Positions 1-64,000 of a stretch of 64,000 nt of DNA are shown piece after piece. The number at the start of each line of letters is the position of its first letter. Position 1 is the stretch's first letter. The stretch spans positions 194 through 64,193 of the forward strand of contig JACQTY010000103.1 in the NCBI GenBank assembly GCA_016210545.1, read 5' to 3'. A program made the translations under genes and the position numbers. The DNA is from Chloroflexota bacterium. GTDB lineage: Bacteria; Chloroflexota; Dehalococcoidia; JACVQG01. The notes beneath the pieces were generated by a model. That model was given only the letters and a program-made list of their open reading frames with translations, was not told the DNA's origin and did no database searches.

Positions 1-1047
1 CTTATCTATCTCCTCAATCAACGCCTTCAAATACTCCCCCTCCTCCACCGTCCGCACCGGCTTCCCTTTGCGGAACAGGGTGCCCCGGCCCTTGCCGCAG
101 GCAATGCCCACATCGGCCTCCCGGGCCTCGCCGGGGCCGTTCACCACACAACCCATGACGGCAACCTTGATAGGCTTATCCATCTTGGCCAGGCGTGACT
201 CCACGGCCCTGGCCAGCCCGATAAAGTCGTACGACTCCGAACGCCCGCAGGTGGGGCAACTGACCAGCACCGGGCCTGTCTGACGCAGGTCCAGGCTCTT
301 GAGTCTGTCGTAGCCCGCGGCCACCTCTTCAGTTGGCGGCCCGGTCAGCGATACCCGCAGGGTATCGCCGATGCCCTCGTATAGCAGGATGCCCAACCCT
401 ACAGCGCTCCGCACCAGGCCCGCCGGAGCCGGGCCAGCCTCGGTGATCCCCAGGTGGAGAGGGTAGGGCATCTTCTCGGCGATCCACCTGTAAGCCTCAA
501 CTGTGGTAGGAACGTCAAATGCCTTGAGGGATACCTTAATAAGTTCAAAGTCCAGGCTTTCCAGCAGCCTGACCTGTTCCAGGGCCACGGCCACCATCTT
601 TTCGGCAGTGGACCCGGGTAGGGACTCTGTGGACTTAGGCAGGCTGCCGGCGTTGACGCCGATGCGGATGGGTACCTGGCGCTGCTTGGCGGCATTGACC
701 ACCGCCACCACCCGCTCCCGGTCGCCAATATTGCCAGGATTCAGCCGCAGGCCATCTACGCCGGACCGAATCGCTGCCAGGGCAAGGCGATAGTCGAAAT
801 GGATATCGGCGACAACCGGGATGCTACTGGCCTTCTTGATGGGGGAAAGCGCTTCAGCGGCCTCCATGTCGGGGACCGCCAGGCGGATGATCTCGCAGCC
901 GGACTCGTGCAGCTCCTCGATCTGACGGACAGTAGCCCTGACGTCCCGGGTGTCGGTCTTGGTCATGGACTGCACGGAGATGGGCGCGCCGCCGCCTATG
1001 GTGACGCCACCAATGGAGATGGGACGGGAGAGACGCCTCCTGGTCAT
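1..1047 (-). CDS. ispG: 4-hydroxy-3-methylbut-2-enyl diphosphate synthase (IspG/GcpE), 3' end runs off window
   Basis: Reverse translation from 1047 gives MTRRRLSRPISIGGVTIGGGAPISVQSMTKTDTRDV..., then CPTCGRSESYDF and VAVMGCVVNGPGEAREADVGIAC near position 1. There is no stop codon in the window. The six-frame track misses this ORF because it is edge-truncated. Confidence 0.85.
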   Translation of the reverse strand, partial: MTRRRLSRPISIGGVTIGGGAPISVQSMTKTDTRDVRATVRQIEELHESGCEIIRLAVPDMEAAEALSPIKKASSIPVVADIHFDYRLALAAIRSGVDGLRLNPGNIGDRERVVAVVNAAKQRQVPIRIGVNAGSLPKSTESLPGSTAEKMVAVALEQVRLLESLDFELIKVSLKAFDVPTTVEAYRWIAEKMPYPLHLGITEAGPAPAGLVRSAVGLGILLYEGIGDTLRVSLTGPPTEEVAAGYDRLKSLDLRQTGPVLVSCPTCGRSESYDFIGLARAVESRLAKMDKPIKVAVMGCVVNGPGEAREADVGIACGKGRGTLFRKGKPVRTVEEGEYLKALIEEIDK

Positions 1048-1070
1048 CACAGGTATCGAGGCGTCATGGA

Positions 1071-2120
1071 CTAGCTTCCGCCGATCCATCGCAACACATC
1101 GAAGTAGGTCACCACGACTATCATTGTAATGAGTACGGCGAAGCCGACGAGATGCACCAGTCTTTCTTTGCTCGGGGAAATGCGCTTTCCTCGCCGGGCG
1201 GCCTCGATGAGCAGGAAAAAGAGGCGCCCCCCATCCAGGGCAGGAATGGGCAGCAGGTTCACAATGCCCAGGTTGATGCTGATGAAGGCAGCAAAACTCA
1301 GAAGTGGACTGACGCCCCCTTGGGCGACTTCCCCAGTCGCCCGGAAAATACCAACCGGTCCGGTGACCTCAGGGGCAGTACCGCGGGCAAACATACTGCC
1401 TATCTCGTTCCGAAACAGCTTGAACGTGTTCACCAGCGTGCGCATACCGAGTGGTATCGCCTCCCAGAAGGGGTGGGACTCAGTCACCAGTGTGAATTCC
1501 TTCATCTGGGACCTGATGCCTAGCGGGCCTTCGCCCGGCGGCGGGGCCCAGCGTGGAGTCGCCCTTACGATCTGGCGCCCACCGTCTCGCTGGACGGCCA
1601 GGGCTATCTCCTTGCCCAGGTTAAGATGGATGTCCCGGATAAGCTCTGGAGTGTTGCGTACCGGGTGATCGTTGATCTCCAGGATAACGTCGCCAGCCCT
1701 GAGCCCGGCCTGCTCCGCTGGCGTCCCCGGGGCCACCTCCTCTATAGATACAGGTCCCTGAGGCACCTGCTGCGGGATCATGAAGGTCAAGCTCAAGAGA
1801 AGCGCGGGAAGCAGAAAATTCATCAATGAGCCTGAGCTTAAGACGAGGAACCGTACAGACTTCCTCTTACTGGCAAAGCTGCCGGGGTCCTTTGGGTCTT
1901 CCTCTCCCAGGAGCCGCACGAATCCGCCCAACGGCAACGCGTTCAACGAGTATTCCGTCCCTCTCCATTTCACGCCTACGATGCGGGGAGGATAGCCAAG
2001 ACCGAATTCCTCAACCTTCACCCCTGTCAGCTTGGCGGTGACGAAGTGTCCCAGCTCGTGCACCAGAATGAGCACCACGAGCACACCCACGAAGGCAATC
2101 AAAGCCGTACCTATAGGCAT
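1071..2120 (-). CDS. rseP: RIP site-2 zinc metalloprotease RseP with PDZ domain
   Basis: HELGH zinc motif at the N-terminus, multi-pass hydrophobic segments, a central PDZ-like region and a C-terminal LDGG motif. It sits in the conserved dxr-rseP-ispG arrangement. Confidence 0.85.
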   Translation of the reverse strand: MPIGTALIAFVGVLVVLILVHELGHFVTAKLTGVKVEEFGLGYPPRIVGVKWRGTEYSLNALPLGGFVRLLGEEDPKDPGSFASKRKSVRFLVLSSGSLMNFLLPALLLSLTFMIPQQVPQGPVSIEEVAPGTPAEQAGLRAGDVILEINDHPVRNTPELIRDIHLNLGKEIALAVQRDGGRQIVRATPRWAPPPGEGPLGIRSQMKEFTLVTESHPFWEAIPLGMRTLVNTFKLFRNEIGSMFARGTAPEVTGPVGIFRATGEVAQGGVSPLLSFAAFISINLGIVNLLPIPALDGGRLFFLLIEAARRGKRISPSKERLVHLVGFAVLITMIVVVTYFDVLRWIGGS

Positions 2121-2174
2121 ACTATTACGACTCCCTCCCTATAACTCGCGACGACCTTACCCATGAAACGCCAA

Positions 2175-3338
2175 TCAGACCGCGATGGCGCCAGCTATCT
2201 CCCGCGCCCGGACGCGGCTGGACGCATCGGCCTCCAGAATGGCCTCCAGGGTCGGCCCCCGCCTGCCATCCCTCCGGATACCAGAATTCCCGCCGCACCC
2301 TTCCAGCGTGCGCTCGATAAGCCTCGGTATGTCCACAAAAGATATCCGGCCGTCAAGAAACAGCTCGACGGCCACATCATCGGCAGCCGCCAGGACCGCC
2401 GGATATGTTCCCCCCAGCTTTCCCGCTTCCAGAGCCAACCGGAGGCACGGGAACCGGTCTACAGCAGGAGATTCAAAGGTCAACGATAGAGGCTTACTCC
2501 AGTCCATACGCGGAAGGACAGGATTGGCCCACCGTTCCGGATAAGACAGGGCATACTGGATGGGCAAACGCATATCCGGCGCCCCCATCTGGGCCTTCAA
2601 CGAGCCGTCCCGGAACTCCACCAGGGAGTGAACGAGGCTCTGCGGATGGAGGACAACCTGGATCTTGTCCCAGGAAAGGTCAAATAGCCAGTGGGCTTCG
2701 ATTGCCTCCATCCCTTTGTTCATGAGGGTGGCCGAATCGACGGTCACCTTAGGCCCCATTTCCCACACAGGGTGCTTCAGCGCATCCGCCGCCGTAACGC
2801 GGGATAGTTCTTTTGCGGACAAGTTACGGAAAGGTCCGCCCGAAGCAGTCAGAAGCACCCGGGCTGCCTCACCTTTCTCGCCACGAAGACATTGCCAGAT
2901 GGCGCTGTGCTCGCTGTCCAGGGGAAGAAGTCTTGCGCCCCACTGGAGCGCTTCGGCCATGACCAACTCCCCGGCCATCACCAGGACCTCTTTGTTAGCC
3001 AGCGCCACGGTCTTGCCCGCCCGGATAGCGGACAGCGTGGGGAGTAATCCGGCCCTTCCCGCGGTGGCCACCACCACCATGTCTACCTCGGGCAGGCAGG
3101 CCATCTCCTCCATGGAAATCCACTTGCAGCCATCTTGCTCGGGGCGCCCCGCCCCTTCAAGATAGAGCCATTCAGGCCCGAACTCCCCGGCCTGTTGCTC
3201 AAGCGCCCTACGGTTGCGGCCGGCCGCTAACCCCACAACTTTCAAACGATCGGGGAAAGCCCTCACCACATCCAGCGTCTGACGACCGATGGAGCCGGTG
3301 GACCCCAGTACGGCTAATCTCTTTACCTTACGACCCAT
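2175..3338 (-). CDS. dxr: 1-deoxy-D-xylulose 5-phosphate reductoisomerase
   Basis: The internal start MGRKVKRLAVLGSTGSIG carries the NADPH-binding motif. The upstream part of the 427-aa ORF overlaps cdsA and looks non-coding. Length is about 387 aa. Confidence 0.9.
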   Translation of the reverse strand: MGRKVKRLAVLGSTGSIGRQTLDVVRAFPDRLKVVGLAAGRNRRALEQQAGEFGPEWLYLEGAGRPEQDGCKWISMEEMACLPEVDMVVVATAGRAGLLPTLSAIRAGKTVALANKEVLVMAGELVMAEALQWGARLLPLDSEHSAIWQCLRGEKGEAARVLLTASGGPFRNLSAKELSRVTAADALKHPVWEMGPKVTVDSATLMNKGMEAIEAHWLFDLSWDKIQVVLHPQSLVHSLVEFRDGSLKAQMGAPDMRLPIQYALSYPERWANPVLPRMDWSKPLSLTFESPAVDRFPCLRLALEAGKLGGTYPAVLAAADDVAVELFLDGRISFVDIPRLIERTLEGCGGNSGIRRDGRRGPTLEAILEADASSRVRAREIAGAIAV

Positions 3339-4132
3339 ATGACATAATAATACAACACCATACCTACAAAGACAATTGAATCCAGCCTGTCCAGCATGCC
3401 GCCGTGCCCCGGGATCAAGCTGCCGGAGTCCTTCACGCCCGAACGCCGCTTCAGCCACGATTCAGCCAGGTCGCCAAGCTGGGCGAAAACACCAATGAGA
3501 GCACCCAGGACGCCGGTCTCTATCGCGCTCATGGGCAACGGCTGCGCCGCGAATCGCTGGGAAAGAAACGTTACGATAAAGACGCCTGCAATTGCCCCGA
3601 GGAATCCGGCTACAGCCCCTTCCTTGGTCTTGCGCGGGCTAACTGTAGGGGCCAGCTTGTGGCGTCCCCAGGCCCGTCCGACAAAATAGGCGGCGGTATC
3701 ACAGGCAAAGGTAGCCCCAATACCCAGAAGCACCCAGTCCCTGCCCTGAGGTACCTGGCGTAGCGCGATCCACAGCCCCAGCAGGCCGCCCAGGAACAAG
3801 GCGCCCGTCAACGCCCAGCCCCAGCCTCTCACTCTGCCCCTGCGTTTACCAACACCCAGTACCTCCAGGAACACAAAACCAGGCACGAAGGCCCACGGCA
3901 TAAGTATGGTGAGCCATCGCGGGAAGTCAGGGCTGAGGATTATCAGAACAAGAGCGAGGCCCTGTCCGAGGGTTAGATACCGGCGACCCCACGCGGTCAG
4001 CCGGTACAGCTCCAGGCTAGCCGCTACGGTGGCAACGGCAACGAGGGCAATAAACCCGAACCTGCCGAACCACACGGCGGCAAACACCAGGGGCATTATG
4101 GCCAGAGAGCTGAGGACGCGATACCTTAGCAT
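3323..4132 (-). CDS. cdsA: phosphatidate cytidylyltransferase
   Basis: Polytopic membrane protein with the C-terminal GHGGMLDRLDS signature of CDP-diglyceride synthase. Confidence 0.85.
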   Translation of the reverse strand: MLRYRVLSSLAIMPLVFAAVWFGRFGFIALVAVATVAASLELYRLTAWGRRYLTLGQGLALVLIILSPDFPRWLTILMPWAFVPGFVFLEVLGVGKRRGRVRGWGWALTGALFLGGLLGLWIALRQVPQGRDWVLLGIGATFACDTAAYFVGRAWGRHKLAPTVSPRKTKEGAVAGFLGAIAGVFIVTFLSQRFAAQPLPMSAIETGVLGALIGVFAQLGDLAESWLKRRSGVKDSGSLIPGHGGMLDRLDSIVFVGMVLYYYVIWVVR

Positions 4133-4135
4133 TGG

Positions 4136-4870
4136 CTAGGCAGCTACGCCGCCCTTGCATTTTGCCGTCGGGACCAGGCCGCCGAAGCGGCGTTGCCTCT
4201 GGCTGTAGGCGCGAATAGCATCCTCGATCTCTTCCTCATCGAAGTCCGGCCAGTAGGTTGGAGTGGCATAGTATTCGCTATAGGCAGCTTGCCACAGAAG
4301 GAAGTTGCTCAAACGCAACTCTCCGCCAGTGCGAATGATAAGGTCCGGGTCGGGCAGCCCCGCCGTGAAGAGATAGCTAGCAAAAAGCTTTTCATCTATG
4401 CTCTCCGGCGGCGCCTTCTCTTCGATGAGCCGCCGCACTACACCAAGGATTTCCGCCCGTCCACCGTAATTGAACGCCAGGCTAAGGGTAATGTTAGTGT
4501 TGTGACGGGTAAGCTCTACGGCTTCCTTCACCTGGCGGACGAGGTGAGAAGAAAGCCCGTCCGTAGTACCCAGGTGGCGGATATGCACCCCCCTCTCGTG
4601 GAGGGCGCGCGTTTCTCTTTGGATGACCTGCCCCAGCAATCGGAAGAGGCCGTTGACCTCGGACCTGGGCCGGCTCCAGTTCTCAGTGGAAAAGGCATAC
4701 AGCGTAAGATACTTCACGCCGCGACCGGCAAAAGCATCGATGACCCTTCGGATGTTCTCGGTGCCCGCCCGGTGTCCCTCGACACGCGACAGGCCCCTCT
4801 GCTTGGCCCAACGGCCATTTCCATCCATTATTATGGCCACGTGTTGCGGGACCGTGGATATACTGGCCAT
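4136..4870 (-). CDS. uppS: undecaprenyl diphosphate synthase (isoprenyl transferase)
   Basis: HVAIIMDGNGRWA and YAFSTENWSRP motifs. The start was chosen at the internal Met (MASISTV...) to avoid overlap with the upstream acyl-CoA dehydrogenase. Confidence 0.88.
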   Translation of the reverse strand: MASISTVPQHVAIIMDGNGRWAKQRGLSRVEGHRAGTENIRRVIDAFAGRGVKYLTLYAFSTENWSRPRSEVNGLFRLLGQVIQRETRALHERGVHIRHLGTTDGLSSHLVRQVKEAVELTRHNTNITLSLAFNYGGRAEILGVVRRLIEEKAPPESIDEKLFASYLFTAGLPDPDLIIRTGGELRLSNFLLWQAAYSEYYATPTYWPDFDEEEIEDAIRAYSQRQRRFGGLVPTAKCKGGVAA

Positions 4871-4910
4871 GTCTTCTTGCGACGCGGCTCCTTGCTTCTT
4901 GATGGCGTTC

Positions 4911-6056
4911 CTAGGGTGCACCTATCTCCCGCCCAATGACTATGTGCTGGATTTCAGAAGTGCCCTCGGTAATAGTGTAGAGTCGGGCATCCCGATAGTA
5001 GCGCTGGACGGGCGAGTCCATCATGTAGCCGTAGCCTCCGTGGATTTCCATGGCCTCGCTGGTAATGTCCACCACCACTTCGCTGGCAAACAGTTTGGCC
5101 ATGGATGCCTCTTTCAGGCAGCGACGTTTCTGGTCATGCATCCAGGCGGCATAGTAGGTCAGCCAGCGGGCCGCCTCCAGTTGCGTCGCCATGCGGGATA
5201 GCTTGAAGCCGATCGCCTGGAATTTGCCTATCGGTTGGCCGAACTGCACCCGTTCAGAGGCATACTTCAGGGATGCCTCGTAGGCAGCCTGGGCCACACC
5301 CAGACTGCGACCGGCGTGGGAAATGCGACCGCCGTCGAGGGTCTCCATCACGTAACGGAACCCTTTACCCTCCTCACCGACCAGGTTACTCGCCGGCACC
5401 CGGCAGTTATCAAATACCAGTTCCGCAGTCCCGCCGGACCTGTTGCCCAGCTTCTCCATTTTGCGGGATACGGTAAAGCCCGGCGTCCCCTTCTCCACGA
5501 CAAATACGCTCACCCCTTTGCCGGGGCCTTTGCTCCTGTCCGTGTAGGCCGCAACGCAGACGAAATCGGCGTAGGGGCCGTTGGTGATGAATATCTTTGT
5601 GCCGTTGATGATATAATGGTCCCCGCTCCTCACGGCCTTCGTTTGCATGTTGGCGGCATCGGAGCCGGCATTGGCCTCGGTCAACCCGAAGGCAGAAATC
5701 TTCAGCCCCCTGATAGCGGGCGACAGATACTTCTGTTTTAGCTCCTCGCTGCCGTGGTCAGCGATCATTGAAGTGCCCAGTCCTGAGTGGACCATGACAG
5801 CAGAGGCAATCCCGCCCGATATGCGGGCCACCTCCTCCAGCAAGATACATTCGCTCAGTTTGCCCAGTTCAGCGGCGCCATACTTGGCTGAATACCGGGC
5901 GCAGATATAACCCAGTTCCCCCATCTTGGGGAACAGGCCCGGGGGGAAAATCTCGGTAGCCTCTGCCTCGTCCACCAGCGGCGCTATTTCCTTTTCACAG
6001 AAGCTCCGCACCGCCTGCTGAAACATCTTGTGTTCTTCTGACAGGTCAAAGTCCAT
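4911..6056 (-). CDS. acyl-CoA dehydrogenase
   Basis: 381 aa with the ACAD fold signatures GLTEANAGSD and YTITEGTSEIQ (C-terminal catalytic Glu region). Confidence 0.85.
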   Translation of the reverse strand: MDFDLSEEHKMFQQAVRSFCEKEIAPLVDEAEATEIFPPGLFPKMGELGYICARYSAKYGAAELGKLSECILLEEVARISGGIASAVMVHSGLGTSMIADHGSEELKQKYLSPAIRGLKISAFGLTEANAGSDAANMQTKAVRSGDHYIINGTKIFITNGPYADFVCVAAYTDRSKGPGKGVSVFVVEKGTPGFTVSRKMEKLGNRSGGTAELVFDNCRVPASNLVGEEGKGFRYVMETLDGGRISHAGRSLGVAQAAYEASLKYASERVQFGQPIGKFQAIGFKLSRMATQLEAARWLTYYAAWMHDQKRRCLKEASMAKLFASEVVVDITSEAMEIHGGYGYMMDSPVQRYYRDARLYTITEGTSEIQHIVIGREIGAP

Positions 6057-6065
6057 GCAATATCC

Positions 6066-6638
6066 CTAGCTTTCCAAAAGCTCAGCTTCTTTTTGTTGGC
6101 CGACCTTGTTGACATCCACCGTATGACTGTCAATCAGCTTTTGCAGCGCGTCCGTCGAGCGCTTGAGTTCATCGGTCGATATCGTCTTGGCTTTCTCCAT
6201 CTGCCGCAGTTCCTCCAGGGAATCGCGGCGGATGTTTCTCAGTTCTACCCTGGCTTGCTCAAGCCTCCTGTTTACCAAACGCGTCAATTCCAACCTCCTC
6301 TCCTCTGTGAGGGAAGGGATAGTCAGACGAATAACGGCGCCGTCGCTACTCGGCGTCAGACCCAAATCCGACTTGAGGATGGCCTTCTCGATACTTCCCA
6401 CCACGGTCCGCTCCCAGGGCTGGATGACCAGTAGCCGGGACTCAGGCGCAGATATGGCAGCGATCTGGTTGAGCGGCGTGGGGATGCCATGATAGTCCAC
6501 GCGGAGATGTTCAACCAGAGCCGGGGTAGCCCGGCCGGTACGGATACCGGCCAGTTCGCGGCGCAACGCGTCTATGGCCTTGCGCATCTGTACTTCAGTC
6601 TGGACGAGAACATCCTTGCTGGTCTTAATCTGACTCAT
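6066..6638 (-). CDS. frr: ribosome recycling factor
   Basis: About 190 aa from the internal Met MSQIKTSKD. Typical RRF coiled-coil sequence (VDYHGIPTPLNQIA...IRRD) at the expected position relative to tsf. Confidence 0.9.
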   Translation of the reverse strand: MSQIKTSKDVLVQTEVQMRKAIDALRRELAGIRTGRATPALVEHLRVDYHGIPTPLNQIAAISAPESRLLVIQPWERTVVGSIEKAILKSDLGLTPSSDGAVIRLTIPSLTEERRLELTRLVNRRLEQARVELRNIRRDSLEELRQMEKAKTISTDELKRSTDALQKLIDSHTVDVNKVGQQKEAELLES

Positions 6639-6640
6639 AG

Positions 6641-7168
6641 CTACTTCCTTGCAGCCTTCAGGCCAAAATGCCATTCGCACCACAGGGTCTCAAAGTATTT
6701 TTCCGGAGGACAAAAATTGCAGGTTACCTTGATGCGCGGGTCAAAGGTCTCAGCAAAGCTGTCGAAATACCCCTGCTCCACGCCCTTGCAACTGAAAACG
6801 CCCACGCCCGCCTTCAGCCTCTCTTGCTGGGAGGAGCACTTCAGGACTTGCAACACGGCTTCGCGTTCCGATATTTGTTCTATGCGCAGGTCGCCCCATA
6901 GCGTCCATGTGGGGGCCAGTTTCAGGGCCTTGACCACCGCCGCGATGCCATTCCCATCCACTTTGAAATTCGCTTTGACCTGGCTGGCCTCTACTTTCCC
7001 AAATCTCCGCCACACCTGCTCGTCCACCTTTATGGCATTCTCTACCCCGAATTGTTTCTCCATGCCGATGAACCAGTAGCCGTCGATGCGAAGCGTGTTG
7101 CGAAGTGCGTCGTTGAGCAGGGCCAGGATGGTCTCCCGTGGAAGCTGGGACATTTCTTCCCACTTCAT
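6641..7168 (-). CDS. hypothetical protein with a Cys-rich C-terminus, at the locus where pyrH is expected
   Basis: ORF with a strong SD (AAGGAGGTGGAG) 5 nt before the ATG at 7168. C-terminal CNFCPPEKYFETLWCEWHF. No UMP-kinase motifs. Confidence 0.5.
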   Translation of the reverse strand: MKWEEMSQLPRETILALLNDALRNTLRIDGYWFIGMEKQFGVENAIKVDEQVWRRFGKVEASQVKANFKVDGNGIAAVVKALKLAPTWTLWGDLRIEQISEREAVLQVLKCSSQQERLKAGVGVFSCKGVEQGYFDSFAETFDPRIKVTCNFCPPEKYFETLWCEWHFGLKAARK

Positions 7169-7452
7169 GTCTCCACCTCCTTTCCTGCTCCGATCCCGGG
7201 ACGCCAACAAATCAGCATATTGAAAAAAGAGATACGTTGGGATCGAACCATATCCCTCAGTATCTCAAGATTCATCGTGTGTCCAGGTCTGTAGTGGGAA
7301 ACCCGCTCTAGCCGCTGTCAGTCGACCGTTCGGACCGACTCCCACATGAGCAAATCGCGCTCAGCAGCGCCACAATCGGAACTCCCACTCCGGCGAAGGC
7401 ATGCGTTTCCCGGACTGCCCGCCGATGCCCAAAACGTAACACATCCGGCGAC

Positions 7453-7956
7453 TTAGTTACCGAGCTCGAAACGCGAGAACCGTCTCACACGTACATTCTC
7501 GCCCACCTTCGCAATGGTCTCGGTAATAAGGTCCTTCACTGATTTCCCGGGGTCCTTGATGAACGGCTGGTCCAACAGGCAGACTTCCTGGGGATTGAGC
7601 TCGGCGCCAGCCGGCATTTCCTCGCGAGTAACGAACTGAGGAGAGGTGGCTACAACCTGGAGCACCAGGTCGTGGGCCAGTTGCATAAACTCCTGTGTCC
7701 GAGCTACGAAATCGGTCTCACAGTTGACTTCCACCAGAGCACCTACCCTGCCGCCGGGATGAATATATGCCTCTACCAGGCCCTGGCCGGTGGACCGACC
7801 TGTTTTCTTTTCGGCCTTAGCCAGTCCCCGCTCCTTGAGGACCTGCATAGCTCTTTCAACGTTTCCCTCAGCCTCGGCCAGGACGTTTCGACATTCCAGC
7901 ACGCCCGCCCCGGTCCTCTCTCTCAATTCCTTAACAGCACTTGCTGTAATCTGCAA
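7453..7956 (-). CDS. tsf: elongation factor Ts (short form)
   Basis: N-terminal UBA-like segment ITASAVKELRERTGAGVLECRNVL and the EF-Ts core. Confidence 0.9.
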   Translation of the reverse strand: MQITASAVKELRERTGAGVLECRNVLAEAEGNVERAMQVLKERGLAKAEKKTGRSTGQGLVEAYIHPGGRVGALVEVNCETDFVARTQEFMQLAHDLVLQVVATSPQFVTREEMPAGAELNPQEVCLLDQPFIKDPGKSVKDLITETIAKVGENVRVRRFSRFELGN

Positions 7957-7965
7957 ATCGTCCTC

Positions 7966-8754
7966 CTACGCTGCCTTCTCATCATCCGGAGCAAAGGATA
8001 AGGTCTCCGCGGGTTGGCCAGCCACGGCGGCCGCAACCTGGGCCGTCGCCCCCTCCCGAGCTGCCTTACCTTCAAGGACCGCATCCGCCATCTTACTGGT
8101 AACAAGTTTCACGGCCCTGATAGCGTCATCGTTGGCCGGAATGATGTAATCGATAGGGTCGGGATCGCAGTTCGTGTCTACGATGGCTACGACAGGCACC
8201 TTCATTCGTTTCGCCTCGGCCAGAGCAATCTTCTCCTTGGTGGGGTCGACGATGTAAAGGGCCGACGGGGGCGCGGTCATTTCCTTGAATCCACCCATCA
8301 TGAGGTTCAGCCGTCGGATCTCCTCCTGCAACTTCAGGTTTTCCTTCTTCGGCAGGCGTTCCAATTCGCCCTTGGCCAATTGGTCCTCCAGCCGGACAAG
8401 GTAATCGATCCGCCCCTGGATGGTGGCAAAATTGGTCAGCATACCACCCAGCCAGCGCACATTGACATGAAACATGCTGCAGCGCTTCGCTTCGTTTTGG
8501 ACCGCTTCCTGGGCCTGCTTCTTGGTGCCTACGAACAAGATAGTGCCGCCGTCAGCTACAAGCTCTCGCACGAAGGCCATAGCTTTCCCCAGCATCCCGA
8601 GAGTCTGCTCCAAATCAATAATGTGAATTCCGTTGCGCTGGGTGAAGATGTACCGCTTCATCTTCGGGTTCCAGCGACTCGTCTGGTGACCGAAATGCGC
8701 TCCCGCCTCCAAAAGCTCCTTTATAGATACGGCGGGTACCGTCTGCTGTGTCAT
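7966..8754 (-). CDS. rpsB: 30S ribosomal protein S2
   Basis: Internal start [32 protein letters not shown] and the IVDTNCDPD motif. The upstream 27 codons of the ORF are likely non-coding. Confidence 0.9.
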
Positions 8755-8785
8755 TGGCTCCTTTCTGCCTGTCCGTATTAGTGTA

Positions 8786-10222
8786 CTACAGGATATACCT
8801 GCTGAGGTCGTCATCCGCGACCAGGCCCCCGACATGCTGGTCTACGTAGTTCTTGTCCACTACAATAGTCTGTCCGGCCATCTCCGGGGCCGAGAAATTG
8901 AGCTCTTCCAGCGCCTTTTCCATTATGGTGTATAGACGCCGGGCGCCTATGTTCTCAACTCTTTCGTTCATCAAGGCGGCCAGCCGCGCCACTTCGTCAA
9001 TGGCATCCTCGGCGAAGACCAGATCTATCCCTTCTGTCTTCAACAGGGCCTGATATTGTTTGGTAAGCGCGTTCCTGGGTTCGACGAGTATCCTCTTCAG
9101 GTCTTCCTGGCTGAGAGGCGACAGCTCCACGCGGAGCGGGAACCGTCCCTGTAGCTCAGGAATAAGGTCTGCCGGCTTACTCTGATAGAACGCACCAGCA
9201 GCGATGAAAAGTACGTGCTCCGTCTTGACCGGGCCGAAACGAGTCATGACCGTCGTGCCCTCTACTATGGGCAAGAGGTCCCTTTGCACACCCTCTCCGG
9301 ATACGTCCCGCCCCACTTCGACACGCGGCCCAGCCAGCTTGTCCAGTTCGTCGATAAAGACTACGCCGTTTTCCTCTACATGGTCTATGGCGCTGTCTAC
9401 GACATCGTCAAAGTCCACCAGACGATTGGCCTCTTCCCTCGTCAGAATGCGGCGGGCGTCCTTTACCGCGACCTTCCTCCATCGCCTTTCTTTTGGATAG
9501 CTACGGTGCGACGTAAGAAGCCCATAGTTGTCGGACATATCCCCGAAGGAATCAGCTGTGTCCTCCGGGTTCAGCCGGAGGTCTGGAGGTCCCGGCTCTT
9601 CATACTCCACACCTACCTCTATGTCCAGGAGCTGGTCCTCTAGTTGTTTGGCCTTCACCAGATTCGCCACGAACTGCCTGTACCGGTAAGGACGCCTCTT
9701 TGTCTTCAGACTGGTCTTATCCGCAATCAGAGACGTCCTCGGCTCTTCAACGCCGAGGGACTTCACGCCTTCAGCCCGGACGGCTGCTTTGGCCACCCCC
9801 CTTGGCCATTGCTGGCACAAGTAGTCTACGATCCTTTCGGTGGCTAGTTTCTCTGCCTTAAGCTCTACGTCCTTGAGCTTCCTGTCATACCCCCGGGTTA
9901 CCGCGGCCTCTACCAGGTCAGTGATAATAGATTCCACGTCCCTGCCAACATACCCCACTTCAGTGAACTTGGTCGCCTCTACCTTGGTGAAAGGTGCATC
10001 TATGAGAGCAGACATCCGCCGCGCGATCTCAGTCTTGCCGACCCCGGTAGGCCCTATCATCAGGATGTTCTTCGGCATAACGTCCTGCCTTAGCTCCGGT
10101 GATAAATGACGGCGTCTCTCCCTGTTCCGTAGGGCTATGGCAACCACTTTCTTCGCCTGGCTCTGCCCTACAACATACTTATCAAGCTCTCTTACAATAG
10201 CTTTGGGAGTAAGGTTATCCAT
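8786..10222 (-). CDS. hslU: ATP-dependent protease ATPase subunit HslU
   Basis: Start at [20 protein letters not shown]. Walker [10 protein letters not shown], an intermediate domain and the C-terminal [13 protein letters not shown]...SRYIL. No hslV ORF lies in the adjacent 200 bp. Confidence 0.9.
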
Positions 10223-10474
10223 ATAGGCGTTACATATCCCCCGTCGGTCTGATTTAGTGTAGCACAAGCTTCTGTAAAGGGCAACAGCATGGCGCTGAGC
10301 GCGACCCGATAGCCCATCTGCCCCGGCTGCCGAAGGCGGCGCGGGCCGACGGCCAGAGCCCTCAAGGAATAGCTCGCTATGGTTGCGTGATGTGGAACGT
10401 CAACTCTGAAGGCGGCTGGCGTCCCTCGACAAGCAACAATACTGGACTACCAGCATACGAAAAGAAGACACGTC

Positions 10475-11617
10475 CTATTTCTTGCCCCACAGGTCTATGA
10501 GCCACCGGTCCACATACTTCTGGGTCTCCTCCGTGATGTCGGTGGGGGTCTCCAATACCTGCCGGGCATTGACTGGTATGGTGACCGCCGCCGGCCGGAA
10601 ATCCTGGACGTCTTTCCTTACCGAACCTGTACTCTTGGCTTTGTGGTAGGTAGTCTGCCCTTCCTGTGTGAGTATCCAGTTCATGAAAAGGCGCGCCGCG
10701 TTGGGATGAGGAGCGCCTTTTACCTGACCAACCACCAGGTTGGTGGTAACCACGCCTTCGGTCATTGGCAGGGCCTTGATGGGGGCGCCCTGCTTCACAT
10801 AATCGCCAGCCATGGTGTCGGCTAATATCAACGCGACCGGATACTCGCCACGAGACAGCTTTTCCGCCGTTTCCTGATCCCCGCGGGTCAACACGAGGTC
10901 TTGCTTACCCACATCGCGCAGGAAGTCAACGGTGAGTGCTTTGGCATTGATTAAGGGTATGAATGCTATGTACATGCCCGTGCTCACCAGGGGACTGTGC
11001 GCCATCATTTTGCCCTTCCACTTAGAGTTCAACATGTCCTGCCACGACTTGGGCTCTTCCTCGGGCCTGACCATCTTTGTATTGACCATGGGACCGAGGA
11101 GTTGGAGGTTCTCCTGCAATAGATAGCCCTCTTTGTCCAGTACAGGGTCCAAACGGAAATCACCCTTGTTGGCCAGCGCCGGCAGTGCGGGGGCTACCGC
11201 CAGGAGATCTGAATTCCTCATATTCAAAAGATGTACACCAGCTCCCTGGGCAACATCAGCCACAATCTGGCCCACTCGTCGCTCAGTCTTCAATCGCTCG
11301 GTGAATTCGGCCCCCCGTCCAGTGACAAGATCGAGACCCACACCGTAACGGGCCTCAAACGTCCTCTTGATCTGTATCCCCGTATCCCCAATATACCCCC
11401 ACGTATACAACGTGACTTTGCCCTCTTTTTGGGCCGCCGCTATTACCTTCTGCCACTCTGCATCCTCGGGGCTTACCTGCGGCGACGCCGTTGCCGGCGT
11501 CGCCGGAGCACCGGTGGCGACGGGGGTTGCCTTGGTCGGCGCAGGAACCCGGGATGGAGCACAGGCAACCACGATAACCGCAATGATGGGGACCAGAGCA
11601 AACACCAGTTTCTTCAT
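10475..11617 (-). CDS. ABC-transporter substrate-binding lipoprotein (family 1, Fe3+/PhnS-like), orphan
   Basis: Signal peptide with lipobox (VVACA), a Pro/Ala/Thr linker, then an SBP_bac_1-like fold. Paralogous to the SBPs at 57554-58702 and 61228-62364. No permease or ATPase genes are adjacent. Confidence 0.75.
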   Translation of the reverse strand: MKKLVFALVPIIAVIVVACAPSRVPAPTKATPVATGAPATPATASPQVSPEDAEWQKVIAAAQKEGKVTLYTWGYIGDTGIQIKRTFEARYGVGLDLVTGRGAEFTERLKTERRVGQIVADVAQGAGVHLLNMRNSDLLAVAPALPALANKGDFRLDPVLDKEGYLLQENLQLLGPMVNTKMVRPEEEPKSWQDMLNSKWKGKMMAHSPLVSTGMYIAFIPLINAKALTVDFLRDVGKQDLVLTRGDQETAEKLSRGEYPVALILADTMAGDYVKQGAPIKALPMTEGVVTTNLVVGQVKGAPHPNAARLFMNWILTQEGQTTYHKAKSTGSVRKDVQDFRPAAVTIPVNARQVLETPTDITEETQKYVDRWLIDLWGKK

Positions 11618-11926
11618 GCGCCTCCTTGTTTTGTCAGCAGAATGCTCGCCGATTATAGTTCACAGCCGAATATCCTGTCAAGCCAAGCTCGGGGCCAAGC
11701 TCGGGGCTTCCAGCCATCCTGTTTAGATGCACGGAGCCGCCACGGGCAGTTCCGGCCAACGCGCCCGGGCATGAGCCTCTGACCATGCTTGGTGCGCCAA
11801 CCTGCACAGCCCGCGCGGAGGAGCATTGTTGAGTAAACTAACGCTTTGGAAGACATTGACGAAGTATTTACCCTTACTCCCTGGTCACACATTGACGTCA
11901 TTGCCCCTGGCTTACTCCACAGTTGG

Positions 11927-11955
11927 TTGCTGGCAAGGTATGCCTGGTCTATAAT
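11927..11955 (+). promoter_or_regulatory. candidate sigma70 promoter for groES-groEL (TTGCTG-N17-TATAAT)
   Basis: -35 TTGCTG at 11927-11932 and -10 TATAAT at 11950-11955 with a 17-nt spacer. It lies immediately upstream of the CIRCE element. Confidence 0.45.
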
Positions 11956-11957
11956 AA

Positions 11958-11984
11958 TTAGCAGTCTCGGCTTGAGAGTGCTAA
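11958..11984 (+). promoter_or_regulatory. CIRCE operator (HrcA-binding inverted repeat)
   Basis: TTAGCAGTC-N9-GAGTGCTAA, one mismatch from the consensus TTAGCACTC-N9-GAGTGCTAA, about 70 nt upstream of the groES ATG. Confidence 0.75.
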
Positions 11985-12055
11985 AATGTTTATAAAGGGC
12001 ATTCAGCACCGCGCCGGAATCAGTAGACCTAAAGACGTGAAAAGGAGGTGTTCAA

Positions 12056-12349
12056 ATGGCTACTGAATTGAAGCCGCTGGGTGACAGGGTGGTAATAAAG
12101 CCTAGCGCGAAGGAAGAGGTCACCAAGAGCGGACTTGTTCTGCCCGACACTGCAAAGGAGAAGCCCCAGGAGGGGGAAGTCATCGCTGTGGGACCAGGCA
12201 AGGTAGGCGATGATGGCAAGCACATTCCAATGGAGGTCAAGAAGGGCGACCGGGTCATCTACGCCAAGTACGCCGGCACAGAGATAAAGCTCGACGAGGT
12301 CGAGTACATCATCCTGCGCGAAAGCGATATCCTGGCGAAGAAAGCATAA
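12056..12349 (+). CDS. groES: co-chaperonin GroES
   Basis: 97 aa, [16 protein letters not shown]...[10 protein letters not shown], classic cpn10. Confidence 0.95.
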
Positions 12350-12365
12350 TTAGGGGAGGAGATAA

Positions 12366-13982
<1,617 letters not shown>

Positions 13983-14000
13983 ACCAGGAATTAGCGGATA

Positions 14001-14046
14001 AAGAAGGGGGGCGGCCTCTTCATGCGGTCGCCCCCCTTCTTCTTTC
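14001..14046. terminator. bidirectional rho-independent terminator between groEL and the convergent peptidase gene
   Basis: GAAGGGGGGCG...CGCCCCCCTTC inverted repeat followed by TTCTTTCT; the minus-strand reading also has an AT/T-rich tail. Confidence 0.6.
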
Positions 14047-14051
14047 TCGCT

Positions 14052-15338
14052 CTACAGTTTCAGGAGTCCCTCGAGGCGTCCGGCATTAACCCGCGGCCCA
14101 ACGGCTGCCATGTTGAGCTTAGGCGTCACTATGATCTTACTGGCCACGTCCCGCAAATCTTCAGCAGTCACAGCGTCAATCCTGGCGATTATTTCATCTA
14201 TAGTCAGAATGCGGCCGCTTAACAGTAGCTGGCCGCCCAGAAAACCAGAGACACTCCGGGTATCCTCCATCCGTAGAAGCATCCGCCCCTTGAAGAACTC
14301 CCTGGCCTTGACTATTTCCGACTCCGGTATGGGGTCCTTCAACTTGGCCAACTCATCCAGTATCGCCTGCACGGCCGCCTCCACCTTCTGAGGGTCAACT
14401 CCCGCATAGACCACCAGAGATCCCGCATCCAGAAAGAATTGTGGATAGCTGTGGACCTCGTACGCCAGGCCGCGCTTCTCCCGTATTTCCAAGAAAAGGC
14501 GACTGCTCATCCCCTCTCCCAGGATGACATTCAGCAATCCGAGGGTGAAACGTTGCGGGTGCGAAGCTGATATGCCCTTCAATGCAAGGCAGAAGTTAAC
14601 CTGTTCGGTTTCTTTGTTCTCCACCTTGATACGGGGGGACGTCTGATTGTCCTGAGCCGGGTACAAATGTTGGGGCTCACCCTTGCCCCAGGACGCGAAA
14701 TGGCGGCCCATCCTTTCCACCACCTCATCATGCTCCACATCACCAGCCACAGAGATTACCGTGTTGGTGGGCAGGTATTGCCTCGCCCTGTAGTTCACCA
14801 AATCCTGCCGGGTAAAGCTGCCCACCGTCTCCCGCGTGCCCCCTACATCCCGCCCCAATGCCTGCTGGGGCCACAGTACATCGTCGATAAGCAGGTCCAC
14901 CAACTGGGAAGGAGAATCGCGACTCATGTTGATCTCTTCGATAATAACCTGGCGCTCCTTCTCCACGTCGTCGAGACGGAAGCGCGGGTAAAGAAGCATA
15001 TCTGCCAGGAGGTCGACGGCCAGGGGGAAATGCAAGCGGGCCACTTTAGTCCAATAAATAGTAAGCTCTTTATCGGTGCCGCCGTTCAGGATACCTCCCA
15101 CCCCCTCTATGACCTCGGAAAGCTCCCGCGACGTCGGCCATCGCTCACTCCCCTTGAACAGGATATGTTCCAGGAAGTGGGATACGCCAGCTTCGGCATC
15201 GCTTTCATAGCGCGAGCCGGCCCCCACAAAAAGGGCCACACACACGGAGTAGGTGTTGGGAATACTGCTGGTGACTATTCGAAGCCCGTTGTCAAGACGG
15301 GTGAGTTTATGCACTACATGACCTCCTGTAACATTCAT
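14052..15338 (-). CDS. M16 family zinc peptidase (insulinase/pitrilysin-like)
   Basis: Inverted zinc motif HFLEH with downstream Glu. Start taken at MNVTGGHVVHKLTRLDNGLRI. Both M16 and M16_C halves are present. Confidence 0.8.
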   Translation of the reverse strand: MNVTGGHVVHKLTRLDNGLRIVTSSIPNTYSVCVALFVGAGSRYESDAEAGVSHFLEHILFKGSERWPTSRELSEVIEGVGGILNGGTDKELTIYWTKVARLHFPLAVDLLADMLLYPRFRLDDVEKERQVIIEEINMSRDSPSQLVDLLIDDVLWPQQALGRDVGGTRETVGSFTRQDLVNYRARQYLPTNTVISVAGDVEHDEVVERMGRHFASWGKGEPQHLYPAQDNQTSPRIKVENKETEQVNFCLALKGISASHPQRFTLGLLNVILGEGMSSRLFLEIREKRGLAYEVHSYPQFFLDAGSLVVYAGVDPQKVEAAVQAILDELAKLKDPIPESEIVKAREFFKGRMLLRMEDTRSVSGFLGGQLLLSGRILTIDEIIARIDAVTAEDLRDVASKIIVTPKLNMAAVGPRVNAGRLEGLLKL

Positions 15339-15488
15339 TCTAGTTGATGAACGGAGTTGCGTCAATGAATAACAGATGAAGCGTATTTGGATCTGGCGCG
15401 TAGCGTTGCTGGGCGAGCAACTCCTAAATCGCCACGGTATGCCGGGTCGCCGCCTACCTGGGGTAACCCAGAGCGCCTTGAAATCTTT

Positions 15489-15517
15489 TTGACGATGTGG
15501 CTCAAGGAAGATATAAT
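15489..15517 (+). promoter_or_regulatory. candidate sigma70 promoter for the glycan island (TTGACG-N17-TATAAT)
   Basis: TTGACG at 15489-15494 and TATAAT at 15512-15517 with an exact 17-nt spacer, 36 nt upstream of the first radical SAM gene start (TTG 15553). Confidence 0.45.
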
Positions 15518-15552
15518 TAGGCGTACTAATTTTTCCGTGGAGATGACTCAGC

Positions 15553-17034
15553 TTGAGACAAATTAAGAAGGTACTCCTCATCAACCCCCCCTGGTACCGG
15601 CTTTTCGGTGAGGAGTCACCCAGTTCCCCTTTGGGGCTTTGCTATATCGGCGCCGTACTGGAACAAAACGGGTACGACGTAGCGATCTACAATGGCGATT
15701 TCTCCAAATCTGGCATTGGGTTGCCCTCGGCTACCAAGAAGACCACGATGTACGAGACCTACCTTCATGCCCTGCAGGACCCCGGCCACTCCATCTGGAG
15801 TGAGGTACGTGCCGTGGTCTCCCAGCAGAAGCCTGACGTGGTAGGCATCTCCCTTCGCACCTCGGCCTATGGCTCCGCCATAAACGTGAGCCGCATTGTA
15901 AAGGAACTGGACCCCACCATACCTGTAATATGGGGGGGCGCCCACCCTACCGTTCTGCCTGGCGAGGCAATCAACAACGCCAACGTAGACATCGTAGTAC
16001 GCGGCGAGGGTGAGAACACAGTCCTGGACATTTTAAGAAGCAGGGATAACCTGGAGAGTGTCCCCGGGATTACATACAAGAAAGATGGTCGGATTATTCA
16101 CAACCCGGACCGCGCCCTCATCCCCAACCTCGATGAGTTGCCCTTTCCCGCGCGCCACTTGATACTAGACTGGCAAAGCTGTCCTCCGGAAGCCTTGGGA
16201 AACATCTTCGCAACCCGCGGCTGCCCCTACGATTGCGTCTTCTGCGCCTCTCACAAAGTATGGAGCCGCAAGGTAAGGTACAGGTCAGCAGCCAATATCA
16301 TCGCCGAGCTTCAACACCTGCAGCAGAAGTTCGGTGTCCGCCAGTTCTCTTTTGAGGACGACAGCTTCACCGTGAACAAGAAGCTGGTCAGCGAATTCTG
16401 CAGCGGGCTCCTGAAGGCTGGATTGAAGATCAGGTGGAGATGCGAGACCAGGGTGGACCTCGTTACCAGGGAACTCGTAGAGCAGATGAAAGGGGCGGGA
16501 TGTGAGGAGATATTCCTGGGCCTGGAATCGGGCAGCCCTGAGACCTTGCGCCGATTAAAGAAGGGTATCACCGTTGAGCAGATGAATACGGCGGCGGGCG
16601 TTTTGCGGCAATCTGGTATACGCTTCAGCGCCTTCTTCATGATCGGGTTCCCCTGGGAGACAATGAAAGAGATAAACGAGACCCTGACGCTGATGAAGGA
16701 GTTGGACCCCTTTGCCATAAACCTGAGCATCGCCACTCCTTATCCCGGGACGGAGTTGCATAAGATATGTATCGAGGAGGGCGTGGTCTCGGGGAACATG
16801 GACTGGAGCACCTTTTTCCATCAGAGCCCCGATATGTTCTTCTCCAATAAGTTCTCGCGTCAAGAAGTCAAAGAGATTATCAAGAAAGCTCAGTTGATAG
16901 TTGAGCGGCATAACCGCATCAAGAAGCGGCAACTGGTCCTGTTCGAGCCGCTCTACGTGGCCAAGCGCGTCATCAAAGGCAGGTACTATTACCCCAAACG
17001 TCTGTGGAGTCTACTACGTTACATATCAGGTTGA
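15553..17034 (+). CDS. B12-binding domain radical SAM protein (class B rSAM), paralog 1
   Basis: TTG start. N-terminal cobalamin-binding Rossmann-like region (LLINPPWY...VVGISLRT...WGGAHPT...VVRGEGE). Radical SAM cluster motif GCPYDCVFC, and FLGLESGS and IGFPWET. Closest to paralog 4. Confidence 0.85.
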   Translation: MRQIKKVLLINPPWYRLFGEESPSSPLGLCYIGAVLEQNGYDVAIYNGDFSKSGIGLPSATKKTTMYETYLHALQDPGHSIWSEVRAVVSQQKPDVVGISLRTSAYGSAINVSRIVKELDPTIPVIWGGAHPTVLPGEAINNANVDIVVRGEGENTVLDILRSRDNLESVPGITYKKDGRIIHNPDRALIPNLDELPFPARHLILDWQSCPPEALGNIFATRGCPYDCVFCASHKVWSRKVRYRSAANIIAELQHLQQKFGVRQFSFEDDSFTVNKKLVSEFCSGLLKAGLKIRWRCETRVDLVTRELVEQMKGAGCEEIFLGLESGSPETLRRLKKGITVEQMNTAAGVLRQSGIRFSAFFMIGFPWETMKEINETLTLMKELDPFAINLSIATPYPGTELHKICIEEGVVSGNMDWSTFFHQSPDMFFSNKFSRQEVKEIIKKAQLIVERHNRIKKRQLVLFEPLYVAKRVIKGRYYYPKRLWSLLRYISG

Positions 17035-17086
17035 CGCCATCAGGACCGACCACGATCATGAGAGACATGTCAACGACCAGGAACGG

Positions 17087-19486
17087 ATGAACTTGCTCAA
17101 GACCTTCATACTGTTATCGATCGCGGCTCTGCTATCCTCCTGCGCTGCCTTCCCCTGGCTACCACAGAGGCAGACATTGCCTCTTGGGAGACTGACGGGA
17201 AACGCCAAGGACGCCGGCTCCGCTAAGGACGGCATGAATCTCGGCATGGTCGTGGACCTTACCGGCCCGCTGGCATTGGCAGGTAAAGACGCTATTGCCG
17301 GAGCAGAACTTGCCATAGAGCAGCTAAACGAGGCCGGCGGCATCAAAGAGCAGCGGGTACGCCTTTTGGTGAGGGACGCAGGCGGTGCCAAAGCGGCGGC
17401 TCAAGCCCAGTCCTTGGTTAGCGATTACCAGGTATCTGGCATCATTGCACCCCTGTCCAGTAATGATGCCTACTCCATCGCTCAAGCCGTGGAAAGACGG
17501 GCACTGGTTTTCACCTACGTCGCCAATGCTGCTTACATGACCACCGAATGGGAGACCCCCAAGTCTCTGTTTCAGATCGGCCCGAGCGACTATATGGAGA
17601 GCAAAGCCCAGGCAGTGGACCTCTCGGGCCAGAAATATGGAAGGTACTTTGTGGTTGGCGCGGACACCGTTGAAAGCAGGGCTCGGGTGAGCGCCTTCGA
17701 GGAATGGCTAGCAAAGCTGCAGCCTGGCGTCACCTTCCTGGGAGCGATGTGGCTCTCCCCGGGACAACATGTCTATGGGGCCGCCATAGACAAGGCTCTA
17801 GCAGCTCAGCCAGACCTGGTTTACTCTACGCTTGAAGGCAGCGATCTGGAGGCTTTCACCCGGCAAGCGAAAGCACGGGGTTTTTTCGAAAGGGTGGCGT
17901 TTACAGCCCCCTACGACGTAGGTGTACTTCAATCATTGAAGAGCGACATGGTCTCAGGAGTCCGAGCCTACTCTCGGGCGCCATTCTTTGCGCTGAGCAG
18001 CGCGCCAGCCATGGCCTTTGTCCAAAGATACTGGGCCAACACCGGCAAATATCCTTCCGACGCTGCCGTTTTGGCGTATGAAGCAGCAAGGGTTTGGGCG
18101 CAAGTAGGTGCTAGCAGTGATTCCCTGAGCTGGAGTGACCTCCTGAGGGTGGCGGAGGGAATGAAGTTTGAATTCCTGATGGGCAGCGGGTATTTGCGGA
18201 GCCTGGACCACCAGAGTAGCCTCGGCTCGTTTGTCGGCTACACCCAGTGGAGCGACACATACGGGTTTATGACGTATCGTGGTCTCAAATACTTGTCCGC
18301 TGACGGTCTGTGGCGACCAGAGGGAGAGGTGAAAGAGATAAAAGAGCGGCCGCCAGCTAGCAAGTTGGCTATGGTCTCTGATATTTCCAAAGAGTTAGCT
18401 TCAGTTGTCAAAGACGCCGGCGCCGCAGCCGAGCTTGCCGTAGAGGAGATAAACAGAAATGGCGGTCTGCTGGCGCGGCAGGTGAAGTTAGTCCAGCAGG
18501 ATGCATCGGACGATGCCCAGAGGACCGCGGAGAAGTTGGAGGAGCTTATTATCGGTGGCGGGGTGTCGGCAGTCATCGGGCCAGTGAGCAATAGCACAGC
18601 GGCGCAAGTGATAGGCATTGCCAAGGTACGCGACGTAGCAATGTTTTTTAGCTACGCGAATAGCGAACGTCTCACGATGAAGTTGTACAACGAAAAGGTT
18701 TTCCAGGTAGGACCCAGTACGTATATGACCGGGCGTCTGCAAGCTCTGGCCCTTTCGGAAGAGAAATACACTCGCTATTATCTCCTGGGCCCCCGCATTG
18801 GAGCAGCCCAGGAGGAAGCGAACGCATTCAAGGAGTGGATGCAGAAACTAAGGCCCGACGTGAGATTCGTGGGCGAGGTCTGGCTGCCGATGGCTACTCA
18901 GGACTACGCGCCGGCAATCAACACGATATTGGCAGCCAGGCCCGAGATGGTCTATTCAAACTTACAGGGAGAGGACCTTGTCCGGTTTACACGCCAGGCA
19001 AAAAGCCAGAAGTTTTTTGAACAAGTAGCTTTTGCTGCTTCCTATGACGTGGGCGTACTTCAGGAGCTAAAGGGAGACATGCCCTCAGGGGTAAAAACGT
19101 TCGCCCGCGCCCCTTTCTTCGCCTCGGATGACCCGGGGCTAAAGCAGTTTGTAAACCAGTACCGTGCTCGGACATCTCTCTACCCTTCGGACGCAGCCGT
19201 ACTTACCTACCAATCGGTTATGCTGTGGGCATTTGCCGTAAGCAATGCCAATAGCGTTACCGGATATCATATAAGCCGGTTCCTGGGAGGAAGGCAATAC
19301 GCAAGCCTTTTCGGTCCCCGGATACTCCGATCCGTGGACCACCAGGAAAACGCAGGCATCTTTACGGGCTATACTGAGTGGAGTAACGAATACGGTTTCA
19401 TGGTCTTCAGGGACACGAAGTATCTTCCACCAGAAACTGTGTGGCGTTCGCCCGGAGAGGTTAGCGCCATCAGGCTAGCGCCTTAG
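17087..19486 (+). CDS. lipoprotein with two tandem type-1 periplasmic binding (LivJ/ANF-receptor-like) domains
   Basis: Start at MNLLKTFILLSIAALLSSCAAF (lipobox) after an AGGAA SD. The two halves are homologous, for example FTRQAKARGFFERVAFTAPYDVGVLQSLKSDMVSGV versus FTRQAKSQKFFEQVAFAASYDVGVLQELKGDMPSGV. Confidence 0.7.
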   Translation: MNLLKTFILLSIAALLSSCAAFPWLPQRQTLPLGRLTGNAKDAGSAKDGMNLGMVVDLTGPLALAGKDAIAGAELAIEQLNEAGGIKEQRVRLLVRDAGGAKAAAQAQSLVSDYQVSGIIAPLSSNDAYSIAQAVERRALVFTYVANAAYMTTEWETPKSLFQIGPSDYMESKAQAVDLSGQKYGRYFVVGADTVESRARVSAFEEWLAKLQPGVTFLGAMWLSPGQHVYGAAIDKALAAQPDLVYSTLEGSDLEAFTRQAKARGFFERVAFTAPYDVGVLQSLKSDMVSGVRAYSRAPFFALSSAPAMAFVQRYWANTGKYPSDAAVLAYEAARVWAQVGASSDSLSWSDLLRVAEGMKFEFLMGSGYLRSLDHQSSLGSFVGYTQWSDTYGFMTYRGLKYLSADGLWRPEGEVKEIKERPPASKLAMVSDISKELASVVKDAGAAAELAVEEINRNGGLLARQVKLVQQDASDDAQRTAEKLEELIIGGGVSAVIGPVSNSTAAQVIGIAKVRDVAMFFSYANSERLTMKLYNEKVFQVGPSTYMTGRLQALALSEEKYTRYYLLGPRIGAAQEEANAFKEWMQKLRPDVRFVGEVWLPMATQDYAPAINTILAARPEMVYSNLQGEDLVRFTRQAKSQKFFEQVAFAASYDVGVLQELKGDMPSGVKTFARAPFFASDDPGLKQFVNQYRARTSLYPSDAAVLTYQSVMLWAFAVSNANSVTGYHISRFLGGRQYASLFGPRILRSVDHQENAGIFTGYTEWSNEYGFMVFRDTKYLPPETVWRSPGEVSAIRLAP

Positions 19487-19571
19487 AATTATGAGATTCA
19501 TTCCCTCTTTTACATTCAGCATAGCCGAAATCCTCTCTACATTCGCCTCCTGGCAAAAGCTAAGACGACAC

Positions 19572-20843
19572 ATGGCGTCGCCTTTCTACAAAAATGCCTA
19601 TTATATGCTGGCTAACTCGGGCGTCGCTGCCCTGACCGGGTTTTTCTTCTGGCTGGTATCAGCACGCTTCTATACCGCCAGAGACGTGGGGTTGGCGTCG
19701 GCCACTCTTTCATCTGTGGTTTTTCTTGCCTCCATAGCCGATATGGGGTTGAGCATCAGCCTCATCCGTTTCCTTCCCAGCGCCACCAACCGGCTAAGTC
19801 TGATCAACACCTCTTTCACCGTAGGCGTTCTTGCTTCCTTTCTGGCAGGCGCCATTTTCTTAACAGGCCTAAATCTATGGTCTCCGGCCCTGCTGTTAGT
19901 CAGGGAGAACCCCTTGCTGGCGTCATTGTTCTTACTTTTGTTACCCCTTTCTGCCGTTTCCGTCATGGGAGACCGCGTGTTCATAGCCCTGCGGATAGCT
20001 AAGTATGGCTTTATCCGGCATCTGTTAATAATCCTGGAAATACCCCTTGCCGTGGCGCTGGTATCGTGGCTGCACGTCGCGGGTATTCTAATGGCTGCGG
20101 GAATAGCGGTAGGTCTATCTGTAGCTTTTAGTCTCTTTGTGCTGCTACCCCGCATCCAGCGAGGCTACTTCCCGTGGCCGGGTTTGCAGAGAGAGTACCT
20201 GAAGCAGACATTCGGCTATTCTATGGGCAACCATGTCTCTTTTCTTCTCCTGGGTGCGCCAGGCTGGATATTCCCCTTGCTGGTAGTGAACTTGCTGGGA
20301 CCGGAGCAGAATGCCTACTTTTACATCTCTTGGACAATAGGTGTCACTCTTGCTGCGATACCCTCAGCCATTTCTTACTCTTTCTTTGCCGAGGGTTCTC
20401 ACGATGAGAACGGGCTTCTCCATTTTGCCACCAGTGCCCTCAAACTGTCCCTGTTGCTGGTTGTTCCGGCCATCGCCGTAATTTTCGTTGTGAGCAATAG
20501 ACTGCTGCTCCTCTTCGGAAGGGCTTATTCTGAGGAGGGTCTGCTTTTGCTCCGGGTGCTGGCGCTTTCAACCTTACCCGGCACCTTCAACACAGTATAT
20601 TTGACATACAGGAGAGTGACCAAGGAAGTTGGACTGGTACTGGGAATCAGCGGGGCAATCGCTTTGCTCTCACTGGTTGCTGGTTATCTACTGGTTCCTC
20701 GCCTGGGTGTTCTGGGTGCAGGGTTAGGTTATTTAGGGGCGCAGACAGTAGTAGCGTTGTGGCTGGGAGCTAACCTGTACGTCAGGAATCTCAGTGCCAG
20801 GGGACACAAGACCGAGAAGGTTGAAGAAAATGTCAGGCGATAG
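19572..20843 (+). CDS. polysaccharide/oligosaccharide flippase (MOP superfamily, Wzx-like)
   Basis: About 12 predicted TM helices across 424 aa with Wzx-like hydrophobic topology. Start at MASPFYKNAYYML. Confidence 0.65.
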   Translation: MASPFYKNAYYMLANSGVAALTGFFFWLVSARFYTARDVGLASATLSSVVFLASIADMGLSISLIRFLPSATNRLSLINTSFTVGVLASFLAGAIFLTGLNLWSPALLLVRENPLLASLFLLLLPLSAVSVMGDRVFIALRIAKYGFIRHLLIILEIPLAVALVSWLHVAGILMAAGIAVGLSVAFSLFVLLPRIQRGYFPWPGLQREYLKQTFGYSMGNHVSFLLLGAPGWIFPLLVVNLLGPEQNAYFYISWTIGVTLAAIPSAISYSFFAEGSHDENGLLHFATSALKLSLLLVVPAIAVIFVVSNRLLLLFGRAYSEEGLLLLRVLALSTLPGTFNTVYLTYRRVTKEVGLVLGISGAIALLSLVAGYLLVPRLGVLGAGLGYLGAQTVVALWLGANLYVRNLSARGHKTEKVEENVRR

Positions 20844-22806
20844 GAAGATTCTTTTTGTAGCTCCGCGCTGGCAGCCATTCAGTAGCCTCAAACCTCATCT
20901 ATTGAAGCTGGCAAAGAGTGGGGACGAGGTGATTGTGCTCACCAAGGTTCCCTTGCCAGATGGCGACGTCAATCGCCTGATGCAACTTGGCTGTAGCTCG
21001 GTGCGGCCCTTGGACAGCTACCTGAGCCACAAAGAGATAGATGAAATCCGCTCTGAAGTCGTGAGACTGATAGAGGGGCTGCCGCAAGCCTCTCCGGATT
21101 TTGCCCGGGCTGTGGACTACAAGGGGATATCCCTGTGGCAACTCGCCGAAATGGCAACCTTCTACCCGGTTTTCGATGTTGTTCGCTGTTTACAGGCGAT
21201 GAGCCGTGCCCTGGAGCAAGAAAAGCCCGACGAAATTTGGGCATGGCAGGACCGGGGGCCCAATCTTTTCTGGCACGACGTCCCCTGGCGCTCGTTAGGA
21301 GCATTTGCTGAGTACTGGCTGCACTCCCGTGTTATAGATTATAATCAGCTAATTGCACAGTTGGCTGCCTCCGCCGGGGTGAAGTTCCGTCCACTTCTGT
21401 TGCCAGCATGGTTCAGAGGAATTGCTCCTTTAGCCGGAAGGATGGTCGGCTTTGCCTACAGGCTTTACCTGGAGCATCAAGAACGCAGAAACTCCAAGCG
21501 TTCGAACCGATCAACAAGGCCGCCAAATCCGGGAGTGGAGAACGGGGTCATGATAATGTCCGGCGGCGTCAGCACCGACTACGTCGCCATCCCCATCGCC
21601 CAGGCTATCGAGAACGAGACGGGCACCAGGGCTTTTGTAGCCCGGCTGGCCAGACATGTGAGGACCGAGGAGTGCGAGTTGCTGGACCAGGAAGGAGTCC
21701 ACTATATATTCTGCCAGGAATTCGCTACCGAAGATGTTTTCTCGGCAGCGAGGAAAGACAGGAGTAGACTGGTAAGCAGTTGGCGGGAAATTCAAAGGCT
21801 ACCGGAAATCGGCCAGTATCTGAAGTGGGGTGGTATCTCCTTGTGGGCAGTTCTTCGCGGTGACGTGGAATTGATGCGCCATGGCTACTTGCCTGTTGTA
21901 ATGAAAAATATTGAGATATTCTGTCGGATTGTAGACCAGACTAAGCCTGGGGCTTTAGTGATCACGAATTTCTATTCACCTGAGGAGCGAGCGGCAATTT
22001 GTATTGCCCACAAGAGGAATATACGTACTCTAGCTGTGCCATATTTCCCATTGGCAGAAGGGTCTCCGCCTATCAATATGATGATAGACACGATTGCGCT
22101 TTGGGGTGATGATATGAAGGAATTCCTCATACGGAGGACAATACCATTGCCCCACCACATGGTGATCACAGGCAATCCAGCCTTCGAATATAGGTGCCGA
22201 AAAGCCGGAATAGAGTTACCATACAAAGCTGCGGGTGTTTGGGGCCCGGAAGTAAAACAAAAGAGGGTGCTTTTCATTTCTCAGTCAGCCCAACAAGACT
22301 ACACGGAGGAGAAAAGGCGTTTACATTTGGAATGCGTATATAGCGCCGCAGGCTGTCTACCAGACATCTTGTTTGTGGTGAAGCTGCATCCCATGGAAAG
22401 CATCAACATGCACCTGAAGTTGATAAAATCAATGAAGCTAATAAATGTGGTCATTGAACAGAACGCCGACCTGTATCAGACAATCCTGGCCAGCGACCTG
22501 GTGGTAACCTTTTCCTCTACCGCGGGGTTCGAGGCCATGCTGCTGGACAAGCCGATAATAGCCATAAACTTGGTGGGGGAGCCTATTGGTAGAATACCCT
22601 ATCTGCGAGATGGCGCAGCCTACGGGGTTTACGAGAGGGAGCGGTTGCCACAGGCCATCGAATGGGTATTGACTGACCCGGACATAAGACGGCAACTGTC
22701 TCTCAAGCGCCAACAGTCTTTGCGCCGCTACCTCTACCAGTGCGATGGCCAGTCCGCAAACCGTATCGCCGCAGAGATATTTGATATGGTCGGAGAAACA
22801 CGGTGA
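20830..22806 (+). CDS. GT-B fold glycosyl/glycerophosphotransferase-like enzyme (TagF/KpsS-like)
   Basis: C-terminal LHPME...ADLYQTILASDLVVTFSSTAGFEAMLLDKPIIAIN resembles the CDP-glycerol glycerophosphotransferase / capsule-synthesis C-terminal signature. The N-terminal half is a second Rossmann-like domain. Confidence 0.5.
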   Translation: MSGDRKILFVAPRWQPFSSLKPHLLKLAKSGDEVIVLTKVPLPDGDVNRLMQLGCSSVRPLDSYLSHKEIDEIRSEVVRLIEGLPQASPDFARAVDYKGISLWQLAEMATFYPVFDVVRCLQAMSRALEQEKPDEIWAWQDRGPNLFWHDVPWRSLGAFAEYWLHSRVIDYNQLIAQLAASAGVKFRPLLLPAWFRGIAPLAGRMVGFAYRLYLEHQERRNSKRSNRSTRPPNPGVENGVMIMSGGVSTDYVAIPIAQAIENETGTRAFVARLARHVRTEECELLDQEGVHYIFCQEFATEDVFSAARKDRSRLVSSWREIQRLPEIGQYLKWGGISLWAVLRGDVELMRHGYLPVVMKNIEIFCRIVDQTKPGALVITNFYSPEERAAICIAHKRNIRTLAVPYFPLAEGSPPINMMIDTIALWGDDMKEFLIRRTIPLPHHMVITGNPAFEYRCRKAGIELPYKAAGVWGPEVKQKRVLFISQSAQQDYTEEKRRLHLECVYSAAGCLPDILFVVKLHPMESINMHLKLIKSMKLINVVIEQNADLYQTILASDLVVTFSSTAGFEAMLLDKPIIAINLVGEPIGRIPYLRDGAAYGVYERERLPQAIEWVLTDPDIRRQLSLKRQQSLRRYLYQCDGQSANRIAAEIFDMVGETR

Positions 22807-24611
22807 AAGGAACAGAACACATTGGGGGCATAGCGGCCACTCTGGCCTTCTTGTTCCTGGCTGGTTTTGTACTGTTGGTCACCCCGCAGCCACCTCTGGG
22901 CTACGAGCTGAACATCTATGCCCACATACCCGTGATCGCCTGGGTATTCTTCGGCTTCAGCCTGCTGGGGGCCGTGCTGCTGATACTCAAGGCTGTTTTC
23001 TTGGATAAAGAAGATTGGCGGCGGTCAGGTATCCTGGGTTTCCTACTCCTGTATCTCAGCATGATTTCCCTGGTTATGCTCCCCGTATTTAGAGGCTATC
23101 TCAATTATGGGCGGGGAGATGGCCTGGCCCACCTTGGCTTCGTTCAGGATACCCTGCGGTCAGGGAACTTTTTAACAGACGACATCTACCCCGCTAGAGA
23201 GCTGATAGTCGCCAACTTATCCCTATTTTCGGCAATATCGCCGATGTTCCTCGAGTTAACGATCCCCGGTATAGCCCCAATGCTCGGCCTGCCCTTTTTC
23301 TATCTGCTGGCACGGGTGACCCTGGGCTCGTCCCGGCAGGCCCTGCTGGGCATGCTCATATTGAGCACCACCACGCTCGGCATAACGAACTCCCGGTTCG
23401 CCCCCCAGGACCTGGGCAATTTAATTACCGTGTTTTTCCTATTTTTGTACCTCCGTTTCCGGTGGGAGTCCTCCGCCGGTGGACGGGCGCTTCTGGTACT
23501 CATGGGCCTGTGCTTGCCCATTATCCACCCATTTACTGCCACCATAATAATCCTGTGTCTGGTTGTCATGGAGATTGTTTTGGCCGTAGTAAGGTACAGG
23601 CCGCAGCCTTCGTACATAGTATCACCCCCCTTGTCCAGCATTTCCCTGGGACTAGCTATCATGATTACGGTTGTATACGTGTTGTGGAGCATGTATCACA
23701 CCTATCTCCTGGGAACGCTCAGCAGTACTATAGAATATATGCTGGGCAAAGGTATCCCGCAATCCCTCTTTGAGGAATACTTTATCCAACTTGCAAAATA
23801 CAAGGTCAATCTGTACTCCATTGTTGCGAAGATGTATGGCCACACCATATACTATGGCATCATCGCACTGGTTGGCGCAATCATCTTCGTCCGCCGGTTT
23901 TCAACCAAGGATTCTGGGGGCAGAAACAAACTGATGCTCTTGGCCTTCGCTGTGGTCCCTTTCTCAATAACTATCTTGCAGACCTTCTCCGAGATATGGC
24001 GTGTGCACCCGGGGCGCGCCGCCGTGCTGGTGGAAGTAGCCTTTCCGGTGTTCGCAGCAGTGGCGTTAATGCGCATCTTTAAGAACAGGCTCCGGTTACC
24101 CCTTACTGGAAAGAGGATTGCGCCTTTCAGTATCCTGGCGATAGCTCTGCTGGCGCCCATGGCCAGCGTGGTTATGTTCGATGCCCACCTTACCCCGCTC
24201 CGGCAGTGGCCCGGAGAGCAGGTTACACGACAGGAGTACAGGGGACTGGGGTGGTTCTTCGCTCAAAAGGACGAGTCGCTAGGAATCAAGGAAATAGGCA
24301 TCCGGCATTTCCGGTTTGCCTCACTGTATCCGAAAGCAGTAGCCTCCGGGTGGTACGGCTCTCCCGAACTTGAAGTGAAAGACCATTTTGGATATAATTT
24401 CTATGTGCAGATGGGTGAGGCACTCGAGCGAGACTCCTATGTGCTCACCTCAGAGTATGACTGGCAGGTTCAAACGGTACTGTTCGCGTACCTGGACAGG
24501 TTCTCCGCTGGAGATTTCCGCAAACTGGACGATGACCCGTCCGTGTCGAAGCTTTACACGGCCACCCGTGAGATGGAAGTACGCTACGTTAGGGCTCTGG
24601 CGAGGTATTAG
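22803..24611 (+). CDS. large polytopic membrane protein, candidate glycan polymerase/GT-C-type transferase
   Basis: 602 aa, about 12-14 TM helices followed by a roughly 150-aa soluble C-terminal domain. Start overlaps the upstream stop (GTGA). Confidence 0.4.
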   Translation: MKGTEHIGGIAATLAFLFLAGFVLLVTPQPPLGYELNIYAHIPVIAWVFFGFSLLGAVLLILKAVFLDKEDWRRSGILGFLLLYLSMISLVMLPVFRGYLNYGRGDGLAHLGFVQDTLRSGNFLTDDIYPARELIVANLSLFSAISPMFLELTIPGIAPMLGLPFFYLLARVTLGSSRQALLGMLILSTTTLGITNSRFAPQDLGNLITVFFLFLYLRFRWESSAGGRALLVLMGLCLPIIHPFTATIIILCLVVMEIVLAVVRYRPQPSYIVSPPLSSISLGLAIMITVVYVLWSMYHTYLLGTLSSTIEYMLGKGIPQSLFEEYFIQLAKYKVNLYSIVAKMYGHTIYYGIIALVGAIIFVRRFSTKDSGGRNKLMLLAFAVVPFSITILQTFSEIWRVHPGRAAVLVEVAFPVFAAVALMRIFKNRLRLPLTGKRIAPFSILAIALLAPMASVVMFDAHLTPLRQWPGEQVTRQEYRGLGWFFAQKDESLGIKEIGIRHFRFASLYPKAVASGWYGSPELEVKDHFGYNFYVQMGEALERDSYVLTSEYDWQVQTVLFAYLDRFSAGDFRKLDDDPSVSKLYTATREMEVRYVRALARY

Positions 24612-24617
24612 ACCCAG

Positions 24618-25796
24618 TTGAAAATCTTCATGGCCTGCGACCACCCGCTGCCGCCGGAGCTTTACGGAGGTATCCAGTACTATGTTCTGAAACTGGCGGA
24701 GGCCATGCAGCGGTCAGGCCACGAGCTGGAGGTATTCTCTCCAGTAAGGGACCCGTCGCGTTATCCGTTTCGCGTCAATGCTGTCAGACGTTATGGCATC
24801 CTGTTCGCTGAAGGCTCTTTGGCTGCTCTCAAGACATACCCCTTGGGCTACTTCAGGATGTTGCATAGCCTCCGAGGCAGCCTAAGCAACGGCAGCCGAT
24901 GCGATATTCTTCATGCCCACAATCCATTCATCTCCGGCAATGCCGGACGTCAGGTAATAAAAGAGACGGGGATACCGGCTGTCCTCACCTACTATGGCTG
25001 GGATACTGCAGAGAACCACCTGCAGCACAAGGGCCTTACGTGGACGGAAAGGCTGGCCCGCCTGAGTCTCAAGGGATACCGCAAGATTGTAGTCTACAAT
25101 GCGTTGACAAAGGTAGCCCTGCAGGAGCGGTTTGGGCTGATCCCGGGCGAAATCGAGGTGTTGCCGCTAGCCGTGGACACCGATTTCTTTCGGCCAGGTG
25201 TTTCTGGCGAGTGGGTGAGAGAAAAGTACGACATACCGCGTGACAGGCCGCTGGTACTGTTTCTGGGCAGCGTGGGGAAGCAGAAGGGCGTCCACGTGCT
25301 GATAGCCGCAGTAAAGGAGGCTCTGCAGAAAACCGACCTGTATCTCATGGTTGCTGGCAACGGGCCTTTTCTGGAGACTGCGAAAGAGATGTCCAGGACG
25401 ATGGGACTCGATAATCGTGTAACCTTCACTGGCGGCGTGCCCGAGGAAGACCTGCCCGCCTTTTTAAATGCCTGTGACATTTTTGTGAACCCCAGCCTCG
25501 ACGATTGCTACAGCCTTGTGGTACTGGAGGCCAGCGCCTGTGGCAAAGCGGTCATCGGCACCGACCACCCGATCATGGTTGAGGAGTACGCCGGACACGG
25601 CAATAGCGGCCATATCCTTCTCTGCCCCAGGGGCGACCACCGGAAGCTTTCCGGGGCGATATTACATCTGGTTGATAATCCCGATCTGAGACAGAACATG
25701 GGAAGAAAAGCAAGGGAAAAAGTAGAATCGAGGCACACGTTGACCAAGTATTGCGATAGCTTGTTGCAGATTTATGAAAAGGCTATAGGTAATTAG
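24618..25796 (+). CDS. glycosyltransferase family 4 (GT-B, retaining)
   Basis: EX7E-type motif region ...FVNPSLDDCYSLVVLEASACGKAVIGT... and N-terminal GGIQYYVLKLA. Confidence 0.8.
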   Translation: MKIFMACDHPLPPELYGGIQYYVLKLAEAMQRSGHELEVFSPVRDPSRYPFRVNAVRRYGILFAEGSLAALKTYPLGYFRMLHSLRGSLSNGSRCDILHAHNPFISGNAGRQVIKETGIPAVLTYYGWDTAENHLQHKGLTWTERLARLSLKGYRKIVVYNALTKVALQERFGLIPGEIEVLPLAVDTDFFRPGVSGEWVREKYDIPRDRPLVLFLGSVGKQKGVHVLIAAVKEALQKTDLYLMVAGNGPFLETAKEMSRTMGLDNRVTFTGGVPEEDLPAFLNACDIFVNPSLDDCYSLVVLEASACGKAVIGTDHPIMVEEYAGHGNSGHILLCPRGDHRKLSGAILHLVDNPDLRQNMGRKAREKVESRHTLTKYCDSLLQIYEKAIGN

Positions 25797-25798
25797 GC

Positions 25799-27232
25799 AT
25801 GAAGGTCCTTCTAATCAATCCCAACTACGTCACCCAGGTGTATGGAGAGGAGACTCTGGACTACTTGGTAGCGCCCCTCGGGCTGGCCTACGTAGCGGCA
25901 GTTCTCAAGCGAGACGGTGTGGACGTGAGCTTGCTAGAGGCTAATGCCCTCGGCCTGGGCATGGACGACATAGAAAAAGAGATCAAACGCCAGAAGCCGG
26001 ACCTGGTTGGCATTACGGGGACTACGCCCCTTATTGCCCGGGTAGAGGAAATCGCCCGGCGAGCCAAGTCGGCAGACAAGGGCATCAAAGTGGTGGTGGG
26101 CGGTCCCCACGCTACCATTCTTCCCCAGGAGGTGTTGAAAAGCCAGAACATCGACTTCTGTGTGCGCGGGGAAGGTGAAATCACTGCCCTCGAGCTTGTG
26201 AAGGCATTGGAAAAGGGCGGCGACTTTGGCGCCATTCTGGGGCTGGGATTCAAGAGCAACGGGCAGATCCACCTGAATGACAGCCGCCCGCTCATCAAAG
26301 AACTGGACAGTCTCCCATTCCCGGCCAGGGAGTTGCTCCCGATGGAAAAGTATATTTTCCCTCTTCCTACGGGTGCAGTGGCGCGGTTCACCAACCTCAT
26401 CTCAAGCCGGGGTTGCCCGTACCTTTGCACTTTCTGTGGGCAGCACAATATCTGGACGCGCCTGGTGAGGTTCAGAAGCCCGAAGAATGTTGTCGATGAG
26501 ATACAGGCAGTCAAAGACAAATACGGCGTCGCCTTTGTGGGTTTCACCGATAGCAACTTCCCGCTGAACCGCAAGATAACCATGGACATCTGTGACGAGA
26601 TGGCGGCGCGTGGGATCAAGATAAAGTGGGCCTGTGGCTCACGGGTGGACCTGGTAGACCAGGAATTGCTGAGAAAGATGCACAAGGCTGGATGTCAGCA
26701 GATCAACTTCGGCGTGGAGTCGGGAAACGCCGAGATCCTGAAGGGTTACAAGAAGGGCATCACCATTGACCAGGCCAAGACTGCCATAAAGCAGGCGAAG
26801 AAGGCCGGACTCAAGGTGTATACCTACTTCATGGTGGGGGGGCCGGGCGAAACCAGGGAGACGGCGGAGGAGACGATCAAGTTGGCCTAGAAACTCGACC
26901 CCGACTACGCCCAGTTCTCCGTTGCCACGCCATTTCCGGGGACGGAGCTATTTGAGATGGCCAACGCTGGGGGCGCGCTGGGGAGCTACGATTGGACTCA
27001 GTTCCTGACCTATCAGGCGCCCCTATTCGCTACGAAGAACCTTTCCGCAGCGGAGCTCGAGGAACTCAAGGCCAGAGCGTTCCGCAGCTTCTACCTCCGG
27101 CCGTCTCTGATGTTGAAGAAGGCACTGCAAATCAGGTCTTTGTCCGATATCAAGATTCTGGCCAAGGGGTTCCGTTTTGCTTTGAAGCTGGGTAAGGGGA
27201 AGGCAGCAGCGGCCGCGGCCAAAACATCCTAG
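25799..27232 (+). pseudogene. B12-binding radical SAM protein, paralog 2, interrupted by an in-frame TAG at 26888-26890
   Basis: GGPHAT and GCPYLCTFC motifs. The reading frame continues unbroken after the TAG as KLDPDYAQFSVATPFPGTELFEM..., which aligns to the paralogs (ELDPFAINLSIATPYPGTEL, VSPLWPMYSIVTPYPGTEL). The TAG sits where paralogs have Lys or Tyr (AAG/TAY), one substitution away. Intact length would be 477 aa. Confidence 0.65.
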
Positions 27233-27234
27233 TA

Positions 27235-27292
27235 GCATGTAACATTTACTTTTGATACTGGTGGCACAGGCGTCTCTGCCTGTGCAATGGCG
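27235..27292 (+). ncRNA. copy 1 of a conserved ~35-nt motif plus GC hairpin (unknown RNA/regulatory element)
   Basis: AGTAGCATGTAACATTTACTTTTGATACTGGTGGCAC followed by the hairpin GCACAGGC-gtctct-GCCTGTGC. Second copy at 58985-59043 has the same motif and a different but structurally equivalent hairpin. Confidence 0.4.
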
Positions 27293-28204
27293 AAAAATGC
27301 CCTGTTACAGCGTACTAGCAAGACGTCCGTCGGCTCAAGGCAAACTGCTGGAAGGAGTTGCACCCAAATAGAGAACAGCGATTCCAAAGGCGCCAGAAGA
27401 TTCGAGTTGGCCCAAGTCTGGGAGAAGGATTTCTGGGCAAACGTGTGGACGGACGACCGGGCCAGGCAGACCAAGGCCAGGTCATACTGGGAACACTACA
27501 TAGCCGTCCTCAAGGAGTACGCGCGTCTGAAGACGGACGACAGGGTGCTGGATGTGGGCTGCGGTCCCTTCGGCATGATCAGCTATCTCGCCCAGGGGCA
27601 GAGGTTTGGCCTGGACTCCTTGATGCACTTCTATCTGGCCAGTTTCGATATGGAGAAGGAGGTGACCTGGGCGAGCGGCGGCGCAGAGAGTTTGCCTTTT
27701 GATGACGCATTCTTCGATGTGGTTATATGTACAAACACTATAGACCATACACGGGTGCCACAAAGGGCGCTGGCCGAAATGAACAGGGTACTCAAGAGTG
27801 ACGGGGTTCTCTTCTTGACCGTGCATATCTACTCCCGGCGTGTGAGAACCGTCAAGGCGTTTCTGGAGAGAGTAGGTTGGGGAGACCCTCCACATCCCTA
27901 TTCGTTTAATGTCCCAGACGTAAAGCGCCTGTTAAGTGAGTCGGGCTTCAAGCTGACTGGCTTGAGACACGGCATCGGCAATCTGGATTTCTGGGTTGGG
28001 GGCGAGAAGACCGGAGACCCAAAAACTTTTGTCTCCAGGACCAGGGACTACGGCAACAGGGCCGTGGCAATTGGGAGAAGTAAGGGCGCCCGGGTACTGT
28101 TCAAAACACTGGTGAGGTTTGCCCTGCTCTTTTTGCTGATGGATACGCAGAGGTCAGCCGATACAATATTCCTGGCCAGGAAGAAAGCTAGCGCCTCCGT
28201 TTGA
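27287..28204 (+). CDS. class I SAM-dependent methyltransferase
   Basis: Motif I VLDVGCGPFG, an acidic motif II and motif III VLKSDGVLFLTVH. Confidence 0.75.
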   Translation: MAKNALLQRTSKTSVGSRQTAGRSCTQIENSDSKGARRFELAQVWEKDFWANVWTDDRARQTKARSYWEHYIAVLKEYARLKTDDRVLDVGCGPFGMISYLAQGQRFGLDSLMHFYLASFDMEKEVTWASGGAESLPFDDAFFDVVICTNTIDHTRVPQRALAEMNRVLKSDGVLFLTVHIYSRRVRTVKAFLERVGWGDPPHPYSFNVPDVKRLLSESGFKLTGLRHGIGNLDFWVGGEKTGDPKTFVSRTRDYGNRAVAIGRSKGARVLFKTLVRFALLFLLMDTQRSADTIFLARKKASASV

Positions 28205-28253
28205 TGTTGACGCTGGATTAATGACTCCATCATATTATTGCAGTCGAAAACCC

Positions 28254-28390
28254 CAGTTTCGATTCACTTTGTGAATCGAAACTGCCCCCTTTACGTAAAG
28301 GGGGTCCGAAGATGTCCCGATAGTTCGGGACTCATCAGGACTCTCCGATACAGTATGGCTACCTATCGGAGTCCGAGCGGAGTTCGGACC
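28254..28390 (+). other. array of consecutive perfect hairpins / multibranched structured element in the gmd leader
   Basis: Hairpin 1 is CAGTTTCGATTCAC-ttt-GTGAATCGAAACTG (14 bp, 28254-28284). Next is the 20-nt palindrome CCCCCTTTACGTAAAGGGGG (28285-28304). An outer stem GGTCCGAA (28303-28310) / TTCGGACC (28383-28390) encloses GTCCCGA-tagt-TCGGGAC (28314-28331) and CTCCGATA-N13-TATCGGAG (28343-28371). Confidence 0.5.
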
Positions 28391-28559
28391 GTAAAGGTGA
28401 AGCACTTTCGGAGGGGCTTTCTCCATAGCACCTGCACGCAAATGAACAAGACGTAACGGACTTATATAACAAGTTGACACTGGACACCGAACCGGACAAA
28501 GGGTGGTGTACCTGCGGTTTCCTGGCCTTTCTGAATGTTTCACACGAGAGGACAGTTCC

Positions 28560-29612
28560 TTGAAATCAGCTTTGATAACAGGCGTAACAGGACAGGACGG
28601 CGCCTACCTGGCAAAGTTCTTGCTGGAGAAAGGTTACACCGTATACGGCACGTATCGCCGGCTGTCCACGCCCAATTTCTGGCGGCTGCAGTATCTGGAT
28701 ATTTTCGACCAGGTTAACCTGGCGCCGGCTGACCTGCTGGACTCATCCTCCATCGGAGAGGCCATTCGTGTATCTCAGCCGGATGAGATCTACCATCTGG
28801 CAGCGCAGAGCTTTGTGGGGGCCTCTTTTGAACAGCCGGTGGGGGCAGGTGAGATCACCGGGCTGGGAGTAACCCGTGTCCTGGAAGCAGTGCGCACCCT
28901 CAAGCCCGATGCGCGTGTCTACCAGGCATCTACCAGCGAGCTATTCGGCAATAGTCATACGGCCTGTCAGAATGAAGCCTCCGTTTTCGCCCCGTCCAGC
29001 CCGTACGCCGCCGCGAAGCTGTATGGCTACTGGTTGACCCGCATCTACAGGGAAGGCTACGGCCTGTTTGCCTGCAACGGCATTCTGTTTAACCATGAGT
29101 CCCCGCTGCGGGGCCTCGAGTTTGTTACGCGCAAGGTAACCAACGCGGTGGCCCAGATCGCTCTCGGCCTGAGCCAGAAGCTGGTGCTGGGCAACCTCGA
29201 TGCAAGAAGGGACTGGGGGTATGCCCCGGAGTACGTGGAGTCCATGTGGCTTATTCTCCAGAAAGACAAGCCGGACGACTACGTGATAGCAACCGGGGAG
29301 GCCCATTCAGTGAGAGAGATGGTTGCCGAGGCGTTCCAGAGAGTGGACATGGACTGGGAGAAGTATGTTGAGGTGGACAAGAGGTTCGTGAGGCCATTAG
29401 ACGTGGATTTACTTTGCGGCGATGCCTCCAAGTCAAAAAAGGAACTGGGCTGGCAGCCGCGGGTCAAGTTCAACAAGCTGGTTGACATAATGGTTGAGGC
29501 GGACCTGAAACGCTGGGAGCGCTGGCAAAAAGGCGAGCACTTTCCCTGGGATGCCCCGAACTACCCCAACGAGAATAAGATACTGTCCCGCCAGTTTAAG
29601 CTGGATAGATAG
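28560..29612 (+). CDS. gmd: GDP-mannose 4,6-dehydratase
   Basis: Probable TTG start with GAGAGGA SD, giving MKSALITGVTGQDGAYLAKFLLEKGY. Also YAAAKLY and LFNHESPLRG. The longer ORF from 28503 is probably a 5' extension. Confidence 0.88.
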   Translation: MKSALITGVTGQDGAYLAKFLLEKGYTVYGTYRRLSTPNFWRLQYLDIFDQVNLAPADLLDSSSIGEAIRVSQPDEIYHLAAQSFVGASFEQPVGAGEITGLGVTRVLEAVRTLKPDARVYQASTSELFGNSHTACQNEASVFAPSSPYAAAKLYGYWLTRIYREGYGLFACNGILFNHESPLRGLEFVTRKVTNAVAQIALGLSQKLVLGNLDARRDWGYAPEYVESMWLILQKDKPDDYVIATGEAHSVREMVAEAFQRVDMDWEKYVEVDKRFVRPLDVDLLCGDASKSKKELGWQPRVKFNKLVDIMVEADLKRWERWQKGEHFPWDAPNYPNENKILSRQFKLDR

Positions 29613-29615
29613 GCC

Positions 29616-30032
29616 ATGCTAGAGACTATCGAAGCTCGCGGCCAGGTGTTTGCTCTCGTGATACGTTGCGGCCATAGGAGCCAGGGCGTTGAGTTTTACT
29701 CTCGACCCGAATACGCTTTGCAACTGGGCCTGTTGCAGCACCCCAAAGATGCGGAGATAAAGCCGCACATACACCATTCAGCTACCAGATCCATCAGTGA
29801 GGTGCAGGAGGTGCTGCACATCGAGCGAGGACGAATAGAGGCCGAATTCTTCACGTCCTCCGGCGAACCGGTCGCTTCATGCTTGCTCAACGAGGGAGAT
29901 ACGATACTGCTGGTGAGCGGCGGCCATGGCTTCCGCGTCCTGGACGAGGCCACGATCCTGGAGATCAAGCAAGGCCCGTACGAGGGCAGAGACACGGACA
30001 AGGAGCCCCTCAAGGTGAAAAACGGTGGCTGA
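29616..30032 (+). CDS. cupin-fold sugar nucleotide ketoisomerase/epimerase-like protein (WxcM/FdtA-like)
   Basis: 138-aa single cupin barrel (HIHH...E...GGHGFRV) between gmd and a DegT aminotransferase, the typical position of 3,4-ketoisomerases/epimerases. Confidence 0.5.
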   Translation: MLETIEARGQVFALVIRCGHRSQGVEFYSRPEYALQLGLLQHPKDAEIKPHIHHSATRSISEVQEVLHIERGRIEAEFFTSSGEPVASCLLNEGDTILLVSGGHGFRVLDEATILEIKQGPYEGRDTDKEPLKVKNGG

Positions 30033-31158
30033 AACAGCGCGGCGGCAGACGATTCCGGTGTGCGAGCCCCTCTTGCTGGGGCAGGAATCGGCGTACGTAC
30101 AGGACTGCCTGAGAACAAACTGGATCTCCTCACGCGGCAAGTACATCCAGGAGTTCGAGAGCAAGTTTGCGGCCTATTGCGGCTGTTCTTATGGAGTCAC
30201 CACAACCAACGGCACCACCGCCCTGCACCTGGCCCTGGCGTCCATAGGTATCGGAGAGGGCGATGAGGTGGTCCTTCCTACCTTCACCATGGCTGCGTGC
30301 GTGCTGGCCATTCTGTATACAGGAGCTACCCCTGTTCTGGTAGACAGCGACCCAGACACATGGAACATGGATGTCAGCCAGTTGGAGGCTAGGATTACGC
30401 CGCATACGAAAGCCATAATGCCCGTGCATATCTACGGCCATCCTTGCGACATGTCGCCCATTCTCGACGTCGCTTCCAAACACAGCCTGTGGGTGGTGGA
30501 GGATGCCGCCGAGGCCCACAGCGCCGAATACAAGGGCAAGCGGGTGGGAGGTATTGGCCAGTTGGGGTGTTTCAGCTTTTATGCCAACAAGATCATCACC
30601 ACCGGCGAGGGTGGCATGGTGGTTACCAATGACCCGAAAATTGCTCAGCGGGCTAGAGCCTTGAAGGACCTGGCCCACTCGCCACAGCGGCGCTTCCTGC
30701 ATACCGAGATCGGCTTCAACTACCGCATGACCAACCTTCAGGCGGCTATCGGACTGGCTCAACTGGAGCGTATCAATGAGCTTTCAGAGATGCGGCGGCG
30801 CAATGCCAGTCGCTACAACTCGCTGCTGGCTGGGGTGCCGGGGATAAGACTGCCTGTGGAGAGGGCGTGGGCTCGCAACGTCTACTGGATGTACTCTGTT
30901 GTGATCAAGGACGCGTTTGGAGCCAGCAGGGATGACCTGATGGCCCGGCTAACCCAGCGCGGCATTGAGACGCGCCCCATGTTCATACCCATGCACCAAC
31001 AGCCGGCTTTTCTGCAGCGAGGCCTGTTCACGGGGGAGCGCTATCCGGTTGCCGAGGAACTGTCCGAAAGGGGGCTAAACCTACCGTCAAGCTCTGGCCT
31101 CGGAGACGCTGTGCATGCCGTATGCTCAGCTATCGGCGAAATAGCCGGGGGAGCATAG
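30025..31158 (+). CDS. DegT/DnrJ/EryC1/StrS-family PLP-dependent sugar aminotransferase
   Basis: IPVCEPLLLGQE...TNGTTALHLAL...FSFYANKIITTGEGGMVVTND, and FNYRMTNLQAAIGLAQLE. Confidence 0.85.
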   Translation: MAETARRQTIPVCEPLLLGQESAYVQDCLRTNWISSRGKYIQEFESKFAAYCGCSYGVTTTNGTTALHLALASIGIGEGDEVVLPTFTMAACVLAILYTGATPVLVDSDPDTWNMDVSQLEARITPHTKAIMPVHIYGHPCDMSPILDVASKHSLWVVEDAAEAHSAEYKGKRVGGIGQLGCFSFYANKIITTGEGGMVVTNDPKIAQRARALKDLAHSPQRRFLHTEIGFNYRMTNLQAAIGLAQLERINELSEMRRRNASRYNSLLAGVPGIRLPVERAWARNVYWMYSVVIKDAFGASRDDLMARLTQRGIETRPMFIPMHQQPAFLQRGLFTGERYPVAEELSERGLNLPSSSGLGDAVHAVCSAIGEIAGGA

Positions 31159-32279
31159 ACGAGACGTTGCACATAGCCATTGATGGCTGGCCCCTTGGGG
31201 AAAGGATGAAGGGGGGAACGTCTGTATACACACTTAACCTGGTAAACTGGTTGCCCCGGGTGGACAGCTCCAACGAGTATACCGTGTATCAACCCTTGGG
31301 AGCGACATGGGGGGCGCGGCCAGGCGTCGCCAACCTTACTGTCAGGAGCCTCCCTTCCGGCATTGCGGGCTATTATGCGAGTCTCTATAGAGAAATCAAG
31401 CGCAAAAAACCGCGGATTCTCCTGTCCGGAGTTCTTCCGTTTACGCCGAAATCGGTAAGGCTCGCCCTGGTGGTATATACACTATCGCACATGGTCTACG
31501 GAAGATACGTCCCTCCGATTAGCAGGGCTGTGTGGTCGTCCCTTACGTCTCTGGGCATGCGCCGGGCCTCGCACGTCATTGCTCTGTCGCAGTCGGGCAA
31601 GAGAGACATAGAGCGTCTTTTCGGGGCTGGTCACCCGGTAAGCGTTGTCTATCCGGGGTGCGACGGTGAGACCTTCAGACCAGTTGAAAACAAGGGCGAC
31701 ATAGAACCGGTCAAGGAGAAATACGGGGTGGACGGACCCTACATCCTGTACGCAGGGGTTCTGGAGCCACGGAAAGACCTGGCTACACTGGTGAAGGCCG
31801 TGGCCACATTGCGTCGCGACCGCGGCGTCAACCACAAACTCGTGATTGGCGGCCGGAACGGCTGGCGCTGCCAGGACGTCTTTCGAGTGGCCCGGAAGTC
31901 TGGGCTTGGGAGTAACGTTGTCTTCACCGGCTACGTTCCCTATCCGGACTATCCTCGGCTGCTGGCCGGCGCGGACGTGTTCGTATACCCGTCCCTGCAC
32001 GAAGGTTTCGGCCTGCCGGTGCTGGAGGCCATGTCCTGCGGCGTACCGGTTATCACATGCAATACGTCCTGTTTCCCGGAGGTGGTCGGGGATGCAGGGC
32101 TAATGGTGGAGCCGGGCAACGTGTCACAGATGGGGGAGGCCATCCTGAGAGTCATCTCCGACTCCACGCTGAGTCGCCAGATGGTAAATAAGGGTTTGCA
32201 GAGGGCGGCCCAGTTCACCTGGGAGCGGACAGCCCGGCAGACCCTGCAAGTATTTGGAAAGCTCATCGAGGAAAACTGA
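31122..32279 (+). CDS. glycosyltransferase family 4
   Basis: C-terminal FVYPSLHEGFGLPVLEAMSCGVPVI (EX7E). The true start is possibly TTG at about 31167 (MHIAIDGWPL). Confidence 0.8.
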   Translation: MLSYRRNSRGSIDETLHIAIDGWPLGERMKGGTSVYTLNLVNWLPRVDSSNEYTVYQPLGATWGARPGVANLTVRSLPSGIAGYYASLYREIKRKKPRILLSGVLPFTPKSVRLALVVYTLSHMVYGRYVPPISRAVWSSLTSLGMRRASHVIALSQSGKRDIERLFGAGHPVSVVYPGCDGETFRPVENKGDIEPVKEKYGVDGPYILYAGVLEPRKDLATLVKAVATLRRDRGVNHKLVIGGRNGWRCQDVFRVARKSGLGSNVVFTGYVPYPDYPRLLAGADVFVYPSLHEGFGLPVLEAMSCGVPVITCNTSCFPEVVGDAGLMVEPGNVSQMGEAILRVISDSTLSRQMVNKGLQRAAQFTWERTARQTLQVFGKLIEEN

Positions 32280-33725
32280 TTGTTCAAGAGAGTTTTGTTT
32301 TGCGTCCCAGAATCGCCCAATATAGATAAGGATCCGCCTCAGATACCTCACATTGGCTTCGGGTATCTCATGGAGGTCCTTGACCAGCACCACATCGAAA
32401 ACGACGTGATCGACATGAGGCTGGGATACAAGTTTGCCGATGTAAAGAAGAAACTGGACAGCTTCAAGCCGGACCTGGTGGGCGTCACCATGTGGACATA
32501 CTACCACGAGCTGGCTTACGACCTCGTTAAGAAACTCAAGGCCGAGGGCTATACGGTGGTCGTGGGCGGCCCTCACGTATCAACCTTTGGCGGCGGCGTG
32601 CTCGAGGAATGTCAAGCGGACTTTGCCGTCAAGCATGAGGGCGAGTTTACCATCATGGACCTGTGCACCCGTAGCGATTGGGACAAGATTGAGGGCATCG
32701 CCTACCGCCGCGACGGGCATGTGATGGAGAACCCTGACCGGCCCCGCATCCACGACCTGGACAGCCTGCAATTTCCCAGGTATGCCAGGTTCGAGCTGCC
32801 CAGGTACGCCCGCAAGATGATCTCCATCGTGACGTCGAGGGGGTGCCCCTACAACTGCACCTTTTGCCCTATCAAGACCGTTCTGGGGAAGCTCTATGTG
32901 TTCCGCAGTGCGAAGAGTGTAGCCGAAGAGATAAATTACTGGTATGAACACGGCTACCGTGAACTGGACATCGTGGATGACAACTTTGCGGTGCGGCGAG
33001 AGCGGGTCTATGAGATATGCGATCTCCTGAAGGGAAAACATTTCAACTCCCTCAAGCTCGTTTGCTGCAATGGAATTCGGGCTGACCTGGTGGACGAGGA
33101 CATCCTCAAGCGCATGTACGAGGTTGGCTTCAGAGAGATAGCCTTTGGCGTGGAATCGGGGAACTCCCAGGTCTTGAAAACGGTCAAGAAAGCCGAGGAT
33201 GTTGCTCGCATAGAGAGAAGCATCGACGCTGCCTGCAAGCTGGGTTATGAAGTGACCCTGTTTTTCATCGTCGGCCTGCCGGGTGAGACGTTGGAGTCGC
33301 TGGAGGACTCGATAAAGCTGGCCTACAAATACCCCATAGCCAGGGCCAAATTCATGAACCTGGTGCCATTCCCGGCCACGGAACTGTTCGATTGGGCCGT
33401 AAAGAACAATTATCTTACAAAAGACCCCAAGGAGTATTTGAACCATATCGCCCATCACGAGTTCGAGCCTCTACTTTCCACTCCCGAGTACACTGTGGAG
33501 CAAAGGCGGAAGGGTCTGGCCCGAGCCAAGAAGGCGATGGCGGATATCAAGAAGCGGAGCGTGGCCCGGCAGCTCGGGAATAGCCCAGTTAGCCGGCTCA
33601 TGGCCAGTTTGATTTACTCGGGTCCGATACACGGGTTCATATTTGCCGTACTGAATACCAGCCCGCCTCTGCGCCGGCTGACAAACAAGGTATTGAACAG
33701 ACTGGGTCTGGTGTTCTATGAATAG
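32280..33725 (+). CDS. B12-binding domain radical SAM protein, paralog 3
   Basis: TTG start directly after the upstream TGA. GGPHVS and the CxxxCxxC motif GCPYNCTFC, FGVESGNS and IVGLPGET. Confidence 0.85.
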   Translation: MFKRVLFCVPESPNIDKDPPQIPHIGFGYLMEVLDQHHIENDVIDMRLGYKFADVKKKLDSFKPDLVGVTMWTYYHELAYDLVKKLKAEGYTVVVGGPHVSTFGGGVLEECQADFAVKHEGEFTIMDLCTRSDWDKIEGIAYRRDGHVMENPDRPRIHDLDSLQFPRYARFELPRYARKMISIVTSRGCPYNCTFCPIKTVLGKLYVFRSAKSVAEEINYWYEHGYRELDIVDDNFAVRRERVYEICDLLKGKHFNSLKLVCCNGIRADLVDEDILKRMYEVGFREIAFGVESGNSQVLKTVKKAEDVARIERSIDAACKLGYEVTLFFIVGLPGETLESLEDSIKLAYKYPIARAKFMNLVPFPATELFDWAVKNNYLTKDPKEYLNHIAHHEFEPLLSTPEYTVEQRRKGLARAKKAMADIKKRSVARQLGNSPVSRLMASLIYSGPIHGFIFAVLNTSPPLRRLTNKVLNRLGLVFYE

Positions 33726-33842
33726 TCGATCCTCATGGGAAAGGCTCATTGCAGAAAGACCGAACCGGGGGTGATCTCCTGTGAGCTATGAACACAACGA
33801 GACGGTGAGGCCATGTTCCCAGAGGTCATTGCACTGTGAATT

Positions 33843-35351
33843 GTGCTTGAAAGGGCAACGATGAAGGGCAGTTCAATAAAGAAAGTTCTACTAATTAATC
33901 CTCCGTGGTACAGAATATTCGGTGAAAGTATGTATAACAATCCTTTGGGGATATCCTATTTAGCTGGCGTGCTAGAGCAGAGTGGCATAGAGGTATCAAT
34001 CTATAATCCGGACATTGTTACCAGAGGTAAGAAATCCACGGATGAGAGTCGTATTCCCAAATACCATACCTACATAAATACCCTGCGTAGTCTGGAGCAT
34101 CCGTTGTGGAGCGAGGTTGAAACCGTAATTGCTCGACATCAGCCCGACCTTGTAGGTATCACTGTGATGACGGCCAGATACGGATCAGCATTGAACGTGA
34201 GCAAGATTGTGAAGAGGCTGTCTAAAGACGTGCCGGTTGTATGGGGCGGGATACACCCTACAATCATGGCAGATGACTGTTTGAAACACCCTGAAGTGGA
34301 CGTAGTCGTAAGAGGCGAAGGGGAATACGTTTTCAAGAACCTAGTAGAACACTTCGGACAGTTCGGTAGTATGGCCGGAATCTCCTACAGAGATGGCACC
34401 AAGTTCGTGCACAATCCTCCAATGCCATTAATTCACAATCTGGACAGCCTGCCGTTCCCCGCCAAGCACCTCATTGTTGACAAAGAAAAAATGCCAAGGG
34501 AGAGTTTCGGGAACATATTGGGTGCTAGGGGCTGCCCTTTCGATTGCATATTCTGTGGAGCGCACCTCATCTGGTCCCACAAGGTAAGACATCGTTCCCC
34601 AGAGAATGTTGTCAGAGAAATAAGGGAGACGAAAAACAATTTCAGAACTAACTACTTTGTCTTTGAAGATGATACCTTTACCGTGAACAAGAAATATGTA
34701 TTGGCGTTGTGTGACCTTCTGATAAAAGAGAGGATGCGTATACTGTGGAGTTGTAAGACGAGGGCTGACCTGATCAGTGATGATTTGATTGCTAAAATGA
34801 GGGAAGCGGGCTGCGATTCAATCGAAATCGGGATCGAATCAGGCAGTGACGAGACACTACAAAAGATGAAAAAGGGCATCACTACAGAACAGGTGGTTCT
34901 GGCAAAGGCGCTCTTGGAAAAATATAAGATAAAAATGGAGTCAGGCTTCATGTTTGGTTTCCCATGGGAAACCAAAGAAGACTTCCAAGAAACGACTGCC
35001 TTTATGAAAAAGGTGTCTCCATTGTGGCCTATGTACAGCATCGTTACACCCTACCCGGGTACTGAGCTTTACGACATGGCAGTTGCCCAGCGCCTCATCC
35101 CTGATAACCCGGATTGGAGCACGTTTTACCCTGAAAGAGAAGGCGGATACCTATCGAAGGGCGTACCACAGGATGAAGCAGAGAAAGTTTTCTCTCAGAT
35201 TGAAAAGGAGTTCACCCAATATACAAGAAGGCAAAAGAGGAGAATCCTTCTTTCGCACCCCTGGTACGTCTTTCTAAGGACCAAGAATACGGGCTATTTT
35301 AACATACGCACCATATGGAGTTTCCTCAGGAAATACCTTTGGGTTAAGTAG
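33843..35351 (+). CDS. B12-binding domain radical SAM protein, paralog 4 (low-GC copy)
   Basis: VLLINPPWYRIFGE..., GGIHPT and GCPFDCIFC. Closest to paralog 1 but encoded with AT-rich codons (about 45% GC versus about 60% in the flanks). Confidence 0.85.
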   Translation: MLERATMKGSSIKKVLLINPPWYRIFGESMYNNPLGISYLAGVLEQSGIEVSIYNPDIVTRGKKSTDESRIPKYHTYINTLRSLEHPLWSEVETVIARHQPDLVGITVMTARYGSALNVSKIVKRLSKDVPVVWGGIHPTIMADDCLKHPEVDVVVRGEGEYVFKNLVEHFGQFGSMAGISYRDGTKFVHNPPMPLIHNLDSLPFPAKHLIVDKEKMPRESFGNILGARGCPFDCIFCGAHLIWSHKVRHRSPENVVREIRETKNNFRTNYFVFEDDTFTVNKKYVLALCDLLIKERMRILWSCKTRADLISDDLIAKMREAGCDSIEIGIESGSDETLQKMKKGITTEQVVLAKALLEKYKIKMESGFMFGFPWETKEDFQETTAFMKKVSPLWPMYSIVTPYPGTELYDMAVAQRLIPDNPDWSTFYPEREGGYLSKGVPQDEAEKVFSQIEKEFTQYTRRQKRRILLSHPWYVFLRTKNTGYFNIRTIWSFLRKYLWVK

Positions 35352-35484
35352 CCGTAGGCAAGCCGTAGGACGTGCACGATGGGGCTAGGCCGGGGACGTG
35401 CCTGGTGGCGACTGGAAGGAAAGCAAACTAATGCTTAGTTGCGGAAACAAATCGCCAATGCTGCCGCCGACGGAACGAAGTCCA

Positions 35485-35512
35485 TATACCCCAGGTTTAA
35501 ACCTGGGGTATA
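35485..35512. promoter_or_regulatory. perfect 28-bp palindrome (candidate dimeric-regulator operator or RNA hairpin)
   Basis: TATACCCCAGGTTTAAACCTGGGGTATA, centred on GTTTAAAC, in a 330-bp intergenic region with further hairpins (GCAAACTAA/TTAGTTGC, TCTTGATT/ATCAAGA, TTGCCCGCGCC/GGCGCCGGGCAA). Confidence 0.4.
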
Positions 35513-35677
35513 GTGAGAATGAATGTCCAATGATTCTTGCAACTGAGGATTAGCCGTGGAGAGGGCGGCTCGTAACGAGCGCAAATGTTGGGCTGTGTCT
35601 TGATTCCAGATCAAGACGGTTAGGGAACTCTGAGTACCGACCGCTAACTTTTTCTTGCCCGCGCCGTTTTACCAGAG

Positions 35678-36454
35678 GTGGCGCCGGGCAAACGTACTAA
35701 AAGGAAAAGGACGTTGGAAAACAACATATGGCAGAAACGGGCTGGACTCTACGACAAGTTGGAGTGGGTCCGCAAGGATGATTTCCTGGATTTCTTCAAG
35801 CGATCTTGCAATGTAAGAGATTGCCACTCTGTCCTGGATATGGGCTGTGGCACCGGTATAGTAACTGAAATTCTAGCCGGACATGTGAAGCTGTTCATAG
35901 GTATCGACGACTCGATCGCGATGCTGCACGAAGCAACAGCCAAAAGCTCTCCGAATGGGAAGCGGGCGCACTATCTGCTTCAGGACGCGCAGGTCATGGC
36001 ATTTCCGGATGACGTCTTCGATCTGGTAACCGCCCGCATGTCATGCCACCATATAAACGATGTGCAGCAGTCGGTACGCGAAGCCTACCGGGTACTGAGA
36101 CCGGGAGGAAGGCTGCTGGTTTGCGAGGGGGTGCCGCCGGATGAGAGGGTGAGAGAAAGATACAAGCAGATATTCGCGTTGAAGGAGAAGAGGCACACTT
36201 TTCTGGAGGCCGACCTGGTTGACCACCTGTCGCGCGCCGGCTACAAGAACATAGCCGTGGCCCCTTACTTCATGCGGGGCGTCAGCCTCATGAACTGGCT
36301 GACCAATTCGGCGGTGAAGGATGGCGTGGCGCAGGAGATATTCCGTCTCCATCGCAATGCCGACAAGCATTTCAAGAAGGTCTACAATTTGCAGATACTG
36401 GACGGAGACATTATCATGGACTGGAAATTCGTCATCGTAACAGGGGATAAATGA
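35678..36454 (+). CDS. class I SAM-dependent methyltransferase (type 11-like)
   Basis: VLDMGCGTGIV (motif I), LRPGGRLLV (post-I/III). The probable real start is TTG at about 35714, after an AAAGGAAAAGGA SD. Confidence 0.75.
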   Translation: MAPGKRTKRKRTLENNIWQKRAGLYDKLEWVRKDDFLDFFKRSCNVRDCHSVLDMGCGTGIVTEILAGHVKLFIGIDDSIAMLHEATAKSSPNGKRAHYLLQDAQVMAFPDDVFDLVTARMSCHHINDVQQSVREAYRVLRPGGRLLVCEGVPPDERVRERYKQIFALKEKRHTFLEADLVDHLSRAGYKNIAVAPYFMRGVSLMNWLTNSAVKDGVAQEIFRLHRNADKHFKKVYNLQILDGDIIMDWKFVIVTGDK

Positions 36455-37317
36455 AGTTCACCGGGCCTACCATAGTGGAACTGCGCGCTTCTTACCCTCC
36501 GGAGAAGCAGAGATTCGATAGCGGGAACCTGTGGGGCTTCCTGGTTATGCGCAGAACGTCATTCTACCCTACATGGCTACTGGTGCGGCTGGGCTTATCG
36601 GCCAACACTGTGACTGCCCTGAGTTTCGTTGTGGGGCTGGCCGGAGCCGCCTTACTGGTCGCCGCCTGGCGCGACGCGTTGCCCTTAGCCGGCGCGGTAC
36701 TGGTGAACCTGTGGAACTGGCTCGACTACGTGGACGGGAACATAGCCAGATATAAGCGATCCGAAAGCAGCTACGGCCACTTGCTCGACCAGACCGTAGG
36801 CAGTGTCGTCGTGGTCTTGTTCGGTATCGCGGCGGGGCTAAGCGTCTACTACGACCGCGGTTCAGTGTTGGCGCCGTTTTTCAGGCACCTGGGGATACGC
36901 CGGTGGCTGTTTGTGGTATTGGCCCTGAGCGGGGTATGGTCATATACACTCCGTTTCTTGCTGAGGCAGTCGCGGGAGCAATTCGCGAACCTCTTCCCCC
37001 GGGCAGACGTTTCCAGTCGCCGACAGAGCGCAGTGGAAAGGGGCAGCGTAGTCTTTTCCTCGTGGGTCGACCATGCCATATCGCTGTTGCCGCCTTTGCT
37101 GCTCGTCGCGGCTATAATGGACGGCATGGCCGGGTTCGTCATTCTCTATGCGCTCCTCTTTGGCCTTAGCGCTATCATAGCTTTGGTGCAGTTCGGAGCG
37201 CTGGTGCAGAGCCATTTGCCAGGGAAGGCAAGTAATGTTAGACACGGCGGCAACACTGCGTTGAACCCCGGCCCCAACAGCCACAGAGAGGGCCACGGGC
37301 GAAGCCAACATGACTAA
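36451..37317 (+). CDS. CDP-alcohol phosphatidyltransferase family membrane protein
   Basis: D-x2-DG-x2-AR...G-x3-D-x3-D signature LDYVDGNIARYKRSESSYGHLLDQTVGSVVVV, with about 6 TM helices. ATGA overlap with the upstream methyltransferase, and an 8-nt overlap with the downstream cytidylyltransferase. Confidence 0.7.
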   Translation: MKFTGPTIVELRASYPPEKQRFDSGNLWGFLVMRRTSFYPTWLLVRLGLSANTVTALSFVVGLAGAALLVAAWRDALPLAGAVLVNLWNWLDYVDGNIARYKRSESSYGHLLDQTVGSVVVVLFGIAAGLSVYYDRGSVLAPFFRHLGIRRWLFVVLALSGVWSYTLRFLLRQSREQFANLFPRADVSSRRQSAVERGSVVFSSWVDHAISLLPPLLLVAAIMDGMAGFVILYALLFGLSAIIALVQFGALVQSHLPGKASNVRHGGNTALNPGPNSHREGHGRSQHD

Positions 37318-38008
37318 GCCAAATGTAGTGGGCATAGTGCCCGCCCGGGGCGGCTCTAAAGGCATACCCAGAAAGAACATCAGGCCTCTTTTGGGAAAGC
37401 CGCTGATACACTATACTCTTAGCGCGGCTCTACGATGTAAAGCTCTTGACAGGGTAGTGGTATCTACCGAAGATGAGGAGATAGCCAGAATAGCCAAAGC
37501 ATGCGGCGCCGAGGTAGTTGCCAGGCCCGGAGAACTGGCTCAAGATGATACACCTTCGATCCCTGTGTTCCGCCACGTGGTCGAACACCTGAAGCGTGAA
37601 GAGGGCTACCTGGCGGACATCATCGTTGTTCTCCAGCCCACCTCGCCCTTGAGGAAAGCGGAGGACATCGAGGCCGGAATCAGAAAATACCAGGGCAATC
37701 CCTGCGACTCGGTGATCAGCGTCTGCCCGGTGGAGCACCCGCCGCAGTGGATGTACCGCCTGGAAGGTGATAGAATGGTAGCTTTGCTGGGCGAGGACAA
37801 GCGGGTGTTGCGCCGACAAGACGCACCGACGGTATACCGGCTCAACGGGGCAGTGTATGTAGTGGGCAGGGACTGGCTGATGGCCAAAGACTGGCTTATC
37901 GGAGACAATTCCTTGGCTTTCGTGATGGCCCCGGAGCGGTCGCTGGATATAGATACGGAGATGGACTTGGTCATAGCTGAGGCTTTTCTGAGAGGAAGGC
38001 CAGGCTAA
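37310..38008 (+). CDS. acylneuraminate cytidylyltransferase family (NeuA/PseF/LegF-like CMP-sugar synthetase)
   Basis: N-terminal VGIVPARGGSKGIPRKNI signature of the CTP_transf_3 family. 232 aa. Confidence 0.8.
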   Translation: MTKPNVVGIVPARGGSKGIPRKNIRPLLGKPLIHYTLSAALRCKALDRVVVSTEDEEIARIAKACGAEVVARPGELAQDDTPSIPVFRHVVEHLKREEGYLADIIVVLQPTSPLRKAEDIEAGIRKYQGNPCDSVISVCPVEHPPQWMYRLEGDRMVALLGEDKRVLRRQDAPTVYRLNGAVYVVGRDWLMAKDWLIGDNSLAFVMAPERSLDIDTEMDLVIAEAFLRGRPG

Positions 38009-38150
38009 TACGAACGCGGCAGTGGGTGCAAGAACACTCTGGGTATTGTATATTTATCTTGAGCCAGAGCCATCACGGGGACGTTCAAGAAACTATCTGC
38101 ACTGGACCGGTCTCGCTAGTGGAAGATTGCTTATTGGGGGATAGAGCCAT

Positions 38151-39014
38151 ATGGGGACGAGGTGGGGGAAAGTTAAAGTTGACATATCGCAGGTCTACGC
38201 GGAAGTAACAAGTTGCGCTTCGTCCTTCCCCGAGGTAGAGGCTGTGCTTCTCTTTGGTTCTCGCGCTCGCCAGGAGGAAACCCCTCTGAGTGATGTGGAC
38301 CTGGCCTATCTCCTGGAAAAGGGGTTGGCGCCGTCTACCGAGGCAGAGATAGACACAAAGCTCTACAATGGGATAAGCCGAATCCTGGGCACTGATGAGA
38401 TAACACTATTAGACCTCGGTAAAGCTCCTCTTTCCATAGCCTTCTCTGTGTTTCAGGAGGGGAGGGTGTTGTTCTCCCGGAATCCCCAAAGGTTGGCGGC
38501 TCTTCAGGAACGAACGTTGATTCTCTATCCTGAAATCCACCGGTTCAGGACTGAAACGCTCGCCGAGTTTGAGAGGAGCTTAAAGGGGGGGCAGATGGAT
38601 GTCTCGCGGGAGAGAATCCTTTATTACTTGCGCTTCGTCAAAGAAGAGGTAACCAGATTGAAAGAACTGGCAAACCTAACCAAAGAGGAGTATCTCGCCA
38701 ACAGCGATAGCCAGATAGTGGCCGAGAGAAGATTTCAGAGAGCCGTGGAAAGCTGTCTCAACATAGGCAATCATATTATCTCCAAACAGGGACTAAGGCT
38801 GGCTGAGGATTATGCATCCGTGTTTAGGGTCCTGGCTGAGTCTCACATCATATCCGGGAAACTTGCTGAGCGGATGTCTGATATGGCCAGGTTCAGGAAT
38901 CTCCTGGTCCACGTCTACTGGAATATTGACCACGAAAAGATATATGAGCAGATGCCTGAAAGAATCAGCGCCCTGGACTCTTTCATAGATGAAATCCACA
39001 CATTTATTACTTAG
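38151..39014 (+). CDS. fused minimal nucleotidyltransferase (MntA-like) - HepT/DUF86 (HEPN) protein
   Basis: N-terminal LLFGSRARQEETPLSDVDLAYLL (GS...D.D Pol-beta NTase motif). C-terminal RFRNLLVHVYWNIDHEKIY (Rx4HxY HEPN motif). About 50% GC versus about 60% upstream. Confidence 0.7.
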   Translation: MGTRWGKVKVDISQVYAEVTSCASSFPEVEAVLLFGSRARQEETPLSDVDLAYLLEKGLAPSTEAEIDTKLYNGISRILGTDEITLLDLGKAPLSIAFSVFQEGRVLFSRNPQRLAALQERTLILYPEIHRFRTETLAEFERSLKGGQMDVSRERILYYLRFVKEEVTRLKELANLTKEEYLANSDSQIVAERRFQRAVESCLNIGNHIISKQGLRLAEDYASVFRVLAESHIISGKLAERMSDMARFRNLLVHVYWNIDHEKIYEQMPERISALDSFIDEIHTFIT

Positions 39015-39180
39015 CGCAGCTAGAGTTTTGAAGATCGGGAACAGACGGTTGACGAAAGAGCGCTTTATTGAGGATAGCTCCCTGGCCCTGGTGCCAGTGG
39101 GAATATCACTGGACATAGATACGGAGATGGATATTCTCATGGCCGAAGTATTGCTCGCGGCGAGGAGGAAAGCAGGATGA
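38989..39180 (+). pseudogene. C-terminal remnant of a second NeuA/PseF-like cytidylyltransferase
   Basis: Translation ...RVLKIGNRRLTKERFIEDSSLALVPVGISLDIDTEMDILMAEVLLAARRKAG* aligns to the C-terminus of the 37310-38008 product (...AVYVVGRDWLMAKDWLIGDNSLAFVMAPERSLDIDTEMDLVIAEAFLRGRPG*). Its TGA overlaps the ATG of radical SAM paralog 5 (ATGA). Confidence 0.6.
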
Positions 39181-40679
39181 AAGTGCTGCTCATCCAGCCC
39201 CCCCACGATTTTTGCGGCACGGGACGGCCCCCTGCCTTTTTCCCTTCGGGGCTTGGTTACATTGCTCAACAGATACTCAGCGCTGGCCACGAGGTGCAGG
39301 TACTTGAGATATGGGCCAATGGTCTCATCCAGGACCGAGTACTAGAAGAAATAGACAAGGCCAAGTATGACTTGGTTGGCATAAGCGCCCACTCCAGCCA
39401 GTATGCCTATGTGAAGTGGCTAAGTGCCGAACTCAAGAAGAGGAGCAGCAGCCCTGTAATATTGGGGGGTGCGCTAGCCACCCTGACCCCAGAGATTGTC
39501 CTCGAGCATTCCTGTGTGGATATTTGCGTGGTCAGCGAAGGTGAGGAAACCGTTACTGAATTGTTAGAAAAGCCGGACAGTCTGGATAAGACAGCAGGCA
39601 TATATTTCAAGGATGCAGCGGGGAAGATTCGCAAGGGACCAGTCAGGGCCTATACTAAAGACCTGGATGCTACTCCTTTCCCCGCCTGGGATTTCTTCCC
39701 AATGGACGTATATCTGGCTAACTGCACAGTTCCCGGGCAGAGCCATTTGAAAGCGATTAATGTTATCGCTGGCCGGGGTTGCCCTTATAGCTGCCACTTC
39801 TGCTCTAAGACTTTTACTGGAGCCCGTTTTCGGTCAGTGGACAATATTATGAAAGAGGTCTTGGCGCTGAAGGAAAAGTATGGCATAAAGGGCCTCTTCT
39901 TCGCCGATGAGCTATTGCTTATCAATAAGAGGCGGGTATATGAGCTGTGTGAGGCTATAGAGCCCCTGGGGCTGAAGTGGTATTGTCAGGGACGGGTCAA
40001 CCTGGTAGACTATGAACTTCTGAAACGCATGAAGAAAGCGGGCTGCGTTTCCGTAGGCTATGGCGTGGAATCAGGTAGCCAGACTATCCTGGATAACATG
40101 AAGAAGGAGACAACTGTCGAACAGGGTATCCAGGCGCTTAAGGTTACGGCCAAGGTAGGCCTTCGTGCAGTAGTACAGATGATGTATGCCTACCCCGGCG
40201 AGAATCAGCGGACTGTCCAGGAGACAGTAGATTTTTTCAAGAAAGCGCCGCACGCGGGTTGGATGGCTTTTTCGATTACCACCCCACTGCCTGGCACTCA
40301 ATTGTGGCAAGATGCCATTGACAAAGGCATCATATCGAACGAAGAGAGTTTCCTGGAACGGATGGCGGGAGGCCACAATCCTCGGGCCGAACATGCCAAC
40401 CTTAGCGATCTGACAGAGGATGAGTTCGCTCCTTTACTGCGGCGAGCGCAGAACCAGATCCTGGTCAACTCAATACTCAGACATCCTCTGCTTTCTATGA
40501 GATATACATTTTCGGACACTGTTCACTATGTACGTCGCTTTGGAGCTAAGAAAACATTGGGGGCAGTTTGGGACAGAATAACCATCTTGTTCCCCAAGTT
40601 GAGAATACGCCGCCGCGGAAGTGAAGAAAGCTGTAGCCTCCCTGTGCCTGTCAAAATCAAAGAGGATAACCGGTCGTAG
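39177..40679 (+). CDS. B12-binding domain radical SAM protein, paralog 5
   Basis: MKVLLIQPP..., GGALAT and GCPYSCHFC, YGVESGS. C-terminal extension of about 100 aa. Confidence 0.85.
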   Translation: MKVLLIQPPHDFCGTGRPPAFFPSGLGYIAQQILSAGHEVQVLEIWANGLIQDRVLEEIDKAKYDLVGISAHSSQYAYVKWLSAELKKRSSSPVILGGALATLTPEIVLEHSCVDICVVSEGEETVTELLEKPDSLDKTAGIYFKDAAGKIRKGPVRAYTKDLDATPFPAWDFFPMDVYLANCTVPGQSHLKAINVIAGRGCPYSCHFCSKTFTGARFRSVDNIMKEVLALKEKYGIKGLFFADELLLINKRRVYELCEAIEPLGLKWYCQGRVNLVDYELLKRMKKAGCVSVGYGVESGSQTILDNMKKETTVEQGIQALKVTAKVGLRAVVQMMYAYPGENQRTVQETVDFFKKAPHAGWMAFSITTPLPGTQLWQDAIDKGIISNEESFLERMAGGHNPRAEHANLSDLTEDEFAPLLRRAQNQILVNSILRHPLLSMRYTFSDTVHYVRRFGAKKTLGAVWDRITILFPKLRIRRRGSEESCSLPVPVKIKEDNRS

Positions 40680-41601
40680 AGGGACGTTTTTGGATACTGT
40701 CTCCTGCAATCTCTGCGGTGGTGTTGAGTCTGTTGTCATAGCTACCAAAGGTCGCTATGATAGTTCCTGCGTTTTTGTTCAGTGCCGGTCGTGCGGTCTA
40801 GTGTACATGAACCCGCGCCTTACGACGGACGAATTGGCTGATTTCTATAAGAGAGCCTATCGTGATTTGTATAACCCCGGCTGTACACCTGAAAGATTCG
40901 ATCGCGACACATTGCCGACCGCTGTGGCCAATGTCAAATGGGTTGTGAAGTTCACCAAACCAGGTGGCCCAAAGACAATCTTAGATATTGGCTGTGCTAC
41001 GGGAAACTTCCTGCGCCTCTTGTCAGAGGCTGGTTGGGAGAATTGGGGCGTTGAGCCTGACTCAGGTTATGCTTCTTACGGCCAGTCGAAAGGATTAAGC
41101 ATCATTAATGGCACACTGGAGAATACGAGAATACCCGAATACTGCTTTGACGCGGTGACGATGTTTCATACGCTTGAACACCTGGTTAGTCCGTTAGAGT
41201 CGTTGCACAAGGTACGAAGTCTGCTCAAGCCCGAGGGCAAACTGTTTGTGGTCGTACCCAACCTGAACAATCTTAGCCTTAGAATACGAAAACGCTATGC
41301 AAACTACTACTTCCAGCCGGCGCACAATTATGAGTTTACCATTAGAACACTGAAGCGTATGTTGCAGAGAGCTGGTTTTTCAGTCGTGAGCTGCAAAACC
41401 AGGGGCATACAGATTGGTGTGCCTGGAGGTTTGGACAGGGTGGTAGAGACTTCGCAAGGTACCATGGCTACTTTTTTTCGGCGGTTGCTGGTAATGCCGT
41501 ACAGGTTCACGAGGAACGTAGCCGGGGTCATAGTGGGACTGCCCGGGTGGGGTGAGGAGATACGCGTTGTCGCCAGGAAACAGCCAGAGGCGCATCCATG
41601 A
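40621..41601 (+). CDS. class I SAM-dependent methyltransferase with an N-terminal Zn-ribbon
   Basis: CNLCGG...CRSCG (CxxC x2) followed by ILDIGCATGNFL (motif I) and LKPEGKLFVVVPN. The probable real start is TTG at about 40692 after an AGAGGGA SD. Confidence 0.75.
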   Translation: MKKAVASLCLSKSKRITGRRGTFLDTVSCNLCGGVESVVIATKGRYDSSCVFVQCRSCGLVYMNPRLTTDELADFYKRAYRDLYNPGCTPERFDRDTLPTAVANVKWVVKFTKPGGPKTILDIGCATGNFLRLLSEAGWENWGVEPDSGYASYGQSKGLSIINGTLENTRIPEYCFDAVTMFHTLEHLVSPLESLHKVRSLLKPEGKLFVVVPNLNNLSLRIRKRYANYYFQPAHNYEFTIRTLKRMLQRAGFSVVSCKTRGIQIGVPGGLDRVVETSQGTMATFFRRLLVMPYRFTRNVAGVIVGLPGWGEEIRVVARKQPEAHP

Positions 41602-42692
41602 TACCCATCGCAGAACCCATTCTGGGCGAGGCCGAAATGGCCAACGTAGTCCAGGCGGTGAAGAGCACCTGGATAAGCTCCAAGGGGGAGTTCATCCCTC
41701 TTTTTGAGAAGCAGTTTGCCGGCTATTGCGGAGCAAAACACGGGGTCGCGGTGAGCAACGGCACGGTGGCCCTGCATCTGGCCTTGAAGGCCATGGACAT
41801 AAAAGAGGGTGACGAGGTGATCGTGCCCACGCTCACGTTCATAGCTACGGCTAACGCCGTGCGCTATGTGGGCGCAACCCCCGTCTTTGTGGACTCTCAT
41901 CCTGAGTACTGGTGTATAGACCCCTCCCGAATCAGAGGCAGGATAACTAAGCGAACGAGGGTTATAATCCCGGTGCACCTTTATGGACACCCTTGCGATA
42001 TGGACGCCATAAACACCCTGGCTAAAGAATTTGGCCTCCGGGTAATAGAGGATGCCGCTGAGGCTCATGGGGCGCTCTATAAAGGCAAGAAGGTGGGAGG
42101 GCTAAGCCACATATCCTGTTTCAGCTTCTATGGCAACAAGCTCATCACCACCGGCGAGGGTGGCATGTGTCTTACCAGTGACAGGCTCCTGGCTGAAAGG
42201 ATGCAAGCGCTTAGAGACCACAGCATGAACCCGGTAAAGCGCTACTGGCATGATGAGGTTGGCTTCAATTACCGGATGACTAATATCCAGGCAGCTATCG
42301 GTGTGGCCCAGTTGCAAAGGCTGGACGAGTTTATTGAGCAGAAGCGCCGACTGGTCGGCTGGTACAATTCTCGCCTGGGGGAAGTATCCGGAGTAACTTG
42401 CCCTCCGCAGATGCCCTGGGCCAGAAGTGTCTACTGGATTTACAGCGTGCTGCTCAGTGGGTGTTCCGAGGAGAGACGGGACCGCGTGATGGCGGGGTTG
42501 ATGAAAGATGGCATTGAAACAAGGCCAATCTTCTACCCTATTCATATCCAACCCCCGTACTCAAGCGGGGAACGGTACCCCGAGGCGGAGAGGATTGGGG
42601 CCTGCGGCATCAGTCTGCCCTCAGCGCTGACACTTACTGAAGACAATGTGGATTATGTCTGCCAACGCCTCGTGGCCAGGTTACGGAGTTAG
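41598..42692 (+). CDS. DegT/DnrJ/EryC1/StrS-family aminotransferase (PseC/LegC-like)
   Basis: MIPIAEPILGEAE...SNGTVALHLAL...FSFYGNKLITTGEGGMCLTSD...FNYRMTNIQAAIGVAQL. Confidence 0.85.
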   Translation: MIPIAEPILGEAEMANVVQAVKSTWISSKGEFIPLFEKQFAGYCGAKHGVAVSNGTVALHLALKAMDIKEGDEVIVPTLTFIATANAVRYVGATPVFVDSHPEYWCIDPSRIRGRITKRTRVIIPVHLYGHPCDMDAINTLAKEFGLRVIEDAAEAHGALYKGKKVGGLSHISCFSFYGNKLITTGEGGMCLTSDRLLAERMQALRDHSMNPVKRYWHDEVGFNYRMTNIQAAIGVAQLQRLDEFIEQKRRLVGWYNSRLGEVSGVTCPPQMPWARSVYWIYSVLLSGCSEERRDRVMAGLMKDGIETRPIFYPIHIQPPYSSGERYPEAERIGACGISLPSALTLTEDNVDYVCQRLVARLRS

Positions 42693-42776
42693 ATGTGACG
42701 GGCTTCCATATAACATGAAAACTGTCGGCATGAGCGAAGATCGCTATTTCAGTTTATTAGATGAGCTTTAAGACTA

Positions 42777-43823
42777 ATGAGAATAGAAATTAGGAAAAAG
42801 CTGCTTGGGGATGGGGATCCCTGCTTCATTATTGCTGAAGCTGGGGTAAACCACAACGGCGATTTTGAGGTGGCCAAGAAGCTGGTAGATGCCGCTTTCG
42901 AGGCTGGAGCTAACGCTGTCAAGTTTCAGACCTTCTCGACGGAGAAGCTGGTGACTCAAACCGCTCCCAAACCTGAATATCAAAAGAGGGGAACCCCGGC
43001 AAGGGAGTCCCAATTTAGTATGCTCAAGAGCCTGGAGCTTCCCTTAAAGCAACAGCGGGAACTGAAACTATACGCTGATAGAACAGGCATCATTTTTCTT
43101 TCGACCCCGTATGATGAAGAAAGCGTGGACTTTCTGGTGGAGATAGGTGCGCCTGCCCTGAAAATCAGCTCCGCCGACATAACGAACTTGCCTCTTTTGG
43201 CCTACGCAGCCTCCAAGGGGATTCCCATAATCCTATCTACAGGAATGTCCACTCTCGGGGAGGTGGAGGAGGCGGTTGGCGCCATTAGAGATGCAGGCTC
43301 ACCGCCCCTAGCGTTGTTGCACTGCAATTTCAACTATCCGGCCGCGTACGAGGACGTTAACCTGCGGGCAATGGGCACGTTAAGGCAGGCATTCCAGGTG
43401 CCTGTTGGATACTCCGACCATACCCCTGGGTACGAGGTGTGTCTGGCCGCAGTGGCCCTGGGAGCAGTCATCATCGAGAAGCACTTTACTCTGGACAGGG
43501 GGCTGCCGGGGCCGGACCACAAGGCATCTATCGAGCCCGGCGAAATGAGGGAGCTAGTCGCCGGTATCAGGAAGGTTGAGAAGGCCCTCGGTTCGCCTGT
43601 AAAGCGGCCAAGTGGGGGCGAGATCCCCAACCGGGCCATCTCCCGCAGAAGCATTGTGGCAGCGGTAGACATTGCGGCCGGCGCGACGATCTCACGGGAA
43701 ATGCTCACGGCAAAGCGGCCGGGTAGCGGGCTGCAACCTGCGCATATTGCCGATCTGGTGGGGCGGAAGGCCAGGTATAGCATGAGCAAGGACGAGCTAA
43801 TAGACTGGGAGAAGGTAGAGTAA
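42777..43823 (+). CDS. N-acetylneuraminate synthase family (NeuB/PseI/LegI-like nonulosonic acid synthase)
   Basis: CFIIAEAGVNHNGD, VKFQTF and KISSADITNLPLL, followed by a C-terminal SAF domain (about 60 aa). Confidence 0.85.
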   Translation: MRIEIRKKLLGDGDPCFIIAEAGVNHNGDFEVAKKLVDAAFEAGANAVKFQTFSTEKLVTQTAPKPEYQKRGTPARESQFSMLKSLELPLKQQRELKLYADRTGIIFLSTPYDEESVDFLVEIGAPALKISSADITNLPLLAYAASKGIPIILSTGMSTLGEVEEAVGAIRDAGSPPLALLHCNFNYPAAYEDVNLRAMGTLRQAFQVPVGYSDHTPGYEVCLAAVALGAVIIEKHFTLDRGLPGPDHKASIEPGEMRELVAGIRKVEKALGSPVKRPSGGEIPNRAISRRSIVAAVDIAAGATISREMLTAKRPGSGLQPAHIADLVGRKARYSMSKDELIDWEKVE

Positions 43824-44458
43824 TGAAGGTCATCATCGTTGGGGCGGGCGGCCAGGCAAGGGTTGTCTACGAGATACTGAGTCTTGATCGGCGCGTGGAA
43901 GTCGTGGCCTTTGTTGACAACGTATTCCACGGAGCCGACGAAAGGATCATGGGCGTGCCTGTGCTGGGAGACCATTTGGTAGTCGTCAAGCTTATAAAAA
44001 ACGGGGTCAAAGGAGCCATTATCGCTATAGGAGATAACAAGATAAGGGCCGAGCGCTTCGCGGAGTGCAGCGAGATGGGCCTGGAAATGATAAACGCTAT
44101 CGCGCCCACTGCCCACATCGCCCACAGCGCCAGGATTGGGAAGGGGGTGGTACTTGCTACCAGCGCCATCGTCTCCACGGGCGCCCACATTGGCAACAAC
44201 GTAATCATAAACACGGGTGCGATAGTGGAACATGAGGACATTCTTGAAGACCACGTCCATATTGGCCCGGGGACGGTGCTTGCTGGCAGGGTCACCGTAA
44301 AGAGAGGAGCTTTTGTCGGCCTGAGATCCGTGGTGAAGGAAAATATTACCATCGGCGAGAATGTCACCGTGGGGGCCGGCTCTGTAGTGCTGGAAAATAT
44401 TCCCGATAACGCGGTCGTGGCGGGTTCCCCGGCGAGACTGTTGCACTATAGCCAGTAA
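43823..44458 (+). CDS. NeuD/PglD-like hexapeptide-repeat sugar acetyltransferase
   Basis: N-terminal Rossmann-like MKVIIVGAGGQARVV followed by left-handed beta-helix hexapeptide repeats (IGKGVVLATSAIV...IGNNVIINTGAIVEHE...). Confidence 0.8.
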   Translation: MKVIIVGAGGQARVVYEILSLDRRVEVVAFVDNVFHGADERIMGVPVLGDHLVVVKLIKNGVKGAIIAIGDNKIRAERFAECSEMGLEMINAIAPTAHIAHSARIGKGVVLATSAIVSTGAHIGNNVIINTGAIVEHEDILEDHVHIGPGTVLAGRVTVKRGAFVGLRSVVKENITIGENVTVGAGSVVLENIPDNAVVAGSPARLLHYSQ

Positions 44459-44469
44459 GAGGGCGCAAA

Positions 44470-45366
44470 TTGGATGTCTATGTCTCTACAGGTTGCCTCA
44501 AGGATGGAAAGGATGTCATTCGCGTTCTGGATGGCTACCGCTCGGCAAGTTTCCGTTACATCGAGTTGGGAGCGTCCCACGAATACTCTGCGGATATAGT
44601 CGGCTGTCTGGAAAAACAGCCAGCCCGTTTCTTGGTCCACCATTACTTCCCGCCACCGCCCAATGCTTTCGTTCTTAACCTGGCCTCAGCCAGCCCGGAA
44701 ATCCTGTACCGCTCCTTGCAGCAGATCGATCGATCTCTCGATTTGTGCCGCAAACTAGGTTCGCCGTTACTGTCGGTCCACGCCGGATTTACCGCCGACC
44801 CGAGCCCGGGGCTGACATTTGTTGGACACGAGCCGCAACCCTATGAGAAGGCTTTTGACATCTTTGTGGACTCCATAAAGAGAATAGACGCCTCGGCAAG
44901 GGAATACGGGGTCAGGCTGGCGATTGAGAATAATGTGCTAGCCAAATACAATATGGTGAACGGTACAAATCCCTACCTCTTGCTCTGTCGGGCTGAGGAG
45001 TTCGAGGAGTTTTTCAGAAGAGTGCCCTCTGATAACGTAGGCATCTTGCTGGACCTCGGCCATCTCCAGGTTAGCTCGCATAATCTGGGCTTCAACAAAG
45101 ATGGATTTATAGATAAACTGGAGGATAAGGTCTTTGCCCTCCATATTCATGACAATAATGGAGAAAAGGATGAGCATCTGGGCTTGAGACCCGGCTCATG
45201 GGTATGTCGGGTTCTCAAAACAAGAAGCTTCGCCGCGCTCCCCTGGATACTGGAGAGCGCAAACCTAACTATCGCTGAAATTCGACAAAACCTGGAACTC
45301 CTCGATGGTCAGCGATCGCAGATGACACCACTCGGCAACTGTTCGCAAATGAACCGTCCCATTTGA
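44470..45366 (+). CDS. xylose-isomerase-like TIM-barrel sugar phosphate isomerase/epimerase
   Basis: RLAIEN, LLDLGH and ALHIHDN metal-ligand motifs typical of the AP_endonuc_2 / sugar isomerase family. Confidence 0.65.
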   Translation: MDVYVSTGCLKDGKDVIRVLDGYRSASFRYIELGASHEYSADIVGCLEKQPARFLVHHYFPPPPNAFVLNLASASPEILYRSLQQIDRSLDLCRKLGSPLLSVHAGFTADPSPGLTFVGHEPQPYEKAFDIFVDSIKRIDASAREYGVRLAIENNVLAKYNMVNGTNPYLLLCRAEEFEEFFRRVPSDNVGILLDLGHLQVSSHNLGFNKDGFIDKLEDKVFALHIHDNNGEKDEHLGLRPGSWVCRVLKTRSFAALPWILESANLTIAEIRQNLELLDGQRSQMTPLGNCSQMNRPI

Positions 45367-45379
45367 CAGCGAGTCCACC

Positions 45380-46030
45380 GTGCCAATAATCGCAATAATA
45401 GGAATTGACGGCAGCGGCAAGACGACGCAGGCCAGACTCCTGACGCAAAGGCTAACTGAGGCCGGCCTCGCCGCCAGATATATCCGTCCCGACTACGTCC
45501 TCGTCGAGCTTTTGTCGCGACTGAAGTTGCCCCTAGACCGTCTCCTCCCCTCCCCCCGCCAGAGGCGCGCCGGGCCGCAGTCTGATTCCCCGATCGATCA
45601 AAGCAAACGGAACGTAACCGGTCTCGTCATGGGCATAGCCGGCTTCTTCTACGTCTGGATGAGCTACCTTGTCCTCGCCTGGTATGGCCTCGGCGGTAAG
45701 ACAGCCGTCTGCGACCGTTACTTCTACCAGTTCTTTTACGACCTCTATGGCAGCCGCGGCAGCCGGAGAGCGGCCCGGTTCTTCCCCCGGCCTGGAAGGG
45801 CGTACTTTCTGGACGGCAGCCTGGAGCTATTCCGGAGCAGGATGACGAACCCCTTTGACAGGAAGGCCTCGTCGGACTACTACGCCCAGGTGCATTCATT
45901 ACTCAGCGAGATGGCCAGCCGGTACCACTTTACCACAGCGGATGCCGGTCAAGATGCCAGCATTATCAGCGATTTCATCTTCGCCGACTGCAGCCGGAAG
46001 CTCTACGGCCTGGGGCGGAGCGAGGCTTGA
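45380..46030 (+). CDS. thymidylate-kinase-like P-loop kinase with a hydrophobic insertion
   Basis: Walker A IIAIIGIDGSGKTTQ, the DRY-type motif AVCDRYFYQFF and a LID-like RAYFLDGSLELFRSR. A roughly 60-aa insertion contains a hydrophobic helix VTGLVMGIAGFFYVWMSYLVLAWYGL. Confidence 0.5.
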   Translation: MPIIAIIGIDGSGKTTQARLLTQRLTEAGLAARYIRPDYVLVELLSRLKLPLDRLLPSPRQRRAGPQSDSPIDQSKRNVTGLVMGIAGFFYVWMSYLVLAWYGLGGKTAVCDRYFYQFFYDLYGSRGSRRAARFFPRPGRAYFLDGSLELFRSRMTNPFDRKASSDYYAQVHSLLSEMASRYHFTTADAGQDASIISDFIFADCSRKLYGLGRSEA

Positions 46031-47061
46031 CGGTGGACACAGAAGCGTTGCGGTTGCTCCTCTCCCTGGCAGCTCCCGAGGACTACGGTTCCACCGCAAG
46101 GGTCCCGTACGCCTTGGAAAAGGGCCTGGTGAAGCGTGTAGTCCGGCTGGCCAAAGCCAATGGCCTATTCTACTGCGTAGCCCGGGGCATCAATACGCAG
46201 GAACAAGACCTATCGTTCCTGAAAGAGGCGCTGGCCCAGGAAGAGAGAAAGCGTCAGGCATACCTGGAGACCATCCGCCTGCTGAACGACATCGAGGCCA
46301 GGCACGGCATCAGATTCATGCTGATCAAGGCATGTACATCGGTGCCACACGTCCCAAGGGATATCGATATCTTCGTATCCCCCATGGAAAAGTCCAGCTT
46401 CAGCCAAGCCCTCAAAGACTCCGGTTTCAAATGCGTCTACGACAGCCCGGCAGAGTCCTCCTACGCCAGCCCCGGCCATATGGAACTGGACATCTACACC
46501 AGCATCATCTACGCCCACAAGACGTTCTTCGACGAAGACTTCCTGTGGCAGGCCAAGACTATCGAAGAAAAGGACGGACTCAAGTACCCGGCGCTCCAGC
46601 CATATGCCAATTACCCGCTCATCCTAGTGCACAGTCTCTTCGGTCACCGGGTCATGTCCCTCTTGGACTTCCTCCAGCTCCAGTACTTGCGCCGCAGCAT
46701 GCAACCCGATGCCAGCAGGGACTACGCCTACCTGATGGGGTGGGGCAAGGTATTTGACATAGCAGTCGAAAGGTTAGACGTCATCGAGAAGATGGTCAGC
46801 GCTCGGTCGCCGGGGATCTCGTTTCCCTTGCTGTTCGACCAGCGCTTCGTTATGGCGTGCTTCGCTAAACTGGGGGACGGCGGAGAGGACGAGTTCCATG
46901 CCTCACTGTCGCTACGGCTCTCACTATTCATAGACCGGCTGGTCCACGAGCTAAGAAAGTCGCCTTTTTATGAGCCTCTGGAGCGGCTCAAGTTCCCAGG
47001 AAGGGTTGCCACCAACCTGGGCCTCATCGTGCGAAGGTTGAGGGGCGACCGCAAGGCGTAG
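46027..47061 (+). CDS. putative nucleotidyltransferase-fold protein (PF14907-like)
   Basis: MLIKACTSVPHVPRDIDIFVSP resembles the hG[GS]...DxD core of Pol-beta-type NTases. Start overlaps the upstream kinase stop. Confidence 0.4.
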   Translation: MTVDTEALRLLLSLAAPEDYGSTARVPYALEKGLVKRVVRLAKANGLFYCVARGINTQEQDLSFLKEALAQEERKRQAYLETIRLLNDIEARHGIRFMLIKACTSVPHVPRDIDIFVSPMEKSSFSQALKDSGFKCVYDSPAESSYASPGHMELDIYTSIIYAHKTFFDEDFLWQAKTIEEKDGLKYPALQPYANYPLILVHSLFGHRVMSLLDFLQLQYLRRSMQPDASRDYAYLMGWGKVFDIAVERLDVIEKMVSARSPGISFPLLFDQRFVMACFAKLGDGGEDEFHASLSLRLSLFIDRLVHELRKSPFYEPLERLKFPGRVATNLGLIVRRLRGDRKA

Positions 47062-47063
47062 GC

Positions 47064-47294
47064 CTACACACCGCACGCCCTGTTCAATTCGTCCACCAGC
47101 TTGTCGGCGTCCAGGCCGTGGATCTGAGTCGCCTGGGATATGGTCACCGCCCTGGCCATAGTCTTTCGCGCCAGGGGATTGGCCAAAGGCGCAAAACCGT
47201 TCCGGAGGAATACCTCCAGCGCCTTGGGATACTTCTCCAGGACGCTGCCCACTATCATATCCTTGGTTATCTTTGCTGAAGCCATTGTTGCCAC
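47064..47294 (-). CDS. DUF1858 domain protein
   Basis: 76 aa. KITKDMIVGSVLEKYPKALEVFLRNGF...ISQATQIHGLDADKLVDELN matches the DUF1858 hairpin-helix pattern. Confidence 0.55.
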   Translation of the reverse strand: MATMASAKITKDMIVGSVLEKYPKALEVFLRNGFAPLANPLARKTMARAVTISQATQIHGLDADKLVDELNRACGV

Positions 47295-47366
47295 CTCTCC
47301 TCGTCAATTTGTCCCGAACGCACCTACAAGGGACGCCAGAGCCCTGATAGGGGTTCCCCCCCCCGG

Positions 47367-47669
47367 TCACCGGCTGATGCCCAATATCTTCTTCCCCTCG
47401 GGCGAGATGCGCTCTGCAGTCCATCGCGGCTCCCACACCATGTCCACCTGGGCATCCTTCACGCCCTTGAGGGAGAGCACCCGCTTCTTAACGTCATTTG
47501 AAATCGTCGAGTGCAGGGGGCACCCCGGGGCCGTGAGCGTCATCTGCACCCTCACCCTTTCCTCCGACACGTCCACCCCGTAAACGAGACCCAGGTCAAC
47601 TATGTTCAACGGGATCTCGGGGTCGTAGCACTCCTTCAGGACTTCCAGTACCGACTCCTTCGTTACCAT
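47367..47669 (-). CDS. DUF59 / SufT-like FeS-cluster assembly protein (MIP18 family)
   Basis: CYDPEIPLNIVDLGLVY...TLTAPGCPL signature. 100 aa. Confidence 0.7.
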   Translation of the reverse strand: MVTKESVLEVLKECYDPEIPLNIVDLGLVYGVDVSEERVRVQMTLTAPGCPLHSTISNDVKKRVLSLKGVKDAQVDMVWEPRWTAERISPEGKKILGISR

Positions 47670-47724
47670 GAAAGGACCTCCTCCATCGCTTATCTAAGCC
47701 TGTCCGCCGTCTACTGACGGCCGG

Positions 47725-48222
47725 TCAGGCGGACGTCTCCACCATCTGTATCCTGGCCACTACCTCTTGCATGGCGCCGGGATCGAGAGCCTCCTCTGCC
47801 AGAGGAAACAGGACATTGTCTTCCTTCTGAATATGGGAGCGCAGGAACCCCGCTATGTGGTTGGCTATTTGCTGCGCCGCCTGCACCTGCTTCGAGTCCT
47901 CAGACCCGCTAGACTCTTTTATCTGGCCTACCTTCTCCTGGAAGGCATCCCACGCCCTCCACAAGCTCTGATGCTCATCCAGCATGGCCGCGATCGGCCC
48001 CTCCCGGCCGACTACCCTGGCCAGATAAGGGAACAGTACCTCCTCTTCATGCTGGAAATGTACCTTGAGTTCACTATCAAAGAACCTGGATACTCTATCC
48101 AGATCAGCCCCAACGGGGGATCCATTGCAGCTCAATGCCCGGGCGCTGCGCTCCAGTAGATCAAGTTCGGCCAAGGCGCCGCGGTGGGCGGACCTCAACA
48201 TATCCAATGGTCTGCTCGACAT
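47725..48222 (-). CDS. hemerythrin HHE cation-binding domain protein
   Basis: HFQHEEEVLFP, MLDEHQ and HIQKEDNVLFP metal-ligand motifs. Start at the Met preceded by an AGGGGGGG SD. Confidence 0.75.
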   Translation of the reverse strand: MSSRPLDMLRSAHRGALAELDLLERSARALSCNGSPVGADLDRVSRFFDSELKVHFQHEEEVLFPYLARVVGREGPIAAMLDEHQSLWRAWDAFQEKVGQIKESSGSEDSKQVQAAQQIANHIAGFLRSHIQKEDNVLFPLAEEALDPGAMQEVVARIQMVETSA

Positions 48223-48236
48223 AACTAATGCCCCCC

Positions 48237-48479
48237 CTACTTTTTCACTCTCTTGATGCTGGCCACCCACTCGCGGGCGGACTTCTCCTCGGACTTCCAT
48301 TCGAACTGGCCCTCGCGCTCCATCATGAACTGATAGTGTAACGGACGCGGATCGTGGTCATTGATTATGACCAGCGACTCCCCCGGCTCCAGCGAGTCGA
48401 AGATGTCGAAGATCTTGGGGTGCCGCTCCCACGGCGGGATGGTCCTTACGTCCAGAGTCACAGTCTTGGTCTGAGTCAT
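48237..48479 (-). CDS. DUF2249 domain protein
   Basis: LDVRTIPPWERHPKIFDIFDSLEPGESLVIINDHDPRPLHYQF, the characteristic DUF2249 pattern that commonly accompanies hemerythrins. Confidence 0.6.
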   Translation of the reverse strand: MTQTKTVTLDVRTIPPWERHPKIFDIFDSLEPGESLVIINDHDPRPLHYQFMMEREGQFEWKSEEKSAREWVASIKRVKK

Positions 48480-49181
48480 CTAACTCCCTCCACGTACAAA
48501 ATTCGAGAAAACAACCTCGGCCAGCCGTCTCAACTCCCCACACCTCTCAGCGAGGTCGTCAGGCAACAGTACCCCCGCAACCGGACGGCCTGGAGACTCA
48601 ATCTCCACCTTATTGGCCCTCGCCCAGTCCCGGACCATGGCCGGGGTTACCTCCAGGTGGAACTGCACAGCGTAGGCAGCCCGGCCGTAGACGAAGGCCT
48701 GATTGGGGCAATCCTGCGACTCCGCCAGCTTGACCGCTCCTTCCGGTATCGAAAAGGTGTCGCCATGCCACTGAAAGACCGGCAGCCTCGTCCCCAGACC
48801 TTTGAACAGGCCATCCTTCGCTGCGTCCGGGGTTAGCTGGACGTGACTAAATCCGATTTCCTTGACCGGATTGGCTGCCACTTTCGCTCCCAGGGCCTTG
48901 GCCAGGAGCTGCGCCCCAAGGCAGATGCCGAGATAAGGCTTGCCCTGCCGCACCACGTCCTTGATCACCAGATTCTCCTCGGCCAGGAAAGGGTACCTGT
49001 CTTCCTCGTAGACATTCATCGGACCGCCCAGGACCAACAAGGCATCGTAGTCTGACAACAACGGGACGGAATCTCTCCGATAGAAAGCAACGATGTCGAA
49101 GGGAATGCCCCACCGCTTCAGGAACTCGCCGAACAGTCCCGGCCCCTCACTCTCGACCTGTTGAAAAATCAGAGTCTTCAT
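48480..49181 (-). CDS. class I glutamine amidotransferase-like protein
   Basis: LGICLGAQLL nucleophile-elbow region with a downstream His (QFHLE). 233 aa. Confidence 0.7.
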   Translation of the reverse strand: MKTLIFQQVESEGPGLFGEFLKRWGIPFDIVAFYRRDSVPLLSDYDALLVLGGPMNVYEEDRYPFLAEENLVIKDVVRQGKPYLGICLGAQLLAKALGAKVAANPVKEIGFSHVQLTPDAAKDGLFKGLGTRLPVFQWHGDTFSIPEGAVKLAESQDCPNQAFVYGRAAYAVQFHLEVTPAMVRDWARANKVEIESPGRPVAGVLLPDDLAERCGELRRLAEVVFSNFVRGGS

Positions 49182-49542
49182 CGCCGCCTTACAACAAATA
49201 TTCTATATGGGTTCCATACGTGTGTATGCGACTTTTGTCTCAGGGCATTCTGAGCCGCCTCCGGGGAGACCCGGCACATATCCCATAGCCAGTGCACACC
49301 GACCGTCGGCCCCGCAGGCCGCCATCGCTTGACGGTGCGCCGGACGGCTGCTAGAATCCGACCGACTGGACCTCGGCGGGCCAGGCTTGAGTATCTCGGT
49401 CTGCCCCGACGAAGTCGGCGAGATGGCGCCGACCCAGTGCGCCAAATCCAGAGGGCGCCATCTTCTCATTTGGCCGCATCCAGCGCCGCGCTGTGGACAG
49501 TTGCGCTGCGCCTTCCATCTCTTTGGCTATTGAGGAGGCGAC

Positions 49543-50415
49543 TTGAAACTGGTGTTTCTCGGCACAGGCACCCCCATTCCCTCCCCCGAGAGGGCGGGCA
49601 CCGGGGCGGCCATCGTCTCGGACAAAGAGGTCCTGATGATAGACTGCGGGCCCGGCTCCGCCTTCCGTTTCACCCAGGCACGGCTTGCCTACCGCAAGCT
49701 CAGCCACCTTTTTCTCACCCACCACCACTTCGACCACACAGTAAGCTATGGCTATGTGGCTCTGGAGAGCTGGATAACGGGTAGAAAGCGCCCCTTGCAG
49801 GTGTTCGGGCCACAGGGGACCGTTCGCATGTCGCGACTTCTTTTCGATGAAGTCTACGCCGAGGAAATCAGGAGCCGCATTTCCCTGGGTGGACAGGGGC
49901 CTCTGGGAATGGAGGCCCCAGCAGAAGCGGACAGCGGCATGGCCTTACTGGGAGTAGCGCCCCAGGACATCGACGAGGGTTTCTCCTTGCAAACGGACGA
50001 CTGGCGCATGAGAGCGATTCGCGTCGACCATAACTGCCCGCCGTACACCCTCGGCTACCGGCTGGACTGGGGGGAAAAGGCTATTGTGTTTTCCGCTGAT
50101 ACTATCCCCTGCCCCAATCTGGTAGAGATGGCCCGTGAGGTGGACGTACTGGTCCATGAAGTGTTCTGGCCAAAGGCCGAAGGGGCGTGGAAGAGCCTTT
50201 TGAGCCAGGCCAGCGCCCAGGAATGGGCGCGTCGCTGGGGGCACACTACGCCGGAAGAAGTCGGCAAGCTGGCACGAGAAGCCCGAGTGAAGACTCTGGT
50301 GCTCACGCATCTTACGCCCTATGAAGATGAGGCGGCCCTCACCGACATGGTGCGCCGTAACTATTCCGGCGAACTGGTGGTGGCGCAAGACCTGATGGAG
50401 ATCGAATGGAAGTAG
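49543..50415 (+). CDS. MBL-fold metallo-hydrolase (RNase Z/ElaC-like)
   Basis: LTHHHFDH motif and N-terminal LVFLGTGTPIPSPERAGTGAAI. Confidence 0.8.
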   Translation: MKLVFLGTGTPIPSPERAGTGAAIVSDKEVLMIDCGPGSAFRFTQARLAYRKLSHLFLTHHHFDHTVSYGYVALESWITGRKRPLQVFGPQGTVRMSRLLFDEVYAEEIRSRISLGGQGPLGMEAPAEADSGMALLGVAPQDIDEGFSLQTDDWRMRAIRVDHNCPPYTLGYRLDWGEKAIVFSADTIPCPNLVEMAREVDVLVHEVFWPKAEGAWKSLLSQASAQEWARRWGHTTPEEVGKLAREARVKTLVLTHLTPYEDEAALTDMVRRNYSGELVVAQDLMEIEWK

Positions 50416-50420
50416 CCGGG

Positions 50421-51362
50421 CTAGGCCCTTATCTCCTGCCTCATGAAACGGACGTAGCCGATAGCGAATACCACCAGAGTCAGGGCCACAATTGTAGTCA
50501 ATTGCGGCCATACCAGATTCAGGCTCTGACTCAAGCGGAGAGGGGTCGGGATGAGCCCCTGCACCTGCTGCACCAGTACCGGGCCGAGCGTACGCACGCC
50601 AGGGCTGACGATGGTGCCAATGGCCTCGTCATAAAGCGTGGTAGGGGACATGCGCATTATGCCCTGACGCAGATTCGCGTTTCTCACCAACAACTCCGGC
50701 GGCGACCCCTCATTGACAGGAATCGCGGCGTCAGCTGCAGCGCCGGCAATCATGACCATAAAAAACGAGAGGAAGACCCACAGGGCAATCGCCCCCAGCG
50801 CTGAAGTAGCGGTCCTGCGGAACAGGATGGAGAACAGGATCGCCAGACCCAGCCAGAAAGCGATGTATATGATACTTGTCATCACAAAAAGCAGCAGCCG
50901 GAGCATCTCCTCCTGAGTCGGCGGCACGCCAATTAGCTGTAGACCCAGGCCGGAGACGATCAGTATCAAGCTCAGCAACATCACAGTTATGGTAGCTACG
51001 CCGGCCAGGAATTTACCGTTGATAACGGAGTCACGGTACAGCGGCTGAGAAAGTACCCGGCTCATGGTGCCTTCGGACATCTCCCGGTTGATGGCGTCGA
51101 AACCCAGGGCCAGCCCCACCAGCGGGCCGAAGAAACCAATGAAAGACACAAAAGGCGGCAACAGTCCACTGGATGATGTGAAAACCCGCAGGAACACGAA
51201 ACGCGAATCGGGGTTCGAGGCCAACTCAGAACGTATGGACTGGGCTGCTACATACGTGGCCCACAAGCCAGCCAGGCCAATGATGGCGAACAGAATGAGA
51301 AAACGCCGGCTCCCCATATGGTCCGACACTTCTTTCCAGAAAACTGCCAGCATCCCGCGCAT
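50421..51362 (-). CDS. ABC-2 family transporter permease
   Basis: 6 TM helices with an ABC-2-like topology. Directly downstream of the ABC ATPase, with ATG/stop overlap at 51362. Confidence 0.7.
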   Translation of the reverse strand: MRGMLAVFWKEVSDHMGSRRFLILFAIIGLAGLWATYVAAQSIRSELASNPDSRFVFLRVFTSSSGLLPPFVSFIGFFGPLVGLALGFDAINREMSEGTMSRVLSQPLYRDSVINGKFLAGVATITVMLLSLILIVSGLGLQLIGVPPTQEEMLRLLLFVMTSIIYIAFWLGLAILFSILFRRTATSALGAIALWVFLSFFMVMIAGAAADAAIPVNEGSPPELLVRNANLRQGIMRMSPTTLYDEAIGTIVSPGVRTLGPVLVQQVQGLIPTPLRLSQSLNLVWPQLTTIVALTLVVFAIGYVRFMRQEIRA

Positions 51363-52300
51363 CAGTGGGCCTCCCGGAAATACCGCAGGTAAATTTCCTC
51401 CAGCGTGTAGTCCTGCAGCCGCATCTGAAGCAGAGCGCTCCTGGTCTGGGTAACGGCTTTGGCCACCAGGGAACGCACCTCTTTGTCCGCAGCTATGGTC
51501 AACAGGTCACCGGACTTCTCCACGTTAAGGACTCCCGGTATCCGCTTGATGGAATCCACAAGCTCCGGAGTCGCCGGCGAAGCCTCAACGTCCAGGGTCG
51601 TTTTCCCTGCCTCCAGCTTCTTCCCAAGTTGGTCGACGCTGCCCAAAGCCACCATCTTGCCCTTCACCAGTATGCCCACCCGGCTGCAAATGCGCTGGAC
51701 CTGGTATAGCATATGGGATGACAACATGATCGTCATCTTTCGCCTGTGGCTCAGGTCCACAATCAGGTCAAGTATCCTCGCCGAACCATCGGGGTCAATT
51801 CCCAGAGTGGGCTCGTCCAGAATGATTACCTTAGGGTCCTTTATCAGCACATCGGCAATCCCCAGGCGCTGTTTCATGCCTCTGGAAAACTCCGCGACCT
51901 TCTTGTCGCCAACGTCTGGCAGTCCGACCACCTCCATCATTTCCGAGACCCTGGAGACCGCCAGCTTCTCCGGCACGGCGTTGAGGCGGGCTGTGTACAT
52001 CAGGTTCTGCCGTGCAGTCAACTCGCCGTAAAAGCCGACGTTCTCGGGGAGGTAGCCTGTCAGTCGCTTTACTTTCAGCGGCTCTCTGGCCGAGTTGTAA
52101 CCGCAGACCCTGGCCGCCCCCGTTGTGGGTTCGGTAAGGCCCAGAAGCATGAGAATAGTGGTGGTCTTCCCAGCGCCGTTCGGCCCCAGGAAACCGAAAA
52201 TCTCACCCTCCTGCACCTGCAGGTTCAGACGGTTGACAGCGACAAGCTCGCCGTAAACCTTGCTCAGATTCGTAGCATCGATGATAGCCTGGTCTGCCAC
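51362..52300 (-). CDS. ABC transporter ATP-binding protein
   Basis: Walker A GPNGAGKTT, Q-loop, Walker B ILDEPTLGID, and an LSGG variant embedded in FSRGMKQRLGIA. Start placed at the GTG at 52298-52300 (VADQAIIDATNLSKVYG). The track ORF extends to 52384. Confidence 0.85.
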   Translation of the reverse strand: MADQAIIDATNLSKVYGELVAVNRLNLQVQEGEIFGFLGPNGAGKTTTILMLLGLTEPTTGAARVCGYNSAREPLKVKRLTGYLPENVGFYGELTARQNLMYTARLNAVPEKLAVSRVSEMMEVVGLPDVGDKKVAEFSRGMKQRLGIADVLIKDPKVIILDEPTLGIDPDGSARILDLIVDLSHRRKMTIMLSSHMLYQVQRICSRVGILVKGKMVALGSVDQLGKKLEAGKTTLDVEASPATPELVDSIKRIPGVLNVEKSGDLLTIAADKEVRSLVAKAVTQTRSALLQMRLQDYTLEEIYLRYFREAH

Positions 52301-52302
52301 GC

Positions 52303-53499
52303 TTACCGCCTGCCTAAACGCACGAATATCCCGGCCAGCCCAGCTACCACCACCACCACGATGCCAATACCTACCGCTCCCCACTTGGTTGGCGTGCTGA
52401 CAGTGACCCGGATGTCCTTGGTGCTGGAACTCCGCTGCCCCAGGGCGTTCAGACTTATCGCGTAATCGCCGGCGATCGTCTTGTCCGGCGCCTTTATCTT
52501 GACGCTTACCTCTCGTATCTCCGCGGCAGCCAGGGTATCGATCTTCTCCGGTTCAAACTTGATGTCCCAGCCGTCAGGCTTCGTCGAAGAGAAGGATATG
52601 CCCTTTACCTCGGCTGTTCCGATGTTGGCCACCACCAGCGCCATGACGCTCTCCTGACCGGCCACGGCATCGGCGTTGAGACGGCCAGTTGGCGTGGTCA
52701 CAAGTATGTCATAGCTACCCGTCACCCCCACCTTGAGGTTCAACGTCTCCTGGACAGACCCCGATCGGGCGGTGAAGCTGACAGGAAAGTCGCCCGGCGC
52801 CTGCCGTTCGTTAGGCGTTAGGATAAGGTTTACACCCTTAGTCTCGCCGGCTTTGAGGCTGATGGTGGATATCTGCTTCTTCTCGAAGGCAGGCTCCACA
52901 GATGTTGTCCATTGCTGCGGCGCCCCTTTGACCACCAACTCGAAAGTGCGGTCCGTCCGCCCCTGGTTGGTCAGGTCAATGTTGAACTGAATGCTGGCCC
53001 CGGCAGGGGTGCTTACCTCCGGGTACAAAGTTACCATCTGCACCTTCTCGGCGGTGGCCCCCTGGGCCTGTATTCCGATGGTAATCCTGAGGGTGTCCTG
53101 GACCTGCTTGTCTCGCGTGATAGCCTTCAGGTCAAAGGTGTAGTCGGAGACTGCCGCGTCAGCCGGCGGTTTCGCCCTGAACGTTACCTCCTGCTCTTTC
53201 CCCGCGGCCACATAGACGCCGCGAAGTCCGAAACTGAAGTCGCTGAAACGAGCTTCCCAACCGCTCGGCGGCGAAACAATCTCCAGGTCAACGAATTCCC
53301 CGTCCTTACCGGTATTGGCAACCCGGACGGTGAGGCGTGCGTCATCCTCCCTGCCGATCACTATACTCGTGAACTCGGGAAGGAGCCGAATGCCCCTCGC
53401 AGGCTGGGCAGTCGCCAGAGCCGGAAACACCATGAGAGTGACCAACACACCAACCGCAAGCAAAGCCAGACTGCGGGCCAGGCAAGACTTCAGAAGCAT
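52303..53499 (-). CDS. secreted, C-terminally membrane-anchored protein with repeated beta-sandwich (NEW3/CARDB-like) domains
   Basis: Signal peptide, several roughly 100-aa repeats rich in T/V with NxG/DG turns, and a C-terminal hydrophobic anchor followed by RLGRR. Confidence 0.45.
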   Translation of the reverse strand: MLLKSCLARSLALLAVGVLVTLMVFPALATAQPARGIRLLPEFTSIVIGREDDARLTVRVANTGKDGEFVDLEIVSPPSGWEARFSDFSFGLRGVYVAAGKEQEVTFRAKPPADAAVSDYTFDLKAITRDKQVQDTLRITIGIQAQGATAEKVQMVTLYPEVSTPAGASIQFNIDLTNQGRTDRTFELVVKGAPQQWTTSVEPAFEKKQISTISLKAGETKGVNLILTPNERQAPGDFPVSFTARSGSVQETLNLKVGVTGSYDILVTTPTGRLNADAVAGQESVMALVVANIGTAEVKGISFSSTKPDGWDIKFEPEKIDTLAAAEIREVSVKIKAPDKTIAGDYAISLNALGQRSSSTKDIRVTVSTPTKWGAVGIGIVVVVVAGLAGIFVRLGRR

Positions 53500-53675
53500 A
53501 GGGACGAACCTCCTGGTTTTCAGTAGTTCTCAGTTAGCCAAAGCCGCCGAAAAGCAGTGTTTTCAGCGGCTTTCGACATATGCACTATTGCCTACAATTT
53601 TAGCATGTACCGCTGGAATGTCAAATCGATTGTCTACGCATCCCCCACCCCCGACCTGGCTAGCGCATGACCGGT

Positions 53676-54164
53676 TTACGCGGCAAGTGTCCTCTCGTAG
53701 AGCATGCGCAGTATGATAGCCAGCAGCACAATTACGGCTCCCAGACCACCCGTGAACCAGCTTGACGAAACGAGACCCCCGGCAGACGCCGCGCCACGCT
53801 TTACGCCGGTCACAGCACGCAGGGCAAGCAGGGCCATCAGGACTGCCAGCGCCACCTTGACCCCCAGAACAATCGCATAGGCCGCCCCAATGTTCGGCTG
53901 TGTCAGCCTGTTCACGGACAGAAGGGCGCCGCTAATAATGAGCACAAAGGCTGCTATCTCCTGGAACTCGCGCCACTCGCCGGCCGCAGACTGCCCAAGG
54001 GTCCAGCCCCGATCGGACGACGGAGCTTGCCCGGCACTTGGTGTCTCCCTCCCCATGCCAGGGCCCACAACGGCGGCATAGAACAGGGCGCTGCCAACCC
54101 AGCCGGCAGCCGCAATGGCATGCAGCCAGCGCAGAGCTAGCCACAGAATGTCAGCGCCGCTCAT
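53676..54164 (-). CDS. hypothetical 4-TM membrane protein
   Basis: Hydrophobic ORF. Start at MSGADILWLALRWLH. Confidence 0.45.
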   Translation of the reverse strand: MSGADILWLALRWLHAIAAAGWVGSALFYAAVVGPGMGRETPSAGQAPSSDRGWTLGQSAAGEWREFQEIAAFVLIISGALLSVNRLTQPNIGAAYAIVLGVKVALAVLMALLALRAVTGVKRGAASAGGLVSSSWFTGGLGAVIVLLAIILRMLYERTLAA

Positions 54165-54255
54165 CGCTCTGCACCCGAGATAGTTTTCGTCCGAGTCCTC
54201 GATGCTGGCCTTCACTGCGCCTCACGAGCCGGTTCCGGCGGCAGGCCCGCCCTGA

Positions 54256-55119
54256 TTAGCCAGAGGTAGCAGTAGTAGCCGCCAGCTTGTAATTGGTGCT
54301 GAAAAGATTGAAGTCCGGCCCCGTGATCGTGAATGAAAACGGCGTGCTCTGGCCCGGCGGTAAGGACGATATTAAAGGCGTCCCTTTGCCGGACCCCAGT
54401 ACTGTCCCATCTATCTTGTAAAGCGTGGCTACAACGACCAGGGGCGTAGCCACGATTTTCCCGTTGTTCACCACCTCCCCCGTTATGGTTATGGTCTTCC
54501 TGTCCGCGCTCAGTTGGTAGCTGTGGTTCACTATTCCCAGGTCTACCGTTGGCGTAAGTGTGGGAGCCTGCGTAGGAATTGGAATGGGGGTCGGGGCGGC
54601 GCGCTTGTCCAGTTGTTGCACCTGCTTCTCCAGCGTATCCACGCGCTTCTCCAGGGCTGTCACAGCCACGGCGGAAGCCACTGGCGTTGACGCCGGCGTG
54701 GGGCTGGGCGAGGCTGGGGTACCCGGGCCGGAAGCCGGCCTCCCCGTGGGCGTCGGCGTCGGTTCCAGAGCTTTCACCCTCTTGTCCAGCCTCTCAAGCT
54801 GGGCCTTCTCATCCGGGGATAGCCCACCGGGCATAGGCCGAGTTTCCAGCAAGTTAAGCCGGAGCCTCAGGTCGTCGAGGTCTCTCCTCAGATCGACCAT
54901 CTGCTTCGATGCCGGTTGAGACGCCGCATCCTCCAGCGCTTTCAAACGTTTCTCCAGGTCCCCCACGCGCTGGTTGAACTGCTGCACGGAAACGCCCTGC
55001 TGGGCCGGGGTCTCCTTGGGAGAAAGAGACGCGCAGGACGCAGAAGCCACGACAAATACGCAAGCTAGAATGAGAAGGCTGGTCCTGAACAAAGGCGCTC
55101 CACCTGTATTTCTTTTCAC
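54256..55119 (-). CDS. secreted lipoprotein with coiled-coil repeats and Pro/Thr-rich linkers
   Basis: Signal peptide plus lipobox (ASASCAS), repeated LEKRxKALE / VQQLDKR heptad segments, PTPTPT linkers and a C-terminal beta-rich domain. Confidence 0.45.
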   Translation of the reverse strand: MKRNTGGAPLFRTSLLILACVFVVASASCASLSPKETPAQQGVSVQQFNQRVGDLEKRLKALEDAASQPASKQMVDLRRDLDDLRLRLNLLETRPMPGGLSPDEKAQLERLDKRVKALEPTPTPTGRPASGPGTPASPSPTPASTPVASAVAVTALEKRVDTLEKQVQQLDKRAAPTPIPIPTQAPTLTPTVDLGIVNHSYQLSADRKTITITGEVVNNGKIVATPLVVVATLYKIDGTVLGSGKGTPLISSLPPGQSTPFSFTITGPDFNLFSTNYKLAATTATSG

Positions 55120-55485
55120 CTATTGTGCCGTTTGTTGCCATATTTTGCAAGGGGTGGCCGCAACCGAAATCCGCCGCCCATTCAATCTCACGAAACAGAA
55201 CGATTCTTCGCCTGGCTGGTGCAGCAACTTGGTCCGGGCGCAGCTTGCGGCAAATAGGCGGCCAACCCACCTCTCCCTTTCGAAAATCCCGATGAATCGG
55301 GATGAGCCGAGCGAAAGCGAGTCCTGAGCCTGTCGAAGGATCTCCGAAGGGGAGCTTGAGCGGGATTTGATGGCGGATTCAGGGCCGCAACACAATGCAG
55401 TTTCCTCTATAATGTAGCAGTAACCTGACGCGCCGGATACATGGCGGGTCACCGGCTGGCGAAATTCGACATCGGGGGGACTAGC

Positions 55486-56856
55486 ATGGGTCGGATAATC
55501 ACCAATGACGGCCCTTCCAACATAAGACCCTTCCTCGAGCCAGACTCAATCGCCCTTGTGGGCGTACCCCGCCGGACGGGTCGGGCGTCGTTCAATATCC
55601 TGGAGACCCTCCTGACCTGCGGCTTCCCCGGGAAACTGTACCCCGTAAACCCAAACGCCGATTCGCTGCTGGGGGTGAAGGTCTATCCTGATACCGATTC
55701 CCTTCCCCACGGAATCGAGCTGGCTGTAATCATGGTCCCAAGGGACATGGTGCTGGGGGCTGTCAGAGGCTGCGCCCGCCGGGGCATCAAAGCCGCCATC
55801 ATAGTCAGTGAGGGTTTCGCCGAAGCCGGAAAAGACGGCCAGTCCCTTCAGGTAGAGGTGGTAGAGGCCGCCCGCGCAACGGGAATGCGGCTCGTGGGAC
55901 CTAACTCGCTCGGCTCGATGAACAACTTCCTGCCCTTCAGCTCTTCTTTCCTACCGCCACCGCCCGTAAAGGCCCCGGTAGCCCTTGTCTCTCAGTCGGG
56001 CGGCTTCCTGGAGGGGTTTTCCGATTTCGTGGCTGGAAAAGCCATTGACCTGGGCAACACCTGCGACGTAGACTTCGTTGACTGCCTGGAATACCTCGAA
56101 ACTGACCCTGATATCAGGCTCATAGTGTTGCACATCGAGGGTATGAAGCGGGGGCGTCGTTTCCTGGACATCGCCAGGCGTGTGAGTAGACAGAAGCCGA
56201 TCCTAGCCCTGAAGACAGGCCGCACCGGCGCCGCGGCCCGTGTCATAGCCTCCCATAGCGGCTCGTTGGCCGGGCAGGATAGGGTCTACGACACCGCGTT
56301 CGCCTGCGCGGGGATCATGCGGGTGAAAGATGGTGACGAGCTAAGCGACGTAACCAGGGCCCTTCTCCACCTGTCGCCTCTGAAGGGCAATCGGATTGGA
56401 ATAGTCACCCCAACCGGCGGCTGCGCCATCATGGCTGTGGATGCCCTGGTCCAGGAAGGACTCGAGTTGGCCCAGCTTTCCACGCAGACCGTCGAGCAAT
56501 TGCGGGAATATTTCTCCAAATGGGCGCCCCCGAAGAACCCCCTCGACATGCTGTCGGCGGGCATGTCTTTCGGATACAAGAAGGTCTACACCGCCTGCCT
56601 ACAGGGGCTGCTCGATGATCCGGAAGTCGATGCCGTCATATGTATCGCTGGTTGGCCAACCGTAAAGACCATCCAGGAGACGGCCCACGGCAAGTCAAAA
56701 CCGGTTGTCACCTGGGTACAGGGGCGCTGGACCGGAGAGGTGTCTGCCCGGCTGGAGGACACCGGCTACAAGACCGCCTACCCGACGCCGGAGCGCGCCG
56801 CCCGGGCCCTCTCGGCTCTCCGGCAATACAGTAGTTGGAAGAACAGATACAAGTAG
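55486..56856 (+). CDS. NDP-forming acyl-CoA synthetase alpha-like protein (CoA-binding + ligase-CoA domains)
   Basis: IALVGVPRR...GKLYPVNP (CoA-binding Rossmann), and LVGPNSLG and SQSGG motifs of the succinyl-/acetyl-CoA synthetase (ADP-forming) family. Confidence 0.65.
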   Translation: MGRIITNDGPSNIRPFLEPDSIALVGVPRRTGRASFNILETLLTCGFPGKLYPVNPNADSLLGVKVYPDTDSLPHGIELAVIMVPRDMVLGAVRGCARRGIKAAIIVSEGFAEAGKDGQSLQVEVVEAARATGMRLVGPNSLGSMNNFLPFSSSFLPPPPVKAPVALVSQSGGFLEGFSDFVAGKAIDLGNTCDVDFVDCLEYLETDPDIRLIVLHIEGMKRGRRFLDIARRVSRQKPILALKTGRTGAAARVIASHSGSLAGQDRVYDTAFACAGIMRVKDGDELSDVTRALLHLSPLKGNRIGIVTPTGGCAIMAVDALVQEGLELAQLSTQTVEQLREYFSKWAPPKNPLDMLSAGMSFGYKKVYTACLQGLLDDPEVDAVICIAGWPTVKTIQETAHGKSKPVVTWVQGRWTGEVSARLEDTGYKTAYPTPERAARALSALRQYSSWKNRYK

Positions 56857-56920
56857 GGGGCGATTCGCTAATTCGCTAATCGCCCCCTGCAATACGTCGA
56901 ACACGCCTTGAACTGCTGTC

Positions 56921-57466
56921 TCAGGCCACGTGGCCGATCTTGGGCGGGGGTGGGGTCGGCCCTTTCCAATCAGGAGAGTTCTCCGACTGTATCTTAAGGT
57001 TGCCCGAGGCGTCAAAGAAAGGCCAGAAGATAAAGGCAAGCCACTGCGATGCTTTGTCCGGGTCCAGGTTGAAGTGCTGGTGCTCGCAGCCGCCTGGCTT
57101 CATAGGCAGCACGATCAGATCGTCTTTTTCCCAATCATATCTCACTCCGTCAACCACGGAATAGCCCTTGCCCTCCAGTACGAATAGCCCCAGGCCGCCC
57201 TGGTGCGTATGACGGCCCCCCTGCTTCTTGATATGGTGCACGAAGAGGGCCCAGTGGGGTACGGCCAGGTTCGGCCAGTTCTTGGGATGCGTGTAGAACT
57301 TTATGAGGCCCTGCCGGTTCTGCTCCCAGGGCACGTCTTTCCCTTTGATGACCACCGTCCCCTTTTCCCCCTGCTCCCTGCGGACACGGTAGAACTCCTG
57401 CATGTACTCGAAGATAAGTTCCTCGGGTTCGGGTTCTCTGCGCCGTTCGATGACTTTCTCGGTCAC
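56921..57466 (-). CDS. cupin domain protein (copy A)
   Basis: GTG start after a GGAAGGAAG SD. Cupin motifs HIKKQGGRHTHQGG...LEG and PMKPGGCEHQHFN. 80% identical to copy B. Confidence 0.7.
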   Translation of the reverse strand: MTEKVIERRREPEPEELIFEYMQEFYRVRREQGEKGTVVIKGKDVPWEQNRQGLIKFYTHPKNWPNLAVPHWALFVHHIKKQGGRHTHQGGLGLFVLEGKGYSVVDGVRYDWEKDDLIVLPMKPGGCEHQHFNLDPDKASQWLAFIFWPFFDASGNLKIQSENSPDWKGPTPPPPKIGHVA

Positions 57467-57553
57467 GCTTCCTTCCTTTCTACTCTACGCTGGCCAACAA
57501 CGCCCCGGCTTTGTCCACGTACTCCTTCCTGGAAGACAGTACGCACCCCAAAC

Positions 57554-58702
57554 CTACCTGTTCCACAACTTGACCAGGTACTTGTCGGCGAACAGCTTCG
57601 CCTGCTCGTTCATCATGTCATCCGTCAGCGTTAGCAGCTTCGTATCCACTTTGGCCGCTGGCGGCGTGAAATTCGGTACATCTTTCCTCACCGAGCTGCT
57701 GGCCTTGGCCTCGGCGTTCACTTGTTGTCCCTCTTGAGTGAACAACCAGTTCAGGAACACTCTGGTCGCATTGGGGTGGGGGTTGTCCTTCACCTGCCCG
57801 ATGCCCATCACCAGGGCTACCACACCCTCTTTCATGGAAACCGCCTTTATCGGCGCGCCGGCTTTTACCAGAGATGCCGCATCCGAGTCGACCATGAAAA
57901 GAGACAGGGCGCGCTGCCCCTGGGCCAGCAACTGGGTCTCCTGCTGCACACCCGTGGTAAACCTGATATCCTGATTCGCGAACTGGCGCAACGCGTCTTC
58001 GGTGAAAACCCCGTACCTGACATAACCCACCAAACGGTAAGCGCCGGTGCTGATGGCGGGGTCGGTGGCCATCATCTGGCCCTTCCATTTCGGCTGAAGG
58101 AGGTCCGCCCAGCTCTTGGGCTCGTCACCCGGCTTGACCATGTTGGTATTGATGTAAGGAGGACCCACCAGAGGCATGAATGCCAGTATGACCCCATCCT
58201 TGTCCTGGGACAGCGGCTCCACCGCCCAGACCCCCTTTTCCCCTAATGCCGGCAAACCCTTGGCGCTCGCCGTCATGGTCTCGGCCACCCGGGCGTTGGT
58301 CAAATGAGTCACGGACCCCTCGAACACGTCCGCCGTCATGGCGCCCATCCTCTTCTCGGTCTTCATCCGTTCGACGAATTCCGCGCCGCGGCCCGTTATT
58401 ATGTCCAGGTCAATCCCATACCGGCTCTTGAAGGCCCTCGACATCGCCACACCGGTATCTCCGACCCAGGTATAGCCGTAGACAGTTACCTTGCCTTCCT
58501 TTTTCCCGGCCTGGACCACCTTGTCCCAGGCAGCCTGCTCCGGAGAAGTCTGGGGGGCGCTGACAGGCGCGGCCGCAGTCCTTGCCGGCGCCGGCACGGC
58601 AGGAGCGGGAGCCGGCGGGGGCGCGCAGGCAGCAAGCATCAGAGCGACCAAGGTGGACACAATACCGAGCAGAGCCAATAACTTCTTCATCTTTCGCCTC
58701 AA
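57554..58702 (-). CDS. ABC-transporter substrate-binding lipoprotein (family 1), paralog A, orphan
   Basis: Signal/lipobox LAACAPP, a Pro/Ala linker, and SBP fold homologous to 10475-11617 and 61228-62364. C-terminus FADKYLVKLWNR. Confidence 0.8.
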   Translation of the reverse strand: MRRKMKKLLALLGIVSTLVALMLAACAPPPAPAPAVPAPARTAAAPVSAPQTSPEQAAWDKVVQAGKKEGKVTVYGYTWVGDTGVAMSRAFKSRYGIDLDIITGRGAEFVERMKTEKRMGAMTADVFEGSVTHLTNARVAETMTASAKGLPALGEKGVWAVEPLSQDKDGVILAFMPLVGPPYINTNMVKPGDEPKSWADLLQPKWKGQMMATDPAISTGAYRLVGYVRYGVFTEDALRQFANQDIRFTTGVQQETQLLAQGQRALSLFMVDSDAASLVKAGAPIKAVSMKEGVVALVMGIGQVKDNPHPNATRVFLNWLFTQEGQQVNAEAKASSSVRKDVPNFTPPAAKVDTKLLTLTDDMMNEQAKLFADKYLVKLWNR

Positions 58703-58984
58703 TTCTTGTCTCGCCTGCCCGGAGACTGTCGCTAACCCGGACCCGGCTGACTAAAAGTAATTGCACTCATTCTATCATTTCTCGGCGTTTTGTAAAGCCC
58801 GACCATGGCGCTCGTTTGGGTGCAGCCCCACGGCCAACTGCAAGACAGGGCAAGAGACGCCGAGACAAGGGGGTCCAGACATCGTGTACTCAGGGCCGAG
58901 AAACCCGGGGATGGGGCAAGTCGGGGTTCTGTCGCCGCCTGGGCCAGAAGTGGCCCCGCTGCAGTGGGGCCACTTCTGGCCAGT

Positions 58985-59043
58985 AGCATGTAACGTTTGC
59001 TGTTGATACTGGTGGCACCCCGACTTGTCGGGGCCTGTGCGGT
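58985..59043 (+). ncRNA. copy 2 of the conserved motif plus GC hairpin
   Basis: AGTAGCATGTAACGTTTGCTGTTGATACTGGTGGCAC followed by CCCCGA-cttg-TCGGGG flanked by GCAC...GTGC. Compare copy 1 at 27235-27292, which has 31/35 identical motif positions and compensatory stem changes. Confidence 0.4.
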
Positions 59044-59086
59044 AGCGACAAAGATGCTGCTACAAGGTATTAGGCGTATAGCCTTC

Positions 59087-59629
59087 TCAACCGACGTGAG
59101 GCGGGACAGGCGGCGGTTCGTTGGGGCCTTTCCAGTCGGGGGAAGTCTCCGATTGCACCTTCAGGTTACCCGTGGCATCCCAGAACGGATTGAATATGAA
59201 AGCGAGCCACTCCGACGGCTTGTCCGATAGGTTGAAGTGCTGGTGCTCGCAGCCACCAGGCTTCATGGGCAGCAGGATCAGGTCGTCCTTCTCCCAGTCA
59301 AACCGGACTCCGTCCACTACCGAGTAGCCCTTGCCCTCCAGCACGAACAGGCCGAGACCACCCTGATGGGTGTGCCTGCCCCCTTGTTTCTTGATATAGT
59401 GGACGAACAAGGACCAACCGGGGGCCGCCAGGCTGCGCCAGTTCTTAGGATGGGTGTAGAAGTGGATCAGCCCCTGCCGGTTCTGCTCCCAGGGAACATC
59501 CTTTCCCTTCACTACGATAGTGCCCTTCTCCCCTTGCTCCCTTCTTACCCGGTAGTACTCCTGCAGGTATTCGAATACGAGTTCCTGAGGTTCGGGCTCT
59601 TTGCGACGTTCGACAACTCTTTCAGTCAC
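59087..59629 (-). CDS. cupin domain protein (copy B)
   Basis: GTG start (VTERVVERRKEPEP) preceded by AGGAGGA. Same cupin motifs as copy A. The track ORF start at 59791 is an out-of-frame-looking 5' extension. Confidence 0.7.
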   Translation of the reverse strand: MTERVVERRKEPEPQELVFEYLQEYYRVRREQGEKGTIVVKGKDVPWEQNRQGLIHFYTHPKNWRSLAAPGWSLFVHYIKKQGGRHTHQGGLGLFVLEGKGYSVVDGVRFDWEKDDLILLPMKPGGCEHQHFNLSDKPSEWLAFIFNPFWDATGNLKVQSETSPDWKGPNEPPPVPPHVG

Positions 59630-59640
59630 AATTCCTCCTA

Positions 59641-59781
59641 CTATCTGTTTGCAAGGCCAACGGCTTGACGGTTCCACAGCTTGACCAGGTACTTGGCGCT
59701 GAACAACGTGGCGTACTCGTTCAGCATGTCGGCGGTGAGCACCAACAGTTTGGTCTGCACCTGAGCAGCGGGTAGGCTCAT
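59641..59781 (-). pseudogene. remnant of an SBP gene (C-terminal 46 codons retaining an RBS and ATG)
   Basis: Translates to MSLPAAQVQTKLLVLTADMLNEYATLFSAKYLVKLWNRQAVGLANR*. This aligns to the SBP-A C-terminus ...AKVDTKLLTLTDDMMNEQAKLFADKYLVKLWNR*. The nucleotide sequence also parallels 57554-57640. Confidence 0.6.
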
Positions 59782-60206
59782 TTCCTCTCATATCGAGTAA
59801 TCGCGATAACCTGGCCTCTTGACCCTCTCGGCTCAGGAGGCCAGGTTGCCCCTATTATAAAGGCGCAGTCTCCGGCTTGGCAATAGGGAGAACGTCCAAA
59901 ATCCACCACCCGTTGAATCTTGGCAAAACAGCATCTTTTTCACCAAATTGGTGCAGCAACTGTCTTGGAGAGGCCGCTATGACCTCTCCCTTTGGAAAAG
60001 GGAGACTGAGAGGGATAATGATGGCGGATTAAGAACGTACTGTCACACGCGGGTTATGGGGGATTACGAAGAGGCTGGCAAGTCGTTGGAACCACTACGT
60101 AGAGACGCGCAGGCCAGATCAATGCGCGGTTCAGCCCTGCGGACCGGGCAAGGCCGTCCTATGACGGTCACTGAGCAGATATAGTGGAGCTGCCATCCGA
60201 CAAAAC

Positions 60207-60244
60207 AGGAAGTCCAGGCCCAATAAATTGGGCCTGGACTTCCT
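60207..60244 (-). terminator. rho-independent terminator downstream of the amidohydrolase gene
   Basis: Perfect 16-bp stem AGGAAGTCCAGGCCCA-ataaa-TTGGGCCTGGACTTCCT. On the minus strand it is followed by GTTTTGT. Confidence 0.6.
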
Positions 60245-60306
60245 AAATCTCTGTTCTGCGCGTTACCCACGGCGACGGACAAGACCGGTTCTCCTGGGTA
60301 CCGTCT

Positions 60307-61149
60307 TTACATACCGAACAGACGCATCGTGTTCTTGTAGAATACCTTCTCCCTGGCCTCGTCGCGCATGGGGAACTTCATGAAAGCATCGAGCATAGCC
60401 TTCATCGAGTGCACCGGGTACGCCGAGGCATAAAGCAAGGAGTCCTCGAGAGCGTTATTGGCCGCTTCCAGGTAGAGATTGCCGTTGGGCAGAAAGATGT
60501 AGATGTCGGGCATAATGAAAACGTTGTTGTAGCGGAAGCCCAGGGCTATCATCTCCATCACCCAGGGGTAGCCCCCGTGCACCACAGCGATATTGAGTTT
60601 GGGGAAGTCCTTGGCAACCTGCTCGATGGTCCGGGGATGGCCCCATTCGATGCCCTCTCCGATGAAAGGAGTATCCAGAAGAAATACCGGGACCCGAAGC
60701 TCCTGGCACTTATCGTACATTGGGTAGAGGCGCGGGGCATTGAACTGCATGGGAGGACGGACGACCCCCGGCTCCATGCACACGCCCTTGAGCCCCAGGA
60801 CTTTGATGGACCGCTCGATCTCCGGCAGCGCCTTGTGCAAGGTGTTCGAAGGGTCTATCCCGGCCACTCCTATGAGTTTGTCAGGATATTTATTGACCAG
60901 GTCCGCAATGTGATCGTTGGAGACCTGGGCGCCGGGGACGCCCGGCGTGTTGCGGTGGCAGACGACAGCCTTGCTGAGTCCCGCCTCATCGAACTCCTTC
61001 CACCACATGTTCAGGTCGTGGGTCAGCATCGACTTAGGCTGCTCCCAGCGGGCCACCCGCGCCGAGATCACCTTCTTGTACCACCCCGATTCGAACATCC
61101 CCGTGGACTCCGGCGTCGGCGGCCGGTTCCTGGCATCTATTATCATCAT
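60307..61149 (-). CDS. amidohydrolase-2 (PF04909-like) TIM-barrel protein, non-canonical N-terminal metal site
   Basis: 280 aa with the ACMSD/LigW-like fold features (VVHGGYPW, FIMPDIYI). The N-terminal strand reads IIDARNRP instead of the usual IDxHxH. Confidence 0.65.
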   Translation of the reverse strand: MMIIDARNRPPTPESTGMFESGWYKKVISARVARWEQPKSMLTHDLNMWWKEFDEAGLSKAVVCHRNTPGVPGAQVSNDHIADLVNKYPDKLIGVAGIDPSNTLHKALPEIERSIKVLGLKGVCMEPGVVRPPMQFNAPRLYPMYDKCQELRVPVFLLDTPFIGEGIEWGHPRTIEQVAKDFPKLNIAVVHGGYPWVMEMIALGFRYNNVFIMPDIYIFLPNGNLYLEAANNALEDSLLYASAYPVHSMKAMLDAFMKFPMRDEAREKVFYKNTMRLFGM

Positions 61150-61227
61150 GGCTCAGATACTCCTTTCAAACTTTACTCGGCTGTCCGCCTTCATTGGAAC
61201 TAAGGCATTGTCTGGACCGGTCGGGAT

Positions 61228-62364
61228 TCATTGCCCGCCGAACAATTTGTCCAGTTCTCTCTCGCGCTGCACGCGTGCTGTCTCCAATTGGTCGCTCAGG
61301 TCCATATCTATGACCTTCTTCGGCTTCACGACAGCGTCCTGTGGGACGAACTGAGGAACGTCGGAGCGCACGGGGATGAGGCTCTTCGCCTCGCCGTATA
61401 CCCGCTGGCCCGGGTTGGAGAGCACCCAGTTGGCGAAGAGCCGGGCAGCGTTGGGGTGGGGGGCGTTCTTCACTATGCTTATCCCCGAGGACAGGCTGGA
61501 GACGAGACCCTCCTCCATGTATAGCGCCCGCACCGGCGCTCCCTTTGAGATCGTGTCGCCGAAAACTGTGGCCGAAAGCTCGGGGGCGATAGCCCGTTCG
61601 CCAATGGAGACAATCTGAATAGAGTCTCTAATGCTGGGCGCTATCTTAAGATCGTTGGCCGCCAGCCGGCGGAACCAGTTATCATCCAGTCCTAGCTGGC
61701 TGCGCTTGACATACAAGTATATTATGTTCGGGGTTGTTGCGGGAGCGGCGACGACTGCCTTCCCCTTCCACTTAGGCTCTATCAGTTCCTTGAAGGTGCG
61801 GGGCTCCTCCCCGGGCTTGATGAGTTTGGAGTTTATGAACGGCGTGCTCAGGGACACCGACCAGGCAAAGACGTGCCCCTCCACATCCACACGGGGAAAA
61901 GAATACCAGACGTTGCTTTCAGCCAGGACCGGCAGGTTACCCGCGGCCTCAGTAAGTCCGGCCGCCTTGGCCTGTATCAGGATAGACACAGCGGTATCGA
62001 ACGTATCAGCTATGTCCTTCTTGGCGGCTTTCTCGCTTTTTAGCCTCTCCAGCAACTGGGACCCCAGCCCGGTCACGAATTCCAGGCGGATGCCGTATGC
62101 ATCCTCAAAAGCCCTGGCCACCTTCTGCCCCGGGTCCCCCGGCAAATTGAAGGTGTACATAGTCAGGCGGCCCTCCCGCTTTGCGGCGGCTACGGTCCTG
62201 GCCCAGGCGTCGTCCTGAGCAGTCGAACGAACAGCCTCGGGGGACGGTGATGCCGCCGGAGAAGACGGCGTTACGGCGGGAGGCGGCGGAGGGGCAGCCG
62301 CGGGGGCGCAGGCCACTAGCGCCAGCATAAGGACCGGGAGGATGAACCAGGCGGACTTGCGCAT
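61228..62364 (-). CDS. ABC-transporter substrate-binding lipoprotein (family 1), paralog C, orphan
   Basis: Start at MRKSAWFILPVLMLALVACAPAAAPPPPP, Pro/Ala linker and SBP fold. The track ORF start at 62505 is a 5' extension. Confidence 0.8.
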   Translation of the reverse strand: MRKSAWFILPVLMLALVACAPAAAPPPPPAVTPSSPAASPSPEAVRSTAQDDAWARTVAAAKREGRLTMYTFNLPGDPGQKVARAFEDAYGIRLEFVTGLGSQLLERLKSEKAAKKDIADTFDTAVSILIQAKAAGLTEAAGNLPVLAESNVWYSFPRVDVEGHVFAWSVSLSTPFINSKLIKPGEEPRTFKELIEPKWKGKAVVAAPATTPNIIYLYVKRSQLGLDDNWFRRLAANDLKIAPSIRDSIQIVSIGERAIAPELSATVFGDTISKGAPVRALYMEEGLVSSLSSGISIVKNAPHPNAARLFANWVLSNPGQRVYGEAKSLIPVRSDVPQFVPQDAVVKPKKVIDMDLSDQLETARVQRERELDKLFGGQ

Positions 62365-62768
62365 AGAGTCAGACCCCCTCCTCACTTGTTCATGAGGGCA
62401 ATTGCAAAGCGGGTAAAGCCTGTTTGTAAGGAAATAAGATGGCCCGATTATAGCACAGTTTTGGGTGTTGTAAAGCGCGCCGAGAGAGAAAAATCTGCGG
62501 GACACTTAGCAGGTGGCAAAATGCCCCGTGTCAAATCGTTCAACAAGTAACCCAACGGCTTCCGGAGGGCGAATATCGTTACGACGGAATAGAGCATCCC
62601 TACCCTTTAGTGTGGGCTAAAAGCAGTTTTCCCTATACTTTTGGGCATGCTAATCTCGCTCTTTATTGTAGTGTTGAAAACCACCCCCAGGCATATGGCA
62701 CATACACCACCATAGTGGCAAAATAGTAGTAGGCGAGGCGCTTAATCAAACTCGGAGGTAAGAGAATC

Positions 62769-63779
62769 GTGATTAAAAGGCATAAACTGGTATTCATGGT
62801 GCTGGCAATATTAGCAGTCGGGGTATTCCTGTTGAGCGCTTGCCAGGGGGCTGTAGGTCCAGCGGGGCCTCCCGGAGCACAAGGGCCAGCTGGGCCATCT
62901 GGCGCCCCTGGAAAAGCTGGTGTTGCCGGAGAACGCGGCCCGGCGGGGCCAGCCGGTCCTGCCGGCCCGGCGGGTCCTGCCGGAGCAGCGGGGAAAGCCG
63001 GGGAAAGGGGACCTGCAGGACCAGCCCCAACCCCGGCTGCGCCCGCTGTTTCCATGCCTATGACAGGCGCCATGCCTGCCGGCGGCGCGATGCCATCCGC
63101 GGCCTTAATAGCCGAGGGCAAAGCTGCGTATGCCAAGAGTTGCGCCGCATGCCACGGAGCCAACGGTGAAGGCACGGCTATAGCGCCTATGGTGGCTGGC
63201 CACAGTATCACAGCGGTAAAAATCCAGGTGAGAACCCCTATAGGAAAGATGCCAGCATTTCCGCAAGCCCAACTTAGCGATACGGATTTGGATAAAGTAG
63301 CAACCTTTATTCGCAGCCTGGGACCGGCCGCAAGCCCTGTTCTGGCCTGGGAGAAGGCCGCTCCGGAAACCATGCATCTATGGATGTTTCTACTCGCCAT
63401 CAAAACTAATGAAATTGCCGATGCGAAGCAGCACCTTCAGGATGCCCTGACTTTAATTAAGGAGCCACAACATAAGACCGAGATGGATAAAGCGTTGGAC
63501 TTGCTGAATAAAGGCAACCTTCACGATGCAGAGCACGAGATTGAGGAAATGGCTGGATCTGAAGCCCCGTCCGGTGTGACTTTGCAGCGGTTTCATCTCA
63601 CCCTGGCGATGAACGCTAACGACGCCAAGAGCGCGGCGGAGGTCAAGAAACATCTGGAGCGGTTTGCATTGAAGGCTACCGATAAGCAGAAAGCCATTGT
63701 GGAGGAGACCCTGGAGCTAATCGCCAAAAATGATTTCCACGAGGCCGAGCATGAGATTGAGGAGCTGCTACAAAGTTAG
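62769..63779 (+). CDS. lipoprotein fusing a collagen-like (GXY)20 tract, a class I c-type cytochrome domain and a His/Glu-rich helical repeat domain
   Basis: Signal plus lipobox LLSAC. 20 uninterrupted Gly-X-Y triplets ([12 protein letters not shown]...GERGPAGPA). Heme-binding CAACHG with a downstream IGKMPAF (Met ligand). Two roughly 55-aa repeats ending in [10 protein letters not shown] / [18 protein letters not shown] 10 nt before the GTG. Confidence 0.75.
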
Positions 63780-63840
63780 CTTCCGATTATATGAAATGAC
63801 CCGATGCGGGCCGAGAGTTACTAACCGAGCGTGACACGGC

Positions 63841-63885
63841 AAACGGGCTGCCACCAGGTATTGTGGGCTGGCCCGTTTTTCCTTT
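63841..63885 (+). terminator. candidate rho-independent terminator after the collagen-cytochrome gene
   Basis: AAACGGGC...GCCCGTTTTTCCTTTG: a GC stem with a 22-nt loop followed by a T-tract. Confidence 0.4.
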
Positions 63886-64000
63886 GTCGAAGGACATAAC
63901 GATAGGGGGTTATGCTACAATTTTCCCTCAGGATCCCCTGAGAGAGGACTGCATACACCTATTACCGTTGCGTTTTGCGGGCCACAATATTTTGAGTTAA

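Follow-up and report, generated by a model that had tools for sequence, protein, structure and literature searches.

A fused MntA-HepT gene at the seam of a mosaic nonulosonic-acid glycan cluster in a Chloroflexota genome

We analyzed a stretch of 64,000 nucleotides (the window) from contig JACQTY010000103.1 of a Chloroflexota bacterium (GenBank assembly GCA_016210545.1). Positions 38123-39029 of the window most likely constitute a self-contained, single-gene type VII cassette of the FhepTA-like kind, which is located where two modules of a mosaic nonulosonic-acid glycan cluster meet and stands outside the sugar pathway. On the basis of domain and motif assignments, the 287-aa gene of the cassette is intact and joins an MntA-type nucleotidyltransferase to a HepT-type HEPN RNase, with both activities being predicted. 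It belongs to a kind of single-gene toxin-antitoxin that has already been described, and the locus is a case of ordinary genome mosaicism and no new system. Feature coordinates are collected in Table 1.

Table 1. Coordinates of the fused gene, its cassette and the flanking features in the window
Feature	Position	Strand	Description and basis
Intact cytidylyltransferase CT1 (CTP_transf_3, PseF/NeuA/LegF-like)	37310..38008	+	232 aa; PF02348, 5.4e-29 (Pfam)
Spacer between CT1 stop and cassette	38009..38122		114 nt
MNT-HepT cassette	38123..39029	+	gene with ~28 nt upstream (ribosome-binding region) and ~15 nt downstream; DNA shared with closest relatives
Fused MntA-HepT ORF	38151..39014	+	287 aa; N-terminal minimal nucleotidyltransferase ~aa 20-130, C-terminal HEPN RNase ~aa 161-282 (activities predicted)
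Nucleotidyltransferase active-site motif G36-S37...S47-D48-x-D50	38256..38300	+	invariant in 55 fused homologues
HEPN RNase motif R249-N-L-L-V-H254-V-Y256	38895..38918	+	conserved among 55 fused homologues
Premature TAG 39012-39014 (CAG in relatives), then ancestral stop TAG 39021-39023	39012..39023	+	C-termini of L004 and L005
3' remnant of second cytidylyltransferase	39049..39180	+	~43 codons and stop, pseudogene fragment; BLASTP, family HMM, DNA alignment
B12-binding radical SAM paralogue 5	39177..40679	+	first intact right-module gene; Pfam; start overlaps remnant stop (ATGA)

Domain and motif assignment of the fused gene

The initial annotation had described the 287-aa product as a minimal nucleotidyltransferase fused to a DUF86/HepT domain, with the motifs GS...DVDL and Rx4HxY, and both parts of this description were confirmed. 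Pfam placed a Polbeta/MNT domain (PF18765; 1.5e-16) at residues 20-112 and a HepT-like domain (PF01934; 2.1e-29) at residues 164-282, and the protein scored above two NCBIfam equivalog cut-offs, with 116.6 bits for HepT_toxin (NF047751; cut-off: 60) and 72.2 bits for MntA_antitoxin (NF047752; cut-off: 60). An AlphaFold2 model of the protein (mean pLDDT: 82.7) was compared by using Foldseek, for which the best matches were the MntA chain 7bxo_A (TM-target: 0.81) and the HepT chain 7bxo_G (TM-target: 0.91); the HepT chains 7bxo_G, 6m6u_H and 7ae6 matched the HEPN half with TM-target scores of 0.86-0.92. HepT and MntA chains in the PDB were also matched by sequence. PADLOC returned only weak matches, between the MNT half and the candidate system PDC-S09.

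Motif conservation was determined through an alignment of 55 fused homologues that span 35-79% identity. In the nucleotidyltransferase half, where the window protein reads G36-S37...D48-V-D50-L, residues G36, S37, D48, D50 and the third carboxylate D82 (codon: 38394-38396) are invariant. In the HEPN half, R249, N250, L251, L252 and V253 are invariant, and H254 and Y256 are kept in at least 90% of the homologues. Y256, two residues past the catalytic His, is the predicted (oligo)AMPylation site, by analogy with the role established for the Tyr beside the HEPN motif (PMC13000451, PMC7641770). The window protein contains two cysteines, C22 and C202, and the HEPN half therefore has one. Its C-terminus is 3 residues shorter than those of its relatives, since L004 ends in ITQRS-stop and L005 in ITQHN-stop, and the window reads IT-stop-RS-stop; the missing residues are non-conserved.

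Cassette limits and genomic contexts

Cassette limits were determined by blastn against the closest relatives. Nucleotide identity to L004 (82%) and L005 (81%) extends over exactly the cassette coordinates, and both flanks are unrelated, so that the segment acts as a movable single-gene cassette. The earlier proposal that the gene is an insert is thus upheld, both by these unrelated flanks and by the Dehalococcoidia locus L087, in which the cytidylyltransferase is followed directly by NeuB and the MNT-HepT gene is absent. We found no convincing inverted or direct repeats at the limits 38123 and 39029, no attC-like 3' element (the shared 3' flank is just ~15 nt), and no integrase or prophage genes adjoining the cassette in the window; neither an insertion sequence nor an integron cassette is recognizable as the vehicle of the gene. 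The spacer upstream of the cassette showed no homology to L001, L004 or L005, and a promoter/terminator scan gave no promoter-like site in it. An exact-protein look-up of the fused protein matched no contig.

Single-ORF MNT-HepT loci were found in GTDB representative genomes of many phyla (19 loci). Across these and L004-L006 the neighbors vary, with other MNT/HEPN, PIN, ParE, Uma2 and transposase genes among them, and four further homologues adjoin HNH, Pup-ligase and PIN/DUF433 genes. Glycan genes occur in ~6 of the ~27 homologue contexts, a count that was read by eye and is anecdotal. Of the four closest copies of the cassette, three (window, L004 and L006) adjoin sugar-nucleotide genes, which may point to a functional tie to glycan loci.

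Module seam and cytidylyltransferase remnant

The left cluster module ends with CT1 (NCBIfam PseF: 162.9 bits, under the equivalog cut-off of 205.7). L087 is syntenic with the window from 28.5 to 38.0 kb (55-88% amino acid identity), and its cytidylyltransferase is 69-70% identical to CT1. On the right side, radical SAM 5 homologues of 54% identity directly adjoin an intact cytidylyltransferase in L003 and L002, with the order cytidylyltransferase-radical SAM-NeuB in L003. The closest relative of radical SAM 5 (68% identity) is found in L001, in which a CT1-like gene, an antitoxin with a ParE-like toxin, and radical SAM 5 follow one another and no cytidylyltransferase remnant is present. This arrangement places the seam at 38009-39048, with an L087-like module on its left and a "cytidylyltransferase-radical SAM-NeuB" module on its right, and it documents the module-wise assembly of a Chloroflexota glycan cluster. 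No close relative with the same seam was found on a long contig, and a scan of genome contigs with radical SAM 5 alone gave no relative.

A step in GC and GC3 coincides with the left edge of the seam at 38008. The GC content is 56-59% in the left genes, 50.0% in the MNT-HepT gene, and 50.5-51.5% in the remnant, radical SAM 5 and the next methyltransferase, with a uniform level of ~50-51% from 38009 to ~41600. A segment of ~50% GC between flanks of ~60%, as had been noted, is therefore correct for the left flank and incorrect for the right one, where the low GC continues through ~41600.

The 63-codon ORF at 38989-39180 had been regarded as the last ~55 aa of a decapitated second cytidylyltransferase that is homologous to CT1 and lost two-thirds of its length. 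The homology is real, and the ATGA overlap with the B12-radical-SAM gene starting at 39177 was verified, but the cytidylyltransferase portion is just ~43 codons (39049-39177), with ~80% of the enzyme missing. The ORF begins within the HepT gene, and its initial ~14 codons are out-of-frame cassette DNA: codons 1-14, within 38989-39029, are homologous to the cassette 3' end and short 3' flank in L004 and L005. The gap between cassette and remnant is at most 20 nt (39030-39048).

The remnant is 50% identical to CT1 over 40 aa (BLASTP, single comparison; E=2e-8) and 76% identical at the DNA level over 50 nt. A family HMM of 119 other members gave 19.7 bits for the remnant (HMM positions 200-232 of 233), compared with 7.6 bits for the best of 2000 shuffles; the match holds the C-terminal "rsiDIDte-D" block, which lines up with the end of the profile. 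The remnant alone is unrecognized by Pfam and NCBIfam, and phmmer with the 46-aa remnant against 1.84 billion representatives retrieved only itself and three repetitive proteins. Because the remnant is too short for database-wide significance, the family HMM with its shuffle control was used in place of phmmer, and significance was assigned through these targeted comparisons (the BLASTP pair, and the family HMM against shuffles). The N-terminal nucleotide-binding/catalytic region of CTP_transf_3 (~190 residues) is absent, so the remnant is a pseudogene fragment and no gene. A Shine-Dalgarno sequence, AGGAGG (39163-39168), lies in the remnant 8 nt before the ATG at 39177, and the remnant probably persists as the carrier of the ribosome-binding site and start context for radical SAM 5. 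We rejected the possibility that the remnant was copied recently from the 3' end of CT1, since its identity to CT1-type ends (just 45-50%) is that of an ordinary family member.

Alternative explanations

Two alternatives concern the nature of the reading frames. The fused protein could have been taken over by the glycan pathway as a nucleotidyltransferase for small molecules (sugar, lipid or antibiotic-type), like ANT(4')/KNTase or LinB, an option that had been raised for this gene. It is co-oriented with the glycan operon with no predicted terminator between them, the homologues in the window, L004 and L006 lie beside sugar-nucleotide or glycosyltransferase genes, and glycosyltransferase and UDP-sugar dehydrogenase families were seen by eye in L013, L022 and L024 among the L007-L025 neighbors. 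Like the window protein, ANT(4')/KNTase, LinB and AAD(9) have a helical domain after a Pol-beta-type nucleotidyltransferase domain, but they give no significant sequence match and superpose poorly overall, and the window protein keeps the HEPN RNase motif. That motif and the Tyr predicted to be AMPylated are invariant or nearly so in the clade, and a nucleotide-binding helical domain needs neither. The score for ANT(4')-I (NCBIfam ANT_4p_I) is 11.5 bits versus a cut-off of 350, and the TM-scores of LinB and AAD(9) are just 0.28-0.31 (rmsd: 10-13 Å), versus 0.8-0.9 for MntA/HepT chains. On motif conservation, NCBIfam score and superposition, an ANT(4')-like identity was rejected. The syntenic cluster L087 lacks the gene, and most homologues occur in non-glycan contexts; the heterogeneous contexts, the kept motif and the ANT(4')-I score contradict recruitment, which we consider very improbable. 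Still harder to credit is that the 63-codon ORF encodes a functional small protein or that its cytidylyltransferase likeness is due to chance. Its frame is open throughout and the predicted protein is present in public collections (P0181), but the out-of-frame start inside the HepT gene and the loss of the entire catalytic region argue against function, and the HMM-versus-shuffle test together with the pairwise E-value excludes chance.

A further alternative concerns the truncation, for which it had been proposed that two full-length cytidylyltransferases once stood in tandem and that insertion of MNT-HepT itself deleted the 5' part of the second. In keeping with this, the remnant lies immediately to the right of the cassette, and it is as far from CT1 (45-50% identity) as other family members are, so that it stems from a distinct gene and not from a recent duplicate. 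A six-frame search of 38000-38160 with the cytidylyltransferase HMM found no 5' cytidylyltransferase sequence upstream of the cassette, which excludes a simple insertion, and an intact second copy was looked for in four related loci, none of which (0/4) has tandem cytidylyltransferases. The composition of the cassette is common to the downstream block, and the seam of L001 holds a different toxin-antitoxin module without a remnant. The truncation could equally represent a module-joining breakpoint or a gene that was imported already cut. Deletion by insertion is thus possible but doubtful, and the more specific statement that MNT-HepT took the place of the 5' two-thirds of a tandem paralogue is not borne out by the upstream search, the related loci and the downstream extent of the low-GC block. 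The truncation may date from the joining of the two cluster modules. In our preferred reading, the left module (to CT1, 38008), which is syntenic with L087, meets a right module that begins with radical SAM 5, and the fragment at 39049-39177 would be the leftover of the right module's own, now redundant, cytidylyltransferase.

Comparison with known systems

Experiments published in 2026 established that a fused MNT-HEPN protein, FhepTA (SO_1440 of Shewanella oneidensis prophage CP4So), is a toxin-antitoxin that oligoAMPylates itself (Yao et al., Nucleic Acids Res 2026, PMC13000451). Compared through the published description of SO_1440, FhepTA and the window system are each encoded by one ORF (276 aa and 287 aa, respectively), combine an N-terminal MNT domain carrying the nucleotidyltransferase motif with a C-terminal HEPN domain carrying RφxxxH and a neighboring Tyr, stand alone in variable DNA, and have known two-gene relatives. 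FhepTA is prophage-borne, whereas neither a prophage nor another mobile-element context is visible around the window gene. The C163/C270 redox switch of FhepTA, which is a trait of the Shewanella protein and not of the architecture (PMC13000451), cannot operate in the window protein, because a HEPN half with a single Cys cannot contain the switch cysteines. The canonical two-gene type VII HepT/MntA systems (S. oneidensis SO_3165/3166, PDB 5YEP/7BXO; Aphanizomenon flos-aquae, PDB 7AE2-7AE9) have the same catalytic residues and target Tyr, but their two genes form hetero-oligomers, whereas the window system is one polypeptide with a fixed 1:1 stoichiometry.

The fusion is not peculiar to the island, as it belongs to a widespread fused clade whose type has already been characterized (PMC13000451). 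Homologues of 280-300 aa align over 100% of the window protein, and more distant relatives are two-gene mntA-hepT operons. The clade includes Chloroflexota, Armatimonadota, Bipolaricaulota, Poribacteria, Acidobacteriota and others, and because it is this broad and its members keep the fused form at 35-79% identity, the fusion predates the recent one in Shewanella. Fused MNT-HEPN proteins, studied so far only in Shewanella, thus form an old multi-phylum clade with both active sites conserved, which gives the published FhepTA mechanism a wider scope and makes cysteine-poor variants available for comparison. For annotation, the 287-aa gene becomes a fused type VII MntA-HepT (FhepTA-like) toxin-antitoxin and no pathway enzyme, and the 63-codon "hypothetical protein" becomes a pseudogene fragment carrying the translation start region of the next gene. 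Nothing in the locus would surprise a specialist.

The seam also resembles region D' of the Neisseria meningitidis cps island, where a galE2 remnant is described at a polysaccharide-cluster junction (PMC5349592); in both cases an intact gene and a cut-down paralogous remnant mark the boundary of horizontally assembled glycan modules. The window differs in that its remnant is just ~43 codons long and overlaps the start of the next gene, and in that a toxin-antitoxin cassette fills the seam.

Proposed mechanism and implications

By homology, the N-terminal nucleotidyltransferase would use ATP to (oligo)AMPylate Y256, in the same protein or in a partner subunit, where this residue lies beside the putative HEPN RNase motif R249x4H254, and the covalently attached MNT domain would also hamper HEPN dimerization. 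A fall in ATP, degradation of the MNT domain or another event may serve as the trigger, with phage infection as a speculative candidate, upon which an unmodified HEPN dimer would cut RNA and cause growth arrest. The MNT-HepT gene would have no part in the sugar pathway.

It seems unlikely that toxin-antitoxin cassettes occupy the module seams of nonulosonic-acid glycan clusters repeatedly and with a functional role. If they did, such cassettes might stabilize recently gained glycan modules through addiction, or might link an abortive-infection RNase with a phage-receptor-glycan locus. Two observations bear on this point: two different cassettes, the fused MNT-HepT in the window and a ParE-type pair in L001, occupy the same cytidylyltransferase/radical SAM seam, and the closest MNT-HepT copies adjoin NeuC-like and GalE genes.

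Gene content around the fused ORF

As the initial annotation described, three co-oriented ORFs precede the gene for a B12-binding radical SAM paralogue (radical SAM 5), whose start codon overlaps the preceding stop as ATGA. The surrounding region is a nonulosonic-acid glycan cluster that includes NeuB, a PglD-like acetyltransferase, two DegT aminotransferases, a GDP-mannose-dehydratase-type enzyme, glycosyltransferases, a CDP-alcohol phosphatidyltransferase, methyltransferases and several B12-radical SAM genes. The contig belongs to a Chloroflexi/Chloroflexota MAG. The methyltransferase ORF, listed with a GTG start at 40621, shares 59 nt (40621-40679) with the 3' end of radical SAM 5, and its real start probably lies further downstream. 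Another radical SAM ORF (25799-26890, 363 aa) stops right at the end of the radical SAM domain and is followed by a separate 91-aa ORF (26957-27232), which may be its lost C-terminal part; the gene (25799-27232) could thus be split or frameshifted, as a pseudogene or an assembly error.

Features at the fused MNT-HepT locus
Feature	Coordinates	Remarks
CT1 cytidylyltransferase, 232 aa	37310-38008	same strand as next two ORFs
Fused MNT-HepT ORF, 287 aa	38151-39014	co-oriented with CT1
63-codon ORF	38989-39180	co-oriented; stop overlaps radical SAM 5 ATG
Radical SAM 5, B12-binding	39177-40679	

Identity and conservation of the fused protein

Pfam places a Polbeta/MNT domain at residues 20-112 and a HepT-like domain at residues 164-282, and the motifs seen in the initial annotation are present (G36-S37...D48-V-D50-L and R249-NLLV-H254-V-Y256). 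Two NCBIfam equivalog models are passed, type VII toxin HepT with 116.6 bits and antitoxin MntA with 72.2 bits (cut-off 60 for each). Among solved structures, those closest in sequence are type VII HEPN toxins and MNT antitoxins. An AlphaFold2 model (pLDDT 82.7; pTM 0.51, which leaves the orientation of the two domains to each other uncertain) matched solved chains of MntA (TM-target 0.81) and HepT (TM-target 0.86-0.92), and the two-domain antibiotic nucleotidyltransferases LinB and AAD(9) superposed poorly on it (TM 0.28-0.31, rmsd 10-13 Å). The protein is annotated as DUF86/HepT in public databases.

Both the fused MNT-HEPN architecture and its mechanism are already published. FhepTA of Shewanella oneidensis (SO_1440, 276 aa) was shown experimentally to oligoAMPylate its own HEPN tyrosine; toxicity was seen with its HEPN half alone but not with the full-length protein, HEPN dimerisation is additionally blocked by the MNT domain, and an extra redox control depends on two additional HEPN cysteines (PMC13000451). 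By contrast, the HEPN half of the window protein has a single cysteine (C202), so the redox layer cannot operate in it.

The fusion is not peculiar to this island: the same architecture was found in 59 protein clusters of ~280-300 aa from Chloroflexi, Poribacteria, Armatimonadota, Bipolaricaulota, Methanosarcinales and many metagenomes. It occurs as a single ORF at 19 loci (L007-L025) in GTDB contigs (one genome per species), and remoter relatives (26-43% identity) have the two separate genes of an ordinary mntA-hepT operon (~140 + 140 aa). In an alignment of 55 of the 59 clusters (35-79% identity), G36, S37, S47, D48, D50, D82, R247, R249, N250, L251, L252 and V253 are invariant, and H254 and Y256 are kept in at least 90%; this conservation indicates that both catalytic centres and the predicted AMPylation-target tyrosine are under selection. 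The breadth and age of the clade are mildly unusual relative to the Shewanella example.

Limits and contexts of the cassette

The closest relatives of the fused protein (P0002, 79% amino acid identity; P0003, 77%; P0005, 63%) lie on contigs L004-L006. DNA homology is confined to 38123-39029 (82% to L004, 81% to L005), a cassette that comprises the fused gene with 28 nt upstream and 15 nt downstream, and the flanks are unrelated on either side in all three loci. No inverted repeats or target duplications bracketing the cassette were found. The relatives end in ...ITQRS* or ...ITQHN*; a CAG->TAG change at 39012 stops the window ORF three codons early, with the old stop codon still present at 39021-39023, and is probably harmless because family members differ in their C-terminal tails.

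Neighbours of the fused clade are varied: other MNT/HEPN pairs, PIN, ParE, Uma2, a transposase, HNH, Pup ligase, DUF433/PIN small-ORF arrays and, in some cases, glycan genes. The latter are glycosyltransferases and a UDP-glucose dehydrogenase, which our own reading of the L007-L025 translations assigns to L013, L022 and L024. For the two closest copies outside the window, translated fragments read by eye place the C-terminus of a NeuC-like UDP-GlcNAc 2-epimerase (L004:3-260) directly upstream in L004, where it overlaps the cassette start, and a GalE-like gene (L006:2-796) directly upstream in L006, which hints that the sub-clade of closest copies tends toward glycan loci. No constant partner gene was found among the neighbourhoods compared, which fits an autonomous module and speaks against a pathway enzyme. 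On contigs L092-L095 (contexts of P0013 and P0015), a Pup ligase gene lies upstream of the fused gene, which is embedded in a run of small ORFs, DUF433 and PIN proteins among them; the region resembles an islet rich in toxin-antitoxin genes that is conserved in several metagenomes.

A cytidylyltransferase remnant before radical SAM 5

The proposed similarity of the 63-aa product to cytidylyltransferases is real. In a single, pre-specified BLASTP comparison it matched CT1 with 50% identity over 40 residues (E=2e-8), DNA identity reaches 76% over a 50-nt core, and a family HMM built from 119 CT1 homologues, with CT1 itself left out, aligned residues 28-60 to profile positions 200-232 of 233 with 19.7 bits (best of 2000 shuffles, 7.6 bits). 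Pfam, NCBIfam and an exhaustive phmmer search with the 46-aa piece as query (1.84 billion proteins) miss it, because the piece is so short. Its extent had been overestimated at ~55 aa, with the 5' two-thirds of the gene lost: codons 1 to ~14 (38989-39029) read the cassette 3' end out of frame, so that the cytidylyltransferase-derived part is only ~39049-39177, ~43 codons, which correspond to the final fifth of a gene of this kind. Upstream of the cassette, no 5' remnant was found. Public collections list the ORF as a predicted protein (P0181, 100% identical); this entry is most likely an artefact of annotation that joins out-of-frame cassette DNA to a pseudogene fragment.

The remnant is 50% identical to CT1 and 45% to the L001 cytidylyltransferase, no closer than family members are to each other, which marks it as the relic of a distinct gene; a recent CT1 duplicate was rejected since the identity is only at the general family level. 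AGGAGG lies inside the remnant, 8 nt ahead of the radical SAM 5 start codon, and we infer that the remnant was retained because of it.

The seam between two cluster modules

Locus L087, from the Dehalococcoidia MAG GCA_015661045.1, is syntenic with the window over 28.5-38.0 kb (identities: dehydratase 75%, DegT 79%, GT4 58%, radical SAM 88%, methyltransferase 87%, CDP-alcohol transferase 55%, cytidylyltransferase 69%). There, NeuB directly follows the cytidylyltransferase, and the window NeuB is only 54% identical to it, no higher than its identity to NeuB proteins from unrelated clusters. In other clusters, radical SAM 5 homologues adjoin an intact cytidylyltransferase and NeuB (CT-rSAM-NeuB in L003, rSAM-CT-NeuB in L002). 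No tandem pair of cytidylyltransferases is present in L001, L002, L003 or L087.

A composition step coincides with this seam. Genes to the left have 53-59% GC (GC3 0.64-0.73), and the cassette, remnant, radical SAM 5 and next methyltransferase each have 50-51.5% (GC3 0.55-0.59). The low GC ascribed to a ~1.1-kb MNT-HEPN segment therefore holds against the left flank but not the right, where downstream genes share it in a tract of ~3.6 kb (38009-41600).

The closest radical SAM 5 relative (68% amino acid identity) is on L001, a Logan SRR29054603 contig, in the order CT1-like gene end, small antitoxin gene, ParE-like toxin gene, radical SAM gene. The module at L001:350-914, equivalent to window 38009-39176, is thus a different toxin-antitoxin module in the corresponding seam of a relative, and L001 has no cytidylyltransferase remnant there. 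Such recurrence of toxin-antitoxin cassettes at one cluster seam is mildly unusual.

We favour a reading in which a stand-alone, FhepTA-like toxin-antitoxin cassette sits where two modules of the glycan cluster meet, and in which the remnant is what is left of a cytidylyltransferase that belonged to the right-hand module. The cassette may itself have truncated that gene, as the initial annotation held, may have arrived after the truncation, or may have been imported jointly with an already truncated gene. The other earlier suggestion, a sugar or lipid nucleotidyltransferase recruited into the glycan pathway, is unlikely because the RNase motif is invariant, the protein stays below the cut-off of the ANT(4')-I NCBIfam model (11.5 bits; cut-off 350), genomic contexts are heterogeneous and the fused gene is missing from the syntenic L087 cluster. 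A truncated sugar gene at a polysaccharide-cluster junction is a familiar sign of modular assembly, like the remnant of galE2 in the cps island of Neisseria meningitidis (PMC5349592).

Elsewhere in the cluster, the B12-radical SAM paralogue at 33843-35351 has a markedly low GC of 45.9% (GC3 0.535) and lacks an equivalent in L087, where a methyltransferase takes its place although the locus is otherwise syntenic; it is probably a further inserted or exchanged module of a mosaic cluster.

Follow-up and report, generated by a model that had tools for sequence, protein, structure and literature searches.

How did a row of small gene pairs, each coding for a solute-binding protein (SBP) and an enzyme, come about, and how might its binding proteins work without transport genes beside them? 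The host genome, of groundwater-type Chloroflexi, carries such a row in the 64-kb stretch of DNA analysed here (the window). A preliminary description had read it as a triplicated module caught in mid-decay. All the genes that it named were present on the minus strand, in the order SBP-C and amidohydrolase, 46-codon SBP fragment and cupin B, SBP-A and cupin A. The features are as follows.

10475–11617, minus strand: fourth SBP paralogue, a lipoprotein; stands alone
55441–56856, plus strand: ADP-forming acyl-CoA synthetase alpha-type gene, convergent with cupin A
56921–57466, minus strand: cupin A, 181 aa, GTG start; monocupin with invariant HxH...H motif (Cupin_2, 30.5 bits)
57554–58690, minus strand: SBP-A, lipoprotein solute-binding protein, 378 aa, lipobox LAAC
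58769–58796, minus strand: promoter-like site of SBP-A and cupin A, TTTACA-16-TAGAAT, extended -10
58942–58981, no strand: inverted repeat, 20-bp arms, 19 of 20 positions complementary, without T-run
59087–59629, minus strand: cupin B, 180 aa, GTG start, AGGAGG before the start; intact
59641–59781, minus strand: 46-codon ORF with the SBP-B remnant
59778/59779, no strand: rearrangement breakpoint; blastn alignments to L002, L003 and L086 all end at 59778
59854–59883, minus strand: promoter-like site of remnant and cupin B, TTGCCA-18-TATAAT, 11 of 12 matches
59897–60016, no strand: conserved intergenic element, 77% identical to L008 819–942
60206–60245, minus strand: strong intrinsic-terminator-like hairpin after the amidohydrolase gene, 18 pairs then T-run
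60307–61149, minus strand: Amidohydro_2 protein, 280 aa, BB4693-like clade, without HxH motif
61228–62364, minus strand: SBP-C, lipoprotein, 378 aa, partner of the amidohydrolase
62447–62474, minus strand: promoter-like site of SBP-C and amidohydrolase, TTTACA-16-TATAAT, extended -10

Delimitation of the gene pairs

The units are delimited by three promoter-like sites and by hairpins. Seven promoter-like sites were observed against 2.2 expected from shuffles, and the one before SBP-A was conserved upstream of its orthologue, L002 SBP2. The inverted repeat at 58942–58981 sits between the cupin B stop and this site and may separate one transcription unit from the next. The intergenic element ends in a REP-like hairpin (59983–60016), which recurs in other Dehalococcoidia MAG loci. 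SBP-A was 100% identical to a database protein (P0121), and the SBP gene at 10475 was flanked by groEL and a gene for an AAA_2-family AAA+ ATPase (8786–10267).

Age of the SBP and cupin duplication

Cupins A and B were 82% identical (E 1e-110), in line with the 80% given earlier. At the DNA level, 57066–57365 matched 59229–59528 at 79%, and 57560–57661 matched 59671–59772 at 74%. We found that both SBP and cupin copies were present as separate orthologues on the related contigs L086 and L002, SBP-A corresponding to SBP2 and cupin B to cupin1 of each. Both contigs have the gene order of the window, SBP-cupin-SBP-cupin-CoA ligase, with the synteny of the acyl-CoA synthetase kept. Cupin B was 89% identical to L002 cupin1 and cupin A 92% identical to L002 cupin2, with cross-pairs at 81–82%, and synonymous differences were saturated (pS 0.72–0.83). 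Because L086 and L002 hold both orthologues and synonymous sites are saturated, these sequence comparisons showed that the duplication is old, predating the split from related Dehalococcoidia; the notion of a recent duplication in mid-decay is thus not borne out.

Truncation of SBP-B by rearrangement

The translation of the 46-codon ORF resembled the SBP C-terminus, as had been proposed. It matched SBP-A at 26 of 35 residues (E 3e-16) and the orthologous intact SBP of a relative at 29 of 38 (76%, E 2.5e-15, tblastn), or at 29 of 37 (78%) in a codon alignment. The SBP-derived part consisted of the 37 codons at the 3' end of the ancestral gene (59668–59778), which has lost its stop codon and continues into 8 read-through codons. 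The middle SBP gene has indeed been destroyed, but 37 of its codons are left rather than the 46 first counted.

Synteny with relatives ended at 59778, and the sequence upstream differed from the relatives' upstream neighbours, homologues of which were absent from the window. No other SBP fragment was found upstream of the breakpoint. The stop in homology, together with the differing upstream sequence, indicated a rearrangement junction. A simple deletion of SBP-B was rejected, since homology to intact relatives stops at 59778 and the sequence upstream is foreign. Of the earlier proposal of segmental duplication followed by deletion, the first half holds, the SBP and cupin units being true paralogous duplicates, and a breakpoint at 59778/59779 takes the place of the second. 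The ATG of the ORF (59779–59781) lay exactly at the homology boundary, on the foreign side, only 2 nt from a weak Shine-Dalgarno-like GAGG. Because both signals lie beyond the junction, in sequence without homology to the relatives, they were not inherited from the SBP gene, which had been said to still carry its RBS and ATG. The promoter-like site at 59854–59883 likewise had no homology to the ancestral sequence upstream of SBP-B. The truncation, though real, is a fairly common kind of event in the evolution of gene families.

SBP-C and the amidohydrolase

SBP-C had no nucleotide similarity to SBP-A, and the two proteins were 34% identical. The SBP and amidohydrolase cassette was found on four other metagenome contigs (L089–L092), with the amidohydrolase 90% identical, and neither a cupin nor an SBP-cupin locus stood beside it there. 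An AMP-binding ligase followed it in L091 and L092, the two with downstream sequence examined. Judging from these contigs, SBP-C and the amidohydrolase are a separate conserved cassette and not a third copy, so that "triplicated" has to be given up. Other homologues of the amidohydrolase adjoined Liv-type ABC or TAXI-TRAP components. Its assignment as ACMSD was rejected, as the HxH metal motif is missing and the nearest solved relative is the uncharacterised BB4693.

Binding proteins without transporter genes

A lipobox (L/V-A/V-A-C) was present in SBP-A, SBP-C and the SBP at 10475; the last, 44% identical to SBP-A, is a paralogue, as previously noted. The window was searched by a Pfam scan of ORFs of at least 150 aa judged to be genes, and by phmmer seeded with two permeases and two importer ATPases. 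Neither search revealed a BPD_transp_1 permease or an importer ATPase in the 64 kb; the ATPase seeds matched an exporter ATPase only, and the sole ABC system was an ABC-2 exporter (50421–52384). The SBPs are therefore orphans within the window, in agreement with the preliminary description.

An AF2 model of the SBP (pLDDT 93) gave MctA, AfuA/VcA0625, P5PA, PhnS and FutA/FbpA as best folds, all binders of anionic ligands. Arg339 was invariant in the SBP family, which had no conserved tyrosine. The aromatic-acid SBPs known so far belong mostly to another family, Peripla_BP_6. In one MAG, the 217 kb sampled around cupins held 22 SBPs and 18 cupins with a single, Mod-like permease; in L011 and Binatia loci, a complete set of permease, ATPase and SBP stood beside cupins. 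Only about one in four Chloroflexi cupin genes had an SBP gene as neighbour, and this adjacency may partly reflect the abundance of both families.

Relationships of the cupins

The cupin family is small and uncharacterised, and single Dehalococcoidia MAGs had 13–18 copies. When its profile was compared with the PDB, only gentisate/salicylate dioxygenases matched (E 1e-18 to 1e-5). Residues H86, H88 and H129 aligned to H119, H121 and H160 of salicylate dioxygenase, its Fe ligands (2PHD numbering). On this alignment the gentisate/salicylate 1,2-dioxygenases are distant relatives of the family, which retains their three iron-binding histidines. The top Foldseek matches agreed with this relationship, the fold matches being generic (TM 0.44–0.5, E about 1e-6). 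The cupins had no Pfam match to 3-HAO; a role as HAO was rejected on this ground and because their sole detectable relatives are the gentisate/salicylate dioxygenases.

Across 78 cupin-family loci, we found co-occurrence with Amidohydro_2, UbiD, Rieske oxygenase and SDR genes. These neighbourhoods make a loose connection with the catabolism of aromatic compounds or organic acids plausible, and so much survives of the suggested aromatic or amino-aromatic module; its HAO/ACMSD-like character does not. Genes typical of anaerobes (AOR, HGD-D, UbiD) were among the neighbours at several loci, suggesting that O2-independent cupin chemistry is possible.

Proposed explanation and its alternatives

We consider it probable, though well short of certain, that the row consists of three independent SBP and enzyme cassettes served by a shared translocator encoded elsewhere, and that it was shaped by an old duplication and the breakage of SBP-B by rearrangement. 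Each two-gene cassette has its own promoter-like site and codes first for an SBP (FbpA-like, cluster D) that is a lipoprotein anchored at the surface, then for an enzyme of the cytoplasm. The SBP would capture a small anionic organic compound, probably carboxylic and possibly an aromatic acid, and pass it to an ABC translocator common to many SBP paralogues, as we infer from other MAGs. The co-transcribed enzyme would perform the first intracellular step; in modules A and B it is a 3-His metal cupin whose relatives are gentisate/salicylate 1,2-dioxygenases, in module C a non-canonical Amidohydro_2 enzyme. In the window lineage, rearrangement broke SBP-B at about codon 342 and brought the unrelated SBP-C and amidohydrolase cassette, with its terminator and a REP-like element, up to the 37 codons that were left. 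Cupin B stayed intact, its expression now probably driven by the new upstream sequence, and the 46-codon ORF is a gene fragment with an ATG created at the junction.

The orphan SBPs could instead be extracytoplasmic sensors or ligand buffers, for example for signal transduction, with the adjacent enzymes co-regulated rather than supplied by them. Permease and ATPase genes were absent from the window and from most SBP-rich loci, and the same alternative has been discussed for orphan TTT SBPs (PMC5994714). We nevertheless hold it to be rather unlikely: the recurrent partners were catabolic enzymes, no histidine kinase or chemoreceptor gene was recognised among annotated neighbours, homologous SBPs in L011, L050 and L051 lay within complete ABC importer operons beside cupins, and amidohydrolase homologues occurred inside TRAP and ABC transporter operons. 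A stronger candidate, although we lean against it, is that the cupins are not O2-dependent ring-cleavers and would catalyse oxygen-independent isomerisation, decarboxylation or hydrolysis of an SBP-imported non-aromatic acid. They scored 19–25 bits, and their bicupin relatives 27–74, against cut-offs of 442–650 for gentisate/5-aminosalicylate dioxygenases; many non-dioxygenase cupins were among the fold matches, and the AOR, HGD-D and UbiD neighbours are of anaerobe type. Yet gentisate/salicylate dioxygenases were the only sequence-detectable solved relatives, with the three Fe-binding histidines conserved, Rieske oxygenase genes were neighbours in Binatia and one Acidimicrobiales locus, and hemerythrin and cytochrome c are also encoded in the window.

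The truncated SBP could also be an assembly artefact, two genomic regions having been chimerically joined at 59778/59779 in the MAG contig. The junction was present in one assembly only, an exact 30-nt junction search of JGI metagenomes matched nothing, and independent Logan contigs from the same run (SRR12113390) stopped at about 60011 and about 59032 and did not span it. However, the break at 60011 coincided with the REP-like repeat and not with the junction, which has no repeat that could cause a mis-join, and the paralogues, only 74–79% identical in nucleotides, are too divergent to collapse; we regard a chimera as highly improbable. It also seems quite unlikely that the 46-codon ORF is kept as a functional small gene, such as a translated leader coupling translation to cupin B. 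Its 37 SBP-derived codons have no stop or frameshift, they seem to have diverged from the orthologue under constraint (pN 0.12 versus pS 0.75, 78% identity; about 73% by hand count for the same segment of the intact SBP-A and L002 SBP2), and the ORF overlaps the Shine-Dalgarno region of cupin B, stopping 11 nt short of that gene's start. An equal substitution pattern would be expected from a simply recent truncation, though, and the ORF has a junction-born ATG with poor SD spacing (2 nt), whereas cupin B starts from a strong AGGAGG and a GTG of its own, which cupin A shares. No gene with exactly this product was present in the protein collection.

Comparison with known systems

In structure, the SBP was matched best by FbpA-like cluster D SBPs that bind organic anions (Foldseek E 1e-17 to 1e-19, TM 0.64–0.81): MctA (metal-citrate), AfuA and VcA0625 (sugar phosphates), P5PA (pyridoxal phosphate) and PhnS (2-aminoethylphosphonate). 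They have the Pfam families SBP_bac_8, 6, 11 and 1 in common with the window SBPs, but sequence identity is only 15–20%. Unlike the window SBPs, characterised cluster D relatives are, as far as is known, encoded with their cognate permease and ATPase.

The cupins have the fold and metal histidines in common with the class III gentisate, salicylate and 5-aminosalicylate 1,2-dioxygenases (3BU7, 2PHD) and with the monocupin 5-nitrosalicylate 1,2-dioxygenase (8CH4), and their family, too, includes bicupins (336–381 aa). They differ from these ring-cleaving enzymes as monocupins of 180 aa that score far under the family cut-offs, and the position aligned to Arg127 of salicylate dioxygenase, a substrate-binding residue there, is Leu/Ile in the cupin family. 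The amidohydrolase was similar over its full length (E 7e-42) to BB4693 (PDB 3IRS/3K4W), an Amidohydro_2 protein of Bordetella bronchiseptica that is itself uncharacterised, so that the match names a clade and not a reaction. In both, an N-terminal IIDxRxRPP motif replaces HxH, and the HG(x)YPW and AYP motifs are shared.

Orphan SBP expansions have been described for TTT systems, in the Bug proteins of Bordetella and the 434 TTT SBPs of Rhodoplanes sp. (PMC5994714). Those are SBPs of Proteobacteria from another family and transporter class, whereas the proteins here are ABC cluster D (FbpA-like) lipoproteins of monoderm Chloroflexi, often have members of a single enzyme family, the cupins, as partners, and are known in their extent only from partial MAG sampling. 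The two expansions are alike in the lineage-specific multiplication of SBP genes far above the number of membrane components, in tandem arrays with genes beside catabolic or other genes instead of permeases, and in the few translocators proposed as shared.

Organization of the locus

The genes of the described region all lie on the minus strand and fall into the Pfam families SBP_bac_8/6/11/1, Cupin_2, Amidohydro_2 and Succ_CoA_lig. Pfam, a repeat search, pairwise alignments and an import-gene search bore out the genes and similarities that the preliminary description had listed.

Genes of the locus, with the fourth solute-binding protein (SBP) gene of the window
61228-62364, minus strand: SBP-C, 378 aa (Pfam)
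60307-61149, minus strand: Amidohydro_2 protein, 280 aa (Pfam)
59641-59781, minus strand: 46-codon ORF, the SBP-B remnant
59087-59629, minus strand: cupin B, 180 aa, GTG start with AGGAGG in front
57554-58690, minus strand: SBP-A, 378 aa (Pfam)
56921-57466, minus strand: cupin A, 181 aa, Cupin_2 by Pfam
55441-56856, convergent with cupin A and next in the row: ADP-forming acyl-CoA synthetase alpha-type gene, Succ_CoA_lig by Pfam
10475-11617: fourth SBP, SBP family by Pfam

Judging from promoter-like sites and hairpins, each cassette appears to form its own transcription unit; an Rfam search of 56.5-62.8 kb gave no meaningful match. SBP-A is identical to database protein P0121 from an NCBI Chloroflexi MAG contig. 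The surroundings are ordinary chromosome, carrying rpsB, tsf, frr, uppS, cdsA, dxr, rseP, groEL and a large glycan-biosynthesis cluster. This surface-glycan cluster (24618-47061) encodes NeuB, DegT-type aminotransferases, glycosyltransferases, a HepT/nucleotidyltransferase pair and five B12-binding radical-SAM enzymes, a sixth being located at 15553-17034. Divergent from SBP-C, a plus-strand gene (62769-63779) joins collagen-like Gly-X-Y repeats and a cytochrome c (cbb3-type) domain in one protein.

The SBP and cupin duplication is old

Two DNA repeats link modules A and B, 57066-57365 with 59229-59528 (79% over 300 nt) and 57560-57661 with 59671-59772 (74% over 102 nt), and the pairwise alignment of the duplicated units ran collinearly from the 3′ end of the SBP gene to the stop codon of the cupin gene. 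In the related contig L086 (JGI Ga0209514_10007736) we found the order SBP(379)-cupin(180)-SBP(382)-cupin(181)-CoA ligase, followed by the same downstream genes as in the window. The order is the same in contig L002, while the shorter contig L003 stops within the second module (their source MAGs, both of Dehalococcoidia, are GCA_015661045.1 and GCA_015661355.1). The ancestral arrangement can be seen in these three contigs. The cupin of the first L002 module shares 89% identity with cupin B and that of the second 92% with cupin A, compared with 81-82% for the cross-pairs; likewise, SBP-A is 72% identical to the second L002 SBP and 65% to the first. Synonymous differences (pS) were saturated in every comparison (0.72-0.83; 0.72 for cupins A and B), and nonsynonymous differences (pN) were low, at 0.05-0.13 for the cupins. 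The duplication of SBP and cupin is old: because pS is saturated, pN is low and the orthologues are closer, the approximately 79% nucleotide identity of the window copies is that of an ancient duplicate under strong purifying selection. Hence the segmental duplication claimed previously stands, given the collinearity over both genes, but it was not a recent event.

In the sister lineage it is module A that is degrading. Both modules are intact in L086, whereas in L003 (2480-4165) the orthologues of SBP-A and cupin A share one continuous reading frame, which encodes a fusion lipoprotein of 561 aa (...KYLVKL-H-MTERVV...). This fusion could be either an intermediate on the way to a pseudogene or a genuine SBP-cupin protein that is exported. 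At the same junction in L002, a further deletion of 40 nt shifts the frame. Since different copies fail in different lineages, this suggests that the two SBP and cupin modules overlap in function.

A breakpoint lies inside SBP-B

The 46-codon ORF matched the SBP-A C-terminus at 26 of 35 residues (E 3e-16), so the similarity reported for it is real. When the window was compared with L002, L003 and L086 using blastn, the alignments all stopped at 59778, which falls near codon 342 in the orthologue (379 codons). Identity over the 37 codons that remain is 78% with the C-terminus of the orthologue and 70% with SBP-A. The SBP-B stop codon TAG has become CAA, and the frame therefore reads through 8 codons to a TAG at 59641-59643, shortly ahead of the Shine-Dalgarno sequence of cupin B. 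The remnant had been thought to keep its ribosome-binding site and ATG, but the ATG (59779-59781) and the GAGG 2 nt before it lie beyond the junction, where homology has ended; they came with the junction and are no inherited SBP signals.

The SBP-B orthologues of L086 and L002 have genes for a secreted protein of 479 aa and a protein of 735 aa upstream; homologues of these were found nowhere in the window. The region upstream of the remnant had no similarity to the ancestral SBP-B promoter region, and tblastn of 59600-60320 (word size 2, E<=10) detected the C-terminal 38 residues only and no further SBP fragments. The window instead has three elements between the junction and the amidohydrolase and SBP-C genes, which lie farther upstream.

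Elements upstream of the junction
59854-59883: promoter-like site, in front of the junction
59897-60016: conserved intergenic element ending in a REP-like hairpin, in front of the junction
60206-60245: strong terminator, between the amidohydrolase gene and the junction

The preliminary description envisaged a simple deletion of the middle SBP after duplication. Because homology and synteny both end at 59778, with foreign DNA upstream, the event is a rearrangement with its breakpoint inside SBP-B, perhaps a translocation or the loss of a large segment, rather than a neat excision within the gene. The remnant showed no sign of relaxed constraint (pN 0.12 versus pS 0.75), a pattern that fits recent truncation and is by itself no argument for function. 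The 30-nt junction string was absent from JGI metagenomes, and Logan contigs stop short of the junction and so do not confirm it independently. Exact-protein look-ups found no record of cupin B (180-aa and 234-aa forms) or of the 46-aa ORF. We considered a 234-codon ORF (59087-59791, minus strand) as an extended cupin B and set it aside as probably spurious, a frame artefact across the remnant that could mislead automatic annotation.

The REP-like hairpin within the conserved element (59983-60016, CCTCTCCCTTTGGWAAAGGGAGACTGAGAGG) had no Rfam match. It recurs in intergenic DNA of Dehalococcoidia/Chloroflexi MAGs (L008 909-939, L009 1586-1616 and L023 10346-10376) and occurs twice in locus L065 (392-422 and 8933-8963). 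An independent Logan contig from the same sample ends at this hairpin.

The amidohydrolase and SBP-C form a separate cassette

The SBP-C module had been counted as the third copy of a triplication. However, SBP-C shares no nucleotide similarity with SBP-A, and the module is conserved elsewhere on its own: in four metagenome contigs (L089-L092), none of which carries a cupin, an SBP of the same family lies directly upstream of an amidohydrolase 90% identical to that of the window. An AMP-binding acid-CoA ligase follows the amidohydrolase in L091 and L092, and L091 comes from the same sample as L086, on a different contig. The partner SBPs in L089-L092 are only 50% identical to SBP-C, as against 90% for the enzyme, and SBP-A is likewise farther in sequence from its orthologue than cupin A is from its own; the SBPs are changing faster than their partner enzymes, or are being swapped. 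Distant amidohydrolase homologues follow a Liv-type ABC ATPase (L083) or stand between a TAXI-TRAP SBP and a DctM permease (L084 and L085). Thus, together with L089-L092, the pairing of a binding protein with this amidohydrolase is a recurrent theme over transporter classes.

The enzyme scored 96.1 bits on Amidohydro_2 (PF04909; cut-off 26.4) and is similar over its full length to the uncharacterised protein BB4693 (PDB 3IRS, E 7e-42), on which a literature search found nothing relevant. ACMSD, to which it had been likened, matched only residues 75-157 (E 3e-6). At the place of the ACMSD-type HxH metal motif after strand 1, the N-terminus reads IIDARNRPP (family IIDxRxRPP), with D5 invariant and R7, R9 and P10 present in at least 90% of 24 homologues, and no HxH motif was found in the alignment of the enzyme with these homologues. 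With HxH missing and BB4693 the far closer match, the protein is not ACMSD-like in the strict sense. The missing motif also leads to the prediction that the enzyme contains little metal.

The cupins belong to a gentisate dioxygenase-like clade

Cupins A and B (82% identity, E 1e-110) have 180-181 aa and one cupin domain, unlike gentisate 1,2-dioxygenase (GDO), a bicupin protein of about 350 aa. Their family is small. Among 1.84 billion cluster representatives, a profile search returned 954 at E<=1e-3, 381 at E<=1e-10 and 102 at E<=1e-30. The family occurs as a monocupin, as an adjacent gene pair (the cupin and a second, more divergent one) and as a bicupin fusion of 336-381 aa. H86, H88, Q89, G90, G91, H129, Q130, H131, F132 and N133 were invariant among 32 sequences, and H86, H88 and H129 aligned with H119, H121 and H160 of salicylate dioxygenase, which we take to be the ligands of its three-histidine Fe(II) site.

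In a profile search of the PDB, only gentisate/salicylate 1,2-dioxygenases matched (E 1e-18 to 8e-5). Foldseek also ranked these first for the predicted structure (pLDDT 88.6), with generic scores. On the GDO models (TIGR02272/NF049978) the window cupins reached 19.6-25.2 bits and the bicupin relatives 27-74 bits, against cut-offs of 442-650, so that the cut-offs of the gentisate and 5-aminosalicylate dioxygenase families were missed by a wide margin. Pfam at E<=0.01 gave Cupin_2 only, the HAO model was unmatched, and the NCBIfam and PDB searches returned gentisate-type dioxygenases and no HAO; the suggested HAO-like nature of the cupins was not borne out. The cupins are an uncharacterised GDO-like clade. 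Dioxygenase chemistry would be in keeping with this kinship, and neighbours typical of anaerobes (AOR, HGD-D and UbiD) leave room for an oxygen-independent reaction.

Scanning a single genome for each species turned up 519 cupin relatives. Among the best 80 of these matches, single Dehalococcoidia/Chloroflexi MAGs gave many loci each, with 18 strong matches in about 217 kb of JACQUA01 and 13 in about 104 kb of CAZFEA01. We took adjacency from HMM matches to stop-to-stop ORFs because greedy longest-ORF calling undercounted it in high-GC loci. Clustered within four positions of the cupins were other cupins (41), Amidohydro_2 (22 genes at 14 loci), the window SBP family (17 at 12 loci), CDC48-like AAA ATPases (15), UbiD (8), NMT1 SBPs (8), gamma-glutamyltranspeptidases (8), SDR (7) and Rieske oxygenase alpha subunits (6). 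A molybdate/tungstate link was also considered, from a ModABC-like transporter next to the cupin in L040, a similar three-gene set in L020 and an AOR adjoining the cupin in L061, and was rejected because these cases are too few compared with the recurrent Amidohydro_2, UbiD and Rieske neighbours. A literature search on SBP/cupin association in Chloroflexi found nothing relevant.

In loci from outside Chloroflexi (L068-L081 in Acidimicrobiales; L054-L057, L060, L061, L067 and L072), another small cupin of divergent sequence nearly always comes after the first, and a CDC48-like double AAA ATPase is often next in this conserved cluster. In several Acidimicrobiales loci, such as L069 and L078, a gamma-glutamyltranspeptidase gene follows the ATPase and an Amidohydro_2 gene lies upstream.

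The SBPs have no import genes of their own in the window

On SBP_bac_8, SBP-A scored 49.3 bits (Pfam cut-off 27), and SBP-C and the 10475-11617 SBP scored similarly. The three are distant paralogues, SBP-A being 34% identical to SBP-C and 44% to the 10475-11617 SBP. Lipoprotein signals could be read from all three sequences: an N-terminal hydrophobic helix, L/V-A/V-A-C and a Pro/Ala-rich linker. The AF2 model of SBP-A (pLDDT 93) predicts a two-lobed type II periplasmic-binding-protein fold, for which Foldseek found MctA, AfuA, P5PA and FutA in the PDB (E 1e-17 to 1e-19). By fold and also by sequence, the nearest proteins are the FbpA-like cluster D SBPs (MctA, VcA0625, AfuA, P5PA, PhnS-like STM0429 and FutA/HitA/FbpA), among which MctA binds metal-citrate, and VcA0625 and AfuA bind sugar phosphates. 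In a family alignment of 36 sequences, Arg339 was invariant and no tyrosine was found among the invariant or 90%-conserved columns; the ferric-ion binders FbpA and FutA, in contrast, have conserved tyrosine iron ligands. From this alignment, an FbpA-type ferric-ion site seems unlikely and an anionic organic compound is a plausible ligand.

We found no binding-protein-dependent permease (BPD_transp_1) or importer ATPase in the 64 kb, using Pfam on ORFs of at least 150 aa that were taken as genes, and phmmer searches seeded with two permeases and two importer ATPases. The sole ABC system detected was an ABC-2 exporter (50421-52384). Within the window, therefore, the SBPs are without cognate permease and ATPase, as had been proposed. 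Cupins have complete matching importers next to them in L011, from a Dehalococcoidia MAG, and in the Binatia loci L050 and L051, each importer comprising a fused double BPD_transp_1 permease, a TOBE-domain ATPase and an SBP. In the 217 kb sampled from JACQUA01, 22 SBPs of the SBP-A family were found versus one permease, part of a ModABC-like system.

Two further architectures were noted. An 861-aa protein with two Peripla_BP_6 (LivK-like) domains (16901-19486, plus strand) is an orphan binding protein of another family, adjoining radical-SAM and glycan genes with no permease nearby. The L011 permease is unusual in that a Reg_prop beta-propeller is fused to the double BPD_transp_1 ABC permease (860 aa, 1936-4518); a cupin and a bicupin precede it, and a TOBE_2 ATPase and then an SBP follow.

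Discussion

The locus combines an array of paralogous SBPs, one of them truncated, with cupins of an uncharacterised GDO-like clade and an amidohydrolase of the BB4693 type. All are of known sorts, and current understanding is not overturned. Of the earlier interpretation, the paralogous SBP and cupin pair and the orphan SBPs remain; recency, simple deletion, a third copy and the HAO/ACMSD assignment do not. What the locus offers is a clean small example of the shuffling and loss of paralogous uptake-and-enzyme cassettes, in which two sister lineages degrade different copies of the same old duplicate.

More interesting as a lead than the locus itself is the wider expansion of orphan SBPs and cupins in Dehalococcoidia, with single genomes holding 13-18 cupin copies as monocupins, gene pairs and bicupin fusions. 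Most probably, the surface lipoprotein of each cassette captures an anionic organic compound, which would be imported via a translocator encoded elsewhere and common to many SBP paralogues, and the co-encoded cytoplasmic enzyme would act first on it. It is possible, though we consider it rather improbable, that groundwater Dehalococcoidia possess an undescribed cassette system in which dozens of orphan FbpA-like SBPs, many paired with uncharacterised GDO-sister cupins, share a few ABC translocators for broad scavenging of organic acids (hydroxy-aromatic or other). If this were so, the in-frame SBP-cupin fusion in L003 would hint at a direct, perhaps physical, link between binding protein and enzyme. 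Both the large surplus of orphan ABC binding proteins and the expanded cupin family related to ring-cleaving dioxygenases are under-studied in uncultured Dehalococcoidia, and ligand identities would help to explain which organic compounds feed these abundant subsurface bacteria.

The closest described phenomenon is that of the orphan TTT ("Bug") SBPs, which are overrepresented in Bordetella, Cupriavidus and Rhodoplanes. As many as hundreds of SBPs there are served, or left unexplained, by a few TTT membrane components, and shared translocators and sensory roles have both been proposed for them (PMC5994714; PMC5812351). The case in the window is of the same kind, but concerns a different SBP family and a different phylum.
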